From NCBI GenBank assembly GCA_041660505.1, contig JBAZWG010000001.1, forward strand, positions 179,979 to 243,978: a stretch of 64,000 nt of DNA, in the 5' to 3' direction. The position numbers and the translations under genes were made by a program. The notes beneath the pieces are model-generated. The model saw only the letters and a program-made list of their open reading frames with translations, did no database searches and was not told the DNA's origin. Of the stretch, positions 1 through 64,000 are shown piece after piece. The DNA comes from Minisyncoccota bacterium. GTDB taxonomy: Bacteria; Patescibacteriota; Minisyncoccia; Phycocordibacterales; JACRKE01. How positions within the stretch are numbered: the stretch's first letter is position 1; each line of letters begins with the position of its first letter.

Positions 1-87
1 AGTATAACCGTTCCCTTTTACTTCGTATCCGCAATGCTCGCAAATAAAGTCTTCTTTGTTTTTTATGAATGTCATAGCGTCATGATT

Positions 88-903
88 TTATTTGAGTTCT
101 ACTTTTTCTGCAAGAATTTTCTTACCGAAGAATCTACTGCCGAGTCTTGTGAATTTTTCAGTCAGATCGGTTGAGTAGAATTTACATCCTCCATCTCTAG
201 CCAGCTTGCTCTCAATTTCCGGATGCTGTGCAAAGTACTCTTTGAGTTTCTTTGGTATAATACTCGCCTCAGATATAATTTGCACTTTTCTGCCCATGAT
301 ATTTTTAATCTGCTTCTCTAATATACCATAATGCGTACAGCCGAGTATTAGCGTATCTATATTTTTCGTTTTAAGGGGATTGAGATATTTTTCCAGAATC
401 TGCTTTGTAAAAATTGCGCGATCCTCTCCGGACTCGACGATTGGCACCAGAAGCGGACAGGCCTGTTGAAAAACTTTTACTTCTTTATCAAGTTTAGTAA
501 GTTCGCGCACAAATGCGCCCGATTTAACAGTCCCCTCTGTGGCGATAACGCCTATTCTTTTATTTCTTGTTTGTTGCATCGCTTCTTCTGCTGCCGGGAT
601 GAGCACGCCCAGCACTCGTTTGCTCGGATACTTCTCTGGCAGATATTCTTGCTGTATCTTACGCAGAGCATCACTGGATGCCGTATTGCAGGCAAGAATA
701 ATAAGCTCGCAATTGTTTAATAAAAGAAAATCAACCGCTTGTCGCGTGAATTCATAAACAACATCCGTAGAACGGGTGCCATAAGGCGTCCGCGCCGTAT
801 CGCCGAGATATATATAATTATACTCGGGCAGAGCTTTAACAATCCCCCGTAATATATTGATCCCACCGAAGCCGGAATCAAACACGCCTATATTCTTTTT
901 CAT
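88..903 (-). CDS. murI: glutamate racemase
   Basis: ORF 88..1029 trimmed to the internal Met (MKKNIGVFDSGFGG...). Racemase motifs DSGxGG, ACNTAS and GCTHY are present. The longer N-terminal extension reads through tRNA genes, so the start is set at 903. Confidence 0.85.
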   Translation of the reverse strand: MKKNIGVFDSGFGGINILRGIVKALPEYNYIYLGDTARTPYGTRSTDVVYEFTRQAVDFLLLNNCELIILACNTASSDALRKIQQEYLPEKYPSKRVLGVLIPAAEEAMQQTRNKRIGVIATEGTVKSGAFVRELTKLDKEVKVFQQACPLLVPIVESGEDRAIFTKQILEKYLNPLKTKNIDTLILGCTHYGILEKQIKNIMGRKVQIISEASIIPKKLKEYFAQHPEIESKLARDGGCKFYSTDLTEKFTRLGSRFFGKKILAEKVELK

Positions 904-904
904 A

Positions 905-990
905 TGGTGCGAGCGGCGGGAATCGGACCCGCGCCCGATGCTTGTCGCCTCTCTGGCGACCCGCCGTTGAGGCGGGGGAAGCTCGACGGC
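905..990 (-). tRNA. tRNA-like 3' fragment, Leu(CAA)-like, possibly truncated or aberrant
   Basis: Minus-sense sequence ends ...GCGGGTCCGATTCCCGC-CGCTCGC-A-CCA (T-arm, acceptor 3' strand, discriminator, encoded CCA). A 5-bp anticodon-like stem CCCGC/GCGGG with loop CUCAACG (U33, CAA) and a GUCGCC-AGAGA-GGCGAC variable-arm-like hairpin are present. No complementary 5' acceptor strand (GCGAGCG) or D-arm could be found before tRNA-Gly begins at 998. Confidence 0.35.
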
Positions 991-997
991 TTCACTG

Positions 998-1068
998 TGC
1001 GGGCACCGGGAATCGAACCCGGGTCTCAACCTTGGGAAGGTCGCATTCTACCACTAAACCATGCCCGC
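998..1068 (-). tRNA. tRNA-Gly (anticodon CCC)
   Basis: Reverse complement GCGGGCA-UG-GUUUAGUGGUAGAAU-G-CGACC-UUCCCAA-GGUUG-AGAC-CCGGGUUCGAUUCCCGG-UGCCCGC-A folds as a canonical cloverleaf. The anticodon loop is UUCCCAA. CCA is not encoded. Confidence 0.9.
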
Positions 1069-1072
1069 ATAT

Positions 1073-1330
1073 TTATTTTTCAACACTAAACTTCAACCGA
1101 CTCTTTATTGCCTCTCTGCCAAAACCCGTCTTATAAAACTTCTCCGCGGCAAGTGCGTCGCGTTTGTCTAAATAAGCTTCATAATATACCAGTTTGAACG
1201 GCTTGTTAATTGAGGAGTATCGACCGCCAAACCCTGCGTTGTGTCTTTTGACTCTTTCTTTCAAATCACTGGTGCTGCCAATATATCTGCTATTGTTCTT
1301 CAGACTTTTTAGGAAATAGACGTAGTACAT
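1073..1330 (-). CDS. GIY-YIG nuclease family protein (UPF0213-like)
   Basis: Internal Met MYYVYFLKS...YIGSTSDLKERVKRH matches the GIY-YIG motifs. An 85-aa length is typical. The upstream in-frame extension is GC-rich and repeat-like. Confidence 0.75.
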   Translation of the reverse strand: MYYVYFLKSLKNNSRYIGSTSDLKERVKRHNAGFGGRYSSINKPFKLVYYEAYLDKRDALAAEKFYKTGFGREAIKSRLKFSVEK

Positions 1331-1391
1331 TATTTTGTTCTGCCACCCGCCTCTTCGGCGGGCCGCCGGGGAGGCGGCTAAACTACGCTCG

Positions 1392-1772
1392 CTAGAATCC
1401 AAAAAAACTCGTTACATTCTGCCAGAAAGAAGACTTTTGCTCAAGTTTTTCTGGCGTCGCTGTTGCCGCTGTTTTTACAATGACTACCGCCTCTTCGCCG
1501 GGCTTAACGACAGAAAACTTGCGGCGAAGTTCAAGGTCGACACCTTCGCTCGTGCTCAAACGTGCCACGTCGGCCGAGAGAGACTTCTCGCGTGCGAGAA
1601 TATCATTATACTCCTGTCGCGCCTGCGCCTCATTGGAGGCGGTGTAGCGCTCTTTACCATATAATTGGATATCAGACTTGAGAATAAGTAAGTTAAGCAC
1701 GACAAGCGCCCCGATTGTCACCTTAGAATATAGAATCCTTTTAATCTGTCGTTTGGCTTGAAAGTCCCGCAT
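1392..1772 (-). CDS. septum formation initiator (FtsB/DivIC-like) protein
   Basis: 126 aa with a single N-terminal TM helix (ILYSKVTIGALVVLNLLIL) followed by a heptad/coiled-coil region, the typical FtsB architecture. Confidence 0.5.
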   Translation of the reverse strand: MRDFQAKRQIKRILYSKVTIGALVVLNLLILKSDIQLYGKERYTASNEAQARQEYNDILAREKSLSADVARLSTSEGVDLELRRKFSVVKPGEEAVVIVKTAATATPEKLEQKSSFWQNVTSFFGF

Positions 1773-1999
1773 AAGAACAGTATACTATATATATGTTCCT
1801 AAAGACAAAACGACACAAAAAAATTTTCAGCGTATTCGTCGCGATAATCTGTATTCTTACCGTCTTCAGTATGGTCGCTTTGTATTCTCTCCCGTTTTTG
1901 CGCTAGGTGTGGTACAGAAAAGTCCTTGAGGAAATGGTCTGGCCGAGTGAAGCGAGGAGATCCGAGGACCTTTCCGAGAGGAGCTTTTCTGTACCACAT

Positions 2000-3847
2000 C
2001 TACTTCATCACCTTCAAGAAGACGTCGTGCGGGATGTTTACCACTCCCATCGCTTTCATCTTCTTCTTGCCTTTCTTCTGCTTTTCGCGGAGTTTCATTT
2101 TGCGCGTGATGTCGCCGCCGTACAGGTAGTCTGTGACATCCTTCTTCATACCCGACAAATGGCGTGACGACAAGATGCGCCCGCCGGCCTTGGCCTGGAT
2201 CTTGAAGTCGAACATCTGTCGTGGGATGACATTCTTAATCTTCTCAACAATCTCTTCGGCCTCCTTTTGCAGACGTGCCCGAGAGACAATACGTGAGAAC
2301 GCGGGCACAACTTCATCGGCAATAAGCACCTCAACCTTGATAACGTCAGCCTCGCGCATATCGGCGAAGGTATAAGCTATGGACGCATAACCGGAAGTGA
2401 CGCTTTTAATCTCGTCGAAGAAGTTGCGCATTAGCTCGCGCAAAGGTATCTGAATAGATAATGCCGTACGATGATCGCCGAATATTTCTGTATTCACAAC
2501 CGTCGCCTCATGTTCATGGAAGAGCTGGACGAGCGAGCCCATATATTCCGGCGGGGTTATAATCTGCGCATCCACCCAGCGCTCATACACCTTCTCAATC
2601 TGCGACTCTTCGGGGAAGGCCGTTGCGGAATAGACCTTTTCTCTTGTTCCGTTAGTTCGCTGGATTTCGTAACTAATAGTCGGTGAAGTGATTATGAGTT
2701 CCAGATTAAATTCACGTCTTAATCTTTCTGAAATAATTTCGAGATGCAACATGCCGAGAAATCCGCAACGAAATCCCCTGCCGACAGCCCCTGCCGCTTC
2801 TTCTTCGAAGGAGAGTGCGGAGTCTTGCAAGCGCAATCGCTCAAGCGCTTGGCGGAGCGTCATGAAGTCGTCTTGATTCTCCGGATAGACCGATGCCCAG
2901 ACTACAGGCCGCGGCTCGCTATAGCCCGGCAGGGGCGCAAGTGGTCGTGAGGCTGTGGTAATAGTATCGCCGACGCGCGCGGCGCCGGTCTTCTTGATGC
3001 CGGTCACCAAATATCCGATCTCACCGGGCGATAGCATTTCGCACGGTTTCTTTTGCGGAGAAAAGATCCCGAGCTCCAGCACGGTAAATTGGTCTTTACC
3101 GGCAATGAATGCAAGCGCGTCCTTTTTGTGGATCATGCCGTCTATGACACGAACGTACACTATGAGTCCGGCATGAATATCGTATTCGAAGTCGAAGACT
3201 AGCGAACGGCTGGAATTGAGCGGGAAAGGTCTCTCCTCAGCTTCAGGCAGAGGTGGGTCCTTGCCCACGTCCGACTGCGGAGCAGGAACACGCTCAATAA
3301 CCGCGTCCAAAATTTCTAAAACGCCGGCGCCGGTCTTGCCAGAAGCGGCCAAAATATCTTTCTCTTCGCAATGCAAAAGTTCGATAATCTCCGCCTTTAC
3401 TTCCTCAACTTGCGCAACAGCAAGATCTATCTTGTTAATAACAGGAATTATCTTTACCCCCAATGCCTGCGCGGTGCGAAGTGTCGTTAAGGTCTGGGCC
3501 TGCACACCTTGCGTCGCATCTACAAGGAGTATCGCGCCTTCAACGGCCTGCAGTGCTCGCGAAACCTCGTAAGAGAAGTCGATATGCCCGGGCGTGTCAA
3601 TGAGGTTGAGTTCATAGGAGTTAGAAGTTGGGAGATCTCCTAACTTCTGTTTGTACTGCATCCGCACCGGTTGCATCTTGATGGTAATCCCCCGTTCCCT
3701 TTCCAGATCCATCATATCGAGTACCTGCTCTTTCATCTTGCGCTTCTCGATGGTCCCTGTGAGCTCCAACATGCGGTCCGCCAAGGTTGACTTACCGTGG
3801 TCAATGTGAGCGATTATTGAGAAGTTGCGTATATGCGCAGTATCCAT
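2000..3847 (-). CDS. lepA: elongation factor 4 (LepA)
   Basis: 615 aa. N-terminal GTPase motifs AHIDHGKST, DTPGH and NKID are present, and the C-terminal LepA-specific domain spans the full length. Confidence 0.95.
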   Translation of the reverse strand: MDTAHIRNFSIIAHIDHGKSTLADRMLELTGTIEKRKMKEQVLDMMDLERERGITIKMQPVRMQYKQKLGDLPTSNSYELNLIDTPGHIDFSYEVSRALQAVEGAILLVDATQGVQAQTLTTLRTAQALGVKIIPVINKIDLAVAQVEEVKAEIIELLHCEEKDILAASGKTGAGVLEILDAVIERVPAPQSDVGKDPPLPEAEERPFPLNSSRSLVFDFEYDIHAGLIVYVRVIDGMIHKKDALAFIAGKDQFTVLELGIFSPQKKPCEMLSPGEIGYLVTGIKKTGAARVGDTITTASRPLAPLPGYSEPRPVVWASVYPENQDDFMTLRQALERLRLQDSALSFEEEAAGAVGRGFRCGFLGMLHLEIISERLRREFNLELIITSPTISYEIQRTNGTREKVYSATAFPEESQIEKVYERWVDAQIITPPEYMGSLVQLFHEHEATVVNTEIFGDHRTALSIQIPLRELMRNFFDEIKSVTSGYASIAYTFADMREADVIKVEVLIADEVVPAFSRIVSRARLQKEAEEIVEKIKNVIPRQMFDFKIQAKAGGRILSSRHLSGMKKDVTDYLYGGDITRKMKLREKQKKGKKKMKAMGVVNIPHDVFLKVMK

Positions 3848-3886
3848 CGCACCAGAATACTCTAAATAAGGCCAAAATACAATTTC

Positions 3887-3905
3887 TAGAAGGCCTCGCC
3901 TTCTA
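3887..3905. repeat. 19-nt hairpin TAGAAGGC-CTC-GCCTTCTA (REP-like), copy 1
   Basis: Perfect 8-bp stem with a 3-nt loop. Identical copies occur at 4560-4578 and 5693-5711. This copy overlaps the stop codon of the Y1 transposase. Confidence 0.8.
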
Positions 3906-4529
3906 TTTATGGTCTATGGTTATGTGGTTTATCGCCGAAAAGTCGTGCTGGCCTGTGATCCACCTGCGATAATCTTTTGGAAGTTCAGTAAAATCATTAA
4001 GAGCTTCTGCCGTAAGGATTTTATCGTACTTTTTCTGATTGCAAAAATCGTGATAGCTTGACCATCGGTACTCGCTCAAATGTTCAATCTCTCGAGGGTT
4101 TAGGTGAATATAGTCGATTACTCCGAGCAAGTATTCTTCGTCGTCAACTAACTTACTTTTAAACGGTCCTTGGAAAAGCGCTCCGCTCCTATCATTCTTT
4201 TCATTAAAGTACATTGTATACGCCGTACCCAACCTTTGCATAAATCTGCTGATTCCCCCTTCTCGACATTCATGCAGAAGCAAATGGAAATGATTGGGCA
4301 TCAAACAGAATGCGACAACGTCTGCAAGTCGCTCCTTTTTCTCATCTTCTTCTGCCCTTTGAGAAAGGACTTCGAATGTATTGGGACTTTGAACTTCTGT
4401 GTCGTTTAAAACTTGGAGATACAAGAGAAATCTTTTGTAGTCTTTATCCTCCTCAAAAATAACACGCTTATCAACGCCGCGATTGTATACATGATGAAAT
4501 GAATCCTCTTCAATTGGTGCGCGATCCAT
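3903..4529 (-). CDS. IS200/IS605-family Y1 HUH transposase, REP-associated (RAYT/COG1943-like)
   Basis: Motifs HVYNRGVDKRVIF, HUH-like MPNHFHLLL, FNEKNDRSGALFQGPF and C-terminal YIHLNP...EYRWSSY match the COG1943/RAYT family as recalled. The gene is flanked by identical hairpins. Confidence 0.75.
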   Translation of the reverse strand: MDRAPIEEDSFHHVYNRGVDKRVIFEEDKDYKRFLLYLQVLNDTEVQSPNTFEVLSQRAEEDEKKERLADVVAFCLMPNHFHLLLHECREGGISRFMQRLGTAYTMYFNEKNDRSGALFQGPFKSKLVDDEEYLLGVIDYIHLNPREIEHLSEYRWSSYHDFCNQKKYDKILTAEALNDFTELPKDYRRWITGQHDFSAINHITIDHK

Positions 4530-4559
4530 ATCGCAATTATCTCACAGTTTCCCATTTTT

Positions 4560-4578
4560 TAGAAGGCCTCGCCTTCTA
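4560..4578. repeat. REP-like hairpin copy 2
   Basis: TAGAAGGCCTCGCCTTCTA, identical to copy 1. Confidence 0.8.
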
Positions 4579-4689
4579 TGAATTGATCGCTCATTGGTTC
4601 AATATGCCCTTTATTGTCTTGACATATATAGTCTTATATGCTACAATATACGGAGTAGTGTCTCAAGCCTGTTTGGGCTATCAGGGCTG

Positions 4690-4780
4690 AGAATCAATAA
4701 TTACTGTCCTTTGCCCCTTCCTTTGGGAAGTAAGCGGACAGTCCCTCCTTGACCGATTAATCACCGACAAGGAGGACAGT
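4690..4780 (+). promoter_or_regulatory. structured 5' leader with anti-SD/SD pairing
   Basis: GGACAGUCCCUCCUUG ... CAAGGAGGACAGU, where CCUCCUU is complementary to the SD AAGGAGG placed 6 nt before the ATG at 4781. Additional hairpins CUUCCUUUGGGAAG and ACUGUCC/GGACAGU are present. Confidence 0.4.
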
Positions 4781-5032
4781 ATGTTTCAGAAGTGCAGGCT
4801 CTGTAAAAAGGTATATTGGACCGAGTTCCAGTTCGGCGAGCTTGACTTCGAGGGTCGAGAGTTTAACAGGTGTTACGACTGCTTGCTGCAGTTAAGCAAC
4901 AATCCTGATTGGGCTCATCAGATGTCACTCGAATCAACTCCTCCGGCTGAATTCCTTCCATGCGGTCGCTGTGGCCAACTTGACGACTGGTGCCAGTGCG
5001 ACTATACCGACGACACTGAAGCAGACAGCTAA
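4781..5032 (+). CDS. small Cys-rich protein (putative zinc-ribbon), hypothetical
   Basis: 83 aa with CxxC...CxxC and CGRC...CQC motifs. A strong SD AAGGAGG precedes the ATG and an intrinsic terminator follows. Confidence 0.5.
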   Translation: MFQKCRLCKKVYWTEFQFGELDFEGREFNRCYDCLLQLSNNPDWAHQMSLESTPPAEFLPCGRCGQLDDWCQCDYTDDTEADS

Positions 5033-5050
5033 TCTGCTCGTACAGGAACC

Positions 5051-5099
5051 CCTTTGGTTAAAACCAATGCGTCAAGGGTTCCTTTTTATTTGTCCGGAT
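5051..5099 (+). terminator. rho-independent terminator
   Basis: AGGAACCCUUUGG...CAAGGGUUCCU hairpin followed by UUUUUAUUU. Confidence 0.6.
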
Positions 5100-5158
5100 A
5101 ACAGACTAATCGCACATTCCCCTTTTTAAAAGGTTTAACCTTCTTTCTATGGTCGCTT

Positions 5159-5656
5159 TTATCTATTGATAATAGTGACTATTTCGCTCGCTGTTTCTTC
5201 CGGAGTTTGATCCGTGCTGTCGATTTTATGATTGTTGGGGAAATGAGATTCAGTTCTATACTTCTCGTTATTCTCGATGGCTGTTTTGTAATCTCTAAAG
5301 CCACTATCTCTGGTTTCTGTTAAAACTCTTTGCTTGAGAATTTCATCATCTCTCAGATAGAGAGTAAAAACTATGGTTTTATACCTTTTCAGTTGCTCTA
5401 AAAGTTTTTCCGATACTCCCCCGCCTATAATTACATTATAGTAGTCGTGTTTTGCATAGTTTTTTAACAAGAGAACTAGATTTTCAACAGTCAACTCTTC
5501 TTCTGCCTCAGAAACATTGGTCCAATCACGATTTAAGTGAAATCCTCGTATCCAATCAAAATCAATATTAACCGAGTTAAGTTTTTCTTTCAGTAGTCTG
5601 GTGAGTGTAGTTTTTCCTGTGCCCTGGGCACCACGAATGAAGATAAAGTTGTACAT
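5159..5656 (-). CDS. P-loop NTPase / kinase-like protein (AAA_33-like)
   Basis: Walker A FIRGAQGTGKTT sits at the N-terminus. The 165-aa size and fold are like small nucleotide/antibiotic kinases. Function is not assignable. Confidence 0.55.
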   Translation of the reverse strand: MYNFIFIRGAQGTGKTTLTRLLKEKLNSVNIDFDWIRGFHLNRDWTNVSEAEEELTVENLVLLLKNYAKHDYYNVIIGGGVSEKLLEQLKRYKTIVFTLYLRDDEILKQRVLTETRDSGFRDYKTAIENNEKYRTESHFPNNHKIDSTDQTPEETASEIVTIINR

Positions 5657-5692
5657 ACTATTTCAGATGACGAGTGTCAGTCGGTGCCACTT

Positions 5693-5711
5693 CTAGAAGG
5701 CCTCGCCTTCT
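5693..5711. repeat. REP-like hairpin copy 3
   Basis: TAGAAGGCCTCGCCTTCTA, identical to copy 1. Confidence 0.8.
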
Positions 5712-5713
5712 AA

Positions 5714-8281
5714 TTATTGTGCGACGGGGGGAGATTTGCGTTTTTCTGGCGCTGGGGCTGGGGCGTTCGTTAGCGCATCACGACCGGCTTCGAGGTTGCC
5801 GAGAATGCGCTTCACGTCGGCATTGTCCGGGTTGGACTCTGCGATCTCCTTGAACTGCTGAATAGCGTCATTGGTCTTGCCGGTCTTGGCCAAGCTTAGG
5901 CCCAAGAAATACTTAGCATTTGAATAGCTCGGGTTAATCTGGACAGCGGCACCGAGCACGCTTATGGCACCGGCATAATCATGCTTCATGTACTTCAAGA
6001 ATCCGAGCTGGAATAGTGCGCCGATATCCTGCGGAGCAAGCTCTGCGGCTTGTTGCGCATTCTTAATAGCGGCATCGAGATTCCCGGCATCAGCCTCTAT
6101 CTGTGAGAGCAAGAAGATGGCGGCGGCGTAGTTACTCTTCTCTGCCAGCGCCTTACTGATCATCTCGCGCGCCTTGGTTTTGTCGCCCTTCGCCACTTCG
6201 AGTCTGGCCATCGTCAAGTAGATCTGGGGATTGTGAGGATTAAGCGCAAGCGCGGCTTTATATTCTGCCACTGCGCGATCATAAGCGGCCGGTAGTATAG
6301 GTACCAATGATTCGTACACGCGGCCGAACGAAAGATGATTCTGGTAATTGGCGCCGTCGGCCTTCACTGCGTTAGAACCGCTCTCAATTGCCTTTGCGAG
6401 CACAGCTTGGAACTGTTTTTGCAATTCTTCTTTCGGAACGTCGGATGTGTTCATGAGCTTGCTCATCTCCAGGACATGCAGATCGGTAAGTGAACGATAG
6501 AAGACATCGGAACCATCAAGGCTGACTGCTGTTTCTAAGTATTTAGACGTTGCCACCAAGTCGCCGCTCGTGTTGCTGACAATAAGAGCGGATTGGAAAT
6601 TGGCGAGCGCTATGTATTTCTTGACCGAGAAGAATAGGAATGATACCGAGACAAGCATCAGTACAACAATGCTTAATACTCCGACGAAGCTGAAGCGCGG
6701 GCTGTTGAAGAAAGACAGTGTGAATTCACCGCTGAATTTAGTAGTGACCAGACTGCTCACAAATATACCTGTAGCGGCGAAGGCTAGCGCGAGGACTACC
6801 GTGTCAGGCACATAGACCACCGCCATTATCCACAGGAAAAGTGACGATAAGAATGATACCGAGAGCACGCCGTGCGTCAGATGATCGCCGGAAAGTTTAA
6901 AGAGTGCCTTGATACCGAAGTAAAGGTAGGACACCAAGAGGAAGAGCCAGGCAATCAATCCGAGGATTCCTGTCGTAGCGACGAAGGTCGGTATATATCC
7001 GACGCCGGCGTTGAAGTCGGTGCTCCAGAATACCGTATCGTTAACACCAGCCGGCTTATAAGTAAGCCAGTCATTAGAGAAGGTATTCGGACCGCTACCC
7101 GTCAAGGCGTGTTTGCTTAAGACCTTACCGACAACCTCAAATGTCGAGCCCCAAGCCGGACGAACCTCGAGCGAACTTATCTGATTGGCACCGAGATAAC
7201 TACCTATCTGTGTATACAAGAAGAAGCAAAGTATCGAGATTAGCAACACATAAAGGGCCGGTGATGAAATAATCCCCAGCTTCTTGGAATAATAAAGAAC
7301 CGCGAAGCCCAGAACAACGATTATCAGCGTGACGAGGTAGGGCGAGTAGTTATGGGCAATAAGCCACGGCATGCCGAAGGCACTAAAAAGCAAGAATACG
7401 ATGAAACTTATAAGCACGGCCGGAGCCGGCTTGGCACCAAACATCTTCTGCATAGAAAGCCGATAGACAAGAAGAACTAGCGCAATAACGCCGAGCACTG
7501 CCCAAGCAACGTTGAAGTTTACGAGAAACATAAGAAGCAGTCCGACCGCCCCTCCTATATATAGGAGTCTGGGAGCATGAGACTCGATGAGTTCCAAAAG
7601 AGACATGCACACAACAACGCCTAGAGCGAAAAATGTGCCGAGGTTGTTCCACTTGCCGAGCAAGTTGTCGGTAACATTCGGCAAAAGGCCGAAGACGGTC
7701 GTCCCATGCCCGAACATCGGAACAACTCCCTGAAATGTCGGAAAAAGTCTTAGGAGTTCGAGAACCGCCAAAATCATAAAGGAGAGCATGAATACTTTCA
7801 CTGCTGTCGCCAAACGTTTCCTTGATTGGAAATAGATTGCGGAAAGAAGTAGCAAGGCAACGAAGACGAACAATGCGGCAACAGTGTTGGTCTCTGTCCC
7901 TATCCCCCAGAATGTAACATTGAACATGCCGGAGGCTATCGATGATATGAGCGCGGTCAATGCAACAAGCCCGCCACCAAGCAGTATTGGGCTCTTTGGC
8001 ACCGAAAGGATACCGTCCTCTAGGCGCGCGCCGAGCCAAAAAAGAAACGCCAAGCTGACACCGATAACAAGCGTTGCCTTCTTGGCGAGATCAAGCGGGA
8101 CAGAAGCAAAAGGAAGAATTATGAAAGGCAGGAGGAAAATAACGGCAATGAGCAACCAACCGGCAATATTATCAAAAAGCGGAGCGTAACTGGGGCGCTT
8201 TTTCTTCGCCGAGCTTTCGTTACCACCAAGTTCGTCATTAAGGGAGGAGAGCATCTCTTTAGCCAAGAGTTCGTCATTCAT
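5714..8281 (-). CDS. O-antigen ligase (Wzy_C)-like polytopic membrane protein with C-terminal TPR repeats
   Basis: 855 aa with more than 10 predicted TM helices. The C-terminal third carries repeated TPR-like units (AxxYxxALxLNP...). Confidence 0.7.
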   Translation of the reverse strand: MNDELLAKEMLSSLNDELGGNESSAKKKRPSYAPLFDNIAGWLLIAVIFLLPFIILPFASVPLDLAKKATLVIGVSLAFLFWLGARLEDGILSVPKSPILLGGGLVALTALISSIASGMFNVTFWGIGTETNTVAALFVFVALLLLSAIYFQSRKRLATAVKVFMLSFMILAVLELLRLFPTFQGVVPMFGHGTTVFGLLPNVTDNLLGKWNNLGTFFALGVVVCMSLLELIESHAPRLLYIGGAVGLLLMFLVNFNVAWAVLGVIALVLLVYRLSMQKMFGAKPAPAVLISFIVFLLFSAFGMPWLIAHNYSPYLVTLIIVVLGFAVLYYSKKLGIISSPALYVLLISILCFFLYTQIGSYLGANQISSLEVRPAWGSTFEVVGKVLSKHALTGSGPNTFSNDWLTYKPAGVNDTVFWSTDFNAGVGYIPTFVATTGILGLIAWLFLLVSYLYFGIKALFKLSGDHLTHGVLSVSFLSSLFLWIMAVVYVPDTVVLALAFAATGIFVSSLVTTKFSGEFTLSFFNSPRFSFVGVLSIVVLMLVSVSFLFFSVKKYIALANFQSALIVSNTSGDLVATSKYLETAVSLDGSDVFYRSLTDLHVLEMSKLMNTSDVPKEELQKQFQAVLAKAIESGSNAVKADGANYQNHLSFGRVYESLVPILPAAYDRAVAEYKAALALNPHNPQIYLTMARLEVAKGDKTKAREMISKALAEKSNYAAAIFLLSQIEADAGNLDAAIKNAQQAAELAPQDIGALFQLGFLKYMKHDYAGAISVLGAAVQINPSYSNAKYFLGLSLAKTGKTNDAIQQFKEIAESNPDNADVKRILGNLEAGRDALTNAPAPAPEKRKSPPVAQ

Positions 8282-8409
8282 AAAACAGTTTTTAGTTATT
8301 AGTTTTCCCGCCTGCCATCGTCTGGAGCTCAGGCTTTTGGCGGGCAGGTAGTTTGTAGAAATACAGTATACGTCAGTTACTTACAAAAATACAATAAACT
8401 TTGTGGAAA

Positions 8410-8785
8410 ACAAAAGACCCCTTGCGGGGCCCCTTGGCATGCGATAAGCCGAATTCTGTTTGGATATTCATTTATCTAGGCTCTATATTACTATAGGGCT
8501 CAAGCGGCACTCTGGCCGGAACTTTAACTCCGATGTTAAGGTCTCTCCTCCTCATGGGAGGTGAGACCTTTAGCTGTCAACATCGGATGTTAAAGTTCCG
8601 GCCAGCACGGCCTTGCACTCACGTAGGAATTTTGCCGTTTCAGCCGGACTTAACCGGGTCGTTTCTGTTCTCATCCCTATGATTACTCACGACGGGCGTT
8701 ACCCGCTACGCGTACCCACTAAAGGGTTAAGTGTTCGGACTTTCCTCATCCCGCCGAGGCGGGACGCGAATATCTCGCATACTTG
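8410..8785 (-). ncRNA. rnpB: RNase P RNA, bacterial type A
   Basis: Minus strand contains the P4 5' strand GAGGAAAGUCCGAACAC. It also carries GGUAACGCC, ACAGAAAC, and a 3' region CCUAGAUAAAUGAAUAUCCAAACAGAAUUCGGCUUAUCGC, which matches E. coli M1 CCUAGAUGAAUGACUGUCCACGACAGAACCCGGCUUAUCGG as recalled. P1 pairing is UAUGCGA/UCGCAUG. A terminator CCCCGCAAGGGG + UUUUGUUUU follows. Confidence 0.85.
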
Positions 8786-8821
8786 ACGCAGTATACTATA
8801 GATTGTGAGGTAATACCAGCC

Positions 8822-11170
8822 TTACTTCATTGCCACGGGTGCTAGGTCTATCTCGCAGACGCCGGCCACACAGGCGAGCTCGGCTTTGGATGTCGTATAG
8901 TCGTCGTATTCATACAAGACTATCTTCGAGAAGTCTATCGGTGGGAATTTCTTGGCCAGTTCTTCGTACCGCTCTTTCGTAATCTCTTCATACGGCGCGA
9001 GCTGATAAACGTGATTATTGCGCGGGAGGAATGAGAGACCGCCGATTATATCCCAATTCTCATAAACCCAAGAGCCAACTTTGAACCATTCATCGTCAGA
9101 AACAGACACGGTACAGGATGGGTTGTGCTCGGTGTAATTAAGCTTAATCATCTTCCAATACTCAAGCAGGTCGAGAGCAGAAACTTCGTTCTTTGTCACT
9201 GACCCTTCCGGCGCTTTGACGGGGAATTCGACCACGAACGTGGTCGCGGTCGCCGCATTCTGGCCCACCTCCGGATGATACGGCACGCCCAAATCGCGCA
9301 TCATATGGAAGACGGGGCTGAATGATTCCACGCGGACGCGGCGGATGTAGTAAGGCGCGTGGCGCGGGTGCATGCCGGACGATGAGTCCAAGAATTGCGA
9401 GGTGTTACCGGACGGCTTGATACAAGTTATGGCAGTCGACTCATTAATACCGAAGCGTTTGGCGTATTTTTTATTCGTCTCGATGGCAGCTTCGCGCATT
9501 TTGCGCAACACCTTGGGATTCTTAAGTGCCGGACAATCGTACATGCCGGTGATGCCGACGCCAAGAAGCGCTTCTTCTTCGCAATTCTTCTTCCATTCCG
9601 GTGAGAGATATTTGAAGTCGGTAAGCATCGCCTGATAGGTGCCCAGAATAGTGGCGATCTTAGTTTTCTGTATCAAAGTCCTTTCTGTATCCTCCGGTCG
9701 AGCTGTCACTTGGGTGAGGTTACAGAACTGCTTCGACTTGAGCACAATCTCTCCGCACGGATTCATGCCGGCATAGCGATAATCTTTCTCAAACTTCTTC
9801 CATCTTCTATCCGGAAGCTGTTTCTTGAGCGAGCCTCGGTTATAAATACCGCGTTCGCCGGAGCCTGCCTTGACGAGATTAATCCACTCATCCATAAGCT
9901 CTTCCATCCCCGGCTTGTTAATATACGCCACCGAGTTATTGGCCATACTGCGCTGAGGCTCGGTAATATAAAATTGACCGTTCTTGGCTTCGCGCATTTC
10001 GAGATCATCGAGATCGGAGAGTGAGATAAGTGCCGCCCGGCGCGAACCGCCGATAACGACGCTCGTGCCAATCTTGCAGACAATATCATGAATATCAATC
10101 GGGGCCATATGCCTCCCCTGCTTTCGCAATATTTTACCCTTGACGAACTCGAGGAGCTCGCGCAATGGTTCCGGACCGGAAGCGCGGCTACCCATGGTGA
10201 CAAGCCTGGCGCCCTGCGGACGAACCTTGGAGAAGTCGAACTTTACATCTTTGCCTGATGCCCAAACGTTGCAACCATGGACGAGCGCGTCGGCCCAACC
10301 CTCTTTAGAATCTCCGACCACGTGCGTCGGCAACATCTCCCCTGTCTGGGGCTCAATAATCGGGAACTGTTCGGCGGTCTGACGTTCAACAGAGAAGCCG
10401 AGGCCGGACCCGCACATCAATATATAGATAATCTCGCCGAAGTCTTGCCACTTCGTCGGTGCGATATAAGAGCAGTTGTAGGCGCAGATGTTGGTATAAC
10501 GGCAAGCAGGACCGGCGCTGAATTGTAAGCGGGCGGAGCCGAGCACATCCAGCCTTAACATAGACTCGCCTATTTCTTTATATTCCGCCTCGGTCAATTT
10601 ATTCTTGACCTTCTCTTTCATAAAGCTCATATAGCGCTCAACAGTCTCAACCCAAGCCTCACGGCGGCCCTTCTCGGGAATCCATTTGGAATAAGCGGTG
10701 TAATACACGTATTCTTGCAGGGGATTTTTGAAGTATTTTTTACTCTCGGCTACAAGCTTCCGAACCTCTTCCGGGACGGTACGTTGGGCTATTCTCTGTT
10801 TGGCATGACGTTCGCGGAATAAAATGTAAGACTTGGCGGTAACAACGAAGTCCATTAACATCAGTTCTTTCTCCACGATATCTTGCACGCCTTCGACTGA
10901 CGGCACATAGCCTTTATCTTTCTCCACGATACCCATAAGCTCGCGGACGACGCCGGCGCACACCATCTTGGCCGCCTCCGGACTGCCCTCTTTGGTATCA
11001 TTGAAGGCTCTTTGGATGGCATTGGTTATGAACTGCGGGTCGAACGGTACTATCCGGCCGTCGCGCTTCCTTATCAACTTCGGCAACTTCATACCCTTGA
11101 AACCGCCTGCGTTTTTAGCTTTCTTGTCCTGACTCTCTTTCTTCGCTTTCGCGATAGGTTTTTTGGGCAT
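8822..11170 (-). CDS. nrdJ: ribonucleotide reductase, class II (adenosylcobalamin-dependent) with N-terminal ATP-cone
   Basis: 782 aa. An ATP-cone (KRDGRIVPFDPQFITNAIQRAF) and the active-site motif NPCGEI are present. There is no adjacent nrdB-like gene, and a C-terminal Cys pair is present. Confidence 0.8.
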   Translation of the reverse strand: MPKKPIAKAKKESQDKKAKNAGGFKGMKLPKLIRKRDGRIVPFDPQFITNAIQRAFNDTKEGSPEAAKMVCAGVVRELMGIVEKDKGYVPSVEGVQDIVEKELMLMDFVVTAKSYILFRERHAKQRIAQRTVPEEVRKLVAESKKYFKNPLQEYVYYTAYSKWIPEKGRREAWVETVERYMSFMKEKVKNKLTEAEYKEIGESMLRLDVLGSARLQFSAGPACRYTNICAYNCSYIAPTKWQDFGEIIYILMCGSGLGFSVERQTAEQFPIIEPQTGEMLPTHVVGDSKEGWADALVHGCNVWASGKDVKFDFSKVRPQGARLVTMGSRASGPEPLRELLEFVKGKILRKQGRHMAPIDIHDIVCKIGTSVVIGGSRRAALISLSDLDDLEMREAKNGQFYITEPQRSMANNSVAYINKPGMEELMDEWINLVKAGSGERGIYNRGSLKKQLPDRRWKKFEKDYRYAGMNPCGEIVLKSKQFCNLTQVTARPEDTERTLIQKTKIATILGTYQAMLTDFKYLSPEWKKNCEEEALLGVGITGMYDCPALKNPKVLRKMREAAIETNKKYAKRFGINESTAITCIKPSGNTSQFLDSSSGMHPRHAPYYIRRVRVESFSPVFHMMRDLGVPYHPEVGQNAATATTFVVEFPVKAPEGSVTKNEVSALDLLEYWKMIKLNYTEHNPSCTVSVSDDEWFKVGSWVYENWDIIGGLSFLPRNNHVYQLAPYEEITKERYEELAKKFPPIDFSKIVLYEYDDYTTSKAELACVAGVCEIDLAPVAMK

Positions 11171-11220
11171 AAAATTTATAAAAATTTAGTAAAGGAGACT
11201 TCATTGTACTTACGTGCGCA

Positions 11221-11253
11221 ACAAAAAACAGTGGAAAACTTTTTTCCCACTGC
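11221..11253 (-). terminator. rho-independent terminator downstream of the PAP2 gene, within the nrdJ 5' region
   Basis: Minus sense CAGUGGGAAAAAAGUUUUCCACUG followed by UUUUUUGUU. It is flanked by GTGCGCAA direct repeats at 11216 and 11276. Confidence 0.5.
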
Positions 11254-11289
11254 ATCAGAAAACGTTCGCAAAAAGTGCGCAAGGAATTT

Positions 11290-11838
11290 TCAGAATTGCG
11301 CCTGCCGCGAAGCCTTTTCCCACCACTTGACAGTAATGTAAAGTACTGTGCTCGCTATAATTATACTCGCGAACACGTCGGTCAGATAATGTTCGCCAAG
11401 ATATAACCTGCTTATCGGTATCAAGATAATAAAAAGCATACTGATAATGCGCACAACTCCCCGCCAAGCGCTGTTCTGAACGAACTTAGTTGCATACCAA
11501 ATCAAGAATCCAAAGAAAAATACCGCGAACGCCGCGTGACCGGAAGGGAAAGATGGGTCGGTCTCAAGTACCACCGCGAGTAACTGCCTAGGGCGATTCA
11601 TGAGATACTTAAGTGTGAACACAATAATCTCATTAGCCACGAGCCCCCAAACGAAATACTTGATAAGCACCTTTTGTTTACGCCATACAAGATAAAGGCA
11701 GAATAAAACAGCGAGCAAGACTACCGCCCTACTACTGCCAAAGAAAGTAACGAATTTGAATACAGAAACACCCGCATCAGAACGCAAGGCATAAAACCAG
11801 AGAGAAACCTGTTGATCTATAGAATACATTAGAGCCAC
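11290..11838 (-). CDS. PAP2-family phosphatase (undecaprenyl-diphosphatase-like)
   Basis: Multi-TM protein with the PAP2 signature ...SFPSGHA... and a KxxxxxxRP-like motif (NRPRQ). Confidence 0.7.
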   Translation of the reverse strand: MALMYSIDQQVSLWFYALRSDAGVSVFKFVTFFGSSRAVVLLAVLFCLYLVWRKQKVLIKYFVWGLVANEIIVFTLKYLMNRPRQLLAVVLETDPSFPSGHAAFAVFFFGFLIWYATKFVQNSAWRGVVRIISMLFIILIPISRLYLGEHYLTDVFASIIIASTVLYITVKWWEKASRQAQF

Positions 11839-12350
11839 AGTTTTGCCAGCCTTGGTTGTATGTAGCGATCCAAACCGATGTGGCCGACGATGCGCCAGGC
11901 TAGGATTAGGAAGATACCGAGTAAGAGTAATTCCGGATTGGTGCTGACCGTACCGGCGAAGAGATAGTTTGCATTCATGAATACTCCGAAGAACGCGGCT
12001 ACGCTAGTGAATACGCCGAGGATAAGGGCGATGCCGACGAGGAGCTCGCCGTAAGCCACGAGGTACGACCAAAACTCCGGATATGGAATGACTAACGTGT
12101 TCAGAAACCATGCGTACCAGTTCGGGACATCAGGATGCAAGCCCGCCGTCTTCGTAAGTGAGACTGTTGAAAATTTGACGATGACCGTGCCCGCCCCGCT
12201 CCCAACCCACATATCACTAATAACTTTCTCCCATCCTGCGGTTATCCATGCGTATCCGACGTAAAGCCGGACGATGAGCCAGATCCAGCTACTCTGTGTG
12301 TTATGAAAGAACCATGATGCAATCGACATATCCTTCGCGATATATGACAT
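11829..12350 (-). CDS. DoxX-family membrane protein
   Basis: 173 aa with 4 TM helices and a DoxX-like RLYVGYAWITAGWEKV motif. It overlaps the downstream PAP2 gene by 10 nt. Confidence 0.55.
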   Translation of the reverse strand: MSYIAKDMSIASWFFHNTQSSWIWLIVRLYVGYAWITAGWEKVISDMWVGSGAGTVIVKFSTVSLTKTAGLHPDVPNWYAWFLNTLVIPYPEFWSYLVAYGELLVGIALILGVFTSVAAFFGVFMNANYLFAGTVSTNPELLLLGIFLILAWRIVGHIGLDRYIQPRLAKLWL

Positions 12351-12489
12351 AAACTAGTTTTCCTGCCCGACATTGCCTGCGGCTTCAGTCGCTGGCAGGC
12401 GGGTAGTTATTATATATAATCATAATAGTATACACCAAACACCCCTCATCTTTCCAGACAAGAGGTGTTTTGTTATGCACTGTGGAATC

Positions 12490-13098
12490 CTATTGATTCG
12501 TCACGAGCGTCTTGTGGGTCGTCCACATAATATTGCCAGAACCGTCAACCGACTCGCGAACGTAGTAGTACGCGGTGTTGGGCTGAAGTCCGGTAAGCGT
12601 GATACTGCTACCGAGATTGTAGCTATTCGTACCTACGCTGGATGCACTAGCATAGAGGAACGGCCAACCGGTACCGAACATGACACGGCTCTTGGCCGGC
12701 TCGTTCGTAGTCCACGATAATGTCGCCGAATTATTGCTCTTACTCACGTTTGTGCTACCCATGAGCGGCGCATTAGAATCAAAGGAGGAGTTGCCGTTAC
12801 CAAGACCATTATTGCTGTTGATTGACGCGCGCGTAATCGGACCGACAGTGCCCGTTTGCGAGATACCGTTCGCGGCTTGGTAGCGCACAACCGCAGCTCT
12901 GGTCAATGAACCGAACGTTCCCGTAATCAAACCTTCGGGATAGATTGAGCTGTCACTGGCTAGGAAGGTCTGCAACTCTATAACTTCGGAACCGGTGGAA
13001 CCAACCGAGAGATTCTGCGTAAGCGTTGACGCACTGGCCGTACCGGCAAAGAGGCCGAATATTGCGAGTGCCGCGATGAATGTTTTATTATATGTCAT
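12490..13098 (-). CDS. secreted protein with peptidoglycan-binding-like and Fn3-like domains
   Basis: Signal peptide MTYNKTFIAALAIFGLFAGTASAS. A PG_binding_1-like segment (GSTGSEVIELQTFL...VVRYQAANGISQTGTVG) and a C-terminal beta-rich Fn3-like region are present. Confidence 0.5.
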   Translation of the reverse strand: MTYNKTFIAALAIFGLFAGTASASTLTQNLSVGSTGSEVIELQTFLASDSSIYPEGLITGTFGSLTRAAVVRYQAANGISQTGTVGPITRASINSNNGLGNGNSSFDSNAPLMGSTNVSKSNNSATLSWTTNEPAKSRVMFGTGWPFLYASASSVGTNSYNLGSSITLTGLQPNTAYYYVRESVDGSGNIMWTTHKTLVTNQ

Positions 13099-13187
13099 AA
13101 ATTTTATTTAAGTTAATAACACTTTGTGCGACCTTTATTGCCTTGCCTTATTGTAAGTGATGCCGATCGAAGACCTATTCTATTACG

Positions 13188-13739
13188 TCATCTATTCACC
13201 GCCTTAAGCTCGTTGACCTCGTTTTCCAGTTTGATTATGTATTTTTCCAACTTATGAACTCTTTCGTTAAGCTTCAACTCCAGCTGCTTGGCATGGCCGG
13301 CCAGAGTCTCCGCAACCACCATCATGTCGGTAATATCTTCCATCGCCAGTAAGATTATCGGCGGTAATTGTTCGGAAACGTTATCTTCTTTGAAGTGGAT
13401 CTGTCTGGCGTTCAAGATCATGACCTTGCGCCCGATGAAGGGAAATTCGTGCGTCACTTCGAAGCCCTTAAAGAAAGTGTTCTTCGGCAAAATATCTTCG
13501 AGCAACTTGCGCAGAGCCGGGATATCCCACTGGTGATTCCCGAGCTCATATATCACCTGGCCTTCGGTATCCTTATGCTCGACCTGGAAGGTTCGGTAGA
13601 ACGGCTCGTTGGCAACCATTACGCGCAAATCTTTATCGAGTATCAAAACCGGTTCACGGACCACATCCACGACTGTCTTGATATACGTCCAGCTCTTTTC
13701 CCACAGATGCTCGACGAATTCTTTGTCATTTGTTTTCAT
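13188..13739 (-). CDS. PAS domain protein with C-terminal coiled coil
   Basis: PAS-like core (LILDKDLRVMVANEPFYRTF...GRKVMILNARQI) followed by a heptad region. Confidence 0.6.
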   Translation of the reverse strand: MKTNDKEFVEHLWEKSWTYIKTVVDVVREPVLILDKDLRVMVANEPFYRTFQVEHKDTEGQVIYELGNHQWDIPALRKLLEDILPKNTFFKGFEVTHEFPFIGRKVMILNARQIHFKEDNVSEQLPPIILLAMEDITDMMVVAETLAGHAKQLELKLNERVHKLEKYIIKLENEVNELKAVNR

Positions 13740-13827
13740 ACAGATATTGCCGTTATCGGTGATACATTATTACAAGTCGAGTAGCTATTCCTGTGATGCG
13801 GTGCTACACTTGAGTAACAATAGACGT

Positions 13828-13841
13828 GTAATATTACACTT
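13828..13841. promoter_or_regulatory. perfect 14-bp palindrome GTGTAATATTACAC in a divergent intergenic region
   Basis: Lies between the divergent PAS-protein and ECF-sigma genes. Candidate operator. Confidence 0.3.
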
Positions 13842-13861
13842 ACGCGTTCGTCTTCAATAAT

Positions 13862-14386
13862 ATGAATGCCAAGCAAGAAACAGCTAGCAATAGCACTCTG
13901 ACGTCGGCCCACCACGATTTCGAAAAAGGGCTTAATTCCTATGCCTTTTTTAAGGTTAGCGACCATGCGACCGGCGAGGATCTAGTGCAAGATACATTCC
14001 TAAAAACCTGGCGCTATCTGGTCAAGGGAGGCAAGATAGAAGTAATGAAAGCCTTTCTCTATCATGTTCTAAATAACCTTATCGTTGATCAATATCGCAA
14101 ACGCAAAACTGCGTCGTTGGACGTGTTGCTCGAAAAAGGTTTCGAGCCTGTCGCGACCGCAAGCACGAGCGAATCTTCTCGTCTTTTGAATATCCTTGAC
14201 GGTCGAGCGGCAATGCTCCTTATCGCTCGCCTGCCCGAAGCTTACCGAAAAGTCATGCGCATGAAGTATGTCCAAGATCTTTCGCTTAAAGAAATGTCGC
14301 GCATCACCGGTCAGACAAAAAACGCGTTGGCCGTACAACTGCACCGCGGTCTGGCCAAACTCAAAATTTTGTACCGCCACAAATGA
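13862..14386 (+). CDS. RNA polymerase sigma factor, ECF (sigma-70 family)
   Basis: Region 2 (DLVQDTFLKTWRYL...FLYHVLNNLIVDQYRKR) and region 4 HTH (LPEAYRKVMRMKYVQDLSLKEMSRITGQTKNALAVQLHRGLAKL) are present. Confidence 0.75.
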   Translation: MNAKQETASNSTLTSAHHDFEKGLNSYAFFKVSDHATGEDLVQDTFLKTWRYLVKGGKIEVMKAFLYHVLNNLIVDQYRKRKTASLDVLLEKGFEPVATASTSESSRLLNILDGRAAMLLIARLPEAYRKVMRMKYVQDLSLKEMSRITGQTKNALAVQLHRGLAKLKILYRHK

Positions 14387-14413
14387 GCTTTCGGCGACCC
14401 AAGTTTCAATCTG

Positions 14414-14500
14414 CGGATCGGGTGGGATTCGAACCCACGAGACTATTGCTAGTCTGGCAGTTTAGTAAACTGCTGCCTTCAACCACTCGGCCACCGATCC
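14414..14500 (-). tRNA. type-II (long variable arm) tRNA, Ser-like, nominal anticodon ACU
   Basis: Reverse complement GGAUCGG-UG-GCCGAGUGGUUGAAGGC-A-GCAGU-UUACUAA-ACUGC-CAGACUAGCAAUAGUCUCG-GUGGGUUCGAAUCCCAC-CCGAUCC-G. The acceptor pairs fully. The D-arm is Ser-like. The anticodon loop UUACUAA gives ACU in place of the usual GCU. Confidence 0.7.
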
Positions 14501-14573
14501 TTGCGAATTACCAGACTATCACATTTACCGGCTAGAAAAAAGGTGGAAATAATGCTAGATTTATCAAGTATTT

Positions 14574-14662
14574 GGAGCCGTGGTGGAGTGGTCTAACATA
14601 CCTCTTTGCTAAAGAGGCGGCCGGGTAAAACTGGCCCGCGAGTTCGAATCTCGCCGGCTCCG
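14574..14662 (+). tRNA. tRNA-Ser (anticodon GCU)
   Basis: GGAGCCG-UG-GUGGAGUGGUCUAACAU-A-CCUCU-UUGCUAA-AGAGG-CGGCCGGGUAAAACUGGCCCG-CGAGUUCGAAUCUCG-CCGGCUCC-G. Type II with a long variable arm. Confidence 0.9.
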
Positions 14663-14698
14663 TTTGTAAAATTTTATTAATCTTTATATAATACGTTC

Positions 14699-15187
14699 AT
14701 GCAATCAGCACCATTGCCGGAAAACGAGGAAGAGCGATTAAAGAAGGTTATTGAGCTCGGCATATTAGATACCGAACCGGAGGAGAGGTTCGACGCTATT
14801 ACACGCGACGCGATCAAGGCGTTCGACGTTCCTATTTCGACTATCACTATAATGGATTCGAATCGCGAGTGGTATAAATCCTGCCAAGGAGTGGATGTAA
14901 AGGAGATGCCGCGAGAAGTCTCATTCTGCGCTCATGCCATGCTGGCGAAGGACACCTTCATTGTCGAAGACACTCTGCTCGATGACCGCTTCAAGGATAA
15001 TCCGATGGTGACAGGCAAACCGTACATCCGCTTCTATGCCGGTGTCGCTCTAAAGAAAGACGGCCTGACCGTCGGCGTCTTCTGTATCAAAGATACTAAA
15101 CCAAGAAAGCTGACTGTAGAAGATGTCGCTAGGCTTATTGTCTTTGCCGAACGTGCCGAAGCCGAGTTGAATAAGAAAAATGCCTAA
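14699..15187 (+). CDS. GAF domain protein
   Basis: GAF-like core (...FDVPISTITIMDSNREWYKSCQGV...SFCAHAML...YIRFYAGVALK...). Confidence 0.6.
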   Translation: MQSAPLPENEEERLKKVIELGILDTEPEERFDAITRDAIKAFDVPISTITIMDSNREWYKSCQGVDVKEMPREVSFCAHAMLAKDTFIVEDTLLDDRFKDNPMVTGKPYIRFYAGVALKKDGLTVGVFCIKDTKPRKLTVEDVARLIVFAERAEAELNKKNA

Positions 15188-15593
15188 AACACTTCTTAAC
15201 CCTCCCGGGTTCCCGGGTGCTACCAGCGCTTTCTCTCACGGCGTCAAGATAGACTTGAACGACGCGGAGATAATATTCGTCACCGGTCAGGTGGCGATAG
15301 ACGAGCAAGGCAATGTGCTCTTTGCCGACAGTATCGCGAAGCAAACAGAATTTGTTTTCGAGAATATAAAGAAAATTCTGGCCGAAGGCGGAGCCTTGCT
15401 TGATGATATAGTGAAAGTGACTATTTACTTAACCCATCTGCACGCCGCAACATTCGCCGAGGTTGCCGCCGTGCGTAATAGATATCTCGCTAATGCAAAA
15501 GCCGCGAGCACTCTTGTAGGAGTGGCAAAGCTGGCCAAAGACGCCTGCCACGTCGAGATTGACGCAATAGCGGTGAAGAAAAAGATTATCTAG
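15180..15593 (+). CDS. RidA/YjgF/TdcF family reactive-intermediate deaminase
   Basis: 137 aa with family motifs IIFVTGQVAID and VKVTIYLT...AAVRNRY. It overlaps the upstream GAF gene by 8 nt. Confidence 0.8.
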   Translation: MPKTLLNPPGFPGATSAFSHGVKIDLNDAEIIFVTGQVAIDEQGNVLFADSIAKQTEFVFENIKKILAEGGALLDDIVKVTIYLTHLHAATFAEVAAVRNRYLANAKAASTLVGVAKLAKDACHVEIDAIAVKKKII

Positions 15594-18500
15594 TTGCCGA
15601 ACACTGTTACGAGCATAGCGCGCGTCGCAGGACCGACGACTCCGTATCCGATCGCTCCCCTTTTCGCGATACCATACTTCTCTTGGAATTTCTGGACAGC
15701 TTGAAGTGTCAGATTGCCGAAGTAGCCGGTGACTTGTCCATTCTTATATATAGACTTATCTTGAGCCAATAGTCTCTGGAGCAGAGTAACACTGCTACCT
15801 CTAGAACCAATGACCAACACAGAGTTGATGCTTGAAGCGCCCTTAATAGTTGCGGGTACTCGAACTTGTGTTTGTGCTCTTTTAGAAATTACGGGGTGGA
15901 GAAAAATGAAACTGTCTGCCGGCGTAACTGTGGGTACTACTTTCTCCATCACCTTAGGCTTAGCATCACTAAACAATCCCATCACCCAGCCGTAGATAGG
16001 GCCGTTGTTGCTAGCGAGACGGACCACCTCAGGCACGGCTGTTAATGTGCCGAAGGTCGTGAAGTGGTAAGTTAAGACTTTCGTCTGCAGGCCATTACTG
16101 ATACCGCATTCGCCGAACGGTGTCGGATCTGTCGGAGAGGAATATGTACCGGCGCAAGTTGAGAGCGTCTGCCAAGTGTCTGAGCCGGCCATCTTGAATA
16201 CCATTGTCTTAACAGTGTCGAATGTGAGAGTAACTGCTTTGTCAAATATGAGAGTAACATCGGCTGAACCGATCTGTATAGCATCGCCGACCAAAAAACC
16301 GGATGGCGAAGTGCCAGCACTACTACCCGTAATGGGCGGGGTTATTTTGCCGTCCCAGTCGGTGGGGCCCATTATGGACGTGGCATCAGGGATAGACAAA
16401 CTTGTGCCGGAGACTGCCGAACCGGTAATGACTACTGGAGAGCCAGTCGTACCGGAATTAAGAGTGAAGCCGGTGCCGACTGTGACAGTCTTATCCGCAA
16501 TCGTTTGGGGTTGAGTCAAGTCGACAGAGACAAGCGAACCGCTCGTGAATGCGCCAAGCGGCAAGATTGAACCATTAAGAGTTAAGTTGCCACCAGAGAT
16601 TGATGACAGACTAGTGGACGCAGACAACGGGGAGGATTCGGAAAGGACCAGTGTTGTAATAGAACTCGGCATGGTGACACCGCCAGAAGAAGTTCCTTCG
16701 AACACGACCGGTTCACTGCCACCGGTTACGGTGGTACCGCTCGTCGTCAGGGATTTGAAGTTTCTTGTGGCAGAAGTGTTAACGTTACCGGCAAGGTCGT
16801 TGCAGGTGACAGTCAAAGTATGAGCTGTGCCTGTTATGCCGGTAATTGCGCTAGCAGTATGAGTGGTTCCTCCGGTCGTGGCGAAGGCAACCGAGTCCGC
16901 GCCATCGTATGAATATGTGCAGGTTGCCGCTTCATTGGTTGTGACTTGCGGGGTAGTTGAAGTGGCAATCATAGAACCTTCTGTCGGAGTCGTGATGCTG
17001 ATCGTAGGAGTAGACTTATCGAAGGTGACGCCAGAGCCGGAAGTGATAGCCGTCACCGCAGAAGCGGCGTTGCCAACGATATCTGTCGGAGTGATACTAA
17101 ACTGTATCACCTGTTGGGTGTCGCCGGATATCATCGTGGTCGAGGCCGTCCATGACGTACCGGAGCCTGTAATATTCGCACTGCGGCTGGCAATAAGAAC
17201 AGTAGGAGTTGTAATGCTTTCGTTGGCAGTAAATGTTAAGGTGACGATATCGTTCGTTGTGGCTCTGGAGGCGGTCGTATTGTTGTTCGAGGCGATCGTG
17301 ACAGGAGAAAGCGTCGGGGCAGATTTATCGAAGGTTACATTGGAACCGGAAGTGACAGCGAGCGCGGTCGTGCCGACATTCCCCGCCAAGTCAACCGGTG
17401 TAATGGCAAAGCTAATGGCGCTTTCGGTATCGCCGGTCTCCATCGTCTGCGTGGCGCTCCAGGATGAATTCGAACCTGATACACTGGCCGCTCTGCCAGC
17501 GATGGTTACCGTTGGCGTCTTGATATTCTCATCTGTTGTAAATATGAGCGTCACAATATTGGCCACCTTCGCAAGTGTGTTGGTCGTGTTGTTGGAAGAT
17601 ATCGTGACGGTTGACACTGCCGGTGGGGTTTTGTCGAAGCGAACATTAGAGCCCGACGTGATGGCGGTGACGGCGATGCCGGAGTTGCCTGCCATATCAA
17701 TAGGTGTTGCCGAGAACGTAACTGTGCCGTTCGTGTCCCCCGTCTCCATCGTGGTCGAGGCTGTCCACGACGTGCCAGAGCCAAGGACAGTTGCAGGGCG
17801 ACCGAAGATTGTGACAGTCGGCGTGGCGATGGCTTCAGAACTTGTGAACGTAAGGGTCACAATATCAGCGACTTTTGCGAGCGTGTTAGTAGTATTGTTA
17901 GAAGATATAGTAACAGGCGAGAGGGTCGGTACGGTTTTGTCAAATACGACATTCAGACCTGTTGTGATGGCGGTAACAGCCGAGCCTTCGTTCCCCGCCG
18001 CATCTGTCGGCGTGATGGAAAATGCCACGGCCGTTTCGCTATCGCCGGACTGCATCGTCGTCGAGGCCGTCCACGTCGTACCCGAACCGAGTACAGTTGC
18101 GCTCCTGCCGGCAATGGTTACCACCGGCGTTCGCAAACTCTCGTCTGCCGTGAATGCGAGGGTAACGACATTATCTGTTTTCGCCAGAGTCGTCGATGAA
18201 TTGGATGATGAGATAGTAACAGTTGGCACGGTTGGAACTGTTTTATCAAAAGTGACAGCCGAGCCGTTGGACGTTGCCGTGACGGGCGTGGCCTCATTCC
18301 CTAACGTATCCGTGGCTGTCACCGAGAAGGTAACCACTGCTTCAGTATCTCCTGCTTGCATCGTGGTCGAGGCTTGCCATGTCGTGCCGGAGCCGGTGAT
18401 GTTCGCACCTCTACCATCGATGGTTACAACGGGAGTTTGAATGGATTTATTTGCTGTGAACGAGAGTGTAACGATGTCGTCTGTCTTTGCGCGCGTAGTG

Positions 18501-20617
18501 CTTGAGTTATTAGACGTAATTGTTATTGGCGCGAGCACTGGCGCGGACTTGTCCATCGTAACGCTTGATGAATTGGTTGTGCTTGTGACAGCAGAAGCAA
18601 CATTGCCAGCCGTATCTGTCGCGGTGATGCTGAACGGTATTGCAATTTCCGGATCGTCAGCCGTCATTGTGGTCGAGGCCGTCCAAGACGTGCCGGAGCC
18701 GGTGATGTTCGCACCTCTGCCGGCGATAGTAACAGTAGGGGAAACTATCGCTTCGTTCGCGACGATTGTAAGCGTAACAATACTGCCGATGCCGGCCTTA
18801 GTGGTATCAGAATTGTTTGAAGCTATCGTAACTGTGTCGAGCGTGGGGGGATTGAAGTCGGCATCGGCAGTGGCAGCAGCTGCACCAGTAGAACCATTGT
18901 GACTGCCACCGCTAGTACCGCTACCGCCTGCGGCCGCGACACTCCCGCTCCACGAACCACCACTTGAATAATGAACTGCAACTATTCCTCCCCCGCCACC
19001 ACCGCTAACATTATTAGTCGTGCCCGCACCGCCGGTCGCCGTTATACTGCCAGAACCTGCGAGAGTATTTGTGTATATATAGACACCACCGCCAGCACCA
19101 CCTCCGCCAGTTTGTGAAAATTGGCCACTTGTACCATCAGAACCATTTGCGACTATAGTGCCGTTAAGTGTAAAACTGCCTGTTGCCAAAATTGAAAGAT
19201 GGCCACCGCCCGCGCCACCGCTTGCGTATCCGCCGACTTCACTTCCCGCACCTCCGGAGCCCATGTCTGTAGGGTGAGTCGCGGTATCGTAAGCGACACC
19301 TCCGCCGGCCCCATTGCCACCGTCTCCCCCTCTGCCGCCATGGCCACCTCCGTCACCTTGGACAGTCACTCCCACTCCTCCTCCGCCGGGTCCGTTGCCT
19401 ATTTGCGTGGGACTCCCTCCGGTATACCCCTTACCTGAGATGCTAATGGATCCGCCAGAATCAATTGTAACGTCTGTAATTGTCCAATCTATGTAATTTG
19501 TTTTGGCTGTGGTATTCGTCTTGTGAGTCATTAGACCGCTCGATTTTATCGTGAGAGCATCAAGGGTAATAGTGTTATCAGCGAAGCCAGTACCAACATT
19601 AGAAGATACTCCGTTGTTAGCAACAAAAATTTCACCATATGTCTCTGCGGCTGATTTTGTAAAAATAGTTCCGGCTCCGGCATCCTGACCTCCGCTGTAA
19701 TGAGTACCGCCGTATGCTTTAACGTAAGTGTCAAAGTTGGACGACGTAAACATGTTGTTCGTGGTGTAACGAATTGCAATTCTGCCACCCCCACCACCAC
19801 CGCTAGAGTTGTTCGAGCTACCCACACCTCCGTTTGCGGTGATAGTCCCCGCACCGTTCAGAGTCCCTGTGTTTATTAAAATACTTCCGCCCGCGCCACC
19901 ACCACCGGTTTGAGAAAACTGACCACCTACCGCATTGGAACCATTCGCCGAAATCGTTCCGCCGATTGTTGCCGTACCCGAAATTGTAAGGCTAATAAGA
20001 CCACCTCCTGTGCCACCGCTTGCATAACCTCCAACACCACTTCCGGAACCGCCCGATCCCATATCTGTCGGTGTAGAGGCAGAATCATAGACCGTACCTC
20101 CGGCACCACCATCTCCCTTACCGCCAAATCCTCCATGGCCACCACCGTTGCCCTGGATGTCTGCGCCTCCTACGCCGCCGCCGGGGCCGGAACCGGAAGT
20201 CAAGCCGCCACCGCCCGCATAACCCAAACCGGCCGCAGTGAGAGTGCCGTTGATGGTCGTGCTCGCGGCGGTAATATTTACACTGCCGTAACTAGCGCCG
20301 TCATACGCTTTGACAGAAACCGTGCCGGAAGGAATTGAGAACCCTGCTATCCCGCAGTGAGCGCCGGCGATAGCGATTCCCGCCGTGCCGTCCAAGTCCC
20401 ACGTGTCGCCATTGGTTGGTGTCCAGTCCTGGTCTACGCCATCTACGGCGTGATCATTCGCACATGTGTCGGCCTTACTTATAAAAGGGGTTAGTGCGAA
20501 TTTATGGATAGCGACGGCAACAACAGCCACCGCCAAGACGTGGACAAAAATATGGAATGCCGGACACCTTTCCGCATCAATAAAGTGGCGCGACAGCGTT
20601 GTTGGATATTTCGCCAT
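15590..20617 (-). CDS. giant cell-surface protein: N-terminal TM anchor, Gly-rich beta-helix-like region, ~9 tandem ~95-aa Ig-like repeats, C-terminal peptidoglycan-binding-like domain
   Basis: 1675 aa. The repeated unit is TVTISSNNSxTTLAKxxxIVTLxFTxxExIxTPxVTIAGRxAxxxGSGTxWxASTTM..GD....FSITPxDxAGNxG. Repeat units of about 285 bp are visible in the DNA at 16860-18900. GG[AS]G-rich stretches are present. The C-terminus has LLQRLLAQDKSIYKNGQVTGYFGNLTLQAVQKFQEKYGI. Confidence 0.7.
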   Translation of the reverse strand: MAKYPTTLSRHFIDAERCPAFHIFVHVLAVAVVAVAIHKFALTPFISKADTCANDHAVDGVDQDWTPTNGDTWDLDGTAGIAIAGAHCGIAGFSIPSGTVSVKAYDGASYGSVNITAASTTINGTLTAAGLGYAGGGGLTSGSGPGGGVGGADIQGNGGGHGGFGGKGDGGAGGTVYDSASTPTDMGSGGSGSGVGGYASGGTGGGLISLTISGTATIGGTISANGSNAVGGQFSQTGGGGAGGSILINTGTLNGAGTITANGGVGSSNNSSGGGGGGRIAIRYTTNNMFTSSNFDTYVKAYGGTHYSGGQDAGAGTIFTKSAAETYGEIFVANNGVSSNVGTGFADNTITLDALTIKSSGLMTHKTNTTAKTNYIDWTITDVTIDSGGSISISGKGYTGGSPTQIGNGPGGGGVGVTVQGDGGGHGGRGGDGGNGAGGGVAYDTATHPTDMGSGGAGSEVGGYASGGAGGGHLSILATGSFTLNGTIVANGSDGTSGQFSQTGGGGAGGGVYIYTNTLAGSGSITATGGAGTTNNVSGGGGGGIVAVHYSSGGSWSGSVAAAGGSGTSGGSHNGSTGAAAATADADFNPPTLDTVTIASNNSDTTKAGIGSIVTLTIVANEAIVSPTVTIAGRGANITGSGTSWTASTTMTADDPEIAIPFSITATDTAGNVASAVTSTTNSSSVTMDKSAPVLAPITITSNNSSTTRAKTDDIVTLSFTANKSIQTPVVTIDGRGANITGSGTTWQASTTMQAGDTEAVVTFSVTATDTLGNEATPVTATSNGSAVTFDKTVPTVPTVTISSSNSSTTLAKTDNVVTLAFTADESLRTPVVTIAGRSATVLGSGTTWTASTTMQSGDSETAVAFSITPTDAAGNEGSAVTAITTGLNVVFDKTVPTLSPVTISSNNTTNTLAKVADIVTLTFTSSEAIATPTVTIFGRPATVLGSGTSWTASTTMETGDTNGTVTFSATPIDMAGNSGIAVTAITSGSNVRFDKTPPAVSTVTISSNNTTNTLAKVANIVTLIFTTDENIKTPTVTIAGRAASVSGSNSSWSATQTMETGDTESAISFAITPVDLAGNVGTTALAVTSGSNVTFDKSAPTLSPVTIASNNNTTASRATTNDIVTLTFTANESITTPTVLIASRSANITGSGTSWTASTTMISGDTQQVIQFSITPTDIVGNAASAVTAITSGSGVTFDKSTPTISITTPTEGSMIATSTTPQVTTNEAATCTYSYDGADSVAFATTGGTTHTASAITGITGTAHTLTVTCNDLAGNVNTSATRNFKSLTTSGTTVTGGSEPVVFEGTSSGGVTMPSSITTLVLSESSPLSASTSLSSISGGNLTLNGSILPLGAFTSGSLVSVDLTQPQTIADKTVTVGTGFTLNSGTTGSPVVITGSAVSGTSLSIPDATSIMGPTDWDGKITPPITGSSAGTSPSGFLVGDAIQIGSADVTLIFDKAVTLTFDTVKTMVFKMAGSDTWQTLSTCAGTYSSPTDPTPFGECGISNGLQTKVLTYHFTTFGTLTAVPEVVRLASNNGPIYGWVMGLFSDAKPKVMEKVVPTVTPADSFIFLHPVISKRAQTQVRVPATIKGASSINSVLVIGSRGSSVTLLQRLLAQDKSIYKNGQVTGYFGNLTLQAVQKFQEKYGIAKRGAIGYGVVGPATRAMLVTVFGN

Positions 20618-20691
20618 ATATTATAAATTATAATGTTTTTCTCTGCGAAAACAAAATAATTTATACACAGAAAACAAAAGTTTTTTTATAT

Positions 20692-21171
20692 TTAAGCGTC
20701 TTGCGATTGATCGAAGGCTATCGAGTCCAGATTAGGCTTTTCATTCTGCTTCCTTTCTTCCACTTCTTTTATAAATTCCTGTTTGTCTTGGTCGAACTTG
20801 CTTTCCACCTCTTCATATTCAATCGCACTAAGCACCGCTTTGATATCGTGGGCTCCGAGTATCGAGCTCTCATATTTGCTTGCACCGGAGATGTCTCGCC
20901 TGATCTTCTTTTGCTTTTCCGCTGGTAGTTCAAAAAAGGCGATGATTAGGCGCAAGTCGTCAAGCTGTGCGCTTTTGTTCGGGTCGCCGTCCGGCAGGTT
21001 AATAATTCTTTCCGCTCGCCTAAGTACGGCGTTGCTACCGGTGGCACGCGCATGATTTATGATTTCATTAACCCTTATCTCCGCCGCCCTGCCGGCCAAG
21101 ATCTCGTTTATCTCCAAAATTTCGTCGGTAATATCCTCCCCTCCCGCCGTGTTAAATGGTTCTTTATTCAT
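20692..21171 (-). CDS. hypothetical protein
   Basis: ORF 20692..21252 trimmed to the internal Met MNKEPF. No recognisable domain. Confidence 0.4.
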   Translation of the reverse strand: MNKEPFNTAGGEDITDEILEINEILAGRAAEIRVNEIINHARATGSNAVLRRAERIINLPDGDPNKSAQLDDLRLIIAFFELPAEKQKKIRRDISGASKYESSILGAHDIKAVLSAIEYEEVESKFDQDKQEFIKEVEERKQNEKPNLDSIAFDQSQDA

Positions 21172-21313
21172 AGAATATGATATTAGCAAATATTCCGTAT
21201 TCGTCAAAATAAATCTGCCGAGGTTCGACCTCGGCAATACGGATAAAAACACAGAAGCCCGGGCGGAATGAAGATTTTAACCTCCTTCTCCGCCTCGGGC
21301 TTCGTAAAGAACA

Positions 21314-21329
21314 TTTTTGAAAACTACGA
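21314..21329. repeat. inverted repeat, left arm TTTTTGAAAACTACGA
   Basis: Pairs with TCGTAGTTTCAAAAA at 22249-22263. Both arms are followed by TCTACCG, at 21334-21340 and 22264-22270. Confidence 0.6.
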
Positions 21330-21360
21330 CACGTCTACCGGACGTGCACGGGCGCTTAAA

Positions 21361-22185
21361 TTACTTCGAGCGCTTTTTTCTTCCCCCTTTGGAGCGGACT
21401 GACTCGCTCTCGAGCCTCTCGACTCGAGAGCGAGTCTCCTCCGCATCCGCCCAGAGCTTCAGGCCGGCTCCGGCCTCGCCCGCAAAATGCGGGTCGAGGC
21501 GTAGGCCGGACGAGGTGCCGATGTAGATGTTGACCATCGGCGCCTCGCGAAGCGAGGCAGTCGTCACCGGCTTGGTAGCCGGCGCCGCCGTGGTGGTGGG
21601 GACAGGTGTTGAGGTCGCCTGCGGAGCCGGTTGGCTCCCGCAAGTTTGAGCGGTCGCCGAGTTGTTGCCTCCGTTAACCACGATGCTCGGCTGGGTGGCA
21701 GGAGCGGGCGTAGGGTGACCAACGAGGACCGGAGTCCCCGTCAAAATACCCGAGGCCCAGTTCGACCACTCTTTGAGTGTGTCGAGGCGGCCGAGGAGTT
21801 CTGTCTTCTCCTCCTTCACCGCCGCTGTCTCAGCTTGGGTCCATTCCAGCTCCTCGCGGAGCTTGGCGAGCTCGCCTTCCTTGACCGTTAGCACCTGCTC
21901 GCGGTCGATAAGAAGCCGTTGTTGTTCGCTAAGCTTCTTCTCCAGCGACACGATGGCCCGGCCGAAATCAAATTGAACGCGACCAAGCTCCGTCTTGAGC
22001 TCGGCGACCTGCCCGCGAATGCGAGCGGTCTGCGGGCCAGTCGCCGCACCCTGCTCGCGCACAATGCGCGCCAGGGTATCGACGGCCACGTTATTGGTGT
22101 CGAACTCGTTCGGCGTTATTGCCAGAACGAGACACCAGAGACCAACGACAACCAGACCCCAGAAACCAAGCATTTGCTGTCGCAT
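21361..22185 (-). CDS. membrane-anchored coiled-coil protein with Pro/Thr-rich linker, hypothetical (GC-rich gene)
   Basis: 274 aa with an N-terminal TM helix (FWGLVVVGLWCLVLAI), heptad repeats and a PTPAPATQPS...TTTAAPATKP linker. Local GC is about 62% against about 48% in the flanks. Confidence 0.45.
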   Translation of the reverse strand: MRQQMLGFWGLVVVGLWCLVLAITPNEFDTNNVAVDTLARIVREQGAATGPQTARIRGQVAELKTELGRVQFDFGRAIVSLEKKLSEQQRLLIDREQVLTVKEGELAKLREELEWTQAETAAVKEEKTELLGRLDTLKEWSNWASGILTGTPVLVGHPTPAPATQPSIVVNGGNNSATAQTCGSQPAPQATSTPVPTTTAAPATKPVTTASLREAPMVNIYIGTSSGLRLDPHFAGEAGAGLKLWADAEETRSRVERLESESVRSKGGRKKRSK

Positions 22186-22248
22186 ATCCTAGCCCCCTCC
22201 CGGAGGCCGTATAACATTGTGAACCGTGGCGGACGCCACGGTTCGTTT

Positions 22249-22263
22249 TCGTAGTTTCAAAAA
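22249..22263. repeat. inverted repeat, right arm TCGTAGTTTCAAAAA
   Basis: Reverse complement of the left arm. A hairpin ACCGTGGCGGACGCCACGGU + UCGUUUUCG sits just inside at 22223-22250. Confidence 0.6.
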
Positions 22264-22275
22264 TCTACCGTCAGT

Positions 22276-22304
22276 ATACTAACATATTATTGACATTTGT
22301 GTCA
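22276..22304 (-). promoter_or_regulatory. sigma70-like promoter for the GC-rich gene
   Basis: Minus strand TTGACA-N17-TAGTAT, located just outside the right inverted repeat. The -35 lies within the palindrome TTGACATTTGTGTCAA. Confidence 0.4.
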
Positions 22305-22401
22305 AGAGTGTTTCTTTATTGTATTTTAGGACTTTTTGTCCTTGGCCGGCCTGCATCACTTGTGCAGGCCGGCTTGGACACTTCGTGCCGTCCACCAGAA
22401 C

Positions 22402-22722
22402 TCACTTCACGCCGGCCGGCGAGTAGAGAGTCCAGTGGAATATGATCCGGAGGCGCCAGAAGAAGCGCTCCATCGAGGCGACTCTCTCGATCTTCTCGAA
22501 TTGAGTCTCCACAACAAGGTGGTCGTCCCCCTTGTTGTTGAACTCCCTCTTGATTTTGTCCTTGATTCCTACGATGAAGGCCTTCTCCTCGTGCTCAATA
22601 CAGTAAGCCGTGTTATTCGACTTACCCGTCTTGATGCCTTCCTCGATCCGCCGCTTCAGGACGGACTTGATGTCATCAACAATATCTTGATAAACGAAGT
22701 CGGGCATTCCCTCTCCTCTCAC
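22402..22722 (-). CDS. hypothetical small protein
   Basis: 106-aa ORF with a possible start at MPDFVY. No recognisable motif. The 3' end overlaps a 12-bp-stem hairpin GGCCGGCCTGCA...TGCAGGCCGGC at 22345-22376. Confidence 0.3.
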   Translation of the reverse strand: MRGEGMPDFVYQDIVDDIKSVLKRRIEEGIKTGKSNNTAYCIEHEEKAFIVGIKDKIKREFNNKGDDHLVVETQFEKIERVASMERFFWRLRIIFHWTLYSPAGVK

Positions 22723-22813
22723 CTATCGCACGGCACGTGCGAAACTTGCTTTATCCTACAGATTTCCGTCAATAACGCAAACAGCGGAGGTTCAACCTCC
22801 GCTGTTCTGTTGT

Positions 22814-22857
22814 CACCGAGGAGAGACCTCCGCTTTTCCGGAGGACTCACCTCGCCG
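22814..22857. repeat. ~45-nt GC-rich palindromic element (CCGAGGAGAGACCTCCG-loop-CGGAGGACTCACCTCGG family), copy 1
   Basis: Imperfect hairpin immediately 3' of groEL. Related copies are at 47953-48000, 48014-48062 and 62533-62579. Confidence 0.7.
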
Positions 22858-22907
22858 TCTTTAATTTTATTATTCCTAACTCCTATCTCCCATCTCCTAA
22901 CTCCTCT

Positions 22908-24590
<1,683 letters not shown>

Positions 24591-24607
24591 TTATTAGTTT
24601 GTAGTTT

Positions 24608-24922
24608 TTAGTTTTCAAAAACTAATGAAATACTAGACTCGGAGAGAACTAAGTACTCCTTTCCCCCGATTTTAAATTCTTCGGATCCGTATTTTGCAAA
24701 CATCACCTTCTCGCCAACCTTTACGTTCATTGGTAGGATTTTGCCATTCTCATCGCGTTTGCCCGGGCCAATGGCCACGATAACGCCCTGCTCGGCACGT
24801 TCTTTTTCTGCCGTCTCCGGTATAAAAATCCCGCTCTTCGTAAGAGCGCCTCGCTCATGTTCTGCTAGAGGCTCTACGATAACGCGATCAGCCAAAGGTC
24901 GCACGCTTAGTTTTTTTGCCAT
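24608..24922 (-). CDS. groES: co-chaperonin GroES
   Basis: Internal Met MAKKLSVRPLADRVIVEP... with the mobile loop and a roughly 100-aa length. The 32-aa N-terminal extension in the ORF track is probably spurious. Confidence 0.9.
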   Translation of the reverse strand: MAKKLSVRPLADRVIVEPLAEHERGALTKSGIFIPETAEKERAEQGVIVAIGPGKRDENGKILPMNVKVGEKVMFAKYGSEEFKIGGKEYLVLSESSISLVFEN

Positions 24923-25065
24923 ACTGTTTTTGTTAGTTAAGAACTTTTGCGTTTGATTGCCGAGTCGGCGTCGGAGCCCGCCGGTAGGCGGGTAAAGACG
25001 CGAGGCAAGCAAATGCATAAGTTCTTTGTTTTAATAAAAAAGTTTACCCTATGTAGAGTAAACAT

Positions 25066-25095
25066 CTCATTATATGCAGAAAGTAACCCGGAGTC
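25066..25095 (-). promoter_or_regulatory. groESL sigma70 promoter (TTGACT-N17-TATAAT) with overlapping palindrome
   Basis: Minus sense TTGACTCCGGGTTACTTTCTGCATATAAT. The -35 is embedded in the palindrome AGTCAAAATTTGACT. No CIRCE (TTAGCACTC-N9-GAGTGCTAA) is present. Confidence 0.5.
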
Positions 25096-25181
25096 AAATT
25101 TTGACTATTGACAAATAAATCGAGATTGTGAAAAATAGAGATTGTTGTTTGAACCCTGACCGGAAGAAAGGAGAGGTCTTG

Positions 25182-25304
25182 ATGAAGGGCGTCAGTAAGG
25201 AATATCTGGAATCGCAGAGCCGGGCGTGGTCTGAAGCAGAAGAGACCAAACCCGAAGAACCCACGCCTCCGCCACAGAAGCCCCCGCCCGCCCCGGAGAA
25301 ATGA
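25182..25304 (+). CDS. hypothetical 40-aa Pro/Glu-rich peptide
   Basis: RBS AGGAGAGG precedes the ATG by 6 nt. ORF MKGVSKEYLESQSRAWSEAEETKPEEPTPPPQKPPPAPEK is followed by hairpin GACCAGCACAAAGGUUUGUGCUGGUC + GUUUG. It falls below the ORF-track cutoff. Confidence 0.3.
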   Translation: MKGVSKEYLESQSRAWSEAEETKPEEPTPPPQKPPPAPEK

Positions 25305-25441
25305 GGCGGCGAGCCCGGTCGAACGACCAGCACAAAGGTTTGTGCTGGTCGTTTGCATTTGACAAATAAGTGTCTTTTAGCTACATTTATATGCATGAAT
25401 ATCACACGCGGGATCATTATTATTAACCTCATTATTCCTCA

Positions 25442-25570
25442 CAGAGGGGCTTAATTCTCGCATATACCAAAACTAAGCCCCTCTTGCGAAAACGAGAGGG
25501 GCTTTTTTCGTGAAAATTGTTGAAGGGTCGGCAAAGTGCGTTTGATAAGATGCATTTTGCCAACCCCTTA
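25442..25570 (+). promoter_or_regulatory. attenuator-like leader with mutually exclusive hairpins
   Basis: Hairpin A is AGAGGGGCUUA...UAAGCCCCUCU (25442-25484). Hairpin B is GCCCCUCU-ugcgaaaacg-AGAGGGGC + UUUUUUCG (25475-25508) and shares GCCCCUCU with A. A third hairpin GGGUCGGCAAA...UUUGCCAACCC follows. All lie upstream of ORF 25648. Confidence 0.4.
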
Positions 25571-25647
25571 ACGAGTAGAGAGTAGGGGGTTGTGTACTGG
25601 ACATTTACAGTTTTTCGACGCCGCGCATTGCGCGGAGGAGTAACGAG

Positions 25648-25870
25648 TATGAAGACGAAGAAGACGAGGGTTCTTGTCATCCTGCCGGCCGGGGCAAATG
25701 TCGCCGAGCTTGAGGACTTTTTGTCCTCCCTCGGCGGAATCGTGGCCGCAAAAGAGGAAGACGAGTCGAAGAAGAAGTTCTCCGCCGAGGTTTTCTGGAG
25801 CGGGGAGGCCACGCGACATCACCGCAAAGAGGAAGATGTGCAGGCGGTCGGACACGTCGGCGGGCTCTGA
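25648..25870 (+). CDS. hypothetical small protein
   Basis: ORF 25592..25870 with probable start MKTKKTRVLVILPAG, preceded by GGAGG. A perfect 15-bp-stem terminator hairpin follows. Confidence 0.4.
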
Positions 25871-25900
25871 ACCCGAAGAAAACTGTAGACAGGCTGGCAT

Positions 25901-25935
25901 CGAATCAATTTCGATGCCAGCCTGTTCTCGTTCGA
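25901..25935 (+). terminator. terminator hairpin
   Basis: CAGGCUGGCAUCGAA-UCAAU-UUCGAUGCCAGCCUG followed by UUCUCGUU. Confidence 0.5.
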
Positions 25936-25970
25936 GATGACACTTTCTGGACTTTTTCGGTCAGTATGTT

Positions 25971-26219
25971 ATGATACTACCCATCATGCAGTTACTTCAG
26001 ACAGCATTGCCTTGGATACAAGTAGTCCTCGCTATTGTGCTTACCGGCCTCATCATGCTCCAGCAAGGTGAAGGGTCACTCGGCGCCGCATTTGGTGGCG
26101 ACAGTACCGCCGGCGGCTTCCGCACCAAACGTGGAGCGGAGAAGGTCATCTTCAATATTACTCTTGTGGTCAGTATCTTGTTCGTTGTCGCAGCCATCGT
26201 TACCCTTCTCATTAAGTAA
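25971..26219 (+). CDS. secG: preprotein translocase subunit SecG
   Basis: 82 aa with two TM helices and the SecG motif LQQGEGSLGAAFGG...RGAEK. Confidence 0.8.
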   Translation: MILPIMQLLQTALPWIQVVLAIVLTGLIMLQQGEGSLGAAFGGDSTAGGFRTKRGAEKVIFNITLVVSILFVVAAIVTLLIK

Positions 26220-26312
26220 ATTACAAAGCAGAATTGGAGAATTTAGGAATTTGAGAATTAGGGAATATTCTTAAATTCTAAAATTCTTTAATTCATAAAT
26301 TCTGTCAGAATT

Positions 26313-28121
26313 TTGATCAATTTTCATTTTTTGGAGTCTTTATCGCGCAAGTACGACGAGTTCGGAAAGGCGCTTGCTCCCAAGTCAAAAGCGGGTAAAA
26401 AAATATACGACTTCTTCGGCTATTTCTCTTTGAAAGAAAGATTGGCTTTTTATGTTCTGCTTTTAATTTTCCTCATGAGCTTCGGACTTTTGGTAAAAAA
26501 GCTTAATGATATGATTACGGTTGAGGTGCCTCTCTTCGGCGGAACACTGCGCGAGGGTATCGTGGGCATTCCGCGTTTTAGTAATCCCGTTCTGGCCTCG
26601 AGCGACGTGGATAAGGATGTGGCGAGCCTTATTTATTCCGGCCTTATGCGCGTCGGGTCAGAAGGCAAACTAATCCCCGATCTGGCAGAAAATTATTCCG
26701 TATCTCCAGACGGTCTTACATATACTTTCGTTCTTAAGAAGAATCTTGTATTCCATGACGGGAGCAAGCTCTCGAGTGCCGACGTCGCCTATACTATCAA
26801 TCAAGTTAAGAATCCGATTTTCAAAAGTCCTCGCGGAGCGGCTTGGAGCGGAATCAATATAGAAACTCCCGACGACCTAACTGTTGTGTTCCATCTCAAA
26901 TCTCCTTACGCACTCTTCCTCGAAAGTACGACGTTGGGAATACTCCCGAAAAGTTTATGGAAGAAGACGAATGACGAGACATTCCCCTATAACGAGCTTA
27001 ATCTAGCGGGCGTCGGTTCCGGACCATACAAAGTGGTGAATGTTGCAAAAAATAAAGACAGCGTACCAACAGTATTGACACTCACTGCGTTTAACTCTTT
27101 CACGCTTGCCAAGCCTTATATCAAGAACATCAAACTGTACTTCTACGCGAATGAAGAGGCACGGTCTGCCGCTTATGGAGCCGGTTATATAGACACACTC
27201 TCCGGCATCACAGCGGAGGATGTGGGGGCACTTAACACGGGCAAAGGTCACATAGTCTCATTCTATCTCCCAAGAATCTTCGCCGTGTTCTTCAATCAAA
27301 ACCAAGAATCTGCCTTCACTTACCGTGAGGTTCGCGCAGCACTCGACGCTTCGCTCGATAAAGAAGCCATTACTCGTACCGTGCTTCATGATTATGGCAA
27401 CGCGATAAACGGCACGATTCCGCCGGGTTCGTTCGGCTACGCGAGCAGTACCAATCCTATAAAAGATCAGCCGGCACGCATCGCAAGCGCCCAAGCCCTA
27501 CTGCAACAGAACGGTTGGAATAAAGTTGGCGGAGTTTACCAAAAGAAGTTTACCGGCGACCCTAAGAAAAAGAGTAGTTCGACGGTCGTCTCTCTCGCCT
27601 TCTCTATTTCTACGGCAGACACGCCGGAACTCAAGCGGACAGCAGAACTGATTCGAGACACGTGGAACAGCCTTGGCGCAAAAGTCGAGCTCAAGGTATA
27701 TGAGATCGGCGACTTGAATCAAAACGTCATTCGTCCTCGCAATTTCGATGCGTTATTCTTCGGCGAGATTGTCGGCCGCAACCCCGACCCATTCTTCTAC
27801 TGGCATTCGTCGGAACGCGCCGACCCGGGACTCAATATCGCCATGTACGCAAACCCAGCCGTTGATAAGCTTGTAGACAGCATTCGTGCCAGCGCATCCG
27901 ACAGCGACCGACTAGACAAGCTCCGCAAACTGGACACAGCAATAAAGCGCGACCAGCCGGCTTCATTCATATATGCGCCACAATACATTTATCTTATTAA
28001 TAATCGGGTGCGAGGAGTGACGCCGATGTCTCTCACGACACCCAATGAAAGATTCTCTAATATCTACACCTGGTACATCGATACCGAAAGAGTGTGGAAG
28101 ATTTTTACTAAACAGAATTAA
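26313..28121 (+). CDS. ABC transporter substrate-binding protein, family 5 (peptide/nickel)
   Basis: SBP_bac_5-like sequence throughout. The N-terminal TM anchor is reached from a TTG start. The true start is uncertain (an internal ATG at MSFGLL is possible). Confidence 0.7.
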   Translation: MINFHFLESLSRKYDEFGKALAPKSKAGKKIYDFFGYFSLKERLAFYVLLLIFLMSFGLLVKKLNDMITVEVPLFGGTLREGIVGIPRFSNPVLASSDVDKDVASLIYSGLMRVGSEGKLIPDLAENYSVSPDGLTYTFVLKKNLVFHDGSKLSSADVAYTINQVKNPIFKSPRGAAWSGINIETPDDLTVVFHLKSPYALFLESTTLGILPKSLWKKTNDETFPYNELNLAGVGSGPYKVVNVAKNKDSVPTVLTLTAFNSFTLAKPYIKNIKLYFYANEEARSAAYGAGYIDTLSGITAEDVGALNTGKGHIVSFYLPRIFAVFFNQNQESAFTYREVRAALDASLDKEAITRTVLHDYGNAINGTIPPGSFGYASSTNPIKDQPARIASAQALLQQNGWNKVGGVYQKKFTGDPKKKSSSTVVSLAFSISTADTPELKRTAELIRDTWNSLGAKVELKVYEIGDLNQNVIRPRNFDALFFGEIVGRNPDPFFYWHSSERADPGLNIAMYANPAVDKLVDSIRASASDSDRLDKLRKLDTAIKRDQPASFIYAPQYIYLINNRVRGVTPMSLTTPNERFSNIYTWYIDTERVWKIFTKQN

Positions 28122-28192
28122 AGAATTTCAGAATTTAGGAATTTAATTCATTCTTACATTCTCATATTCTTTAATTCATAAATTCCGTTAAC

Positions 28193-30133
28193 ATGGAACC
28201 ACAGCAACCAAAAAAATTCGTGCCCCAAGCGGCACGCGCGTTCGTTTCTGATGCACCTGCCCGCCATACCTTCGGCAAGTCGATGGCAGGCGGGCCAGCG
28301 CCACGGCGCGCGCCGATGCGTAAACAAACGTCCGTACGTCCGCGCCGAGAGCGTGGTCCGCAACACCGCTCACAACCGGCAAGCAGTCGACCGCACCATG
28401 AACGACATGACCAGGGTGAAGAAGAAAAGAAAAAGAAGGTGATCATTCCGCCGCTCGCGACGGACAGTATCCGCATCATTCCCTTGGGAGGCGTAGAGGG
28501 TGTCGGCATGAACATGACCGTCGTCGAATTTAATGGCGACATCTTCATTGTGGACGCTGGCTTCATGTTCCCAGGCGAGGACTCCCCCGGCGTCGACTAC
28601 ATCATCCCCGATGTCACCTATCTCGAAGAACGCAAGGATAAGATTCGTGGCATCTTCATCACCCACGGCCACTTGGACCACATCGGCAGTCTCCCTTACA
28701 TCATGCAAAAGTTGGGCAACCCGCCGGTCTACACGCGCCTCTTCGGCGCTATGATGATTAAGAAGCGCCAGGCCGAATTCCCCCAGATCCCGATGCCGGA
28801 CCTGCGCATCGTCGAGACCAACAGTCGCGTCAAGGCCGGCAATACTTACGTAAGGTTCTCTAACGTCACCCATACGATTCCGGATTCGATGTGCATAATT
28901 ATAGAGAGTCCTTGGGGCAATCTGCTCTTCATGGGCGATCTCAAGGTAGACCACATCGACCAAGTACCGCTGCCATCGGAGGTCAAGCTCTACACCGAGC
29001 TCGGCAAAGAGAATAATCTCTTCATGGCCGGCGACTCGACCAATACCCACAAGCCCGGCTGGTCCGACTCCGAGACGACAGTGCGCGAGAACTTGCGCGA
29101 GATCGTCCGTACCGCCAAGGGCCGCCTCATCATGGGTACCTTCGCGTCACTAGTCGACCGCGTTATTTACGTCATCACCGAGGCGGAGAAGATGGGCAAG
29201 AAGGTGATTATCGATGGCCGCGGCATGCGTGAATCAATTGAGATCGCTACCGAGCTTGGCCGAGTCAAGATGCAACCGGGCACAATAATCCCCGTAGAGG
29301 AAGTCGACAACTATCCGCCCGATCGCATCCTCATCATGGCGACCGGCGCGCAGGCGGATGAATATTCATCTCTCCAACGCATGTCGATCAAGACGCACAA
29401 ATATCTCAAGCTCCACAAAGGCGACACCATCGTGCTGTCGTCATCCGTAATTCCTGGCAACGAGAAGGGTGTGGAAATCTTGAAGGACAACCTCTCCCGC
29501 CAAGGTGCCAAGATAATCCATTATCGTCTCAAAGACGTGCACTCTTCCGGCCACGCCTACGGCGACGAGGCGACGTGGTTATACAAAATGGTCAAACCCA
29601 AATTCTTTATGCCGGTGCACGGTGGCCACTACATGCTCCGCATGCACGAGGAGGTGGCCATCGGCGCGGGCATCAAGCCCGAGAACATCGCCGTGCCGGA
29701 CAACGGTTCGATTGTCGAAATAACGGGTGGTGGTAAGAAGATTCATATATTAAAAGAAAAAGCACCGATAGACATGGTCATGGTGGACGCCATGGGCGAT
29801 GGCGCCGGCGTGCACGAGCTGGTCATCCGTGACCGCAAGGTCTTGGCCGAGGACGGCATGTTCGTCATCATCGCAACAATCGACGTCAAGACCGGCAAGC
29901 TCCGCCAATCCCCCGACATCATCTCGCGCGGCTTCGTCTATCTTAAAGAATCGCGCGAATTGTTAAAAGAAGTCCGCGGCCTCATTAAGAAGACAATAGA
30001 AAGTGTGACGGTAGATATGCACCCAATAAATATAGACTACGTGAAAAATCTGGTCAGAGAAAAAACCGGCCGCTTCCTCCTCCAAAAAACCCGCAAGCGC
30101 CCGATAATCCTGCCGGTCTTAATCGAGGTGTAA
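28193..30133 (+). CDS. rnj: ribonuclease J
   Basis: Metallo-beta-lactamase motif HGHLDHIG plus beta-CASP and RMMBL regions. There is an approximately 90-aa Arg/His-rich low-complexity N-terminal extension. Confidence 0.9.
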   Translation: MEPQQPKKFVPQAARAFVSDAPARHTFGKSMAGGPAPRRAPMRKQTSVRPRRERGPQHRSQPASSRPHHERHDQGEEEKKKKVIIPPLATDSIRIIPLGGVEGVGMNMTVVEFNGDIFIVDAGFMFPGEDSPGVDYIIPDVTYLEERKDKIRGIFITHGHLDHIGSLPYIMQKLGNPPVYTRLFGAMMIKKRQAEFPQIPMPDLRIVETNSRVKAGNTYVRFSNVTHTIPDSMCIIIESPWGNLLFMGDLKVDHIDQVPLPSEVKLYTELGKENNLFMAGDSTNTHKPGWSDSETTVRENLREIVRTAKGRLIMGTFASLVDRVIYVITEAEKMGKKVIIDGRGMRESIEIATELGRVKMQPGTIIPVEEVDNYPPDRILIMATGAQADEYSSLQRMSIKTHKYLKLHKGDTIVLSSSVIPGNEKGVEILKDNLSRQGAKIIHYRLKDVHSSGHAYGDEATWLYKMVKPKFFMPVHGGHYMLRMHEEVAIGAGIKPENIAVPDNGSIVEITGGGKKIHILKEKAPIDMVMVDAMGDGAGVHELVIRDRKVLAEDGMFVIIATIDVKTGKLRQSPDIISRGFVYLKESRELLKEVRGLIKKTIESVTVDMHPINIDYVKNLVREKTGRFLLQKTRKRPIILPVLIEV

Positions 30134-30196
30134 CTTGGAAGCTAAGCTTCCAAGCGGGGTCCGACGCTTGGCATCTGGGAGCCCGACGCCGAGCGT

Positions 30197-31159
30197 CTAA
30201 AGCATTTCCTGTAACTTCTGTGTATTTCCGTGCTTTAGCAACCCGAGATAGGATTGCAGGGTAGCTGGATTGTGTAGCTTTTTCTGCAAGTTTCTAAACA
30301 TCCGTTTCTTCGTCGTCGTGCGCAGTACCCGGTGATCGGGAAAATGCACCCATCCCAGGAAGTCGACGCCAGAAGCAAGTGTAGCGATAGAAACCTTGTT
30401 CGGATGCAATGAAAGCTTGAGCATTATATTCAGAAAATCAGAAATTTGGGGAATGAGTTGTTCGAGTAATGTTTTGTCATCAGAAAGAAAGACAAAATCA
30501 TCTGCATAACGAATGTAATGCTTTACTTTTAGTTTGTGTTTCACATACTGATCGAACTCGTCCATGTAAATATTCACTAAAAGTTGCGAGGTCAGATTAC
30601 CGAGCGGCAGACCGGTTTGAAAACTTGAAATTACTTTCTCAAGCAACCACTGGACGTTCTCGTCAGAAATATATTCTGCAAGAATGCTAAAAATAATCTG
30701 GTGGTTGATGTTCGCAAAGAACTTGCGTATGTCGCATTTGAGTACCCAGCAGGTACGGGTATTATTCTTGGACATCCGATGTCCAAATTCTTCAAATCGC
30801 TTGAGTGCCTTGTGAGTTCCCTTTCGTAACCGACAAGAGTATGAGTCAGATATAAAAGTCCCGTCGAAGAAGGGATAGAGTTTGCGGTAGAGCGCGTGAT
30901 GTAATAACCTGTCGCGCACCGACGCCTTATGAATATCGCGAGGCTTGGGGTCATTAATTTTGAAGTGCTCATAGTGGCCGTGCATATAGGTAAAACTTTT
31001 CAATTCTCGATGAAGAGTCAAGATATTGTGCAGTAAATGTAACTGAAAAACTTGCACGTCGGCTTTCGTCTTTTTATCTCGAACAAAGTTTTGCCACGCA
31101 AATAACAAATTCTTTACGGAAATGATCTCTTCATAGCTAGTTGTAAACTTTTTTCTCAT
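30197..31159 (-). CDS. DGR reverse transcriptase
   Basis: RT motifs in order: RPRDIHKASVRDRLLHHAL, CDIRKFFANINH, GLPLGNLTSQLLVNIYM (the DGR-type [LI]GxxxSQ signature replacing QGxxxSP) and YIRYADDFVFL. 320 aa, with no maturase or endonuclease domains. Confidence 0.85.
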   Translation of the reverse strand: MRKKFTTSYEEIISVKNLLFAWQNFVRDKKTKADVQVFQLHLLHNILTLHRELKSFTYMHGHYEHFKINDPKPRDIHKASVRDRLLHHALYRKLYPFFDGTFISDSYSCRLRKGTHKALKRFEEFGHRMSKNNTRTCWVLKCDIRKFFANINHQIIFSILAEYISDENVQWLLEKVISSFQTGLPLGNLTSQLLVNIYMDEFDQYVKHKLKVKHYIRYADDFVFLSDDKTLLEQLIPQISDFLNIMLKLSLHPNKVSIATLASGVDFLGWVHFPDHRVLRTTTKKRMFRNLQKKLHNPATLQSYLGLLKHGNTQKLQEML

Positions 31160-31202
31160 ATGGTAGCTTTTTTAATTATGCAAAATCAAAACCTTAAAAG
31201 TA

Positions 31203-31213
31203 CCCCCCCCCCC
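31203..31213. repeat. homopolymeric C11 tract (G11 on the RT strand)
   Basis: taCCCCCCCCCCCgcaac, 44-54 nt upstream of the RT ATG, in the divergent RT/avd intergenic region. Confidence 0.9.
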
Positions 31214-31281
31214 GCAACACCCTGCCGCTTATTACGAAAGTAAAAGCAGTCTATATTTTGTGGCTTCCGGTTCATAAGAAT

Positions 31282-31584
31282 ATGCCAAGGCTCGAACGAT
31301 TTGGCCTTGGCGCGACCATCGAGAAAACTTTTCTTGATCTGCTCAATACGCTTCGCAAAGCTGCCTACGCAGACACGACTCATAAGTTACCGTTGCTTGA
31401 AGAAGCGATTGACGCGGTAGACTGCTTACGTTTCTTTTTACAGCTCGCATGGGAAACCAAGACTATCTCGCACAAACATCTTGCAATCATCGGCGAAGGC
31501 ATCGAGGAAGTTGGGCGCATGATCGGCGGATGGCGAAAAGGCCTGCTTACGAAAACCTCCACAACGCGTGCGGAGGAAAGATAA
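31282..31584 (+). CDS. avd: DGR accessory variability determinant (Avd)-like four-helix-bundle protein
   Basis: ORF 31258..31584 with likely start MPRLERFGLG. Motifs LRFFLQLAW and EEVGRMIGGWRKG resemble bAvd (LRFWLRFLA / AEVGRILGSW) as recalled. The gene is on the opposite strand from the RT and TR. Confidence 0.6.
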   Translation: MPRLERFGLGATIEKTFLDLLNTLRKAAYADTTHKLPLLEEAIDAVDCLRFFLQLAWETKTISHKHLAIIGEGIEEVGRMIGGWRKGLLTKTSTTRAEER

Positions 31585-31588
31585 GGGT

Positions 31589-31693
31589 AGCGGGAGACGA
31601 CCTGATTGCCGTCGTTCCACCTGTTCGGGTTCTCGACCGAGTTCGCGTTGACGTTCCAGCCGTTGCCGGAGTTCCAGTTCGCGTTCACGACCC
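31589..31693 (-). repeat. DGR1 template repeat (TR)
   Basis: 105-nt match to 32058-32162. All 17 mismatches are T on the plus strand here (A on minus). TT doublets correspond to AAC (Asn) codons in minus sense. Confidence 0.8.
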
Positions 31694-32055
31694 AGAGAAA
31701 CAAGCGCCACGCACCGTGCAGACTGCCATCCGTGCCACTGTTCTTTGAGTTCTTTTGGAATACTCGCCGAGCTGTATCGTGTCTGGGACATTCAAAGTCC
31801 GCCAGCAATCTGCACCGATCCTCACTCTTTTTTAGAGCTTGCTGTATCCACACTTGGTGCAGGCGTACCCGCACTAATTCTCGAATACAGGGATGCGAGG
31901 CCCTCTGCACAAGCCGTAGCCGGTGCAATGGAGTGGCCTTAACTTGAGAAGCTAGCATATGTAGATAAAAAACAAAACCCCCCGATACCTGCCGCCAAAG
32001 CGACAAAGTGTCAGAGGGCTTAAGAAGAAAGAATAAGTGACCGAGGTAAACAGGA

Positions 32056-32787
32056 TCAGCGGGAGACGACCTGAAGGCCGACGCTCCACCTGAGCGGGCC
32101 CTCGACCGAGCGCGCGAGGACGTACCAGCCGTTGCCGGAGTCCCAGCCCGCGCTCACGAACCAGAGAACGCCATTTTCGTCCTCGACATACGCGATGTTC
32201 GCGTAGCCGTTGACGAGGAGCGGGCCAGTCTCTCCGCGGGGCTGCTGCAACAGCATACCCCAGAAGTGGGCTAGCTTGATGACCCGGCGAGCTTCATCGA
32301 GCTCGCTCATGATTTCGGGATCGAGTGAGGAACGGAGGAGGGTGTGGCAGCGCAGCTCGGCCTTCTCGACGTCGGTCTCGATCTTGTTCGAGAAGTTCGC
32401 CTTGAAGTTGTCGCCCAGGTAGTAGATCTGGACGGCGGCCTTCGCGGAGGTGTCGAGCTTGAAGTGCTTCTTCACTTCGAACTTGTCGTAGGACGGCACG
32501 ATGGTCGTGCCTTCGACGAGCTTGAGCCGCGGCTGCGCGGGCGGTGCGGATGGCGAGACAACCTCGGGCTTGACGACGAGCGTCTTGCCCGAGTTGATGG
32601 CTGCACACGCGTCCGCCATCTGTTCCCGCACGGACTTCTTGTCCTTGTGCGCGAGCGCCGCCTGTTGCTCAGGCGTAAGCTTGCCGAGGAGTTCGGCGGC
32701 GAGGAGGAGTCGCGCATTTGCGATCTTCCCCGCGAGGTCGTAGGACGCTCCGCGTCCTCGGGTGTCGGGCAATCCCTTTCTGGGCAT
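32056..32787 (-). CDS. DGR1 target protein (C-type-lectin-like C-terminus carrying VR)
   Basis: Start set at MPRKGLPD, with SD GGAAGGAGGTG 5 nt upstream. The C-terminus ...WFVSAGWDSGNGWYVLARSVEGPLRWSVGLQVVSR is encoded by the VR and ends at the stop. No signal peptide. Confidence 0.7.
   Translation of the reverse strand: MPRKGLPDTRGRGASYDLAGKIANARLLLAAELLGKLTPEQQAALAHKDKKSVREQMADACAAINSGKTLVVKPEVVSPSAPPAQPRLKLVEGTTIVPSYDKFEVKKHFKLDTSAKAAVQIYYLGDNFKANFSNKIETDVEKAELRCHTLLRSSLDPEIMSELDEARRVIKLAHFWGMLLQQPRGETGPLLVNGYANIAYVEDENGVLWFVSAGWDSGNGWYVLARSVEGPLRWSVGLQVVSR
32058..32162 (-). repeat. DGR1 variable repeat (VR)
   Basis: Homologous to TR1, with A/G/C at the 17 positions where TR1 has T (plus strand). 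It abuts the target stop codon. Confidence 0.8.
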
Positions 32788-32981
32788 TGGACACCTCCTT
32801 CCCACACAGCGGTGGGGTACACGGTAAATGATAGTCTTGCAACCGAGCAAGTATCATTAACCGCGATCACTTATCGGTTTTCAATATAGCGAAGCTGCCG
32901 TATAATTTAGCATACTCTTTCGATATATGTCAATAGCAGTTATCCAGAACTAATTTTGTCACCGCGCGATATAATAGAGAT

Positions 32982-34157
32982 ATGACCAAAGCTGTTTCGG
33001 GCAAGCTTCTGCAATTTGTTTATGCGAGTAATTTTTTCTATGGCCTTCATTTCGCGCTCGTTGTCTATGTGCTCTCCACCTACATTGCAAGCTATATCGG
33101 CGAGACTTATGTGGGACTGGTTTATGCGAGCATCGCGCTTATCTCGATATTCTTCTCGCTTAATTTCTTCCGTCTAATCAATTGGTTGGGGCATCGCAAG
33201 CTCACTCTTATACTTTTTGCTGTTACAATACTTTCGTCGCTTGCACTTGCGTTCTCGTCAGATGCCGTTACAGCCATAATCTTCGTTGTTATCTATTCTG
33301 TCGCGGAATTCCTGCTTCTTATCGCCTTCGATCTTGCTGTCGAGAAGTTGTCGAATGACGCAACCACCGGCAATATCCGCGGAGTTTACTTGACCATGTA
33401 CAACCTGGCCTTCGTCGCCGGCCCGCTTATCACAGGCAGTATTATCGGCAATGATAGCTACCCTCTCATGTTCGTCACGGCCGCGTTAATTTTATTACCG
33501 TCCCTTGCTATCTGCATCTTCGGCCTTAAAGGCCTCCCGGAGATAAAGCCTCGCGACCACCATCTGCGCGATGGCTTACGCGTACTGAACAGGAATGTTA
33601 ACATTCGCAAGATATTCATTTCGACATTTGTACTCGAATTTTTCTATACCTGGATGACAATCTACACGCCGCTCTATTTGCATCAATACGCAGGATTTGC
33701 CTGGAGCGATATCGGCTTTATCTTTATGATTATGCTCCTGCCTTTTGTGTTCTTTGAGCTACCTCTTGGTGTCATCGCCGACAGATATTTGGGCGAGCAA
33801 GAGATACTCACCGCCGGGTTCATAATCGCCGCAGTATCCACGGCCGGGCTCTACTTCCTCGGATACACAAGCATCGTCCCGTGGGCGGCGCTCTTATTCC
33901 TCACCCGCACCGGTGCCTCGGCGATAGAGATAATGAACGAGACTTATTTCTTCAAACAGATTGGCCCGCGCGACGCTGGTGTCATCGCTTTCTTCCGCAA
34001 CGCCCGCCAGTTTAATTATATTGTCGCACCAATCGTCGCGATTATTTTGCTTCAGATTATGCCGATGCAAGGACTATTTCTGGCGCTTGGTATCGTAATG
34101 CTCGTAGGCGCATATAACGCCTCTTCGCTTCAGGATACCGAACCGTCAAGAGCTTAG
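32982..34157 (+). CDS. MFS transporter
   Basis: 391 aa with 12 predicted TM helices in the MFS arrangement. Confidence 0.8.
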   Translation: MTKAVSGKLLQFVYASNFFYGLHFALVVYVLSTYIASYIGETYVGLVYASIALISIFFSLNFFRLINWLGHRKLTLILFAVTILSSLALAFSSDAVTAIIFVVIYSVAEFLLLIAFDLAVEKLSNDATTGNIRGVYLTMYNLAFVAGPLITGSIIGNDSYPLMFVTAALILLPSLAICIFGLKGLPEIKPRDHHLRDGLRVLNRNVNIRKIFISTFVLEFFYTWMTIYTPLYLHQYAGFAWSDIGFIFMIMLLPFVFFELPLGVIADRYLGEQEILTAGFIIAAVSTAGLYFLGYTSIVPWAALLFLTRTGASAIEIMNETYFFKQIGPRDAGVIAFFRNARQFNYIVAPIVAIILLQIMPMQGLFLALGIVMLVGAYNASSLQDTEPSRA

Positions 34158-34172
34158 TCTTTATTTCTTCGT

Positions 34173-34649
34173 CTATTCTATTACCTTTTCTTCGAAATAA
34201 GAGACTACGCCCAATATTATAATAGCGAGGACAGCAGAAAATGTGGCGAGAATATAATATCCGAGCCCGCAGGCCATTCCGACACCGGCAGTTGCCCAGA
34301 GCCCGGCCGCGGTGGTAAGACCGTTCATGTGTTCGTGTTTCAAGAAAATGAGACCGGTACCAATGAAGCCAATACCGGAGATGACGGTGGCCAGAACATT
34401 CGCAAGAGCAATGGATGAAACGGGTATCGATGTTAAAGCAACCTGTTCGCCGATGATTGCAAAGAGAGCCGCCGCAAGTGCGATAAGTGAAAAAGTGCGC
34501 ATCCCGGCCGTCTTGTGCGCCAAAGACCGTTCCGTACCGATAAGTAAACCGAGTAATGCCGCAACAACAAGTCTAATAAAAAGCTCGTAGGTTCCGGCGT
34601 CAATGAGAAATTCTTGTATCATGGCTATAGTATATCGCGAAGACGGCAA
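34173..34649 (-). CDS. MgtC/SapB family membrane protein
   Basis: 158 aa. The MgtC N-domain signature LLGLLIGTERSLAHKTAGMRTFSLIALAAALF is present. Confidence 0.75.
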   Translation of the reverse strand: MPSSRYTIAMIQEFLIDAGTYELFIRLVVAALLGLLIGTERSLAHKTAGMRTFSLIALAAALFAIIGEQVALTSIPVSSIALANVLATVISGIGFIGTGLIFLKHEHMNGLTTAAGLWATAGVGMACGLGYYILATFSAVLAIIILGVVSYFEEKVIE

Positions 34650-37555
34650 TATTCACACTGTTTATCCCCACATCTTTTCTGCCAGAACGACAGGTTTAGT
34701 ATCTCGTTGGCGACCCGCGCAACTTCTTCTTCTAATTTCGATACTTCTTCTTTAGTTATCGTGAAGACTTCTTTTTTGTATTTGCCGATATTCTTGCCTG
34801 CCTGCCGGCGAGGCAGGTCCGGGATAATAAAGTCTATCATGCCGGTCTGCATATTATATTTCTCCTCTTCGTATCTGTCTAACAGAAGTTTATAAAACAC
34901 CAACTGGCGGTGATAATCCCCTTCGGAATTCTTAGTTTTACCCAAGATTTCATTTCGGGATTTAATCTTGCCGGTTTTATAGTCCACTACGTTTACGGCT
35001 CCGTCTGTTATTTCGAGTTTATCGAGTTTGCCAGTCAGTCTTAATTCGCCATCTCCGACCGGAAACATAACGTCTATAGGAAATTCATTTTTTATATCTC
35101 TAGCCCAAGAGTTTTTGTACGCGTCATAATAACCGGATATGGCATCTTTGCCATTTTTCTTTATCTCTGTTAATTCTTTATCGGTGAAATATTCTTTCTC
35201 AAGTTCCCTGTCCAGAGTCTCCAGCAATTCTTTCTTACCCATGTCTTCTTGAACACGATACTTATCGAAGAATTTCTTAAGTGTTGCGTGCACCGCGTTG
35301 CCGAACATGAGCGAGCTGTTCTGCGGCTCGGGAATGCGCAAGAGATTGCGATAGAAATATTTCCACGGACAAGACAGGTAATTATTAAGGCCAGTAACCG
35401 CAAGACCTCTCTCTGATAGCGTCTCGCGCACAAAATCCTGGATATCTTTTCTCGTTTGCGACGTTACAGTCGGCACCAGTATCTGCGCCACTCGTCCCAC
35501 AAGACCGCCTTGTGTAATAGCACACAAGGCGGTCTTGTGTAATAACTTCTCTGGCAGGTCCGCGATAAATCTGCTAGGCAGGAGTGTCGCTCCGTCTTCG
35601 CGCGAAGTTGCGTAGCTTATAGTGAGCTCTTTTTTCGCCCGCGTCATTGCGACGAAAAACAGTTTGCGCTCGTCCGCCTCCTCTTCTTCTTTGGTCGAGG
35701 CAACAATCCCCGGGATTTTGAATACCGTTCGGCTCGCTCGCCCGCCCCAGTTGCCTTCTACGACGCCCGTTATATACACGTGTTCATATTCAAGACCCTT
35801 TGCTTTATGAGCGGTCATTACGAGGACGCGTCCGGCTCGTCTCGTGCCTACGCGACTTTCGAGGACGTTATACTCATCAAGCAAGGATAACACTTTCGCG
35901 ATGTCTTTGATCCGAGCCGAACGGTGAGTTTTAGTATAATCTTCCAGATACGTCAATAAGCGCGCGAGCTTATCCAGCTCTGTGTCTGCATCCGAGTGGG
36001 CAATAAATTGGTTTAACAAGCCTGACTCGCGCAGAATATTAGAGATGAGTTCTGCCGGTGATACGTTCGCGCCAACCTTGGCCCACGAAAGGATAAGTTG
36101 GCGCGCGCGTTCTATCTCGCCTCCCGCACGGACGCGCCATGCCGATATTTTTTTTCTCCGCGCCTCTCGCGCGAGCTCGTATATCTCGAGCTCGTTTATA
36201 TTAAAGCAATCAAGATGCAGAGCCGAGATAAGCGCGAAGTCTTCACCAACTTGCGCCGCCGCATTGAACAAAATCAGCAGTTTCTCTATCAGCGGATCGT
36301 CAAGAATATCTTCCTTTGTTTCTACGGACAAAGCGACGCCGCTCCTTGCAAGCGCCGCCGCATATTGCCCGAGCTCTTTATTGGTGCGGGTAAAGATTGC
36401 GATTTCTTCGGGATTTACGCCTGATTTTATCTTTTTAGAAATTTCTTGTGCAATACAATCTGCTTCGTCCGGCACACTCGCACATTCGTATACCTTTATA
36501 AAAGACTCTTTACGCTTTGCCTTAGCAACAAGATCGGCTCCGGCAATATCCAAAATATTCTGCGTCGAGCGATAATTTTCGGTCAGTGTTATTATCTTCG
36601 CGTCTGGATATTGTTTCTTAAAATTAGTAAAGTTTTCGTGCGAGGCGCCTTGGAATCTGTATATTGCCTGCTTCTCATCGCCGACAATGAATATATTGGG
36701 AGAATCATGAAAGTCTGCGAGCAAATCAAGCACTCTGTTCTGCGCGCCGTTGCCATCCTGATACTCATCGGCAAGCAGATATTGGTACTCCTCTTGCAGA
36801 ATAAGCTTCAAATTTTTATTTGTCTCGAGCGCCGTCACAAGCGCGAGTATCATATCCTCGTAGTCATAGAATAAACTATCGGCGAGTGCTTCTTCATATT
36901 TTTTATAGAGCAAGGCGAGTTCGCGATTCTTAATTATCGCTTCCTCGCGCTTTTGATATTCACCTTTTACTTTGCCTTTATGCGGGCCTTTAATATGTCT
37001 GTAGTCATCTGCCTTTCTGATTACCTGTTCTTCTTTTTTTAAACGAGCGAGAAGTTCACGCGGACTTATGATCTCACGTTTGAGTAAAGAAATTGCCGAA
37101 AGCGTTTTTTGCAGATAGTGGTATGGCGCTCTGTGCGAAGCAAGATGTTCAAGATCGGCAATATCAAAGACTTTTTGCATCAGCAAAATGCGGTCGAGTT
37201 CTGAACATGGCCGCGAGCCCGCCAAGTCGGGGAAATGCTCCGAAAAGCGATTAATCACTTCATTCGCGAACCCGTGGAAGGTAAAAATGGGCACGCGGTA
37301 TGCCGTAACGCCGATTATGGAGACCAGACGCTCGCGCATCGCGGTAACACCGGCATCGGTAAAGGTGAGCGCCAAAATCTGCTCCGGCGCCGTGTCGGTC
37401 TTCTTTAGGATATTCGCAATGCGAAGAGTCAGTATTTGGGTCTTGCCGGTACCGGGGCCGGCCACAACCATCACCGGACCTTCTATATTATCTACAGCAC
37501 TTCTCTGTGCTTTATTCAGTTTTTTGTATATTTCGGTGAAGATTTTAGATGCCAA
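34625..37555 (-). CDS. UvrD/PcrA-type helicase fused to a C-terminal PD-(D/E)XK (RecB/Cas4-like) nuclease (AddA-like)
   Basis: Walker A AGPGTGKTQILT, UvrD motifs and a C-terminal DYKTGK...QLVFYKLLL nuclease core with Cys cluster CGDKQCEYC. A perfect 17-bp inverted repeat is embedded in-frame at 35508-35549. Confidence 0.7.
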   Translation of the reverse strand: MASKIFTEIYKKLNKAQRSAVDNIEGPVMVVAGPGTGKTQILTLRIANILKKTDTAPEQILALTFTDAGVTAMRERLVSIIGVTAYRVPIFTFHGFANEVINRFSEHFPDLAGSRPCSELDRILLMQKVFDIADLEHLASHRAPYHYLQKTLSAISLLKREIISPRELLARLKKEEQVIRKADDYRHIKGPHKGKVKGEYQKREEAIIKNRELALLYKKYEEALADSLFYDYEDMILALVTALETNKNLKLILQEEYQYLLADEYQDGNGAQNRVLDLLADFHDSPNIFIVGDEKQAIYRFQGASHENFTNFKKQYPDAKIITLTENYRSTQNILDIAGADLVAKAKRKESFIKVYECASVPDEADCIAQEISKKIKSGVNPEEIAIFTRTNKELGQYAAALARSGVALSVETKEDILDDPLIEKLLILFNAAAQVGEDFALISALHLDCFNINELEIYELAREARRKKISAWRVRAGGEIERARQLILSWAKVGANVSPAELISNILRESGLLNQFIAHSDADTELDKLARLLTYLEDYTKTHRSARIKDIAKVLSLLDEYNVLESRVGTRRAGRVLVMTAHKAKGLEYEHVYITGVVEGNWGGRASRTVFKIPGIVASTKEEEEADERKLFFVAMTRAKKELTISYATSREDGATLLPSRFIADLPEKLLHKTALCAITQGGLVGRVAQILVPTVTSQTRKDIQDFVRETLSERGLAVTGLNNYLSCPWKYFYRNLLRIPEPQNSSLMFGNAVHATLKKFFDKYRVQEDMGKKELLETLDRELEKEYFTDKELTEIKKNGKDAISGYYDAYKNSWARDIKNEFPIDVMFPVGDGELRLTGKLDKLEITDGAVNVVDYKTGKIKSRNEILGKTKNSEGDYHRQLVFYKLLLDRYEEEKYNMQTGMIDFIIPDLPRRQAGKNIGKYKKEVFTITKEEVSKLEEEVARVANEILNLSFWQKRCGDKQCEYCRLRDIL

Positions 37556-38345
37556 GCTTTTTCTTTAGTTCGATAATAGATTTCTCGCGAAGAGCGGCTT
37601 GATATTTAAGTTTCTTCTCGAGGTCTTTGAAGAGATCGTTCTCTTCGTCGATTGCCGCCGCAAGCTTCTCCTTCCACGAGAACCATTCTGAACGTTTGAG
37701 TGCCACAATCTTCTGCTTCGAGCGCTTGAGACTGCTCTCGATGTCAAGCAAGGTCTGTTCGAGATCCTCCATACTGCTGTCCACATCCAGCTCCTCTCCG
37801 TCATCCGATTCTTCGAGAAGCCGCAGTCCGATCAAGTCGCCCCTCGCGTAGGCGTCGTTCACTTTCTGCATCATCTGCTCGCGCTCTTTCTTCTCGCCAT
37901 CGTCTTGCACTAAGTCGGGGTGGAAGCGGAAGGCCAGTTTGCGCCAGAGCTTCTTGAGCTCGAGGCCGTTCGCGGGCGTCGCCGCACTGCGTCGCATCAT
38001 GCGATCGTACTCTTCGTGCATTCGGCTGTCTTCTTCGTCGCGTTTTGTTTGCTCGGCTTCAGCACGGCCGGCGAGGATTTTCTGTGCTTCTTTAAGCGTC
38101 ATATCTTTATCAAGCAAGTCGCCCAATTTGCGCAATGCGAATATCGACTCATCAAGCTCATCAATTTTCAGGTAGAGCACTCCTATCGTCGTGTCATAGA
38201 GATGCTTGATTTGCATCAGCTCGTTACGGAGCGTTTGCTCGTCTCCGGCCGTGTCGGCAAGGAGCTTCTTCTTGCGCATGATGACCGCACGAATGCGCTT
38301 TTTGACCAATGGTTCGTCTACAGAATTAGCCTTTTTCTTCGCCAT
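37545..38345 (-). CDS. J-domain (DnaJ-like) coiled-coil protein
   Basis: J-domain core LKKLWRKLAFRFHPDLV with the HPD motif, flanked by long Glu/Lys-rich coiled coils. Confidence 0.55.
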   Translation of the reverse strand: MAKKKANSVDEPLVKKRIRAVIMRKKKLLADTAGDEQTLRNELMQIKHLYDTTIGVLYLKIDELDESIFALRKLGDLLDKDMTLKEAQKILAGRAEAEQTKRDEEDSRMHEEYDRMMRRSAATPANGLELKKLWRKLAFRFHPDLVQDDGEKKEREQMMQKVNDAYARGDLIGLRLLEESDDGEELDVDSSMEDLEQTLLDIESSLKRSKQKIVALKRSEWFSWKEKLAAAIDEENDLFKDLEKKLKYQAALREKSIIELKKKLGI

Positions 38346-38394
38346 AATCTGTTAATTATAGCATATTTCCCCGCTTTCAGCTATACTAGAGTAT

Positions 38395-38847
38395 ATGTTA
38401 CATGATGATATAAAAGCGAGCATCAAAGACGCGATGCGAGCCAAGGATGAGGTTCGCCTACGGACCTTGCGCGGAATTCTGGCGGCATTTACCAATGAGC
38501 TGGTCGCGACCAAACGCACCCCGCAAGAGATGCTCCCGAACGAGGACGGCATAGCCGTTATCCGCCGGCTGGTCAAACAGCGCAAGGATTCGATAGACCA
38601 ATTCGAAAAAGGCGGCCGTCAAGATCTGGTGGAAGGCGAGAAAGCCGAGATGAGCATACTCGAAAAGTATCTGCCACAGCTGATGCCCAGAGCCGATATT
38701 CAGATCCTGGCCGAAGCCAAGAAAGCCGAGCTTAATATTTCCGACAAATCCAAAGCAGGTATCCTCACCGGCGCCCTGATGAAAGACTTGAAAGGCAAGG
38801 CCGACGGTGCAGATGTGAAGGCGGTCGTCGATTCGCTATTCGCTTAA
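38395..38847 (+). CDS. GatB/YqeY domain protein
   Basis: 150 aa with the GatB_Yqey pattern (DIKASIKDAMRAKD...LRGILAAF...ILEKYLP). Confidence 0.8.
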   Translation: MLHDDIKASIKDAMRAKDEVRLRTLRGILAAFTNELVATKRTPQEMLPNEDGIAVIRRLVKQRKDSIDQFEKGGRQDLVEGEKAEMSILEKYLPQLMPRADIQILAEAKKAELNISDKSKAGILTGALMKDLKGKADGADVKAVVDSLFA

Positions 38848-41444
38848 AGATTCTTCAAGAACTTCTCGACGTCTTTTTGCGCTTTTTTGTGCCACAAGAG
38901 GCGACCTTCTACACTCTCAATTGCTTGGGCGAATGGCCTCTCGGCGCCTTTTTGTTTGTTTTTGTTTTTATTCCAGAATAATTTAGCGGCTTTTACTTGT
39001 TCTTTGGTTTGGAAATGGCCGAAGAAGCCTAATGCCATAAAGTTAAACAAACTGCCGGTGTGCGAGAATCTATCATAAAGCAGTCCCCAATTCTTCTCTG
39101 TCCAGCGCCACAATACTTCACTCGCTTCAGGGTTCGCAATGACGCCCGCTTGCACCGTACGCGAATCTTGCGGGCGCACCATGTCAGACATAGAGAAATC
39201 AAGCGTGCGCAATGCCAACGCGGAGTCGCGGAAGAACCCAAGTGCGATAGCCAATCTCTGCTTCTCTTCTTGCATGCTTTCTTTATGCCATAAGGCGAGC
39301 ATCTGCTCGTACTCTTTCACATTGCCGTGCAAGGCGACGGTCTGATAGACGCCCGCACGCAGGTCGGGATATATTTCTGCGCCCGATGCCACATGCGCGT
39401 CGAAGAGCTTCTCTGCATGCTCGACAGTTGCCGTATGCCCATACCGGCCGAGTTGGCCAAAGGTAAGCGAGCGCAGGAGCGAGGTACTATGGCTGTCGTC
39501 TTTTTTGGGCTGGTAACCCAACGTGTCCATCACTGTAGCGAACAAATTTCTCGCGTAGGCACGCAACTTTTTTTGCAATGGATTGCCGTGCAACATAAGG
39601 TCTACCGCGCCGATGACACCGGCGATTTCCGACCAGACATTATAATTATCTTCATGCTCGTAGGCGGCAAGCAAATCAAGCACTGTATATGTCGATATCC
39701 GGCAGGCCCGAGTAGAGGCGAATGCATCGCTCAAGATACTCAAGCGGTCGATGGGCGAAAGCTCCTTGTTTCGAATAGGTTCATATAGTTTCGCAAGGAG
39801 TTCTTTGCTGTATGCGGTACGAAAGAACCCGGCCTGGCCGGCATTAACAAGTGTCCAGTCGGCTGATGCACCGACTAAGACTTGGGCTTGTTTCTTGGTC
39901 AATAAAGTTTTCTCGAGTTGCTTCTTCCCTGCCTGCTCGATAAGTACCGGAATCTGCCAGACTGCATTCTTCTTTGTTGCTGATTTTGGATTCGAGAAGA
40001 ACCTTTCTTGCGAAAGCACTATTTTATCAGACTTAAGAGAGGCAGAAACAATCGGGTAGCCTGGCTCGCCGATCCAATTCGTCATGAGTTTCGCCACATT
40101 GACACCCGATACTTTAGTGAGCGAATCCCACAAATCTTTCGTCACTGTATTTTTGTACGAATGTTTTTTGAGATAATGTTGCAGACCTTTTTGGAACGTC
40201 TTCGGCCCGAGGAAGGCGTGGAGCATATGAATCACCGAGGCGCCCTTGTGATAGCTCACCGCATCGAAAAGCGAAGAGATCTCCTTAGGATGATGTACCG
40301 GGACTTCAATCGGGTGAGTCGAGGCAAGTGCGTCCAAATGCAAAGCTTCCGCCTTGTCCATGGTGTGGAACTGTTCCCACATATTCCATTCTGGATGAAT
40401 ATGATTCATCGCGAGGAATTCAATCCACGAGGCGAAGCCTTCATTAAGCCAGAGCTGGGTCCACCACTCCATAGTAACAAGGTTGCCGAACCATTGGTGC
40501 GCCAGCTCGTGCGCAATTACGAGCGTAACTCTCTGCTTTGCCGCCGCAGATGAATGATCCGGATCGACGAGCAAGCCGGTCTCGCGATATGTTATAGCGC
40601 CCCAATTCTCCATAGCCCCGACGGGAAAGTCGGGCACAGCGATGAGGTCGAGTACCGGCAACGGGTATTTTATGCCAAAATAATCGGTGTAAAATTCTAA
40701 TATCTTGACTGTTGTGTCGAGCGCATACTCTGACTGATGCTTCTTGCCGGGTGTCGCAAAAATTCTTACACGCACCCCGCCCTTCGTCTTCGCTTCAACG
40801 TAATCAAAGTTACCGACAATAAAGGCGACGAGATAGGTCGACATCCTCGGCGTCGGCGCGAACTTGACGATTTCGTACAGCCCCTCCCCTGCCCCTCCCC
40901 GAAGGAGAGGGGTTTCTATTTCTCGGTCAATCTCGTAGGTATTCGAAATTGCAATCTGCCCCTTCGGCACCATCAAAGTAATATCGAAGATTGCCTTCTG
41001 CGAAGGCTCATCGAAGCATGGGAAGGCACGGCGAGCATCTACAGGCTCGAATTGAGTCGTAGCCAACGTGCGCTTCTCGCCCTCATGTTCGTAGGTACTG
41101 CGATAGAATCCGGCGAGCTTCTCTGTGATTTTACCATTGAAGGCGAGTTCGAGCTCGCACTTCCCTTGTACTGCTTTTGCAAACGTAAAGGTTGCTGTCT
41201 CTTCTGCCGGGTCGTACGACACAATACCTTCTTGTCTGCTCTTTTTTTGAGACAGAAAAACAGAGCTTATCGTCAGATCAGCAGAGTGCAAAGTTATAGC
41301 TTTTGTTGGTTTTGCAAGCGCAAGCTCGATAGTTTCTTCGCCCTTAAACGTCTTATGATTGTGGCTCGGGTGGATCATAAGACGGTAACGGCTTGGGCTT
41401 ACATTTGACGATAAACGTACTGATTTTGCTTTATTTTTTTGCAT
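38844..41444 (-). CDS. pepN: aminopeptidase N (M1 family)
   Basis: GAMEN motif (GAMENWG) and zinc site HELAHQWFGNLVTMEWWTQLWLNEGFA (HExxH-x18-E). Confidence 0.85.
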   Translation of the reverse strand: MQKNKAKSVRLSSNVSPSRYRLMIHPSHNHKTFKGEETIELALAKPTKAITLHSADLTISSVFLSQKKSRQEGIVSYDPAEETATFTFAKAVQGKCELELAFNGKITEKLAGFYRSTYEHEGEKRTLATTQFEPVDARRAFPCFDEPSQKAIFDITLMVPKGQIAISNTYEIDREIETPLLRGGAGEGLYEIVKFAPTPRMSTYLVAFIVGNFDYVEAKTKGGVRVRIFATPGKKHQSEYALDTTVKILEFYTDYFGIKYPLPVLDLIAVPDFPVGAMENWGAITYRETGLLVDPDHSSAAAKQRVTLVIAHELAHQWFGNLVTMEWWTQLWLNEGFASWIEFLAMNHIHPEWNMWEQFHTMDKAEALHLDALASTHPIEVPVHHPKEISSLFDAVSYHKGASVIHMLHAFLGPKTFQKGLQHYLKKHSYKNTVTKDLWDSLTKVSGVNVAKLMTNWIGEPGYPIVSASLKSDKIVLSQERFFSNPKSATKKNAVWQIPVLIEQAGKKQLEKTLLTKKQAQVLVGASADWTLVNAGQAGFFRTAYSKELLAKLYEPIRNKELSPIDRLSILSDAFASTRACRISTYTVLDLLAAYEHEDNYNVWSEIAGVIGAVDLMLHGNPLQKKLRAYARNLFATVMDTLGYQPKKDDSHSTSLLRSLTFGQLGRYGHTATVEHAEKLFDAHVASGAEIYPDLRAGVYQTVALHGNVKEYEQMLALWHKESMQEEKQRLAIALGFFRDSALALRTLDFSMSDMVRPQDSRTVQAGVIANPEASEVLWRWTEKNWGLLYDRFSHTGSLFNFMALGFFGHFQTKEQVKAAKLFWNKNKNKQKGAERPFAQAIESVEGRLLWHKKAQKDVEKFLKNL

Positions 41445-41452
41445 AGAAATTA

Positions 41453-42529
41453 CTATATCACAAGTTTATGTTGCCTCAAAACAGCTTCGACATCTTGAGA
41501 ACTTTCTGTTTGCATAAGCGCAATTTTTAGTTCTTTAGCGTGTATGTGCCCTGCCATGTACGAGCCGAAGTGTTTACGCATAACAGCAAATGGCTTTATG
41601 CCTTTATACAATTTTTCGAAGAGTCCGGCATGCTCAAGCATTACTTTCGCGCGTTCTTCATAAGGCAAATCCTCGCGCGAAACTTTCGGATTAAACAGCC
41701 ACGGATTACCGAATATGCCACGCCCGATCATTACGCCGTCTACGCAATATTTCTCGGCCATTGTTTTGGCCTCGTTCATGTTTCTTACATCACCGTTGCC
41801 GATGCATAAAATTCCGCCAGCTGGCGGATTTACCGCCGCATGAATTAATTTTGCCGCCTTGGCAATTTCATCCCAATGCGCCGGCACTTTCGACATCTCT
41901 TTCTTTGTCCGCCCGTGAATAGTGATTGCTGCCGGTTCTGACTTTATAATTTCACTTATCCATTTTTCTGTAATAATACTGTTATAACCTATGCGGGTCT
42001 TAACCGACACCGGTATCCGCCGGCTGGCGGACATCGCGCCCTCCTTCGCCGCTTCAATAACTTCACGCGCAAGTTCCGGGTTATTTATCAAATCCGCGCC
42101 GGCTTTCTGCTTATTCACAGACTTGTCCGGGCAACCCATATTGATGTCCACACCGTCGAAGCCAAGCTCACTCGCCAATTTTGCACAATAATAAAAGTTC
42201 TCCGGTTTCGAACCGAAAAACTGCGCCACTATCGGCCGCTCGCCTTCGCTGTATCGCAAATCCAAAAGTAATTTTTCTCTTGCCTTTTCATGTACAAGAC
42301 CGTCGCAGGATACTTGCTCGGTCCAAAATACAGTTTCGCCTTGAGGAAAAGGGTGTTTGGAAATGGTCTGGCCGAGGCGCAAGCCGAGGAGATCCGAGGA
42401 CCTTTCCAAAGACCTCTTTTCGAGAGGAAAACTATATTTTGCCACTATTTGCCGAAATGCCGCGTCGGTGACATCAGCCATTGGGGCCAATGCAAAGAAA
42501 GGTTTAGGTAATTTAGTCCAGAAAGACAT
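41453..42529 (-). CDS. dus: tRNA-dihydrouridine synthase
   Basis: N-terminal LAPMADVTDAAFRQI plus TIM-barrel motifs and a catalytic Cys region. The reading frame carries an approximately 34-aa insertion (SFPLEKRSLERSSDLLGLRLGQTISKHPFPQGET) encoded by a repeat element. Confidence 0.85.
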   Translation of the reverse strand: MSFWTKLPKPFFALAPMADVTDAAFRQIVAKYSFPLEKRSLERSSDLLGLRLGQTISKHPFPQGETVFWTEQVSCDGLVHEKAREKLLLDLRYSEGERPIVAQFFGSKPENFYYCAKLASELGFDGVDINMGCPDKSVNKQKAGADLINNPELAREVIEAAKEGAMSASRRIPVSVKTRIGYNSIITEKWISEIIKSEPAAITIHGRTKKEMSKVPAHWDEIAKAAKLIHAAVNPPAGGILCIGNGDVRNMNEAKTMAEKYCVDGVMIGRGIFGNPWLFNPKVSREDLPYEERAKVMLEHAGLFEKLYKGIKPFAVMRKHFGSYMAGHIHAKELKIALMQTESSQDVEAVLRQHKLVI

Positions 42530-42554
42530 AAGTTACCTATTATGCAATATTTTT

Positions 42555-42582
42555 AGCCTTTACGCTAGGTCGGTTGCGGTGA
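42555..42582. repeat. 28-bp direct repeat CCTTTACGCTAGGTCGGTTGCGGTGAGC, copy 1
   Basis: Identical to 44118-44145. Together they flank the SDR + wHTH-Cas2-like segment. Confidence 0.85.
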
Positions 42583-42611
42583 GCCAGTTTAAATTTTGGG
42601 CAGCGTATCTC

Positions 42612-43352
42612 TTACTGATATCCGCCATCTACCACGAGAGTTGCACCCGTGATGAAACTTGCGTCATCTGAGCAGAGGAATAGGGCCGCATTTGCTATCT
42701 CTTCCGGCCGACCCCATCTACCCAAGGCAATCTTCTCTGTTTCGCTTTTAACAAGCTCTTGTGGCAAGTCCTTGTTTATTTCTGTATCAACCCAGCCTGG
42801 AGCTATTGAGTTTACCCTGATTTGAGGGGCTAGAGCTTGAGACATGTTCTTCGTCAGACTAATGACTCCTGCTTTTGAGGTATCGTAGTCTGCCGAATCC
42901 GGACTTAATGAATCAATGCCGTTTGTTGAAGAAATATTAAGGATCGACGCACCAACCCTATTTTTCATATGTGGCACGGCATATTTAGCACAAAGAAAAG
43001 TTCCTATCAAATTGACGCGGAGGACTCGTTCCCATTGTTCAACAGTTTTTGTAAATATGGGAATATCCCAAACGATACCAGCATTATTAACCAAAATATC
43101 AATTGCCCCGAAGTGCTGTGTCGTTTCGCTAATCATTCTTTTCACATCGTCTTCGCTCGCCACGTCCGCCTGGATTGCAATAGCACCTACGCCCAAACCT
43201 CGTATCTCTGCCACCACTTCATCGGCAGCTGATTTGTTTTTTACATAGTTCACCACGATACTGGAACCTTCTTTGGCAAAAACTATAGCTGTTGCCTTGC
43301 CGATTCCTCTGCTTGAACCCGTAATAAGTGCTACTTTGTTTCTTAATTTCAT
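42612..43352 (-). CDS. SDR family oxidoreductase (FabG-like)
   Basis: TGSSRGIGKA Rossmann motif, NNAG and a catalytic YxxxK-type region. Confidence 0.8.
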   Translation of the reverse strand: MKLRNKVALITGSSRGIGKATAIVFAKEGSSIVVNYVKNKSAADEVVAEIRGLGVGAIAIQADVASEDDVKRMISETTQHFGAIDILVNNAGIVWDIPIFTKTVEQWERVLRVNLIGTFLCAKYAVPHMKNRVGASILNISSTNGIDSLSPDSADYDTSKAGVISLTKNMSQALAPQIRVNSIAPGWVDTEINKDLPQELVKSETEKIALGRWGRPEEIANAALFLCSDDASFITGATLVVDGGYQ

Positions 43353-43438
43353 CTAGGATATGTTAATTTCTTCCTTGCAAGTATAGCATCGATGTAAACA
43401 CTGTACCACAAACGAGCCAGAACATATCACTACATTTT

Positions 43439-43463
43439 TAGACGGCCGTCACGATTTGTAGTG
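43439..43463. promoter_or_regulatory. palindromic site TAGACGGCCGTC...TTGTAGTG upstream of the regulator gene
   Basis: GACGGCCGTC is self-complementary. A second copy (TTAGACGGCCGTT...TGTAGTA) lies at 44076-44100 after the gene. An extended -10 TGATATAAT sits 6 nt before the ATG, suggesting a leaderless start. Confidence 0.4.
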
Positions 43464-43493
43464 TTTTTACATCGAGTTTGATATAATTAATCT

Positions 43494-44054
43494 ATGGCGA
43501 TTAAATACACCTACAAGGGTGCTCCGGAAATTATTCTGACACTTCTCGACCAATCAAAAGACTGGGATACTCGAGAATTCCTGACCATGGCAGTCAATGA
43601 GCTACAGCCACTCATTGTTAGAAAAAAATACACCGCAAAACATTATGCCTCCCTTTCGGTAGAACGACTCTGCTCGCAGGGACTCGTCATCAAAACAGTC
43701 CGAGGCAAGAAGGAATTCTACATGATTACCAAAATGGGTGAACGTAAGCTCAGAGACACACAAAGAAAGAAGATAAAAATTACGAAGACAGTATGGGACG
43801 GTAAATGGCGAATGGTAATTTTTGATATCAAGGAGACAAAACGAAAAAAACGAAATCTTTTGCGCAGAGAGCTTAAGGCCCAGGGTTTCGAGAGACTTCA
43901 GCAAAGCGTCTGGATATATCCTTATGAATGTTACGACTACGTTGCACTGCTTAAAACATCGTTCGCGAGCAACGCAGAGATTCTGTATGCAATCGTCGAG
44001 AAGCTTGAGAATGACGAATGGCTACTTAAAAAGTTCGGGCTGAAAGGAAAATAA
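43494..44054 (+). CDS. wHTH (PadR-like) N-domain fused to a Cas2/VapD-like C-domain, hypothetical regulator
   Basis: N-terminal LSVERLCSQGLVIKTVRGKKEFYMITKMGERKL is wing-like. C-terminal KWRMVIFDIKETKRKKRNLLRRELKAQGFERLQQSVWIYP matches the Cas2 N-terminal pattern (xVLVxYDI...RRR..L...L...G.RVQ.SVF). No CRISPR array is nearby. Confidence 0.45.
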   Translation: MAIKYTYKGAPEIILTLLDQSKDWDTREFLTMAVNELQPLIVRKKYTAKHYASLSVERLCSQGLVIKTVRGKKEFYMITKMGERKLRDTQRKKIKITKTVWDGKWRMVIFDIKETKRKKRNLLRRELKAQGFERLQQSVWIYPYECYDYVALLKTSFASNAEILYAIVEKLENDEWLLKKFGLKGK

Positions 44055-44117
44055 AATACTACAAAATTAGACGGCCGTTCAAAAATGTAGTAAATCCGGG
44101 TTTCAAGAATTATGACC

Positions 44118-44145
44118 TTTACGCTAGGTCGGTTGCGGTGAGCTC
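44118..44145. repeat. 28-bp direct repeat, copy 2
   Basis: Encodes the last 8 codons and stop of the Clp-like gene (ELTATDLA*). Confidence 0.85.
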
Positions 44146-46503
44146 TATCTTTGACCCAGCAGGCAGTTCGCCGGCGATTATTTTGCGGGCAATCAGGCCC
44201 TCTACCTTATCTTGAATAGCGCGGTTCATCGGGCGGGCGCCAAACTTGGGGTCGTAGCCTATTAACACAACGCTATCCAATACAGCCTGATTAATAACGA
44301 AATCAATTCCCTTCTCGCGCAGGCGCGCCTGCAATTTCTTGAGGAGCATCTCGGCGATCTTAGTGATATTCTCCTTCGACAATGGTTCGAAGAATATCGT
44401 GCCGTCGAAGCGATTCATGAGTTCCGGCTTGAGCGTCCCGTTCGCGACAAGCGCGTTGGTCAGCTCCTCTTTATGCTCGGCCAAGTTGCCGCCGCTCTCG
44501 ACAATTTTGAAAATATCATCACTCCCGGCGTTTGAGGTGGCGATGAAAATAACATTGCGTGCGTTTACCTTCTCGCCGGAGGCATCGGCGAAGACGCCTT
44601 CATCCAGCACTTGCAGGAACAAGTCTTTTACATTATTCGACGCTTTCTCAAATTCATCCAGTAAAAGTACGCCGTATTTCTTGTCGCGAATCATAGATGA
44701 CATCACGCCCGGCTTGCCGAGGCTGAAGGAGCCGATCAGGCGGTCGATGGCGTCCGATTCTTTGTACTGATTCATGTCGAGACGCATCATACTCGACTCG
44801 TCGCCGAAGTAGGCGCCGGCCAAGGCTTTTGCCGTCTCGGTCTTACCCACGCCGGTCGGCCCCAAGAAGAGGAAGGTGCCGATGGGGCGATTTGGATTCT
44901 TGATACCGCTACGAACACGACGAAGTGCGTCAGCCACTGCCTTAATCGCTTGTTCTTGGCCGATTACGCGCTGATGTAAATATTCCTCGAGATGTTCCAG
45001 CTTGCTTTGTTCATCCATGCCAATCGCGCCGACAGGAATTTTTGTTTTTAATTTCACGAACTGGAGCACATCTTCTTTAGAGACGAAAAAATCATGGTCG
45101 CGTACGAGAGTTGATGATAAGTCCATGAGCAGGTCAACGGCCTTGTCCGGCATAATGCCGTCCGTAATATACTGCTCGGCACATTCCACGATAGACACGA
45201 GTGCCGGATATGTAAAAGTTAGCCCGCTCTTGTCTTCGATGTCGGCACCCATGCGCGCGATTAGTGCAACAACAGCATCGTGATTAGGTTCGTCGATACT
45301 TATCTTCTCGAACTTTGACATGAGCGATTGATTGGATTCAAAAAGCTTATGGAAATTCGCTGCGTCGGAGAGCGCGATAATCTGGATTGCAGAAGACGCA
45401 AGGACGGGAGCAAGCAAGGCTGTAACGTCTGAACCCAAAGCTTGCGCGGAACTATAAAAGGCGGCAAAGTCGTCGAAGATAAGTAGAATATTACCGGCGT
45501 GAATGGCTTCTTTGATTGTTAGCTGGAACTCCGTCTCGAAGACGTCTTTGGCTTTTGAGCCGGAGACAAGAGCGACACCATGGAAGCGAACGGTACGTTT
45601 ATGGGCGAGCTGAGCCGTTGTTTTACCGGTCAAAATCTTGTCGGCCAGACCATTTATAATATCCACGACCCCTGCCCCGGGATGGCCAACCAAGAATACA
45701 TTAGTCTCATCCGCGCGCGAGAGCGCCACCTCGATGCGGCTGATTTCAGCCTCGTGCATATCGCTCTTTACGCGGTCCATTATCCCCTTGCGCGTGCGGG
45801 TAATGTCCTCACTATAGCGATCGAGCCGAAAGGTGTCCCCATAGGCCCAATCTTTGCCGATACTTTTTATACTGCCGAGATTCTCTGCTGTCCACCAGCG
45901 CTCCTTCTGCCGGCGTACATTCTCTTGATCCATTACAAGGGCGACAGTGCCGGTAAACTCTTTCTCGCCTGCTGCAACATTAAATAACACGTCGCGCAAA
46001 GCCACTTCGGCCAAGAACAATTCGCGCGAGAATGTCTTAAATGAACAAAGTGCCTCGTCCGAAGGTGTAAATGGCGAGGCAGAAGCCAAGCGCGGTGCTT
46101 GTGCCAGCGAATTTATCGCCGCCGCCTCCATACCGAGACGGAGCAATACTTCGTAGCCCGCGCGAGATTCGACGTAAGCGCGGAGGTAATCGTTCTCATA
46201 TCTTCCTCGATTTGCGATAATGTAAGCCTCTATCCAGTAGGGCTCATGGTCGGAGTCGTAGGAACGCTCATATGCATCAAGCAAGATTAGGCAAATCCAC
46301 AGAACCAGCAAAAGCGCGAGGACTCCGAGGAGGCGCACAGCGATACTCGGCACAGAGATGAAATAGTGGGCATACGCCAAGAAAAGAATACCGACAATCA
46401 TGAAAATCTTGGTAGCAATAAGAAGAATTTTGCGCGACTTATTGGTCAAGATGCTGTCGAGACCAGCAAGCGATTTGGCGGTCATTAATGTGTATGCATT
46501 CAT
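44119..46503 (-). CDS. Clp/Hsp100-family AAA+ ATPase (two AAA modules) with N-terminal transmembrane segment
   Basis: Walker A motifs GHPGAGVVD... and GPTGVGKTETAKALA are present. An N-terminal region of about 110 aa carries 2-3 TM helices. Confidence 0.65.
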   Translation of the reverse strand: MNAYTLMTAKSLAGLDSILTNKSRKILLIATKIFMIVGILFLAYAHYFISVPSIAVRLLGVLALLLVLWICLILLDAYERSYDSDHEPYWIEAYIIANRGRYENDYLRAYVESRAGYEVLLRLGMEAAAINSLAQAPRLASASPFTPSDEALCSFKTFSRELFLAEVALRDVLFNVAAGEKEFTGTVALVMDQENVRRQKERWWTAENLGSIKSIGKDWAYGDTFRLDRYSEDITRTRKGIMDRVKSDMHEAEISRIEVALSRADETNVFLVGHPGAGVVDIINGLADKILTGKTTAQLAHKRTVRFHGVALVSGSKAKDVFETEFQLTIKEAIHAGNILLIFDDFAAFYSSAQALGSDVTALLAPVLASSAIQIIALSDAANFHKLFESNQSLMSKFEKISIDEPNHDAVVALIARMGADIEDKSGLTFTYPALVSIVECAEQYITDGIMPDKAVDLLMDLSSTLVRDHDFFVSKEDVLQFVKLKTKIPVGAIGMDEQSKLEHLEEYLHQRVIGQEQAIKAVADALRRVRSGIKNPNRPIGTFLFLGPTGVGKTETAKALAGAYFGDESSMMRLDMNQYKESDAIDRLIGSFSLGKPGVMSSMIRDKKYGVLLLDEFEKASNNVKDLFLQVLDEGVFADASGEKVNARNVIFIATSNAGSDDIFKIVESGGNLAEHKEELTNALVANGTLKPELMNRFDGTIFFEPLSKENITKIAEMLLKKLQARLREKGIDFVINQAVLDSVVLIGYDPKFGARPMNRAIQDKVEGLIARKIIAGELPAGSKIELTATDLA

Positions 46504-46512
46504 GATGTGTTC

Positions 46513-46917
46513 TTAGGCTATTGGCCTGAAGATAAACGTGAATCCGGCAAATACCAGAATAATCAAAAATATTGGCAAGAGCATCCAGAGCAATATCATT
46601 CCAACTCCGCCGACTATCACTAAAGCCGTTGCGACCAGACCGATGACGATAGTGACGGTTCTGATGAGCAGGCCGACGACCCGCATAATGCTGTTGAATA
46701 TCACGTGCTCCATGATAGCGCCCGGATTGATGGTGTGTGAGGCACCTTCGTTCATGCGTTTCCAAGGCGAAATGAGAGTGAGCAAAAGATTCGGTATCGA
46801 AAAATAATGAATCACAAAATACAAAATATGCCCCCAGTTTACGAGCAATTCTTTGAGCCCTTTGGTGTAATGCCAAATGAGATAATTGGGGAGAAGCAAG
46901 GCGATAGGCATGACCAT
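46513..46917 (-). CDS. hypothetical membrane protein
   Basis: 134 aa with 3-4 hydrophobic helices, immediately upstream of the Clp-like gene. Confidence 0.4.
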   Translation of the reverse strand: MVMPIALLLPNYLIWHYTKGLKELLVNWGHILYFVIHYFSIPNLLLTLISPWKRMNEGASHTINPGAIMEHVIFNSIMRVVGLLIRTVTIVIGLVATALVIVGGVGMILLWMLLPIFLIILVFAGFTFIFRPIA

Positions 46918-47070
46918 ATTATATCACTGCCGCCACGCAAACGCTGTGTATAAAATTAAGAGACCTCGGCCACAAAAAGGTATCTGAAATAAAACACAGC
47001 CGCTCACGAGGAACGGCTGGTTGAGGAAATTCCTCGAAGAACTAAAAATTGTCTTGGCCAAGTACTCGGA

Positions 47071-47763
47071 CTACGAACGCTTTTCGCGCTTTGCGAGCAC
47101 GTAGGCGTTATCGAAGTAACGCTGCTCGATGAAGTCATGAATGCTGACGCTTTCGAGACTTCTACCGGCGCGATTGGCAAACATAGGGAATCTACTCACC
47201 GTATCATTCATTCCTCGGTCGTTTACCCATGGAATGAACAGGTACCGTTTTTCGCAAAACCAGGGAAAGCTTGCAACGAAAAGGTAGGCCTCGCGCAAGC
47301 TGATGGGAGACAGATCGCTGTCTCCCCGCCCGGTGCGCTCCCTATCCTTCTTATACATCTGGTTGACGAGATCTCGTGGGGTCTCCGCGTGATAGCCTTC
47401 GTCGCCTAGCTCAATCGGCTCAAAGACGATTCTGTTGCCGGCGTTGACACCTTCCGAGACGCACGGCATTTCCCAGTTGAACCTCTCACTGAATCCATCC
47501 TCGATGTAGTTGAGGCGACAGGCGGCGAGCAGTTTCTGGGTGTGTGGTGTAGCCGAACCCACTTCAATCGGCAAACCGGTCTCTGCAAGAAAGCTACAGA
47601 GGTTGATCTTGCTGAGAAGCAAGTATTCGAGTGCTTCCTCGTTGTCGAGCAGTCGCTGTGCGAGCTCTCCGTCCAGTCTCCCATACAAATAGGAAAACCG
47701 AATCTGGAGAAACTCCGTTTGCCCTTGCGACACCGACTTACGCGGTATCCTTGGCTTAACCAT
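47071..47763 (-). CDS. hypothetical protein
   Basis: ORF 47071..47904 trimmed to MVKPRIP. No recognisable domain. Confidence 0.35.
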   Translation of the reverse strand: MVKPRIPRKSVSQGQTEFLQIRFSYLYGRLDGELAQRLLDNEEALEYLLLSKINLCSFLAETGLPIEVGSATPHTQKLLAACRLNYIEDGFSERFNWEMPCVSEGVNAGNRIVFEPIELGDEGYHAETPRDLVNQMYKKDRERTGRGDSDLSPISLREAYLFVASFPWFCEKRYLFIPWVNDRGMNDTVSRFPMFANRAGRSLESVSIHDFIEQRYFDNAYVLAKREKRS

Positions 47764-47952
47764 GACAAAACTCCTTTTCCAGCCAATGGGAATGATTCCC
47801 AAAAGCCCTAATTCCTCCGTGGGTGGAGACGTACTGTTCCATGTTCCCCCAGAGGCGAGTGACCGTATCAAGGTTGTTATAGCATACTGCCAACAAGAGA
47901 ACAACTCGACCCCAGTGGCTCATTTCCCACCATTTGACCCGAGGATGCTTGG

Positions 47953-48000
47953 TCGCCGAGGAGAGACCTCCGCTTTTACCGGAGGACTCACCTCGGCGAC
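47953..48000. repeat. GC-rich palindromic element, copy 2
   Basis: GTCGCCGAGGAGAGACCTCCGCTTTTACCGGAGGACTCACCTCGGCGAC. Confidence 0.7.
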
Positions 48001-48013
48001 AGAATATTAAGAC

Positions 48014-48062
48014 GGCAAGGTCTCTCCTCAAGGAGCGGAGCGGGAAGAGGTGAGTCCTTGCC
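48014..48062. repeat. GC-rich palindromic element, divergent copy 3
   Basis: GGCAAGGTCTCTCCTCAAGGAGCGGAGCGGGAAGAGGTGAGTCCTTGCC. Confidence 0.6.
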
Positions 48063-48066
48063 GCCC

Positions 48067-50427
48067 TTACAGGTCGTCTTCCGACAGATACGGGATCCCG
48101 CGCTCGTCAGCCTTGACTATGGCGCCGTTGGTTTCTATTATTTCGCCTCCTTGGAGGAGGACTTCGAGCGCTATCCCCTGGAACGGCTTAGTGAGGAGCG
48201 CCGGGTCATAAATGAAGTCGCCAAGGCTATAGGCGATGACGCCGTCTTTGTACCTTTCGATACTGCCGACCTCGTGCGGGCCGACGCCTATCACTATCTT
48301 CGCACCGGCATCAATGAGGCTCTTGGCAAATACGCTGGCACCAACTTCATCGATACTCTCGGCGCCTGCGTTCGCATTATAGATAACCGCGAGGAATTGT
48401 ACTTTTGCGGCCGAATTGCGAACAGTCTCGAGAAACGAAGAAATGTCCGCCGGATCGATTGAATTTATAACCGGAACATTCGAGGGTGACGAAAGCCAAG
48501 CCGGCGCGCCAATGGCGACATTCAAAAATCCGACGGTCATACCGCTTACGGTCTGTGTCCGCAAGACGCCGGCCTCGGTTGCGTCTCTGCCGATACCGAC
48601 CGGCGTTACTCCGGCGCTAGCCAGTGTCGTGACAGTATCGCCAATCGCCCCCCTGCCCCAATCACCCGCGTGGCTGGTTGCGAGCGATGCGACAGTAACG
48701 CCGGCATCGTGAAGCGTCTTGGCAAAACCGGATGGCGCTTTAAAAGACGGGTGACTCCCGAGATCATAGCCAACGTCAGAGACCGGACCGATTATCGAAG
48801 TTATTCCCACATTTGAGTCTTTTAGAAATCCGCTGTTCGCAAAATATTTCATGAAGTCAGTTGAACTCTTCGGCAATGTATTTTTCGGTAACGCTATCGT
48901 GCCGAGGAAGATCAGAGAGGCGCGATCCTTTGCATCTTCATTGGCGAAGAGTGATTCGGTCGGAATTTTAGCCACCGTGCGCAGAGTGACACCCTTGTCG
49001 TACACCAAGCTATCATAAAGCTGATTGAGAATTAGTTTATTATCGCGGTCGCGGTTGGCACTATTCAAAAGGACGATGCCGATGTTCTTCTTACTGAATT
49101 CTGCCAAGGGTAATGAAAATAACGAGACCGAGGTCAGCCCCGACTCATCGATATAGCCAGTCTTGCCGCCAATATATCTGTCATCTTTGGCCAGAACGAA
49201 TTTATTATGATTGGTCCAAACATGTCGCGCCGCACCTTCAGGACTCTTGAGCGTGTAGCTATAGGTCTTCGCAATGTTCAGTACATCGGGGCGGAATTTG
49301 TAGAGATATTGTGCAAGAGTGAAAAGATCTTTGGCCGAAGAGACGTTGTGAGACGATAGCCCCGATGGGTCGCCGAATGAAGTATGCGCAAGCTTGAGCG
49401 TCTTTGCCTTCTCATTCATCTTGGCGATGAACTGGTCGCGGCCAAACGACTCTGCAATGGCCTCGGCCATGTCGTTCGATGATTCCAAGAGAAGCGGGTA
49501 AAGCGCGTCGTTTACGCCCATACGTTCGCCGACAAATAGTTCTCCTTCGGTACCGAGCGTCGTTAGCGCGCGTTGGCTCACCTGCACCACGTTATCTTTA
49601 GAATAGTCTTCTGTCGCGACAAGTGTCGTGAATAATTTAGAAATTGACGCTATCGAACGTGTTTTGTCTTCATCGCGATTCATAATTACCTCGCCGGTAT
49701 CCAAGTCGGCGATGTAATAGGAGAGCGAGTTTAGGCGCAAGACCGACTTTGGAACGGCTGTGTAAGCCGGAATGAGCGCACCGATAGAAGCCAAGCGTTC
49801 GACGGAGACGAAGGTTGACTCCTTTTTTGTCTTTACTATCACCACGTCTCCGGTGCTCAAGAAGCGATATACGGCCGCAGCATCAGCCGATTTGAGATGT
49901 ATCGACCCGAACGTGTTTTTAGGGCTGTCACCAGGCTTTGTTTTGTATGGGTCACCATGGATGAAGGTGTTGCCGAATATCTGCACCGCATCGGGGAAAT
50001 TCATCTTGGCGAGCGGAGACGAATGAGAGATTTCTTTAACGAGCACCTTATATCGTCCGGCCGGAGTCTCCCATGGCGAGCCGATGGCGCCAGTAGAGAC
50101 AAGTGCGTAGGTGTCACTGATGAGGCCGCCCTCGTAAAGCGTAATATCATTCTTGTCGAGATCGATTATCGCGGCATGCCCCGTCTTCGGTGGCAAAGAA
50201 TCGCGATAAGTGAGTTTGCCAAGTCCGGCGAAGTTGGCAAGCTTGGCGCTGTTCGTCATGAGCAGATCCTTACCCGATATATCACTACCGCGAAACAATA
50301 ATCCAGAAAGGCCGAAGCCGATAGCGAGCGCCAATATAGCAACGATACTAGTTGTGAGCAGATGTTGTCGTTGCATTGGAGCCTGTCCCTTTAAATTTAT
50401 AAAATACTTTGTCGCCGAGCCGCACAT
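48067..50427 (-). CDS. multidomain cell-wall protein: YkuD/L,D-transpeptidase-like + S11 D-Ala-D-Ala carboxypeptidase + CapA-like metallophosphatase
   Basis: N-terminal TM anchor. The YkuD-like block contains FGSIHLKS with no Cys. An SxxK motif is present (SISKLF). The C-terminal CapA/PGA_cap-like region includes GDFIYDP. Confidence 0.55.
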   Translation of the reverse strand: MCGSATKYFINLKGQAPMQRQHLLTTSIVAILALAIGFGLSGLLFRGSDISGKDLLMTNSAKLANFAGLGKLTYRDSLPPKTGHAAIIDLDKNDITLYEGGLISDTYALVSTGAIGSPWETPAGRYKVLVKEISHSSPLAKMNFPDAVQIFGNTFIHGDPYKTKPGDSPKNTFGSIHLKSADAAAVYRFLSTGDVVIVKTKKESTFVSVERLASIGALIPAYTAVPKSVLRLNSLSYYIADLDTGEVIMNRDEDKTRSIASISKLFTTLVATEDYSKDNVVQVSQRALTTLGTEGELFVGERMGVNDALYPLLLESSNDMAEAIAESFGRDQFIAKMNEKAKTLKLAHTSFGDPSGLSSHNVSSAKDLFTLAQYLYKFRPDVLNIAKTYSYTLKSPEGAARHVWTNHNKFVLAKDDRYIGGKTGYIDESGLTSVSLFSLPLAEFSKKNIGIVLLNSANRDRDNKLILNQLYDSLVYDKGVTLRTVAKIPTESLFANEDAKDRASLIFLGTIALPKNTLPKSSTDFMKYFANSGFLKDSNVGITSIIGPVSDVGYDLGSHPSFKAPSGFAKTLHDAGVTVASLATSHAGDWGRGAIGDTVTTLASAGVTPVGIGRDATEAGVLRTQTVSGMTVGFLNVAIGAPAWLSSPSNVPVINSIDPADISSFLETVRNSAAKVQFLAVIYNANAGAESIDEVGASVFAKSLIDAGAKIVIGVGPHEVGSIERYKDGVIAYSLGDFIYDPALLTKPFQGIALEVLLQGGEIIETNGAIVKADERGIPYLSEDDL

Positions 50428-51214
50428 CTATATATTCAAGCGAATGAGGATGGCCTACGTATTCACCTGCAAATCGCGCGCTAGCTATTGTCGCCCGCAG
50501 ACTGTCGGCAACATCTTGCGCCGATTGATCCTTGGTGAACAATACGTACCAGCCGTTTTTTATAAACACACGGAACGAGCCCTCATCTGTTTCCTCGAAC
50601 GAACTTATGCTCAAATTCTGCGCGCTGAATAATTCAATTAATTTACGGAGTTTTTCCGGCACATCATCATTAAATACATTTGTCATCATAAGTGTTGACG
50701 ATGCCAGACGCGGCGAACGGAGCTCCGGATAAACAGGGGCCGAGAGAGCCGGCGCAGGCGCGAAAACGAGCGTGTTGCGATCGGCGTAATAGCAAATACC
50801 ATCCGGTCCGCAGACTATATAGACCGGCGTGCGCTCTGTGACCGAAATGCGCACCCCGTGTGGCGACTCGAGAGCAATAGTTGCTTTCTCGACCCAAGGC
50901 ACGGCTTTCATCAAGTCGGCAGTCATACTACCGGGCGAAGATATCATTGTATAACGAGGGAAAATAAGAAATGTGTTCTGTTTAAGTAATCCGGTGACAG
51001 TGCTCGACACTTCTGTCTCGCGCGATCCTACTACTCCTTGCACCGCCACTGTTTCGATACGTAATACCGGTAAGCGGAAGGCCAGTGCCAGTGCGAGCAA
51101 GTAAATAATAATATTAAGCAAAACCAGGCCGGCCGTGATACCGGAGCGCTTCAGCTTCTTCTGCCGCTGTTCTTTCTTGATCGCCGTAATGGCGCGCCCG
51201 CGGATAACAACCAT
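50348..51214 (-). CDS. ftsQ: cell division protein FtsQ/DivIB-like
   Basis: Basic N-terminus, one TM helix and POTRA-like and beta domains typical of FtsQ. Confidence 0.5.
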   Translation of the reverse strand: MVVIRGRAITAIKKEQRQKKLKRSGITAGLVLLNIIIYLLALALAFRLPVLRIETVAVQGVVGSRETEVSSTVTGLLKQNTFLIFPRYTMISSPGSMTADLMKAVPWVEKATIALESPHGVRISVTERTPVYIVCGPDGICYYADRNTLVFAPAPALSAPVYPELRSPRLASSTLMMTNVFNDDVPEKLRKLIELFSAQNLSISSFEETDEGSFRVFIKNGWYVLFTKDQSAQDVADSLRATIASARFAGEYVGHPHSLEYIDVRLGDKVFYKFKGTGSNATTTSAHN

Positions 51215-52473
51215 TACTTGATTGTATCAAATCCGGTGTACTTTCGTAAAACTTCCGGAATGTTGATACTGCCGTCGGCTTGCTGATAGTTCTCCACAAG
51301 CGAGACCAATATGCGCGGAGTCGGGATGGCCGTGCAGTTCAATGAATGCGCGTATTTAAGTTTGCCTTCTTGGTCGCGGTATTTGATATTCAACCGTCTG
51401 GTCTGGAAATCGTGGAAGTATGACGCGGAGCTTATCTCGCGATATTTCTGCTCCATCGGGACCCAGAGCTCGACGTCATATTTTTTAACTTGGCCGAGGC
51501 CGAGGTCACCACCACAGTTAACTACTGTGTGATACGGAATACCGAGAAGCTCGATAAACTCTTCCGTATTTCTGTTCAATTCTTCATGATACCTGACCGA
51601 CGCTTCATGATTCGCCTCACAGAGAATCACTTGCTCCCATTTATAAAATTCATGCACGCGAATGAGACCCTTCACGTCCTTACTATGACTCCCCGCTTCC
51701 CTACGAAAGCATGGCGAGAATGATATGCATTTCTTGGGTTTGGAAAGGTCGATGACTTCATTCATGAAATATCCCATCGTGCCCACCTCTGCCGTGCCGG
51801 CAAGGAAGTTGCCGTCCTGCGTCTTGTACAAATCCTCTTCTCCTTGCGGGAGAAATCCTGTACCGAGCAATGCTTCGCGCTTAACGAGTGACGGGATTAT
51901 CATCGGCGAGAAACCTTTTTCGCTGAAGAATTTAAGTGCCAACTGCCAGATTGCCAGCGACAGATTGACTCCGGCATTCTTGAGCACATACCCGCGGAAG
52001 CCCGCGATCTTCACCCCGCGGTCGATGTCGAGCATATCCAACTTCTCCATTATCTCGATGTGGCTTTTAGGCGTGAATTCGAATTTGGTCTTTTCTCCCC
52101 AGACCTTCGTCTCCACATTCTGCTCGTCGCTCTCGCCCTCCGGTACGGAGATATCCGGCACGTTCGGTACTTCTAGCATCAACGTGTGCCATTCTTTCAT
52201 TATTTCGCGCAACTCTTCTTCCTTTTTCTGAAGAGTTTCTTTGAGTACCTTCATTTCTGCAATAAGCCCTTCGCGGACTCCACCGTCAGTCGCCCCTGCC
52301 ACCAAGGTGGACGTGGCATTCTGCTTCTCGCGCATACCCTCGACTTCGCGGAGCAAAGCAAGCCGTTTATCGTCGGCAGTGATTAATTTCTCAAGATCCA
52401 ATTTGACGCGTTTCTTCCGCGCCGCCTCCTTTATCAAGTCCGCATTTTCGCGGATAAATTTAATGTCTAACAT
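51214..52473 (-). CDS. serS: serine--tRNA ligase
   Basis: N-terminal coiled-coil arm and class II motifs (FRRE, GYRG...E). 419 aa. Confidence 0.9.
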   Translation of the reverse strand: MLDIKFIRENADLIKEAARKKRVKLDLEKLITADDKRLALLREVEGMREKQNATSTLVAGATDGGVREGLIAEMKVLKETLQKKEEELREIMKEWHTLMLEVPNVPDISVPEGESDEQNVETKVWGEKTKFEFTPKSHIEIMEKLDMLDIDRGVKIAGFRGYVLKNAGVNLSLAIWQLALKFFSEKGFSPMIIPSLVKREALLGTGFLPQGEEDLYKTQDGNFLAGTAEVGTMGYFMNEVIDLSKPKKCISFSPCFRREAGSHSKDVKGLIRVHEFYKWEQVILCEANHEASVRYHEELNRNTEEFIELLGIPYHTVVNCGGDLGLGQVKKYDVELWVPMEQKYREISSASYFHDFQTRRLNIKYRDQEGKLKYAHSLNCTAIPTPRILVSLVENYQQADGSINIPEVLRKYTGFDTIK

Positions 52474-52565
52474 GACTAGTTTTTAGTTGGTAGTTTGTAG
52501 TTTTTAGGAAAGCGAATACAAGACACACTATACCAAAATATGCGCCCGATGTGTAGTGCATTTTG

Positions 52566-52602
52566 AGGTTCGACCTTTCAGATGTCCGATAAGGTCGAAC
52601 TT
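52566..52602. repeat. AGGTTCGACCTT-N13-AAGGTCGAACTT hairpin in the serS leader
   Basis: 12-bp stem with a 13-nt loop. It belongs to the AAGGTTNAACCTT hairpin family. Confidence 0.7.
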
Positions 52603-52645
52603 CTGTCGGTATAACTACACAAGGCAGTCTTGTGCCATAACGCCA

Positions 52646-52873
52646 TTAGGCCGGCACCAATTTTGATGTTGCAAACGGTACTTGAATATCGATATGCGAA
52701 AGGTCATTCAGCGACAGCTTTTTGCTTGCTTCCAAAATCTCAATGCCGAGCAGTGACTTGTCTTCACCAATGTCAAAAATCACACCGTCTGTTGGTTCTT
52801 CATTTTCCAAGAACTTCCCTTCTCGAAGTTTTATGTACAGCGCATCGGCTGTTGTGTCGTAGCTAATTTTCAT
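52646..52873 (-). CDS. DUF2283-family protein (putative antitoxin)
   Basis: 75 aa, MKISYDTTADALYIKL pattern. It overlaps the upstream DUF4258 gene by 11 nt. Confidence 0.55.
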   Translation of the reverse strand: MKISYDTTADALYIKLREGKFLENEEPTDGVIFDIGEDKSLLGIEILEASKKLSLNDLSHIDIQVPFATSKLVPA

Positions 52874-53093
52874 ATGTTTTGTGCCAAATGGTTGAGATGA
52901 TAATCGTATGCTTTCCCTCCGGTTTACAAACTATTTTTATTGTCCCTGCTTTTAACTTCTTAAAGATTACTTCTCGTTCATCGTGTCCTACTATTTTCTC
53001 ATCTGGGTGCTCTAGCCCTTCGTTCACCATTTTCTCGGTGATTGACCGTTCAGCCATTCGCTCTTTTGCGTGTTCCGTATAGATGACGGTCAT
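52863..53093 (-). CDS. DUF4258-family protein (putative toxin)
   Basis: 76 aa, MTVIYTEHAKERMAERSIT pattern. Confidence 0.55.
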   Translation of the reverse strand: MTVIYTEHAKERMAERSITEKMVNEGLEHPDEKIVGHDEREVIFKKLKAGTIKIVCKPEGKHTIIISTIWHKTYEN

Positions 53094-53143
53094 AGGGGTA
53101 TTCTATCACAAACTGGCCAAAATAGAAGCGGTGAGTGCGTTTT

Positions 53144-54139
53144 TTAGCCAATTGTTTTTTGTATGCCATGTCCATTGCAATGTTTGAGTAGCCCGACATA
53201 TGACTGTATTACATCAGGATTATATTCTTTTCCTACTATATTCCGAAACATTCGTTTTTTAGTCTTTGTTCGCAAAATGCGATGATTTGGAAACTGCACA
53301 TAACCGAGAAAATCAATTCCTTGCCGTAGTTTAGAAATCGAAACTTTTTTCGGATGAAGTGAGAGCTTTAGTTTTTCTTGCAAAAAAACGTTGACACGAG
53401 GCAATAAAGCCTCAAGCTCTGTATGACTTTGTGAAAGTATAACGAAATCATCGCAGTAACGAATGTAGTACTTTTGTTTAAGGATATGTTTTACGAACTG
53501 ATCCAGCTCATTCAGGTACACATTGGCAAACAGTTGGCTCGTCACATTGCCGAGCGGTATTGCCTTGCCTTGTATTTTTTCAAAACTGCCGATGATTTTT
53601 TTGATTAGCCACTTAGTATCTTCTCCGTGGATAACATGAGACAGTAGTCTAAGCAAAATTTCGTGATCGATAGTATCGAAAAACTTGCGAATATCGCATT
53701 TGAGCACATACGCGAGCTGATTATTATTCGCACTAACTCTTCGGCCGAACGCATGCAGTCGCTCGACTCCCGCATGCGTTCCCTTGCGAAACCGGCATGA
53801 GTAGGAGTCGAAGATAAAATGCTGATCGAATTGGTGATACAAGACTCGGAAAATTGCTTGGTGTAGTACGCGATCAAAGACCGTTGCTTTGTGGATGTGC
53901 CGGAGTTTCGGATCGCGGACGTAGAACGCTTCATACCGGCCGGTCTCGTATGTTTTGTTTTTTAGCTGTTCGTGGAGCAAAAACAGATTATCTTCGAGTC
54001 GGAATTCAAATTCCTGAACGTCTTGCTTTTTCGTCTTGCCTCGTTTAAACTCGCGCCATGCGGCAAATAGATTTTCGAGTGAAATAATCCGTTCAAATAC
54101 ATGATCGAAAATTCCACTAATAAGACCCCCCCCCGGCAC
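53144..54139 (-). CDS. DGR reverse transcriptase (paralog)
   Basis: Motifs CDIRKFFDTIDH, AIPLGNVTSQLFANVYL (the [LI]GxxxSQ signature) and YIRYCDDFVIL. The GTG start is immediately followed by an in-frame G9 tract encoding PGGG. Confidence 0.85.
   Translation of the reverse strand: MPGGGLISGIFDHVFERIISLENLFAAWREFKRGKTKKQDVQEFEFRLEDNLFLLHEQLKNKTYETGRYEAFYVRDPKLRHIHKATVFDRVLHQAIFRVLYHQFDQHFIFDSYSCRFRKGTHAGVERLHAFGRRVSANNNQLAYVLKCDIRKFFDTIDHEILLRLLSHVIHGEDTKWLIKKIIGSFEKIQGKAIPLGNVTSQLFANVYLNELDQFVKHILKQKYYIRYCDDFVILSQSHTELEALLPRVNVFLQEKLKLSLHPKKVSISKLRQGIDFLGYVQFPNHRILRTKTKKRMFRNIVGKEYNPDVIQSYVGLLKHCNGHGIQKTIG
54126..54134. repeat. homopolymeric C9 tract (G9 on the RT strand) at the RT2 5' end
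   Basis: agaCCCCCCCCCgg, located in codons 2-5 of the RT2 ORF as called and 70 nt from the avd2 ATG. Confidence 0.9.
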
Positions 54140-54206
54140 TCTCCAAATCCCCTTGGTTCATAAGATTCGTGAAGTATATCGGAGTTTATATATTGTCGGC
54201 AAGCGG

Positions 54207-54491
54207 ATGCCGAAGCGAGATAGGTTCGGAATATACCAACAGCTCGAGACGTTAGTCTTGCTCTGTCTGCGGATTGCTATTACGGCCGCCTTATCAAAAC
54301 CGGAACAAAAGCCTCCTTTCATAACACGCTTGCGTATTGAAATTGAAGTATGCAAACAGCTTATCCGCGTGGCACACGAATTGGGCAGTATTGAGCAGAA
54401 AGATTATTTGATGTTATCAGAATTCCTTATCGAATGTTCCAAGATGTCCTATAAGTGGCTTGAGTCTCTAACCAAAAAGGAGCCGCAGTAA
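54207..54491 (+). CDS. avd: Avd-like four-helix-bundle protein (paralog)
   Basis: ORF 54153..54491 (TTG) with likely start MPKRDRFGIY, paralleling avd1 MPRLERFGLG. It is divergent from RT2. Confidence 0.6.
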   Translation: MPKRDRFGIYQQLETLVLLCLRIAITAALSKPEQKPPFITRLRIEIEVCKQLIRVAHELGSIEQKDYLMLSEFLIECSKMSYKWLESLTKKEPQ

Positions 54492-54513
54492 TGCGACTCC
54501 GCTTGGCGAGACT

Positions 54514-54626
54514 ATCTCACGGGTACGCAGGTTCTCGTTCGCATTGTCCGTGTTGTACCAGTTGACGTTCAGCTTGTCGTAGTTCCAGTTCACGTTCGGG
54601 ACGTTGCCGTCGGAATTGCGCGAGCC
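54514..54626 (-). repeat. DGR2 template repeat (TR)
   Basis: 113-nt match to 54934-55046. All 19 mismatches are T (plus strand), so A on the minus strand. Confidence 0.8.
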
Positions 54627-54857
54627 ATGTGTTGCCTCATGCCATCCACTTCACTGGCGGTCTTTTGCAAAGTCGCCTGTTCCCGTTTCTCGCGGTACTG
54701 CGCCGAGGCAGCTCTGTTTGGAGGCAGACTGCAAAATTATTTTTGCAAGACATCCTCGCCAGCATGAGGCACGTAGTTTCGTATAGACTGTGGCAAACCG
54801 ATATCTCGTTTTTTATGCGAGACCGATTGTATGAGCCAGATTAGTAGTATAAAAGAA

Positions 54858-54890
54858 TCGAACCCCATTTGCCAGAGGCAAACAGGGTTC
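54858..54890. repeat. hairpin downstream of VR2
   Basis: CGAACCC-cauuugccagaggcaaaca-GGGUUCG, about 45 nt 3' of the target stop in minus sense. Confidence 0.5.
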
Positions 54891-54922
54891 GAAAAGTGTA
54901 CAAAATAAAAAGGAGGCAAGTG

Positions 54923-55642
54923 TTACGAAACGACCTCACGGGCACGCAGGTGCTCGTGCGCACCGTCCGCGTCGTACCAGTGGACGCTCAGCTTGCCGTA
55001 GTACCAGTACACGAGCGGGACGTAGCCGCCGGAATAGCGCGAGCCCGAGCACAGCGTGATGTTCACGCTGTCCAAATGCTTCCCCGTTTCGAGGAAGTAC
55101 TTGAGCTCCAGGTCAAGGCGCTCGGGCAAGCTGATGCCCTGTACCTTCTTGTCCTCGAGGTCGTTGGCGGAGCAGTTCTTCCACTCGGCGTCTGCCTCAA
55201 CGCCGTCCCGCACCCAGATGGCGTGGGGCTTTTCGGTGCCGAAACGGTCGTTCCGCGTCACCGACGCGTCGAGGTCGGCCGTGTAGCGCCAGCAGGTGAA
55301 CTGCTTGGCGCAGACGTCGAACCTCCGGTTGATGGTGACGCCCGGTGCCTCGATGATGAGGCGACCGAAGCCCGGACGCGTGACGGGGATGGCGAGCTCA
55401 CGCAGGTCGAGTTTGACCTTGTAGAGATCGCCCCAATAGGCAATCCACGGGGTGAGCAACTTCTTGCGTGCCCGCCCGCCGAGCGCGCGCGGCCCCGTGC
55501 CTGCGCGCTCGAGCTTGAACGGGTTCCGACGCTGGAGGAAGAGCTTGACCTCTTCCTCGCTCAAGGCACCCGCCTTGAGCTTCGCCGTGAAGTCGACCAA
55601 AAGGTCGAACTTCGTGTTGTTACCGGCCTGTCCGTCAGACAT
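54923..55642 (-). CDS. DGR2 target protein (C-type-lectin-like C-terminus carrying VR)
   Basis: SD AGGAGG precedes the ATG by 6 nt. The C-terminus ...SGSRYSGGYVPLVYWYYGKLSVHWYDADGAHEHLRAREVVS is encoded by the VR. Confidence 0.7.
   Translation of the reverse strand: MSDGQAGNNTKFDLLVDFTAKLKAGALSEEEVKLFLQRRNPFKLERAGTGPRALGGRARKKLLTPWIAYWGDLYKVKLDLRELAIPVTRPGFGRLIIEAPGVTINRRFDVCAKQFTCWRYTADLDASVTRNDRFGTEKPHAIWVRDGVEADAEWKNCSANDLEDKKVQGISLPERLDLELKYFLETGKHLDSVNITLCSGSRYSGGYVPLVYWYYGKLSVHWYDADGAHEHLRAREVVS
54934..55046 (-). repeat. DGR2 variable repeat (VR)
   Basis: A/G/C at the 19 positions where TR2 has T (plus strand). Confidence 0.8.
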
Positions 55643-55839
55643 AGCCAGCCTCCTTTATTTCAATGCCTTTGGCTTTCCGGCAAACTATTTGCCATAAAAC
55701 CGCAAGCGTTCAGCTGGTTTTATATTATACAATAATTTACAATCTGTCAAGATAGGTTTTTTCGCTTAGTACACAACTTGGCACGGCCGTAACAAGTTAT
55801 GTACTATTATTTTTATAGCACACAAGACTCCCCCGTGTG

Positions 55840-57924
55840 CTACTCCAATACCCGCAAGATGAAGGCATACTCGAAGGCCAGTTCACGTAGAGCGTTGTAA
55901 CGGCCTGATGGACCGCCGTGGCCGGCTCCTAGGTGAGTTTTTAACAAAATAACGTTGTCATCGGTTTTAAGGGCGCGGAGTTTGGCGACCCATTTGGCCG
56001 GCTCCCAATAAGCGACGCGGGCGTCGTTCATCCCGCCGAGGACGAGCATATGCGGGTAGGCCTTTGCCTCAAGATTGGTGTACGGCGCGTAAGATTTGAT
56101 GTAGTCAAAGTAGGCGCGCTCGTTCGGATTGCCCCATTCTTCATATTCACCTACAGTCAGAGGTAGGGATGAATCCATCATCGTGTTAAGACTGTCGACG
56201 AATGGCACATGTGCCACGACGGCACGGAAGAGCTCCGGTCGCAGATTGGCTACAGCGCCCATGAGCAAGCCCCCAGCACTACCGCCAGCCGCGATCAACT
56301 TTTCCGGTTTAGTGTATTTTCTTTTAATCAACTCTTCAGCAGAGGCGATAAAGTCGAGAAAAGTGTTTTTCTTTTTTAGAAATTTGCCTTCATGATACCA
56401 GCGCCGGCCAAGCTCACCTCCCCCGCGCGGGTTGGCGAAGGCCATAACATAACCGCGATCGGCAAGCGAGAGCCTCGTCGAAGAAAACCATAAATCGTAC
56501 GAAATTCCATAAGCACCGTAAGCCGTAAGCAGTGTCGGGCTAGCTCCATCTTTTTTTATGAGCGCGGTTTTATAAAAAATGGAGACAGGAACTTTTGTCC
56601 CATCGTGAGACGTCGCGTCGAAGCGTTCTACTGTATATAAAGATGAGTCATAACCGCCGACGACTTCCTCCTGCTTGCGTACGGTGCGTTCGTGAGTGCG
56701 CATATCATAATCATACACAGTTGACGGTGTGCGCAGTGACGAGTAGGTGAAGCGTAAAGTTTCCGAGTCATATTCCGGATTACTGCCGACACCAAAGGCA
56801 TAAGAAGCATCGTCGAAAGTAATGTCGCGCCAGCTCTTCTTCTCCAGATCATAGATCTTTAGGAATTGCAGGCCGTGTTTGCGTCCTTCGAGAACGATGA
56901 AATTTTTAAAGGCATCTACATCGTTAATCGTCACGTCGTCATTATGCGGGACGAATTCCACCCAAGAACTTTTCGGCGCGTCGAAGCTCTTCGCAAAAAG
57001 GACTTTAAAGTTTATTGCGTTCTCGTTGGTGATAATATACACACCCGCCTCATGATGCTCTACATCGTACTCTATATCCTGCGCGCGCGGTATAAATACA
57101 GAAAATTTCTCTTCCGGTTTATCTGCATCCATGTATTGCGTCTCGCTCGTTGTATAGCCGTCGGAATTAATAAAGAGATATTTCTCGCTCCGGCTCTTCG
57201 ACACATAGGTCACGAAGCGTGAATCTTCTTCTTTATATATAAGCGCACCAGCCTCATTCCCGAGTTTGCGCCGATGTATCTCCGCCGGGCGCTTGGTCTC
57301 ATCAAGTACGGAATAGAAATAAGTTGCGTTATCATTTGCCCATTCGAAGTTCGCAGCGACACCAGTTACGGTATCGGCAAACAGTTCGCCTGTCTCTAAA
57401 TTCTTGAAATATAAAGTGTAGATTTCGTCACCTGAAGTATTAACGGCGTAGGCCAGAATTTTATGATCCGGCGAGACTGATAATGTGCCGATAGAAAAGA
57501 ATTCGTGATCTTTCGCCAGTTCATTCTCATCCAAAAGAATTTGCTCTACTTCACTATCAATCGGTTTACGACAGTAGACGGGATACTGCTTGCCTTCTTC
57601 GGTGCGTAAGTAGTAATAAAAAATATCTATTCTTTCGGGCACCGACATGTCTGTTTCTTTAATCCGGCCGAGCATCTCTTTATATAATTTCGTCTGTAGC
57701 TCTTTGGTCTCTGCCATCACCGCATCGGCGTATGAATTTTCTGTCTTGATATATTTAAGCGTATCGGGGTCGTTAATATCCTTAAGCCAGTTATATTTGT
57801 CCTCATATTTTTCGCCATGATAGTCATGAGCAAAATCCAGCCGTTTGGCGACCGGTGGCGTAATCCCCTTTTTCACGTATTCCGAAGTGCTGAACATAGT
57901 TTTGTTATTATACCACAAAATCAC
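55840..57924 (-). CDS. S9-family serine peptidase (prolyl oligopeptidase / oligopeptidase B-like)
   Basis: Beta-propeller N-domain plus a catalytic domain with nucleophile motif GGSAGG and Asp/His downstream. The start may be at an internal Met (MFSTSEY). Confidence 0.8.
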   Translation of the reverse strand: MILWYNNKTMFSTSEYVKKGITPPVAKRLDFAHDYHGEKYEDKYNWLKDINDPDTLKYIKTENSYADAVMAETKELQTKLYKEMLGRIKETDMSVPERIDIFYYYLRTEEGKQYPVYCRKPIDSEVEQILLDENELAKDHEFFSIGTLSVSPDHKILAYAVNTSGDEIYTLYFKNLETGELFADTVTGVAANFEWANDNATYFYSVLDETKRPAEIHRRKLGNEAGALIYKEEDSRFVTYVSKSRSEKYLFINSDGYTTSETQYMDADKPEEKFSVFIPRAQDIEYDVEHHEAGVYIITNENAINFKVLFAKSFDAPKSSWVEFVPHNDDVTINDVDAFKNFIVLEGRKHGLQFLKIYDLEKKSWRDITFDDASYAFGVGSNPEYDSETLRFTYSSLRTPSTVYDYDMRTHERTVRKQEEVVGGYDSSLYTVERFDATSHDGTKVPVSIFYKTALIKKDGASPTLLTAYGAYGISYDLWFSSTRLSLADRGYVMAFANPRGGGELGRRWYHEGKFLKKKNTFLDFIASAEELIKRKYTKPEKLIAAGGSAGGLLMGAVANLRPELFRAVVAHVPFVDSLNTMMDSSLPLTVGEYEEWGNPNERAYFDYIKSYAPYTNLEAKAYPHMLVLGGMNDARVAYWEPAKWVAKLRALKTDDNVILLKTHLGAGHGGPSGRYNALRELAFEYAFILRVLE

Positions 57925-59152
57925 CTCCTTGATAAGCCCTCAAAAACTGTGATTTATGGTCTAAAAATGTGTCATTCAAAATAGACTGCCTGATATTTTT
58001 TACTAAGTTAACAAAGAAAAATAAATTATGAATAGAGGCTAGTGTGTACGCAATCAGTTCGTTGGCTCTGAATAGATGCGCAAGATAGGCGCTGGTATAA
58101 TGCTTGCAGGTGTAGCAGACGCAGTCTGGTTCTATCGGCGTTAAGTCTGTTCTATACTTTGCATTCAACACACTGATACGGCCTTGCTTGGTGTACAGCG
58201 CGCCATTGCGCGCTTCTCGCGTGGGGCTGACACAATCGAAAGTGTCGACGCCGTTTTCGACACCCAGGAATAAATCTTCTACTGCGCCTATGCCAAGCAA
58301 ATGTCGCGGTTTATCTTCGGGCAAGATTTTATTCACCCAGCTCACTGCCGTACCCATATCTGCTTTATCAAATGATCCACCGATGGCATAGCCGTCGAAA
58401 TTCATGGAACTAATTTTCTTTGCGCTTAACTCTCTTAAATCCTGATGCCTACCTCCCTGAACTATTCCAAATAAAGCCTGCGGATTTTCTAAGGTTAAAC
58501 CTTGGGCATCTAGAAGGTTTAACCTTCTATGCTCGGCAAGACTTCTTTCAGCCCAGCGATGCGTTCTTTCTAATGACTGTTTCTGATACTCATATGATTC
58601 GGTCGGTGAGGTGCATTCGTCGAAGGCGAGGATAATATCAGCGCCCAAGTCGTGCTGGATCTGCATCGACTTCTCTGGTGTGAAGAAATGTTTAGAGCCG
58701 TCTATATGCGAGCGGAACTCGACGCCGTCTTCGGTGATTTTTACGAGAGATTCTTTTGGTACCGATAAGGTTGAACCTTTTGGATGCTCAAGGTTCAACC
58801 TTCCTGGTTCAGAATTCAAAATTTTCCCAATCCCTTTGCCGAAGCTCGCACCTAGTGAGAACACTTGGAATCCGCCCGAGTCGGTAAAGGTCGGCCCCGG
58901 CCAATTCATGAATTTATGCAAGTCGCCGGCTTTTTTAACGAGCTCACTCCCCGGTTGTAGATATAAGTGATAGGTGTTGGCGAGCACAGCATCGGCTCCA
59001 AGCTCTTTTACTTGTTCTGGTAGCAACGCCTTAATCGTCGCTTTGGTGGCCGGCGCGATGTATGACGGCGTCAGGATGTCGCCATGCGAAGTAGAAATAA
59101 CTCCCGCTCGCGCGAGAGTATTCTTGAGTTTCTTTTCGATACGGAAGTTCAT
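57908..59152 (-). CDS. tgt: queuine tRNA-ribosyltransferase
   Basis: ORF trimmed to MNFRIEKK so that it does not overlap the gyrB stop. Tgt motifs and the zinc site CVCYTCKHY...H are present. Two in-frame 36-nt hairpin insertions lie within the CDS. Confidence 0.85.
   Translation of the reverse strand: MNFRIEKKLKNTLARAGVISTSHGDILTPSYIAPATKATIKALLPEQVKELGADAVLANTYHLYLQPGSELVKKAGDLHKFMNWPGPTFTDSGGFQVFSLGASFGKGIGKILNSEPGRLNLEHPKGSTLSVPKESLVKITEDGVEFRSHIDGSKHFFTPEKSMQIQHDLGADIILAFDECTSPTESYEYQKQSLERTHRWAERSLAEHRRLNLLDAQGLTLENPQALFGIVQGGRHQDLRELSAKKISSMNFDGYAIGGSFDKADMGTAVSWVNKILPEDKPRHLLGIGAVEDLFLGVENGVDTFDCVSPTREARNGALYTKQGRISVLNAKYRTDLTPIEPDCVCYTCKHYTSAYLAHLFRANELIAYTLASIHNLFFFVNLVKNIRQSILNDTFLDHKSQFLRAYQGGDFVV
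58490..58525. repeat. AAGGTTAAACCTT-N10-AAGGTTTAACCTT hairpin inside tgt
   Basis: Perfect 13-bp stem. It is in frame and encodes RRLNLLDAQGLT. Confidence 0.8.
58767..58802. repeat. AAGGTTGAACCTT-N10-AAGGTTCAACCTT hairpin inside tgt
   Basis: Perfect 13-bp stem. It is in frame and encodes GRLNLEHPKGST. Confidence 0.8.
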
Positions 59153-59153
59153 G

Positions 59154-61199
59154 CTAGACATCGAGATTGGCCATCTTGGCGTGAGTCTGGATAAATAATT
59201 TGCGCGGTGGCACCTCGGAACCCATAAGCATATCGAAGGTCTGGTCGGCCTCTTCGGCATTCTCAATAGTCACTTGCTTAAGTATGCGCTTGGCCGGATC
59301 CATCGTGGTCTCCCAGAGCTCTTCAGGATTCATCTCTCCAAGACCTTTGTATCTTTGCACGCGGACTTTCGGGCCTTTCTTTGTTTTTTCGGCCTCGGCT
59401 TCGTCTTCGTTCACGAGTTCCTCCCCTTCTTCTATCACCATCGCTTCGTTGCCGACGAACTTAGCTTTGTCTTCTTCTGTGTAAGCATAATTAATCTCCT
59501 TGCCTTTGGTGATTTTATAGAGTGGCGGCTGGGCGATGTAAATATATCCACCATCGATAAGCGGTTTAAAGTATCTGTAAAATAACGTGAGCAGAAGTGT
59601 GCGAATGTGCGCACCGTCAACATCGGCATCTGTTGCGATAATTACTTTATGGTAACGTAATTTTGAAATATCAAACGTCTCGGCAATGCCGGTCCCCATG
59701 GCGATTATTAGAGAACGTACCTCAACTGACGAAAGCATTTTGTCGAGTCGGGCGCGTTCTACATTTAATATTTTACCCTTCAAAGGCAAGACCGCCTGTG
59801 TCTTGCGATCGCGACCCATCTTGGATGAACCGCCTGCAGAATCTCCCTCTACGATAAACACCTCCGACTCCTCGGCACTGCGCGATTGACAGTCAGAAAG
59901 TTTGCCCGGCAAAGTCATGCCCTCCAAAGCGCCCTTGCGCAAGACACTATCCTTCGCCGCCTTGGCCGCCTTGCGAGCCTTCAAGGCCAGGATAGTTTTA
60001 TTCAACATCCCGCGAGCGTCATCTGGATTCTCCTCGAGGAACATCGCGAACGCCTCGCCGAAGACAGCCTCCACCGCCCCACGCGCTTCTACCGATCCAA
60101 GCTTAGCCTTAGTCTGGCCTTCGAATTGCGCGTCGTGAAGTTTAACGGACACAACGGCTGTGATACCCTCGCGCACATCATCGCCGGTCAGGTTATCTTC
60201 CGATTCTTTTAAGATGTTATTCTTGCGACCGTAATCGTTCAATACGCGGGTGAGCGCAGTGCGGAAGCCGGTCAAGTGTGTCCCACCTTCAGGCGTCGAG
60301 GTGCTGTTGGCATAAGTGAACTCGCGCGTCTTGATGTCGTCTATGTACTGTAAAGCACACTCGACTTGAATATCGTTAACCTCCTTCTCTATATAGAAGA
60401 CATTATTATGCACCGGCTTCTCGTGGAGATTGTAAAATTTTACCAAAGAGAGCAGACCGCCTTCGAAATAAAAAGTTTGCGAGGGTGCTTCGATATCGAG
60501 CTCTGTAAAGTATCCGACACCGTTCAAGTCCATTTTGCCTTCATATCCTCGTGCATCAATAACACGCACACGCAAGGCTTTGACGAGATATGCCTGTTGA
60601 CGAAAGTGACCGATGAGTTTGTTCCAATCAAAAATAGTTTCGGAGAATATCGCCGGATCAGGGTGGAAGGTGACGACCGTACCCTGGTGTTTGGTCTTTC
60701 CTGCCTTGCGCACGTTGTAGAGCTTCTTGCCTATTTTATATTCTTGCTCGTAAACCGTACCATCTTTATGGACCTCCACTTTCGTCCAAATAGAAAGTGC
60801 GTTCACAACAGATGCGCCTACGCCGTGCAAACCACCGGCAATCTTATAAGAGCCCTGATCAAATTTACCGCCGGCATGCAAGGTAGTCATGACCGTCTCA
60901 AGCGCCGAGACCTTGGTCTTTGAGTGTATATCAACCGGTATACCGCGGCCGTTGTCTGTTACTCTGATTTTTTCTCCCGGCAAAATGACCACCTCAATCT
61001 CATTGGCAAAGCCGCCCATCGCCTCATCGCGCGAGTTGTCGAAGATTTCTATGACGAGGTGATGCAAGCCCTCCGTACCGGTCGAGCCGATATACATGCC
61101 CGGTCGTTTCCGCACCGGCTCCAAACCCTCCAAAACAGTGATGTTCTCGGCGCTATATTCGTGACCGAAGCCTTTCTTTTTATCTTTATTTTCTGCCAT
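59154..61199 (-). CDS. gyrB: DNA gyrase subunit B
   Basis: GHKL ATPase motifs, TOPRIM (EGDSAGG) and the C-terminal GyrB tail. 681 aa. Confidence 0.95.
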   Translation of the reverse strand: MAENKDKKKGFGHEYSAENITVLEGLEPVRKRPGMYIGSTGTEGLHHLVIEIFDNSRDEAMGGFANEIEVVILPGEKIRVTDNGRGIPVDIHSKTKVSALETVMTTLHAGGKFDQGSYKIAGGLHGVGASVVNALSIWTKVEVHKDGTVYEQEYKIGKKLYNVRKAGKTKHQGTVVTFHPDPAIFSETIFDWNKLIGHFRQQAYLVKALRVRVIDARGYEGKMDLNGVGYFTELDIEAPSQTFYFEGGLLSLVKFYNLHEKPVHNNVFYIEKEVNDIQVECALQYIDDIKTREFTYANSTSTPEGGTHLTGFRTALTRVLNDYGRKNNILKESEDNLTGDDVREGITAVVSVKLHDAQFEGQTKAKLGSVEARGAVEAVFGEAFAMFLEENPDDARGMLNKTILALKARKAAKAAKDSVLRKGALEGMTLPGKLSDCQSRSAEESEVFIVEGDSAGGSSKMGRDRKTQAVLPLKGKILNVERARLDKMLSSVEVRSLIIAMGTGIAETFDISKLRYHKVIIATDADVDGAHIRTLLLTLFYRYFKPLIDGGYIYIAQPPLYKITKGKEINYAYTEEDKAKFVGNEAMVIEEGEELVNEDEAEAEKTKKGPKVRVQRYKGLGEMNPEELWETTMDPAKRILKQVTIENAEEADQTFDMLMGSEVPPRKLFIQTHAKMANLDV

Positions 61200-61257
61200 A
61201 ACGTTCAGTAATTATAGCATATTCTACCCTATTCTGCGAGTGTAAAACTATCGAATT

Positions 61258-62391
61258 TTACCGCACCTCGGCGCCGAACTGCTTCTTGGTCTCTGACTCA
61301 ACTTTGGCGTGGATAGTATCTACCTCTTTGCTCTCGAGTGTGCGCTCCATACTGCGATAGACGGTGCGGTAGGTATAGCTCATCTTGTCTGCTCCAAACT
61401 TTTCTTCATTCTCATATTTATCAAGAAGTGACACTTGCTCCACCAATTCCCCGCCGATATCGCGAATGAGATCGAAGTAATCGTTAGGCACAAATGTGGC
61501 AGGAACGACAAACGAAATATCGCGTGTGATAGGCGGATACTTACTCACCTCCACAAATTCTTGCCCAAGCTTTAGCTGCTTAGTTACCCGAGGATCATCG
61601 GACCAGAGTAAGCGGATGTCTGGCAATTTCATCGAAGCGATTGCCAAGCGTTCCATGCCGAAGCCGAAGGCCCAGCCGTGATAGCCGGTGAGCCCCATTT
61701 CGGCCAAGACGCTCTTGCGCACCATACCGCACCCGACCATCTCTATCCACTCGCCGTTGATGTTCGCCTCCATCTCGAAGCTGGGATCCGTGTATGGGAA
61801 GGTGTGATCATAGAATCTGAATTCTGTCTTCTCGCCGAAGATACTGCGAGCGATCTCGCTTAATGCGTCCTTCAAATCCTGCGGGGTTATCGTCTTCTTG
61901 TCATCAGGCGCAAGATAGAAGGCACCAATCTGGTGAAAGACGTTCATATGCTTGCGGTCTATTTCATCCTTGCGGTAAACCTTGCCGTGACAAACAGCAC
62001 CAAGCATCTCGCCTTTCGCGATGCGCGCCTTGATATCCGGATGATTAAGATAATAGTACCAGAATACGGTATCGTGCGTACGCAACACGTGGTCATCATC
62101 GACATAATAAGTATCAGACTTACTGCGCGCCGGATGCTCCGGCGGCATATTGAAGAGGTCAAAAAGAATGTGAGTCGAGACTATCTCGGGAATTTTTATA
62201 ATATCAAGACCGTTCAAGCTCTTGGTTTTGAGCGCACGCGTCACGATTTCATTAAGAGGACTCCCCAGCGTTCTAGATAAGTCAGGCATACTCAAAAAGC
62301 GCTCCATTCGCCGAGCCTCGGCGTCTGTACGCTTGCTCAACTCTTCTCGTAGTTTCTTCTCCTCGCTCAAATCTATGTTTATTTCTTGCAT
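61258..62391 (-). CDS. pheS: phenylalanine--tRNA ligase alpha subunit
   Basis: Class II motifs including FNMPPEHPAR and GFGMERLA. Confidence 0.9.
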   Translation of the reverse strand: MQEINIDLSEEKKLREELSKRTDAEARRMERFLSMPDLSRTLGSPLNEIVTRALKTKSLNGLDIIKIPEIVSTHILFDLFNMPPEHPARSKSDTYYVDDDHVLRTHDTVFWYYYLNHPDIKARIAKGEMLGAVCHGKVYRKDEIDRKHMNVFHQIGAFYLAPDDKKTITPQDLKDALSEIARSIFGEKTEFRFYDHTFPYTDPSFEMEANINGEWIEMVGCGMVRKSVLAEMGLTGYHGWAFGFGMERLAIASMKLPDIRLLWSDDPRVTKQLKLGQEFVEVSKYPPITRDISFVVPATFVPNDYFDLIRDIGGELVEQVSLLDKYENEEKFGADKMSYTYRTVYRSMERTLESKEVDTIHAKVESETKKQFGAEVR

Positions 62392-62409
62392 ATTACTTTA
62401 TCTTATTTT

Positions 62410-62484
62410 TGGAGCCGCCTCTCGGATTTGAACCGAGGACCCACGCTTTACAAAAGCGTTGCTCTACCACTGAGCTAAGGCGGC
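62410..62484 (-). tRNA. tRNA-Thr (anticodon UGU)
   Basis: Reverse complement GCCGCCU-UA-GCUCAGUGGUAGAGC-A-ACGCU-UUUGUAA-AGCGU-GGGUC-CUCGGUUCAAAUCCGAG-AGGCGGC-U-CCA. Confidence 0.9.
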
Positions 62485-62532
62485 GTAATTAGAAAATCCT
62501 AACATAATATTAGGATTTTCGGAAGCCTTTTT

Positions 62533-62579
62533 GTCGCCGAGGTGAGACCTCCGCCCTTGCTGGAGGACTCACCTCGGCG
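62533..62579. repeat. GC-rich palindromic element, copy 4
   Basis: GTCGCCGAGGTGAGACCTCCGCCCTTGCTGGAGGACTCACCTCGGCG. Confidence 0.7.
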
Positions 62580-62581
62580 TC

Positions 62582-62971
62582 TTATTCTTCGAGAGCATTC
62601 TCCTTCTGCGCGTAGGCAAGCATGAACGAAGCACCGCTTCTGTTCTCCGGCAATTCACCGCGCCCTTTTATGGCATTGGCGATTTTGGCGAAGCGTTTGG
62701 CTATTGCAGCGCTTGTCGTATAAGCCACAAGCATCACATCTTTATACGCTTGCTTGAGTGTTGGCTCTAGCTTGGTCTGCAACTGCGCGAAGAGCTTAAG
62801 ACCATGAACGTGTGCCGCCTTGGCGATAGGGCCGACGAGGTGAAGATCGTACGGCTCTTCTATTTTGCCGGTCTTAATGTGCCAGAGCTTGTTGCCGGTC
62901 ATCGCGACGAGTGCCAAAAACGACAGTAACGACGTAAAAATTAGTATTTGCATATGCCTACAGTATAGCAA
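62582..62971 (-). CDS. hypothetical secreted/membrane protein
   Basis: 129 aa with an N-terminal hydrophobic segment. No known domain. Confidence 0.35.
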   Translation of the reverse strand: MLYCRHMQILIFTSLLSFLALVAMTGNKLWHIKTGKIEEPYDLHLVGPIAKAAHVHGLKLFAQLQTKLEPTLKQAYKDVMLVAYTTSAAIAKRFAKIANAIKGRGELPENRSGASFMLAYAQKENALEE

Positions 62972-62975
62972 AAAA

Positions 62976-63569
62976 TTAAGCCTCGAGCACCTTCATTCGG
63001 GAGAACTTACCAACACGAATCTTCTCACCAAACTTCTGAGTCCCCTGCTCGATGAGCTGGGAGACCGTAATATCAGGGTTTTTTATGAATGGTTGGGCCA
63101 AGAGGGTACGCTCGGCGAAGTAGGCATTAAGCTTGCCTTCCATGATCTTAGACTTCATATCCGCTGGCTTGTCAAGCTTTTCTACCTCTTCTTTATAAAG
63201 TTCCTCGGCCTTTGCCTTCGCCTCTGCCGGAATAGAGTCGGAGTCAATATAAAGCGGATTACTTGCGGCGACGTGCATGGCTATGTCGTAGGCCAATGTC
63301 TTGAACTCGTCGTTCTTCGCGACGAAGTCGGTCTCGGTCTGGAGTTCTACCATAGCACCAACCTGCCCGCCGTGCAGATATGCCGCGATTGTGCCGGCAC
63401 CTAGGGTGCGGTCGGCTTTTTTAATGGCAATTTCCCCGCTTTTCTTTTTTAAAATCTCTATTGCCTTGTCAGAATCCCCGCCCGCTTCCTCAAGTGCCTT
63501 CTTACACTGCATGACTGAAATGCCTGTTGCATCACGCAAACTTTTGATTTGCTCTGGTGTGATATTCAT
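62976..63569 (-). CDS. tsf: elongation factor Ts
   Basis: N-terminal UBA-like ITPEQIKSLRDATGISVMQCKKAL plus the EF-Ts core. 197 aa. Confidence 0.9.
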   Translation of the reverse strand: MNITPEQIKSLRDATGISVMQCKKALEEAGGDSDKAIEILKKKSGEIAIKKADRTLGAGTIAAYLHGGQVGAMVELQTETDFVAKNDEFKTLAYDIAMHVAASNPLYIDSDSIPAEAKAKAEELYKEEVEKLDKPADMKSKIMEGKLNAYFAERTLLAQPFIKNPDITVSQLIEQGTQKFGEKIRVGKFSRMKVLEA

Positions 63570-63667
63570 AGTTTTAAATGTTAAGTTTTGAGTTTTAAAT
63601 TAATTTTTAAGATTTTCAATTTGTAAATTGAATTAAAACTTAAAAATCGAAACTTGAAACTTATCGC

Positions 63668-64000
63668 TTACTCTGCGCTTGCCAAAGTGGAGGTTGAAGG
63701 ATTTGCGAGCGTTGCTCCCGTGTGCGTAACGAGCGGCTTGGTGACGAGCTCCGGTGCCGATGCAAGACCATCCAGATATGCCGTGAGGATGCGCTTGGTG
63801 ATATATCCGATAGAAGCACGCGATGCGTCGTTAGCGGGGATAACATGGGTAACGCGAGAAATGTCGCAATCTGAACCAGCAAGGGCGATGACCGGTATAT
63901 GCATCTGTCGGGCTTCATCAACAGCAGTCACCTCTTCGCGCGGGTCGATAATATAGAGTCCAGCGGGCATGCCTTTCAAGTTAACGATGCCTGCGAAGAA
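63668..64000 (-). CDS. rpsB: 30S ribosomal protein S2 (3' part; continues beyond window)
   Basis: C-terminal S2 sequence GLYIIDPREE...IPVIALAGSDCD. The N-terminus lies past position 64000. Confidence 0.85.
   Translation of the reverse strand, partial: FFAGIVNLKGMPAGLYIIDPREEVTAVDEARQMHIPVIALAGSDCDISRVTHVIPANDASRASIGYITKRILTAYLDGLASAPELVTKPLVTHTGATLANPSTSTLASAE

Follow-up and report, generated by a model that had tools for sequence, protein, structure and literature searches.

Hairpins and genes of the block

In the window (the whole 64-kb stretch of DNA that was analysed), a gene for a 208-aa Y1 HUH tyrosine transposase-like protein lies between lepA and a TPR gene, with exact copies of a 19-nt hairpin at both of its ends. 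A sequence-only reading of this DNA had described three identical hairpins within positions 3887-5711. Exact matches were indeed present from 3887, 4560 and 5694, and the range given was right at its start and one base short at its end (5712). The coordinates also fit the description of hairpins at both gene ends and again past a Cys-rich ORF and a P-loop kinase gene, which are located between hairpins 2 and 3. A fourth, degenerate hairpin (c4, 5127-5145) had been overlooked. The features of the block are as follows.

3887-3905: hairpin c1, TAGAAGGCCTCGCCTTCTA, exact match; overlaps the Y1 stop codon and forms the lepA-side edge of the putative 1.83-kb insertion
3903-4529, minus strand: Y1 HUH tyrosine transposase-like gene, 208 aa, RAYT class 2 / subclass 2.1-like
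4560-4578: hairpin c2, exact match, 30 nt upstream of the Y1 ATG
4619-4647, plus strand: near-consensus sigma-70 promoter, TTGACA-17-TACAAT, TG-extended (promoter scan, 11/12 matches)
4781-5032, plus strand: Cys-rich ORF, 83 aa, four CxxC/CxC pairs, zinc-ribbon-like, passenger (from the ORF list)
5045-5090, plus strand: terminator-like stem AGGAACCC...GGGTTCCT followed by TTTTT, 3' of the Cys-rich ORF, read from the sequence
5127-5145: degenerate hairpin c4, TAAAAGGTTTAACCTTCTT, 14 nt past the kinase stop codon (repeat search)
5159-5656, minus strand: P-loop kinase-like gene, 165 aa, passenger (Pfam AAA_18, 40 bits)
5694-5712: hairpin c3, exact match, 1 nt past the TPR-gene stop codon; the other edge of the putative insertion

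The exact 19-mer was found at these three positions in the 64-kb window, compared with 0.03 copies expected by chance, and the observed count was reached in 0 of 100 shuffles. No further copy was present in the window with up to three mismatches allowed, and none was present in the other 16 kb read from the same genome (80 kb altogether). Exact scans of public genomes and of metagenome contigs yielded one match each, both unrelated to the locus: one is intergenic in a Betaproteobacteria MAG and the other falls within a coding sequence on an unrelated contig, and both are chance hits. Rfam contained no family for the hairpins.

Each intact hairpin consists of an 8-bp stem and a 3-nt loop, CTC, which is identical on the plus strand in c1, c2 and c3, and it was computed to fold as single-stranded DNA with -6.8 kcal/mol (z -4.1). 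The flanks CAATT and ATGG appear inverted between c1 and c2 despite the same loop orientation, a point that we count against reading the block as a mobile module. The stop codon of the Y1 gene, TAG, is formed by the first three bases of c1, and a by-eye reading of promoter elements suggests that the 3' arm of c2 occupies the -35 place of an extended -10 (TGAGATAAT). The degenerate copy c4 is 73 % identical over 30 nt, flanks included; it differs by one mismatch from AGAAGG-N5-CCTTCT, has a TTTAA centre like that of a copy in tgt, and no longer folds convincingly (z -0.9). We also considered the hairpins as transcription terminators and rejected this role: c1 and c3 fit a loose pattern only in the plus orientation, in which no gene terminates, and the simple scan found as many terminator-like sites as expected from shuffles.

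The promoter at 4619-4647 faces the Cys-rich ORF across a leader of ~135 nt (RNA fold z -1.9), for which Rfam contained no family; the ORF itself matched no family in Pfam, NCBIfam, PADLOC or PHROG. The terminator-like stem that follows it was missed by the simple scan because its loop is longer than 8 nt. The kinase gene is the segment of lowest GC content (0.36), and its product showed a weak full-length match to PADLOC VakA (E 6e-6). Among 78 homologues of the kinase, the few named by source were from Paceibacterota/Patescibacteria. The closest homologue on a long contig (71 % identical, in L021) has neither family hairpins nor a Y1 gene nearby; it therefore provides no independent support for movement of cargo by the hairpins, and we did not retain co-mobility of the passengers. 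A 165-aa kinase at one of the related loci (L005) proved to be unrelated to the window kinase. Integron cassettes, for which we required a tyrosine-recombinase integrase together with imperfect palindromes of 57-141 nt (attC), were also dismissed, given that no integrase is encoded among the ORFs of window positions 3000-7000 and that the hairpins, at 19 nt, are perfect and far too short.

The Y1 HUH protein and its homologue loci

The 208-aa protein contains the COG1943/RAYT motifs that the sequence-only reading had quoted (ORF 3903-4529, minus strand), its motif set being NHFH, LFQG, YIHLNP and WSSY. Assignment to Y1 HUH transposases of the RAYT type was likewise borne out. Of the two profile comparisons, that with Pfam PF01797 (Y1_Tnp) passed the cut-off of 23 with 31.7 bits (E 1.8e-7, residues 66-142), whereas the NCBIfam equivalog NF047646 (REP_Tyr_transpos) was not reached, with 46.1 bits against a cut-off of 80. 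A single-sequence search of the PDB returned nothing relevant and a profile search gave weak matches only, to 4er8 (E 0.09) and ISDra2, so that a fold search was needed. The best Foldseek match of the AlphaFold2 model (pLDDT 89.7) was 4er8, E. coli TnpA_REP bound to a REP hairpin (E 8e-6, probability 1.0), followed by the TnpA proteins of ISDra2 and IS608 (2xm3 and 2a6m, probability 1.0).

Candidate catalytic residues are H80 and H82 (NHFH) and Y140 (YIHLNP), with an SS motif at 157-158. Across 27 homologues, N79, H80, H82, Y140, H142, N144, S157 and S158 were invariant. The C-terminal tail is modelled as ~50 aa of short helices, and no C-terminal HTH-like domain (Bac_DnaA_C, HTH_23 or HTH_28) was detected in Pfam at E values up to 0.1; PADLOC and PHROGs yielded nothing for the protein. 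The gene has a GC content of 0.41 compared with 0.49 for the window, and no Y1 paralogue is encoded elsewhere in the 64 kb. Its motifs and predicted fold identify the 208-aa protein as a true Y1 HUH enzyme of the RAYT type (class 2, Y..NP), presumably a catalytic one. Approximately 2,000 clusters (50 % identity) matched the family profile at E <= 1e-30, and the search for related loci found none among viral contigs.

We compared nine distinct Y1 loci: that of the window; L002 and L003, from the same genome; L005/6; L007; L008; L009-14; L019; and L020. In all nine (42-100 % identity), one and the same palindrome is present both upstream of the gene and at or after its stop codon, the upstream one at -38 to -114 nt from the ATG, and the GC content of the Y1 gene is low relative to its surroundings. 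Each homologue, including both same-genome paralogues, is flanked by its own variant of the palindrome. The core common to the hairpins is AAGG-N5-CCTT. In a centred alignment of 36 copies (35 unique), stem pairing was 100 % for pairs 3-6 from the centre and 71-94 % for pairs 7-9, and dropped to 40-54 % from position 10 outward. Compensatory pair types were found at positions 4-9, with position 7 represented by GC in 11, CG in 11 and TA in 7 copies. The hairpin feet are TTAG or CTAG in the window; those at other loci include GGTA/CGTA and CTCG. Inverted flanks of 26-39 nt are present in the window, L002 and L003, and they do not contain the motif GGGGWSAS.

On the 719-kb contig, the family has two further members, with 66 % and 56 % identity and a hairpin each. 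RAYTs and TIRYTs have been described as having one cognate repeat per gene (PMC6006769, PMC3733652), and the three paralogues, 56-66 % identical and each with its own hairpin, match this pattern. One homologue, P0110, showed an unchanged context at all places examined (6 + 12 similar; 24 contigs read); this context looks stable rather than mobile, which we also count against a mobile module.

With a variant of its own beside every homologue examined, and with covarying stems, the hairpins are cognate partners of the Y1 protein. If the adjacency of hairpin and gene were instead coincidental, the 19-mer would be a local duplication or the recombination scar of an unrelated insertion. Its confinement to the locus in all sequence read from this genome (80 kb) and the finding of chance hits only among public exact matches agree with such an origin, but three copies stand against an expectation of 0.03, and the same gene-hairpin architecture with covarying stems recurs in 9/9 homologue loci. 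The comparative data effectively refute coincidence, which we regard as extremely improbable. The sequence-only reading had named two results that together would speak against it, confinement of the 19-mer to this locus and failure of the protein against Y1 profiles; the former was observed within the 80 kb read, the latter was not.

Insertion site and dispersed copies

Comparison with relatives at the same locus, which the sequence-only reading had proposed, showed that the module is absent from L015/L016 and L018. In these relatives, whose LepA is 85-87 % identical, the orthologous TPR gene lies 66-75 bp from lepA; in L017, a different ORF of 159 aa occupies the TPR-lepA site. The extra 1,826 bp in the window starts with c3, 1 nt past the stop codon of the TPR gene (which encodes an 855-aa membrane protein), and ends with c1. 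Its GC content is 0.416, compared with 0.50-0.51 in the flanking genes. Beyond c1, parts of the sequence (GAAAT..., GTATTCT) can be aligned by eye with the short TPR-lepA spacer of the relatives; these spacers are diverged, and the junctions are located to the hairpins rather than to the exact base. Given that the relatives have the TPR gene directly beside lepA, the 1.83-kb low-GC block at 3887-5712 is, as read from these alignments, apparently an insertion bounded by hairpins.

Related palindromes are also present away from the block. The core GGTTN[AG]ACC with at least two extra stem pairs occurred 7 times in the window, compared with 0.13 expected, and 6 palindromes with a related core were found in the ~62 kb away from the Y1 locus, 4/6 of them intragenic. 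In the 7-kb L003, the H3 hairpin of paralogue P0023 occurred in six copies. Copies located in the window include the following.

58491-58529: inverted dimer AAGGTTAAACCTT + TAGAAGGTTTAACCTTCTA, in frame in tgt (sequence and fold)
58767-58802: second inverted dimer, AAGGTTGAACCTT + AAGGTTCAACCTT, in frame in tgt (fold z -4.2)
21216-21236: family-like palindrome TGCCGAGGTTCGACCTCGGCA, probably intergenic; membership tentative
22780-22806: family-like palindrome AACAGCGGAGGTTCAACCTCCGCTGTT, downstream of groEL; membership tentative

The first tgt dimer forms a 13-bp REPIN-like hairpin (z -3.7) and lies within an insertion of 10 residues compared with solved Tgt. The second lies within a stretch of ~33 residues that is absent from solved Tgt, with query residues 96-130 aligned to chain residues 101-102. 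In-frame inverted dimers were also found at related loci in lepA, argS and tsaD. The lepA dimers in L015 and L018 show compensatory stem changes, and L017 has no dimers in this gene. The argS dimer is associated with a gap of merely 6 residues relative to a relative's ArgRS, and the case for insertion appears weaker there than in tgt and lepA. We suppose that these intragenic copies were generated by the Y1 protein. The palindrome at 22780-22806 may be the groEL terminator, and some of the family-like palindromes may be ordinary terminators, which again counts against a mobile module.

Presence or absence of module and dimers also bears on a rival proposal, in which the Y1 protein has been domesticated as a host factor. 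Its flanking hairpins would then be mainly operator or regulatory sites, the upstream one overlapping the -35 region and the downstream one closing the transcript, and the other palindromes would be unrelated structural or terminator elements. Such a role is consistent with the conserved positions of the hairpins relative to start and stop codons, the stable context of P0110 in all places examined across the 24 contigs, the terminator-like score of c1 and c3, and the housekeeping-like behaviour of RAYTs in general (PMC5581495). However, the module is absent at the same site in close relatives and foreign in composition, and the terminator score applies only to the strand on which no gene ends, with a count no different from that of shuffles. 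Furthermore, inverted dimers with an identical core are placed in frame within coding regions and are polymorphic for presence or absence, which indicates insertion of DNA and not regulation. We consider domestication quite improbable. The related suggestion of the sequence-only reading, a domesticated REP system, was not supported, in view of the empty site in relatives, the restriction of the 19-mer to the locus (80 kb), the REP_Tyr_transpos score (46 vs 80 bits) and hairpins without a GT[AG]G foot.

Known systems and proposed mechanism

The closest known systems are TIRYT/TIRtron (PMC3733652), TnpA_Y1 subclass 2.1 (PMC6006769) and RAYT Group 1 (PMC5581495), which are equivalent. By eye, the 208-aa protein matches the subclass 2.1 motifs NH[YF]H, FQ, Y[IV]HLNP and SS (PMC6006769, Table 1). 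As with TIRYTs, the protein length is ~210-240 aa, a genome carries about two diverged copies, and there are signs of horizontal transfer; as in TIRtrons, inverted repeats, potentially self-complementary, lie on either side of the gene and make up small repeat families. Many TIRtron terminal inverted repeats carry GGGGWSAS (PMC3733652), whereas the repeats described here comprise little beyond the 19-nt hairpin with its AAGG-N5-CCTT core and lack that motif. Unlike TIRYTs, the protein also has no HTH/DnaA_C-like C-terminal domain (Pfam), and its host belongs to the Patescibacteria. Quentin et al. 2018 (PMC6006769) found no REP-like sequences for subclass 2.1.

The REPtron of E. coli TnpA_REP (RayT/YafM) provides the best structural match (4er8) and shares the class-2 Y..NP motif, cognate hairpins that bracket the gene and one hairpin family per paralogue. 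The dispersed inverted dimers resemble REPINs, and occasional in-frame intragenic copies of REPs are known (PMC3733652). In contrast to canonical REPs, the hairpin foot has no 5' GT[AG]G guide tetranucleotide; in contrast to TnpA_REP, the protein scores below the NCBIfam equivalog cut-off and has an extra C-terminal tail of ~50 aa. The copy number in the sequence read is low, with the exact 19-mer only at the locus, and the module differs from a vertically inherited single-copy RAYT gene in being a recent insertion of low GC content with three paralogues.

A classical autonomous IS200/IS605-type element was also considered. The hairpins would be its left and right subterminal structures, solo hairpins would be decayed ends, and the unit moved by peel-and-paste would be either the 692-bp c1-Y1-c2 segment or the whole 1.83 kb with passengers. 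The module shares with IS200, IS608 and ISDra2 the Y1 HUH fold, subterminal hairpins of one strand at both ends, a unit of ~700 bp (692 bp being the size of IS200) and an empty site in close relatives. IS608, too, has a hairpin at each end, and the loops of both lie on one strand. Low GC in 9/9 Y1 genes and three family members in a 719-kb genome also fit. On the other hand, the tyrosine motif is YIHLNP, of class 2 and RAYT type, and not the Y[IV]ENQ that accompanies the HuH motif DH[VI]H in TnpA_IS200 (subclass 1.1; PMC6006769, Table 1). IS200 copies average 99 % identity (PMC6006769), whereas the paralogues are merely 56-66 % identical, with none elsewhere in the window and no near-identical copies in the sequence read from this genome. 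There is no tnpB and no evident guide or cleavage spacing, the hairpins abutting the ORF ends with scant room for guide sequences and for cleavage offsets of ~19 nt and 10 nt as in IS608; the dispersed hairpin dimers are, moreover, without gene remnant. An element of this kind is unlikely, and the minimal IS200-like element that the sequence-only reading had offered as its other option was set aside on the motif, the paralogue divergence and the lack of near-identical copies in accessible sequence.

The in-frame palindromes in tgt, lepA, argS and tsaD, at loop or variable positions, resemble Rickettsia palindromic elements (RPE). They are often dimers and sometimes occur twice per gene. Whereas RPE-1 measures about 100-150 bp, the units described here are of 13-21 nt and the dimers of roughly 40 nt, and their core is common to the hairpins flanking the Y1 gene.

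We favour, with moderate confidence, the interpretation of 3887-5712 as a mobile module of the REPtron/TIRtron type that was acquired recently, in which the gene for a putative single-strand-DNA nuclease-ligase (Y1 HUH, class 2, subclass 2.1 / Group 1-like) is bracketed by the 19-nt recognition hairpin of its own product. It is based on the fold and motifs of the protein, the covarying cognate hairpins that flank it, the empty site in relatives, and the dispersed and in-frame copies. On this reading the module is not a classical IS200, nor is it a high-copy REP system fixed by vertical inheritance. We infer the moving unit, the single-stranded DNA substrate and catalysis. The hairpin would extrude where DNA is single-stranded, as on the lagging-strand template, and be bound by the Y1 enzyme, with the AAGG...CCTT inner stem as a common determinant and the outer stem as a locus-specific one. 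Cleavage adjoining the hairpin would proceed via Tyr140, with a metal held by His80 and His82, and would be followed by rejoining of the strands. In this way, single hairpins, inverted dimers or the DNA between two hairpins could be excised and copied to new sites. Traces of such activity, or of recombination between hairpins, might include the Y1 gene with c1 and c2 on its two sides, the pair of passenger genes set off by c2, c4 and c3, the older TTNAA-centred hairpin copies inside tgt, and the two diverged Y1 paralogues with a hairpin family each.

The module looks like a REP/RAYT-type system, of which we found no description for this phylum; to our knowledge, nearly all REP/RAYT and TIRtron systems that have been characterised come from Proteobacteria, Cyanobacteria and Bacteroidetes. 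Its host is an ultra-small (Paceibacterota) bacterium with a genome of ~0.7 Mb, in which little selfish or semi-selfish DNA would be expected. For the protein subclass that the enzyme resembles, no associated hairpins were found in earlier surveys; a clearly cognate, covarying hairpin accompanies the enzyme here. The contrast between filled and empty site is clean, and palindromes of the same core that are in frame in conserved genes and present or absent among close relatives offer a testable mechanism for some of the protein insertions typical of CPR genomes. With 208 aa and 19 nt, the two components form a compact candidate enzyme-substrate pair for RAYT-type biochemistry.

A broader proposal, that Patescibacteria carry a widespread, undescribed system of hairpins and Y1 nuclease in which AAGG-N5-CCTT palindromes are copied into new sites including essential genes, is tentative and somewhat doubtful. 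Were it true, the system would be a significant source of lineage-specific peptide insertions in CPR housekeeping proteins, and pairs of hairpins might bracket and move cargo genes. The target genes in that case would be tgt, lepA, argS, tsaD and the nuclease gene itself, with palindromes as monomers or inverted dimers.

Layout of the hairpins and classification of the Y1 protein

The 64-kb window has three exact copies of the 19-mer TAGAAGGCCTCGCCTTCTA (0.03 expected by chance), and no further copy with up to three mismatches is found there. The three identical hairpins (c1–c3) that the sequence-only reading had described at both ends of the Y1 gene and farther off were confirmed, as were the 208-aa protein with RAYT-type motifs and, between c2 and the outer hairpin c3, the Cys-rich ORF (83 aa, + strand) and the P-loop kinase (165 aa, − strand).

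Hairpins and Y1 gene of the window locus
3887-3905, hairpin c1, exact match, loop CTC on the + strand
3903-4529, − strand, Y1 gene (208 aa), ORF with the RAYT-type motifs
4560-4578, hairpin c2, exact match, loop CTC on the + strand
5127-5145, hairpin c4, decayed (TAAAAGGTTTAACCTTCTT), just after the kinase stop codon
5694-5712, hairpin c3, exact match, loop CTC on the + strand

The first triplet of c1 is the TAG stop codon of the Y1 gene, and c2 sits upstream of the gene, 30 nt from its ATG. As single-stranded DNA, the intact hairpin folds with z = −4.1; c4 no longer has a convincing fold.

Profile searches, proposed earlier as a check, gave a divided result: the Y1 protein passed Pfam Y1_Tnp (31.7 bits, cut-off 23), whereas it fell short of the NCBIfam equivalog for REP-associated tyrosine transposases (46 bits, cut-off 80). 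Sequence searches of the PDB recovered next to nothing. For an AlphaFold model of the protein (input of 27 homologues, pLDDT 89.7), the closest solved fold was E. coli TnpA_REP with its REP hairpin (4er8, E 8e-6, prob 1.0), followed by the ISDra2, IS608 and IS200 transposases. The family comprises 2,027 cluster representatives (50 % identity) matching its profile at E <= 1e-30, the nearest matches with source-given names being Paceibacterota/Parcubacteria MAGs, and N79-H80-x-H82, Y140-x-H142-x-N144 and S157-S158 are invariant across the alignment of the 27 homologues. The combination NHFH / FQ / YIHLNP / SS matches the table entry for TnpA_Y1 subclass 2.1 (RAYT Group 1, largely TIRYTs), whereas IS200 transposases have Y[IV]ENQ as Tyr motif (PMC6006769). 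The minimal IS200-like element proposed from sequence alone, or a classical IS200, is therefore unlikely, given also that near-identical copies were not seen in the accessible sequence and that hairpin dimers exist without the gene. The data fit a module of the REPtron/TIRtron type, that is, a class-2 Y1 HUH enzyme with its cognate hairpin substrate.

The module as an insertion

Close relatives were selected by their LepA homologues, which are 85-87 % identical to that of the window. In L015/L016 and L018 (lepA-bearing loci of these relatives), 66-75 bp lie between the orthologous gene for the TPR membrane protein and the lepA downstream of it, and the Y1 gene, kinase and Cys-rich ORF are absent from this site, so that the comparison of relatives proposed earlier yielded a clear difference in presence. 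At the same spot L017 (82 % identical) has an unrelated 159-aa ORF (9338-9817). The spacer, with this ORF in L017, nothing in L015/L018 and the Y1 module in the window, suggests a small insertion hot spot. The additional DNA of the window starts with c3, 1 nt past the TPR stop codon, and ends with c1, outside which a partial likeness to the relatives' spacer (GAAAT..., GTATTCT) was recognized by eye. GC content is 0.416 in the inserted 1,826 bp compared with 0.50-0.51 in the flanking genes. On this alignment of loci, we read 3887-5712 as an insertion, the junctions of which are not readable to the nucleotide because the relatives' spacers have diverged. At 8433-8782, just downstream of the TPR gene, lies an ordinary RNase P RNA of bacterial class A (126.8 bits).

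Given the empty site in relatives, the foreign-looking composition and the presence of diverged paralogues in the genome, the module is mobile, or was so recently. For this locus, a REP system that is wholly domesticated and fixed by vertical descent, the other possibility raised by the sequence-only reading, is unlikely: relatives have an empty site, the hairpins have no GT[AG]G foot, their copy number looks low, and the Y1 protein scores below the NCBIfam cut-off.

Cognate palindromes and dispersed hairpins

Two further members of the Y1 family (66 % and 56 % identical) are present on the same contig of the source genome, at loci L002 and L003, each flanked by its own distinct palindrome. 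The L002 palindrome, TAGAGAGTT[G/C]AACTCTCTA, has three copies, two flanking the Y1 gene as 34-nt inverted repeats and the third lying past a 96-aa ORF. That of L003, GGGGTAAGGCGAAACCTTAC, lies inside 39-nt inverted repeats (90 % complementary) at both ends of the Y1 gene; the hairpin, H3, has six copies within the 7 kb of L003.

Recurrences in L003 of H3, cognate to the paralogue P0023
3398-3419, in frame in a 387-aa ORF (GEGETLP)
4248-4269, intergenic spacer
5816-5863, inverted dimer in argS (SGKVSPYPVGEGETLPG)

The argS dimer is a weaker case for insertion, the length difference being just 6 residues. All six additional distinct homologue loci sampled from other metagenomes (42-58 % identical) have their own palindrome upstream of the Y1 gene (−38 to −114 nt relative to the ATG) and again at or just past its stop codon, with inverted dimers in some.

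We aligned 36 hairpins, 35 of them unique, by their symmetry centres. The inner core [AG][AG]GG-N5-CC[CT][CT] is common to all; counted outward from the centre, pairing is 100 % at pairs 3-6 and 71-94 % at pairs 7-9, where GC, CG, TA and AT serve as alternatives, and from position 10 on it is at background (40-54 %). The conserved unit is thus a hairpin of ~19 nt that co-varies with the locus in its outer stem, as is reported for cognate REP-RAYT pairs (PMC6006769). The GC content of the Y1 gene was 6-12 percentage points below that of the rest of the locus at all nine loci compared (window, L002, L003, L005, L007, L008, L009, L019 and L020), even in a 33 % GC genome (0.254 versus 0.327).

The exact 19-mer is restricted to this locus within the 80 kb examined from the source genome, and its matches in public sequence are chance hits only; the hairpin family, unlike the exact 19-mer, is dispersed. 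Palindromes with the core GGTTN[AG]ACC and at least two more stem pairs number 7 in the window versus 0.13 expected, and four of them form two inverted dimers within tgt.

Intragenic sites in tgt and lepA
58491-58529 and 58767-58802, in-frame inverted dimers of AAGGTT-N-AACCTT palindromes in tgt (57908-59266, − strand)
window 3623-3648 and lepA codons about 195-215; L015 10549-10585; L018, same site: lepA sites

Folded, the tgt dimers form REPIN-like hairpins of 13 bp (z −3.7 and −4.2); they encode ...RRLNLLDAQGLTLEN... and ...GRLNLEHPKGSTLS... and coincide with two stretches missing in solved Tgt (~33 residues, and gaps summing to 10 residues). Apart from its five central bases, the tgt copy TAGAAGGTTTAACCTTCTA is identical to the locus hairpin, and it has its centre in common with c4. 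In lepA, two insertion sites are hypervariable across relatives 82-92 % identical. Site 1 of the window is a 26-nt palindrome, AGAAGTTAGGAGATCTCCCAACTTCT; site 2 of L015 and L018 contains a perfect in-frame hairpin dimer (NLEVEPPSGGSTS), which in L015 is the inverted dimer CTTGGAGGTTGAACCTCCAAG-c-GGAGGTTCAACCTCC, shows compensatory stem changes in L018 (GGCTGAGCC) and is absent at that site in L017. The same dimer type lies, by position rather than frame, inside the called tsaD gene span of L015 (17138-18334). Palindromes TATGGCGGAGGTT[C/T]AACCTCCGCCATA within called Peptidase_M14 gene spans (L015 3108-3134, L018 2554-2582) appear to be conserved intragenic copies, the comparison being of spans and not of frame or orthologous position. 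In L009 the cognate hairpin is in frame within the Y1 gene itself (10164-10182; PRGSTSS), and the C-terminus of the homologue P0080 (...SERGSTSLK) is hairpin-encoded, as read in L019 DNA. Judged from the peptides only, those of P0003 (...LEGSTF, back-translating to the TAGAAGGTTCAACCTTC type of tgt and c4) and P0061 (VKSPTLNI) are probably hairpin-encoded as well.

The module hairpins thus also occur solo and as dimers, including in-frame intragenic ones, with potential wider implications for how CPR housekeeping proteins gain insertions. A role as terminators or regulatory sites cannot explain such in-frame, polymorphic copies; c1 and c3 do receive a terminator-like score, but on the strand without a gene end and not above chance.

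Quentin et al. did not find REP-like sequences for subclass 2.1 (PMC6006769), and TIRYT genes with TIRs on their flanks, as well as intragenic REPs, were described by Di Nocera et al. for other phyla (PMC3733652). Our literature search found no paper joining RAYT/REPIN with Patescibacteria or CPR, in keeping with the earlier remark that such modules are little documented in CPR-like genomes. Given the systems described in other phyla, the module is not a new category.

Passenger genes and possible regulatory signals

The kinase (5159-5656) matches the PADLOC model VakA weakly but over its full length (E 6e-6). Its family is small, at 78 proteins, and the few source-named members are Paceibacterota/Patescibacteria. 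The hairpins may have moved the kinase and Cys-rich genes; no hairpins were found near the closest kinase homologue with a long contig. The kinase might form a defence or toxin-like pair with the adjacent zinc-ribbon ORF. Ahead of the Cys-rich ORF, 4619-4780 comprises a near-perfect sigma-70 promoter (TTGACA-17-TACAAT with TG) and, after it, a leader of ~135 nt; the leader (fold z −1.9; no Rfam match) could be an uncharacterised cis-regulatory element. A secondary regulatory role of the hairpins is possible, in that the 3' arm of c2 may be read as lying at the would-be −35 of a promoter of the extended −10 type (TGAGATAAT, 6 nt ahead of the ATG).

Follow-up and report, generated by a model that had tools for sequence, protein, structure and literature searches.

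The region 30197-32850 of the analysed DNA (a stretch of 64 kb, hereafter the window) combines a reverse transcriptase (RT) gene with an imperfect repeat, one copy of which forms the end of a protein-coding gene. Is this a diversity-generating retroelement (DGR), and may it still be operating? Our data indicate, with a probability of about 0.93, that the region is a chromosomal DGR of the CPR (Patescibacteria) lineage, which we call DGR1. [quoted passage not shown] The DGR hallmarks that are testable in a sequence (an RT of the DGR clade, A-specific TR/VR differences, a VR in the 3'-terminal part of an ORF, and an Avd gene) are all present. The cassette is real but typical, being one more example, in the standard CPR layout, from a DGR-rich lineage of ultra-small bacteria.

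Results

Genomic arrangement

DGR1 has an architecture of the published type: target/VR, TR, avd on the opposite strand, and RT. The avd gene (accessory variability determinant), which is absent from the initial annotation, sits between TR and RT and is directed oppositely to RT, TR, and the target. A second DGR of identical layout (DGR2) occupies positions 53144-55642 of the window, and the arrangement of DGR1 is repeated in about 40 of the 80 related loci. In both DGRs, TR is followed by avd on the reverse strand and then by RT, as in architecture B3, which was found in 90% of the CPR set by Wu et al. 2018 (PMC5758913, figure 5 legend).

The avd gene and its C tract

The avd gene is located at 31178-31584 of the plus strand, with a conserved coding frame at 31198-31584. 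The Pfam model PF22296 (bAvd, a four-helix-bundle accessory protein) matches it above the cut-off (48.8 versus 40 bits), and the NCBIfam model NF033474 (DivGenRetAVD) matches 31231-31584 with 73 bits, a little short of the equivalog cut-off (80). Homology to Avd2 and to the relatives of DGR1 reaches upstream through PPPRNTLPLI. As assembled, no canonical start precedes this conserved N-terminus in its frame: the sole upstream ATGs (31160 and 31178) are shifted by one base, and the first canonical start in the frame is TTG 31258. For this reason DGR1 may be silent in the population that was sequenced, although TTG 31258 could still yield a slightly shorter Avd.

The 5' end of the avd frame includes Pro codons formed by a homopolymeric C11 tract (31203-31213, plus strand; G11 in the RT sense). 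Only two homopolymers of at least 9 nt occur in the window, and the other one (54126-54134) occupies the same place in DGR2, where it is also within the first codons of RT on the other strand. In the related loci, 21 of the 24 C/G runs of at least 9 nt are found at the avd tract site. Tract length ranges from 7 to 12 among relatives, some of which have a dinucleotide repeat in its place in the first avd codons, and about two thirds of the loci, both DGRs of the window among them, have avd in another frame than its ATG. Avd expression is probably governed by tract length. Hypermutation may hence be phase-variable, and both DGRs of the window may have been caught in the OFF frame. Programmed ribosomal or transcriptional slippage represents an alternative to such switching at the DNA level.

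A less favourable interpretation is that the cassette descends from a DGR but has been switched off or is decaying, so that the TR/VR differences would be traces of earlier activity and Avd would not be made, its frame being broken at the C tract. We consider it unlikely, although several observations agree with it: neither DGR of the window has the ATG upstream of its C tract in frame with avd; one of the TR/VR differences falls outside the adenines; the 90%-identity protein cluster of the target has a single member; the only other contig carrying the target ends inside TR; and a pattern scan of metagenomes with the window's own tract flanks gave no match. However, RT, the avd body, TR, VR, and the target are all intact, the catalytic motifs are present, and the in-frame TTG may offer Avd a substitute start. 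In addition, the out-of-frame state is found in about two thirds of the relatives, yet the tract is kept across distant CPR lineages. A reversible switch or programmed slippage would account for this combination of a frequent out-of-frame state with a conserved tract better than decay would.

Reverse transcriptase

The RT gene (30197-31159, minus strand, stop included) encodes a protein of 320 aa that matches Pfam RVT_1 with 87 bits. DGR RTs have [I/L]GxxxSQ where group II RTs have QGxxxSP, and the DGR motifs reported initially for this protein were found in it: LGNLTSQ (residue 186) and YADD (residue 218). Its best solved relative is bRT of the Bordetella phage BPP-1 (PDB 8ub7; 150.7 bits, E 5e-43), which leads the next solved relatives by 86 bits; the scores of group II RT structures do not exceed 64 bits and those of retron RTs 30 bits. 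No record of the RT sequence was found in databases.

An origin of this RT from a group II intron, a retron, or a defence system, with the 111-nt repeat representing an unrelated duplication, has scarcely any probability. Generic models do match the protein (136 bits for the NCBIfam group II model TIGR04416 and 172 bits for the PADLOC generic RT model), but the family cut-offs are far above the scores (300 for TIGR04416; 235 for the best retron model, which gave 67 bits), and the protein falls under every NCBIfam cut-off for the group II, retron, DRT, and Abi families. Neither group II intron RNA nor a retron msr/msd, nor a member of any Rfam family, turned up when the locus and the window were scanned with Rfam. 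These cut-offs, the lead of bRT, the adjacent Avd gene, and the adenine-specific differences in the repeat effectively refute a non-DGR origin. In the comparison with DGR, group II, and retron RTs that had been proposed for this protein, the scores place it closest to DGRs.

Template and variable repeats

TR (31589-31699) and VR (32058-32168), both on the minus strand, comprise 111 nt with 84% identity. The 105-nt repeat described initially (31589-31693 and 32058-32162) is real, and its true length is slightly greater; the placement of VR at the 3' end of a minus-strand target gene was correct, as VR makes up the final 36 codons of a 243-aa ORF together with its stop. When the variable positions were masked, the pattern was found in the 64 kb in two copies only, versus 0 expected by chance.

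All mismatches, 17 in number, had been claimed to be T on the plus strand. Tabulation by TR base within the initial 105-nt coordinates gave 18, of which 17 are indeed of this kind, being at TR adenines. The exception, at 31691 near the 5' edge of the repeat, has C in TR and A in VR (G to T in sense), and it leaves the DGR verdict unaltered. Overall, 17 of the 26 TR adenines are altered versus 1 of the 85 other bases (Fisher p 1.1e-12). The mismatches are largely in AAC codons, as stated earlier (altered codons: 9 AAC, 1 AAT, 1 GAC, and 1 non-A codon), and at AAY codons they fall in the first and second positions. TR has 15 A-containing codons (11 of them AAY), none of which is able to mutate to a stop, and about 10^15 protein variants were computed as reachable from it. 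An ordinary duplicated gene fragment that diverged through normal mutation would also be a two-copy direct repeat with 84% identity, but this origin has practically no chance and is refuted by the mismatch spectrum, since 17 of the 18 differences concern one base of one copy and an equal bias (620 of the 642 differences at TR adenines) was found in 37 independent related loci with the same target family.

The GC-rich 3' end of TR (TCAGGTCGTCTCCCGCT; 31589-31605, minus strand) is IMH*-like and identical to VR positions 32058-32074: there is no mismatch over 17 nt, and divergence starts immediately beyond. The putative IMH and IMH* are identical across their shared part.

Target protein

The target gene (32056-32787, minus strand) encodes a protein whose helical N-terminal part is variable and whose C-terminal domain, about 160 aa long, is conserved; the C-terminal sequence had been quoted correctly. 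The start of the gene was previously set at TTG 32850; ATG 32787 is likelier and gives a protein of 243 aa identical to a deposited one. An identical target gene is also present in the metagenome SRR18595301. A sigma-70-like promoter match (TTGACA-18-TAAATT with TG; 32904-32933, minus strand) was revealed upstream by a consensus scan only. The proposed lack of a signal peptide agrees with the maximal Kyte-Doolittle hydropathy of 0.87 (19 residues), which indicates no transmembrane or signal-like hydrophobic core. The protein looks cytoplasmic and, as is usual for targets in this lineage, is unannotated. The region is GC-rich, as was noticed before (63.7% in the target versus 49.1% in the whole window); GC3 of the target is 84.5%, and the GC content of RT is 41%.

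Neither the target alone nor its whole family of 42 members had a meaningful match in Pfam, NCBIfam, and PDB sequences, and sequence profiles of FGE-sulfatase, DUF1566, or any Pfam family did not match it. The residues encoded by VR are predicted to lie on the variable face of a C-type-lectin-like domain. No BLASTP similarity was detected between the targets of DGR1 and DGR2, and the window contains no further copies of either target or VR. In the relatives, one TR also rewrites paralogous targets on other contigs, and these remote targets differ from TR almost only at A. DGR1 may therefore have targets outside the window.

Leader RNA and putative transcription signals

Directly 5' of TR we found a structured leader RNA of about 210 nt (31700-31931, minus strand) with helices P1, P2, and P3, the latter carrying P3a/P3b. 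RNAalifold gave 57 pairs, compensatory changes were present at 42 of these, and 94.9% of cells are paired versus 41-51% in slid controls. Double changes occur in 41 of 50 pairs, and none of the 500 shuffles does as well. The covariance model R1 matches 31711-31839 with 92 bits; its matches (47 in the 80 loci, and DGR2) are always just 5' of TR on the target strand. No Rfam match to the leader or to an RT-associated motif was found in the locus (E up to 1) or in the window (gathering thresholds).

On the other side of TR, a hairpin (CCTCCGCA...TGTGGAGG) followed by UUUU begins 12 nt after the repeat (31552-31576, minus strand) and overlaps the last avd codons. It was flagged by a terminator scan, has a folding z-score of -2.4, and is kept with compensatory changes in 29 loci; we regard it as a putative terminator-like element and/or Avd-binding stem-loop. 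In the 220 nt downstream of TR, antisense to avd, no conserved structure beyond this single hairpin was revealed. An alternative pairing, in which the 3' strand of this hairpin and the 3' end of TR would form a template:primer duplex, is not supported: no register with consistent covariation was found in the region, which is low-complexity pyrimidine/purine.

Two further signals are located between VR and the leader. A long hairpin with a U-rich run (31964-32021, minus strand) lies 35 nt downstream of VR (minimum free energy -29.6 kcal/mol, z-score -3.6), and relatives have the equivalent hairpin GACCCTC...GAGGGTC-TTTT. It is a putative terminator of the target gene and/or the inverted repeat following IMH. 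An extended -10-like box (ATGCTAGCTT; 31949-31958, minus strand), with the consensus TTGnTATAnT in relatives, is a conserved block at the beginning of alignment A2 and a candidate promoter of the leader-TR RNA.

Discussion

We suggest that TR would be transcribed, by analogy with BPP-1, as a separate non-coding RNA starting at the -10-like box just past the target terminator. This DGR RNA would consist of the leader, the 111-nt TR, a pyrimidine-rich linker, and the hairpin with UUUU. RT and Avd would bind it and copy TR into cDNA with random bases opposite adenines; the cDNA would then replace VR, rewriting up to 15 codons and giving access to the whole range of computed variants. The transcript ends, the priming, and the role of the leader we infer by analogy. 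The leader may replace the BPP-1 Sp RNA in RT/Avd docking and priming, the DGR RNA being in effect permuted.

A broader proposal, which is possible but rather doubtful, is that CPR-type DGRs, including both studied here, are run by two undescribed cis elements, the leader RNA and the hypermutable avd tract. In the DGR literature compared here, to which the survey by Paul et al. 2017, reportedly the first one of CPR DGRs, does not belong, no description of either element was found.

The value of DGR1 is in what its comparison with about 40 relatives brought out. TR of the CPR-type elements appears as one end of a larger covarying RNA, with the structured part upstream of the template. To our knowledge, the BPP-1 DGR is the only one studied biochemically, and its structured RNA is downstream of the template. 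The placement of the leader warns against carrying the Bordetella RNA map over to CPR elements and makes the leader RNA a concrete candidate for reconstitution and cryo-EM. As far as we know, the ways in which cells restrain or time DGR mutagenesis are largely unknown; if the role suggested for the avd C tract is true, hypermutation itself would be stochastically switched, a simple hypothesis that is checkable in read-level data.

Comparison with known systems

CPR/Patescibacteria DGRs correspond to DGR clade 2 in the study by Roux et al. 2021 (bioRxiv 10.1101/2020.04.01.020958). DGR1 is similar to them in host lineage, in the TR-(avd reverse)-RT order with the target upstream, in its location on a chromosome rather than a phage, and in its small target, which lacks a transmembrane segment and a recognisable domain; its gene layout does not differ from the published ones.

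With the prototype BPP-1 DGR (mtd-avd-TR-brt), DGR1 shares a homologous RT, Avd, A-specific TR-to-VR transfer, and an AAC-rich TR; in both, moreover, the repeats have identical GC-rich 3' ends (IMH-like), VR is followed by a hairpin, and a stem-loop adjoins TR on its 3' side (Handa et al. bioRxiv 10.1101/2023.10.23.563531). VR of BPP-1 is at the C-terminus of a CLec-fold protein; VR of DGR1 is also C-terminal, while its CLec fold is only predicted. The differences concern the RNA first: in BPP-1 the structured priming RNA (140-nt Sp) is 3' of TR, whereas DGR1 has a large covarying domain 5' of TR and only one hairpin with UUUU on the 3' side. Moreover, avd of DGR1 is on the opposite strand between TR and RT, and the element is cellular, its target having no tail-fibre context. 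Compared with Treponema denticola TvpA and other FGE-type targets with the C-type-lectin fold, the DGR1 target is much smaller and has no lipoprotein or signal sequence and no FGE-sulfatase profile match.

TR of Trichodesmium erythraeum has its own promoter, forms a discrete 265-nt non-coding RNA, and serves many targets (PMC4143802). Similarly, the -10-like box and the 3' hairpin with its U tract appear to bound a leader-TR unit in DGR1, and its relatives use remote targets; a leader structure of the DGR1 type is not known in Trichodesmium.

Homopolymer phase variation is typical of simple-sequence contingency loci in Neisseria, Campylobacter, and Mycobacterium (PMC2831843, PMC10334774). In DGR1, avd encodes a cofactor of a mutagenic retroelement, not a surface antigen, and the putative switching is deduced from the variation across relatives. 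The likeness consists in the homopolymer of 7-12 bases within the first avd codons, in its different length between close relatives, and in the avd frame being in phase in just one case out of three or so.

The Repeat Pair and the Reverse Transcriptase

[quoted passage not shown] They are the only two copies in the 64-kb window when the pattern is searched with its variable positions masked, while 0 are expected by chance. The initial annotation had recognised this repeat, with a length of 105 nt, and had assigned all 17 mismatches to adenines. Tabulating the mismatches by TR base retained these 17 differences (minus sense) and added an eighteenth at 31691, where G in the TR sense strand is opposed to T in the VR; the count is 17/18, since this non-adenine position falls within the originally delimited repeat. 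The changes affect 17 of the 26 adenines and 1 of the 85 other bases (Fisher p 1.1e-12). The altered codons include nine AAC, the codon previously noted as predominant, one AAT, one GAC and the single non-adenine codon. The VR constitutes the final 36 codons and the stop of the minus-strand target ORF, and a stop can be reached from none of the 15 adenine-bearing codons of the TR; in principle, TR mutagenesis would give access to about 10^15 protein variants. The GC-rich 3' end common to TR and VR comprises 17 nt (31589-31605 and 32058-32074).

The reverse transcriptase (RT1; 320 aa, 30197-31159, minus strand) has the two motifs described before, LGNLTSQ (residue 186) and YADD (residue 218). 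Its closest solved relative in the PDB comparison is chain 8ub7_A (150.7 bits, E 5e-43), which we checked to be brt of the Bordetella phage BPP-1, while solved group II RTs reach at most 64 bits and those of retrons at most 30. RT1 also stays far under all curated NCBIfam cut-offs (136 vs 300 for group II, 67 vs 235 for retrons). To the RT, repeats and target listed in the initial annotation we add avd (accessory variability determinant), an overlooked plus-strand gene between TR and RT, which scores 48.8 bits with Pfam bAvd (cut-off 40) and 73 bits with NCBIfam DivGenRetAVD (cut-off 80). As far as the definition can be tested on sequence, DGR1 is a DGR. It is flanked by the housekeeping genes for RNase J, an MFS transporter, MgtC and a UvrD-type helicase, and is therefore chromosomal, not phage-borne.

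A second complete element of the same layout with a different target, DGR2 (53144-55642), is located 23 kb from DGR1. It includes RT2 (53144-54139, minus strand; 54% identical to RT1), avd2 (54153-54491, plus strand), TR2 (54507-54626) and VR2 (54926-55045), the latter being the 3' end of target 2 (54923-55642, minus strand, 239 aa), for which BLASTP found no similarity to target 1. Adenines account for 19/20 of the TR2/VR2 differences (p 1e-11).

Target Protein and Its Relatives

From its likely start, the ATG at 32787, the DGR1 target has 243 aa and is identical to the NCBI protein WC764_01215 from a Candidatus Paceibacterota MAG (719-kb contig). An identical target gene occurs in an independent assembly, L081 (Logan contig SRR18595301_402696), which stops within the TR, a contig break of the kind expected at a TR/VR repeat. 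The GC content of the target, previously estimated at about 60% against about 48%, is 63.7% (GC3 84.5%), compared to 41% in the RT and 49.1% in the window. Both targets in the window (32056-32787 and 54923-55642) have 63-64% GC with GC3 of 85-87%, both RTs having 41%; in 33 related loci, mean GC is 53.5% for the target outside the VR, 44.5% for the flanks and 40.6% for the RT.

The AF2 model of the full-length target has a pLDDT of 85.5, with a helical, less confident N-terminus not conserved across the target family and a C-terminal domain above 90; residues 86-244 modelled alone reach pLDDT 95.7 and pTM 0.90. The structural matches include invasin and many animal C-type-lectin-like domains (CTLDs), in agreement with the fold initially suggested, but their scores are modest and a Foldseek search with the target gave no match, which is why we regard the C-type-lectin fold as likely, though unproven. 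Hydrophobic segments are absent from the target (maximum 19-residue hydropathy 0.87), and by this measure the reported lack of a signal peptide holds.

The target family comprises 42 protein clusters, among which no Pfam domain was found. Nearly all of the 174 genomic relatives among species representatives carry names from Patescibacteria/CPR (Paceibacterota, Saccharibacteria, Parcubacteria and others), with a few other labels. The order target - TR - (avd) - RT occurs in about half of the 80 related loci retrieved, and in the 37 loci with an alignable pair 620/642 TR/VR differences are at TR adenines. In genomes represented by several contigs, “orphan” target homologues on other contigs were compared with the TR of the DGR locus: adenines accounted for 10/10, 13/15, 15/19 and 22/26 differences. 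Since these homologues differ almost only at adenines, these DGRs commonly serve remote paralogous targets. In related loci, a single TR fits two or three paralogous targets, in part located on other contigs, with almost all differences at adenines (L016, L023, L030 and L031 versus L003, L028, L043 and L009; also L024, L036 and L059). The window has no VR of the DGR1 template (TR1) beyond 32058-32168; as one TR serves several paralogues in related genomes, TR1 targets outside the window are possible.

Structured RNA around the Template Repeat

Among the relatives, the “spacer” that separates VR from TR has a conserved sequence. It includes, after a conserved extended -10-like box, a leader RNA domain of about 210 nt (~31700-31931, minus strand) directly 5' of the TR. 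Of the 57 pairs that RNAalifold predicted for 29 aligned TR units, 42 have compensatory changes. In a count over nine helices (50 pairs), 94.9% of the cells were paired, against 41-51% in controls with the partners slid by 1-3 columns; double changes occurred in 41/50 pairs, the covariation score was 0.67 against 0.11-0.20, and none of the 500 shuffles equalled the observed values. A covariance model built from the 3' half gives 92 bits for DGR1 and has 47 matches in the 80 loci, every one on the target strand and immediately 5' to a TR. The model also marks 54633-54771 (minus strand), directly 5' of TR2, with a weak score (18 bits, E 0.11) but in the right place. Covariation in the aligned sequences thus makes the leader RNA well supported.

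Downstream of the TR, comparison of the relatives revealed no conserved structure within 220 nt besides a single hairpin. In DGR1 this hairpin, followed by UUUU, is shorter (z-score -2.4), is flagged as terminator-like and overlaps the last avd codons on the opposite strand, while a strong hairpin with a U-run (z-score -3.6) follows the VR. For 207/278 Avd-containing DGRs, CPR ones included, Handa et al. (bioRxiv 10.1101/2023.10.23.563531) predicted that a stem-loop bound by Avd follows closely after the TR, and the post-TR hairpin fits their description. On the upstream side, the same authors looked at no more than 40 nt per TR. The leader has no match in Rfam 15, which covers the motifs that Weinberg et al. 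(2017) found associated with RTs. We therefore propose that in this lineage the TR has its structured partner on the 5' side.

By analogy with the Bordetella system (Handa et al.), RT and Avd would bind the TR-containing RNA, which would be reverse-transcribed with random bases put opposite adenines, and the resulting cDNA would replace the VR, the 17-nt GC-rich end marking the 3' boundary of exchange.

A C Tract at the Start of avd

Just two homopolymers in the window reach a length of 9 nt, C11 (31203-31213) and C9 (54126-54134), one at the 5' end of each avd gene. Of 24 C/G runs of 9 nt or more in related loci (706 kb), 21 occupy the avd site. The tract provides Pro codons directly before the conserved motif PPP-R/N-x-x-L-P-V/I, the codons of which differ by synonymous changes, and the region is therefore translated. 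Its length ranges from 7 to 12 C among relatives, two of which have (GA)n or (TC)n in its place. In a set of ten sequences that share the same flanks, the tract has 8, 9, 9, 10, 10, 11, 11, 11, 11 and 11 C's.

At every locus with a tract, an ATG precedes it by 4-45 nt, and the frame from this ATG is open into the tract. Where there are at least 7 C's, the ATG is in frame with avd in only 9/30 loci, a share that cannot be told apart from one third; where such a tract is lacking, it is in frame in 4/4 loci (Fisher p 0.015). As assembled, avd is out of frame with its ATG in both elements: joining MQNQNLKST-PPP... to Avd requires 12 or 9 C's in DGR1, and an in-frame avd requires 8 or 11 in DGR2. 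The DGR2 tract also lies within the first RT codons, because the only canonical RT start (GTG 54139) is upstream of it on the other strand.

The simplest reading of the comparative frame statistics is, as a hypothesis, that the tract acts as a slipped-strand ON/OFF switch of Avd; DGR activity may be switched in this way, by phase variation or by slippage. Alternatively, ribosomes or transcription may undergo programmed slippage on the tract, and errors in homopolymer assembly are a caveat. Among the papers searched, none linked DGRs with homopolymers or phase variation.

Other Features of the Window

A 50-nt element with internal dyad symmetry (GCCGAGGxGAGACCTCCG...CGGAGGACTCACCTCGGCG) is present in three copies (22809-22858, 47949-47998 and 62530-62579), 60-88% identical to the reference copy; one adjoins tRNA-Thr, and the element has no match in Rfam. 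A 40-nt direct repeat (42545-42584 and 44104-44143, 88% identical; …CCTTTACGCTAGGTCGGTTGCGGTGAGC) is located at the ends of two adjacent minus-strand genes. The 1675-aa ORF at 15590-20617 (minus strand) has tandem coding repeats of about 306 nt at 17003-18754, and its product is a repeat-domain protein with about 102 aa per unit. Two tRNA-Ser genes are divergent (14413-14500, minus; 14573-14663, plus), one given the unusual anticodon ACT by ARAGORN, and RNase P RNA is located at 8433-8782 (minus strand).

Comparison with Known DGRs

The initial DGR call is a correct and ordinary finding. The leader RNA and the C tract are traits of the whole CPR group and not of DGR1 alone. The target of DGR1, having no hydrophobic segment, agrees with the CPR DGR targets of Roux et al. 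(bioRxiv 10.1101/2020.04.01.020958), which are typically without transmembrane or recognisable domains. Since avd sits between TR and RT, the order in the target sense is target/VR, TR, avd (opposite strand) and RT, with about 360 nt of spacer between the first two. The TR-(avd)-RT order is architecture B3, found in 90% of the CPR set of Wu et al. (2018, PMC5758913); the gene order of DGR1 is exactly alike, and DGR1 is a standard member of the CPR B3/clade 2 group.

Follow-up and report, generated by a model that had tools for sequence, protein, structure and literature searches.

A simple-sequence repeat at the RT/avd junction of Patescibacteria DGRs: a candidate phase switch on avd

Two DGRs lie in the window, by which we mean the whole 64-kb stretch of DNA that was analysed (49% GC), and in both of them a long run of G or C occupies the junction at which the RT and avd genes, encoded on opposite strands, meet at their 5' ends. 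This arrangement raises the question of what the run does and on which of the two genes it acts. A preliminary description of the locus had taken it for a slipped-strand contingency tract that switches the DGR through its RT. Comparative evidence from related loci supports a tract of this kind; however, the gene that it would control is mostly avd, and the mechanism differs from the one first proposed.

The two DGRs and their homopolymeric tracts

DGR1 and DGR2 are genuine DGRs, each having an RT, a TR/VR pair and an Avd-type gene. RT1 and RT2 gave RVT_1 matches of 87 and 83 bits, are 54% identical to each other, and in a homologue search had thousands of DGR-type RT homologues in Patescibacteria. 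All TR/VR mismatches in DGR1 and DGR2 fall at TR adenines, and VR forms the 3' end of the target gene. The homologue search also placed the organism in Patescibacteria (Ca. Paceibacterota). Both accessory genes match Pfam bAvd; avd2 scored 38.8 against a gathering cut-off of 40, yet it aligns with the Avds of the family. In both DGRs, avd is located on the opposite (plus) strand, between TR and RT. We refer to loci at which the RT starts downstream of the tract as type A and to those at which the RT reads through the tract as type B. The features of the two elements, with coordinates given in the window, are as follows.

DGR1
30197-31159, minus strand: RT1, 320 aa, RVT_1, with its own ATG 43 nt downstream of the tract (type A)
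31178-31202, plus strand: avd1 leader ORF, MQNQNLKST..., with a second ATG at 31160 in the same frame
31203-31213, C11 on the plus strand and G11 on the minus strand: simple-sequence repeat SSR1, within the avd1 5' coding region (Pro codons)
31216-31584, plus strand: avd1 body, with helix 1 (TLPLITKVKAVYILW) encoded at 31216-31260
31556-31576, minus strand: GC hairpin with T-run, directly 3' of TR1 and over the avd1 3' end
31589-31699, minus strand: TR1, from the TR/VR comparison
32056-32850, minus strand: DGR1 target gene, with VR1 at 32058-32168

DGR2
53144-54161, minus strand: RT2, type B; at G9, the assembled length, the frame is open from GTG 54139-54137 (331 aa, 53144-54139)
54101-54125, plus strand: avd2 leader ORF, MIENSTNKT..., whose ATG is antisense to the RT2 His codon CAT 54103-54101
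54126-54134, C9 on the plus strand and G9 on the minus strand: simple-sequence repeat SSR2, within the 5' coding regions of avd2 and RT2
54135-54491, plus strand: avd2 body, GTLQIPLVHKIREVY..., with TTG 54153 as a possible tract-independent internal start
54479-54500, minus strand: GC hairpin with T-run, directly 3' of TR2 and over the avd2 3' end
54507-54626, minus strand: TR2, from the TR/VR comparison
54923-55642, minus strand: DGR2 target gene, with VR2 at 54926-55045

The hairpin and T-run stand 7-13 nt past the TR 3' end in both DGRs, over the avd stop region, and could be a terminator of the TR RNA or the equivalent of the spacer RNA to which Avd binds in the Bordetella phage DGR. Elsewhere in the window, a bacterial class A RNase P RNA and four tRNA genes (8433-8782, 998-1068, 14414-14662 and 62413-62484) are consistent with a cellular rather than a phage location of the DGRs. 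Two 8-nt-periodic, AT-rich repeat arrays (ATTCTTAA-like) were found at 26259-26321 and 28126-28196, just upstream of the genes for an SBP_bac_5 protein (26313-28121) and an RNase J-like protein (28193-30133), and are possibly promoter or regulator-binding arrays.

C11 and C9 stand exactly at the coordinates given in the preliminary description, and its statement that tracts of this length are rare by chance also holds, as these are the only G/C runs of at least 7 nt in the window and the next longest is 6. It had further placed the two tracts at equivalent positions in paralogous elements. The same position is occupied in DGR3 and DGR4 of the same genome (L081 and L082), each of which carries C11 in the same context, AAAAGTA-C11-GAAAC; all four DGRs of the genome have a tract at the RT/avd junction. 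The 719-kb contig that holds the window encodes at least two further RT paralogues.

On the RT strand, the G11 of DGR1 lies 44-54 nt upstream of the RT1 ATG (31159), a position compatible with the proposal that the tract controls the RT, as a promoter spacer in DGR1 and as in-frame codons in DGR2, and leaves unaffected an avd that starts at ATG 31282 or ATG 54207. The DGR1 tract had been described as abutting a plausible -35; however, no sigma-70-like promoter hexamers were found flanking it, and a promoter-spacer switch of the fim/hif/opc type, in which the tract sits between -35 and -10, was rejected for DGR1. For RT1, the tract falls within the leader alone. In most relatives a -35/-10 spacer role is excluded, as the RT ATG is just 13 nt from the tract. 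The weak promoter-like site of DGR2 (54202-54173, minus strand), just upstream of ATG 54161, is at chance expectation.

Reading frames of avd and RT across the tract

The 122-nt divergent intergenic region that had been assumed between RT1 and avd1 is mostly avd coding sequence: avd coding runs through it, and the avd start had been placed 69-100 nt too far downstream. The conserved helix 1 of Avd (LPxLxKxKxAYxLW) starts 1-6 codons past the tract in all loci compared. In the window it is encoded from 31216 in avd1 and, as IPLVHKIREVY, from about 54147 in avd2, in both cases upstream of the ATGs at 31282 and 54207. An Avd made from either of these ATGs matches the Pfam bAvd profile at 21-106 only, without positions 1-20, which include helix 1; upstream-extended Avds reach profile positions 4-10, and repaired avd1 covers 10-106. 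As in contingency loci, the tract is found between the leader ATG and a conserved part of the protein, here helix 1, and in DGR2-type loci it is also inside the RT ORF.

The avd leader reads the tract as Pro-Pro-Pro. The avd1 leader is homologous to MENQNFKSTPPP / MENQNFKST of L082, MKSTPPP of L081, MRQLNFSHNTNSTPPP of L052 and MSQLNFSHTTNST of L013. Four loci have no slippery repeat, and all of them are in frame. L052 encodes MRQLNFSHNTNSTPPPLLPVVEK, including STPPPLLP by way of CCG CCG CCG, with its leader ATG in frame; in L030 and L060 avd is likewise in frame from the leader ATG; and in L065 the leader is absent and Avd starts MYLPVIEH. Because the repeat-free loci are in frame, we infer that the leader ATG is the start actually used by avd and that Pro-Pro-Pro is the in-frame reading, and L065 indicates that the leader is dispensable for the protein. 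These loci also count against an avd that starts at ATG 31282 or ATG 54207. Together with the loss of helix 1 and the lack of promoter hexamers beside the DGR1 tract, they make a tract acting on the RT, with avd unaffected, quite improbable as the general explanation, even though RT2 has no canonical start past G9 and 19 of 67 related loci have an RT that reads through the tract.

By eye, no Shine-Dalgarno sequence was evident ahead of the leader ATGs of the window. In 35 of 59 loci, among them DGR2 (TTG 54153 in avd2), an in-frame GTG or TTG follows the tract ahead of the helix-1 core, and a slightly shorter, tract-independent Avd might therefore be made. The argument that avd has no start downstream of the tract was dropped, as it is true for only 24 of the 59 loci. 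Gene callers are distorted by the overlap and the tract, which lie at the 5' ends and account for truncated avd and RT calls: the public call for RT1 (P0001) begins at an internal Met and has 262 aa, those for avd begin at internal starts and have 87-123 aa, and some RT calls are extended upstream through the tract (P0016, P0035, P0042 and P0118).

The position of the RT start divides the loci. An RT ATG is present downstream of the tract in 41 of 67, typically 13 nt past it, and just a GTG or TTG is present there in 7 of 67. The remaining 19 (~28%), including DGR2, have no RT start downstream, and in these the tract has to be translated as poly-Gly within the RT. In this genome DGR1, DGR3 and DGR4 are type A and DGR2 is type B. 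For RT2, no ATG, GTG or TTG exists downstream of the tract, a start whose presence would have removed G9 from the RT2 frame. The placement of G9 inside the RT2 ORF, after GTG 54139 and in frame as P-G-G-G, was thus well founded; the choice of GTG as the start was less so. The RT2 ATG (54161-54159) and the avd2 ATG (54101) are both in frame at G8 or G11, and comparison suggests ATG 54161 as the ancestral RT2 start, with GTG 54139 as a second start usable at G9.

At type B loci the upstream RT ATG and the avd leader ATG share a length class in 17 of 17 informative loci, including DGR2. Where only a single class is possible for each gene, the class is the same in 9 of 9 (p about 5e-5). Type A loci served as a control: an upstream RT ATG is open through the tract in 8 of 38, and its class matches that of avd in only 2 of these 8, so that the coupling of RT and avd is specific to tract-dependent RTs. 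In type B sequences, the ATG of either gene seems to lie antisense to, and codon-aligned with, a His codon (CAT) in the other. A second RT start, nearer the tract and in frame at the next length class, was observed in several type B loci (L014, L031, L049, L057 and L071), as it was in DGR2 (GTG 54139), and hints at three states, namely RT with Avd, RT only, and neither.

Conservation, replacement and length polymorphism of the repeat

We compared 80 loci of different species, almost all in Patescibacteria, whose RTs are related at about 60-66% identity. In the majority, a run of G6-G14 occurs no more than about 60 nt upstream of the conserved N-terminus of the RT. A census of G/C runs of at least 8 nt, covering the 75 loci of other species with enough flank, counted 61 in the junction windows (180 nt each, 13.5 kb together) and 3 in the flanks (452 kb), so that 61 of 64 runs lie at the junction, an enrichment of more than 100-fold. 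As is typical of a contingency locus, the repeat is over-represented at its site relative to the background, both in the window and in the 75 loci. A pattern scan of metagenomes for the tract context of DGR1, DGR3 and DGR4 yielded L113 (C11) as its one relevant contig; the other match, L112, was due to chance. In L026, G10 runs were also seen outside the RT/avd junction, at 3404 and 5253; the one at 3404 lies 14 nt into an ORF (3390-4304) directly downstream of the RT, and the genes that bear these runs may be further phase-variable genes.

The unit of the repeat is not constant. Poly-C is replaced by (CT)10 in L024, L061 and L075 and by (CCAG)10 in L055, while L069, a close relative of L055, has (TCAGCAA)10 at the same site. 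The substitute repeats have no sequence or peptide in common with poly-C, and they are on or off according to their register. Because unrelated repeat units occupy the same site, selection would be on mutability and not on the sequence or the peptide, and since units of 4 and 7 nt are sensible only as substrates of DNA slippage, the change of frame would take place at the DNA level.

These replacements bear directly on the possibility that the tract is a structural nucleic-acid element (a G-quadruplex, a protein-binding site or a structured TR-RT RNA) or encodes a required poly-proline or poly-glycine peptide. G11 and a nearby GGG could formally form a G-quadruplex, but neither the substitute repeats, (CT)n, (CCAG)n and (TCAGCAA)n, nor the loci that have no tract (L065 and L030) share a sequence or peptide with it. 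Furthermore, no Rfam family matched the tract region, and folding z-scores of -0.02 to 1.7 revealed no stable or stimulatory RNA structure there. We regard a structural or peptide role as scarcely credible.

An absence of function is likewise very unlikely in our judgement. A neutral unstable homopolymer, or an artefact of sequencing or assembly, in a non-coding gap would be in keeping with the error-prone lengths of homopolymers and with the scaffold breaks and N gaps at the tract in L040, L042, L066 and L068. It would not account for a run at the same site across RTs that are only about 60-65% identical, for the enrichment at the junction, for the other repeat types found there or for the RT/avd registers coupled in every informative type B locus, and neutral homopolymers decay by interruption. 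In the four MAGs just named, N gaps, scaffold breaks or poly-G/C garbage abut the tract, which fits either read-level length heterogeneity or poor sequencing through it.

The frame of the avd leader was determined across 61 species: 20 are in frame, 19 need +1 and 19 need -1, a distribution not different from uniform. This is the pattern expected from rapid drift in tract length. An untranslated tract would also give uniform frames; the repeat-free loci and the coupling of RT and avd argue against it.

A comparison of tract lengths in relatives, which the preliminary description had proposed, revealed that they vary among near-identical contigs. The P0075 population consists of 10 contigs from different samples with an identical 321-aa RT and at most 6 differences in 1,800 nt; its tract is G9 in four contigs, G10 in four and G11 in two. 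Only G9 gives a 138-aa Avd from the leader, and does so in three of the four G9 contigs, whereas the leader ORF of the G10 and G11 alleles is just 30 or 44 codons long. In the remaining G9 contig, L087, a second homopolymer, A7 versus A6, puts avd out of frame: at about 1470, 8 nt from the tract, the T6 (avd strand) in avd helix 1 is T7. The VR of this population has three haplotypes, and both common haplotypes each occur with G9, G10 and G11, so that the tract changes faster than the rest of the locus.

Two further observations were made in P0075. L085 has five A-to-N substitutions at about 1010-1042, within its TR (969-1091), where the nine sister contigs have A; they reflect either a TR/VR assembly chimera or template mutagenesis. 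An EF-P gene lies ~1.3 kb downstream of the RT (L085-L087 and L092, at about 3750-3966). Elongation factor P is needed for translating poly-proline, and its presence near a gene that encodes Pro-Pro-Pro is probably a coincidence.

In a second population with an identical RT, P0063, the lengths are G9, G10, G12 and G14. The adjoining 10-20 nt vary as well in its contigs (L099-L104), with TAAAGGG(G), for example, present or absent, and the junction is an indel hotspot. The tract is invariant in P0023 (3 contigs) and P0046 (4 contigs), and it is an invariant G8 in P0118, for which the lookup is biased since the exact-match RT call spans the tract. In P0075 and P0063, therefore, length differs among near-identical strains and shifts the frame, as in contingency loci, although some of the differences could be technical because homopolymers of 9-14 nt are error-prone in Illumina sequencing and assembly. 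The sole other assembly of this genome, Logan contig L084, was made from the same read set and is 100% identical, including G9 and VR; L083 stops within RT1, short of the tract.

Length differences at the DNA level on identical backgrounds also weigh against non-heritable recoding, in which slippage of RNA polymerase or of the ribosome (tRNA-Pro on CCC CCC C) would let the tract set a low level of Avd. RNA polymerase is prone to slip on long homopolymers, and CCC-C is known to be liable to frameshifting. Recoding would also accommodate the three equally common frame classes across species and the four copies in this genome that are out of frame yet otherwise intact. It does not explain the tetra- and heptanucleotide repeats of L055 and L069, which shift the frame at the DNA level only, and no stimulatory RNA structure was found at the tract. 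Programmed slippage or frameshifting at homopolymers is known from dnaX and IS elements, where, as here, a homopolymer in an ORF joins two frames. Those cases keep one register across species, whereas here no fixed out-of-frame register is conserved. A programmed frameshift or slippage site, with one conserved register and a slippery motif, was accordingly rejected on the 20/19/19 distribution and the substitution by 4- and 7-nt repeats. Recoding as the main role of the tract is unlikely in our view; slippage of RNA polymerase or the ribosome may nevertheless add leakiness to a switch at the DNA level, although it explains neither the 4- and 7-nt repeats nor the DNA polymorphism.

A candidate switch on Avd and its place among known systems

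We consider it probable that the tract is a slipped-strand phase switch on avd and, in DGR2-type loci, also on the RT; of the explanations weighed this is the best reading. It builds on the anatomy of the junction, its conservation, the reading-frame logic and the length polymorphism observed in relatives. The tract would be a hypermutable simple-sequence repeat in the avd 5' coding region. Translation of Avd would begin at the leader ATG, beside or antisense within the first RT codons, and proceed through Pro-Pro-Pro into helix 1. Slipped-strand mispairing at replication, by adding or removing one repeat unit, would bring the leader in or out of frame, so that full-length Avd would be made from one of three length classes, and mutagenic retrohoming would be turned on or off with Avd, heritably and reversibly. 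At type A loci (DGR1, DGR3 and DGR4) avd alone would be gated, the RT having its own downstream ATG. At a type B locus such as DGR2, the RT would be translated as poly-Gly through the tract, and RT and avd would be in frame at the same length.

The bRT of the Bordetella phage system is inactive as an RT by itself and depends on Avd (PMC6182149). Given this dependence, a reading-frame switch in avd would be expected to control both cDNA synthesis and retrohoming. Loss of Avd would stop the DGR in the organisms studied here too, and the length changes would be reversible events at the DNA level.

In the assembled genome, the avd leaders are out of frame in all four DGRs. C12 would be required in DGR1, DGR3 and DGR4, which have C11, and C8 in DGR2, which has C9. 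Read at C11, the avd1 leader runs into TAA 31241 after 21 codons; C12 or C9 would join it to the Avd frame. The avd2 leader, read at C9, runs into TAA 54161-54163 after 20 codons and would be joined to the Avd frame by C8 or C11. Because all four leaders are out of frame, the consensus state is probably 'diversification off'. RT2 is possibly still made from GTG 54139 at G9, and TTG 54153 could give a near-complete Avd2 whatever the tract.

Contingency loci with poly-G or poly-C in 5' coding regions include Neisseria pilC and lgt and the capsule and LOS genes of Campylobacter jejuni, and Haemophilus has comparable tetranucleotide-repeat genes. The tract described here resembles them in being a repeat in the 5' part of an ORF that toggles the frame by one unit, in its lengths of 8-14, in its polymorphism among near-identical strains and in the differing repeat units of orthologues. 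In logic it is a classic contingency locus. The difference lies in what is controlled: contingency loci gate a surface antigen or a modification enzyme, whereas here the gene is a cofactor of targeted hypermutation in uncultivated Patescibacteria. Moreover, the tract here is placed in a region common to two antisense 5' ends.

In Haemophilus influenzae, a (TA)n repeat in the overlapping divergent promoters of hifA and hifB sets the -35/-10 spacing. There, as here, one repeat controls two divergent genes of one system. The hifA/hifB switch is transcriptional, whereas in type B loci the repeat is inside both antisense-overlapping coding sequences, with matched registers, and control would be translational. 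Switchable mutators, in which repeat tracts or a prophage interrupt mutS or mutL, and phasevarions, with their phase-variable Mod methyltransferases, are similar in that a stochastic, reversible switch stands above a system that alters many phenotypes or the mutation supply. They act genome-wide, whereas a DGR mutates only the variable region of one target gene.

The DGR of Bordetella phage BPP-1 (avd-TR-brt) has in common with the present elements an RT, Avd, TR/VR and adenine-specific mutagenesis. The three components all point the same way in BPP-1, for which no repeat switch is described; in the present elements avd stands in the opposite orientation between TR and RT, its 5' end abuts or overlaps that of the RT, and the overlap contains the repeat. 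This layout corresponds to DGR clade 2 of Roux et al. (PMC8144416), which is restricted to Patescibacteria. Full-text searches of the literature and the main DGR surveys, a scope outside which the CPR DGR survey of Paul et al. (2017) lies, yielded no earlier description of such a switch and nothing on homopolymers, on phase variation or on an avd frameshift in DGRs.

On balance, we lean towards the broader view that DGRs of Patescibacteria may have a built-in, second-order switch of evolvability, formed by a repeat at the antisense avd/RT 5' overlap, which in about one quarter of loci would toggle both proteins and might allow an RT-only state. One repeat in two antisense-overlapping coding sequences with matched registers would be a rare natural case. 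The class of the tract could predict the activity of DGRs in metagenomes from sequence alone, and the design could be borrowed for gating engineered DGR mutagenesis.

The regulation of DGRs is largely unknown, as is the way in which a host avoids erasing a well-adapted variable protein. If the proposed switch is true, a heritable, stochastic switch on Avd, or on Avd and RT, would be a simple answer to both, and it would be common across a bacterial radiation that is dependent on surface contacts with host cells. Many CPR DGRs that have been scored as intact would then be genetically off in the population consensus, and a lineage would be able to lock a successful sequence of its variable protein and to reopen diversification stochastically.
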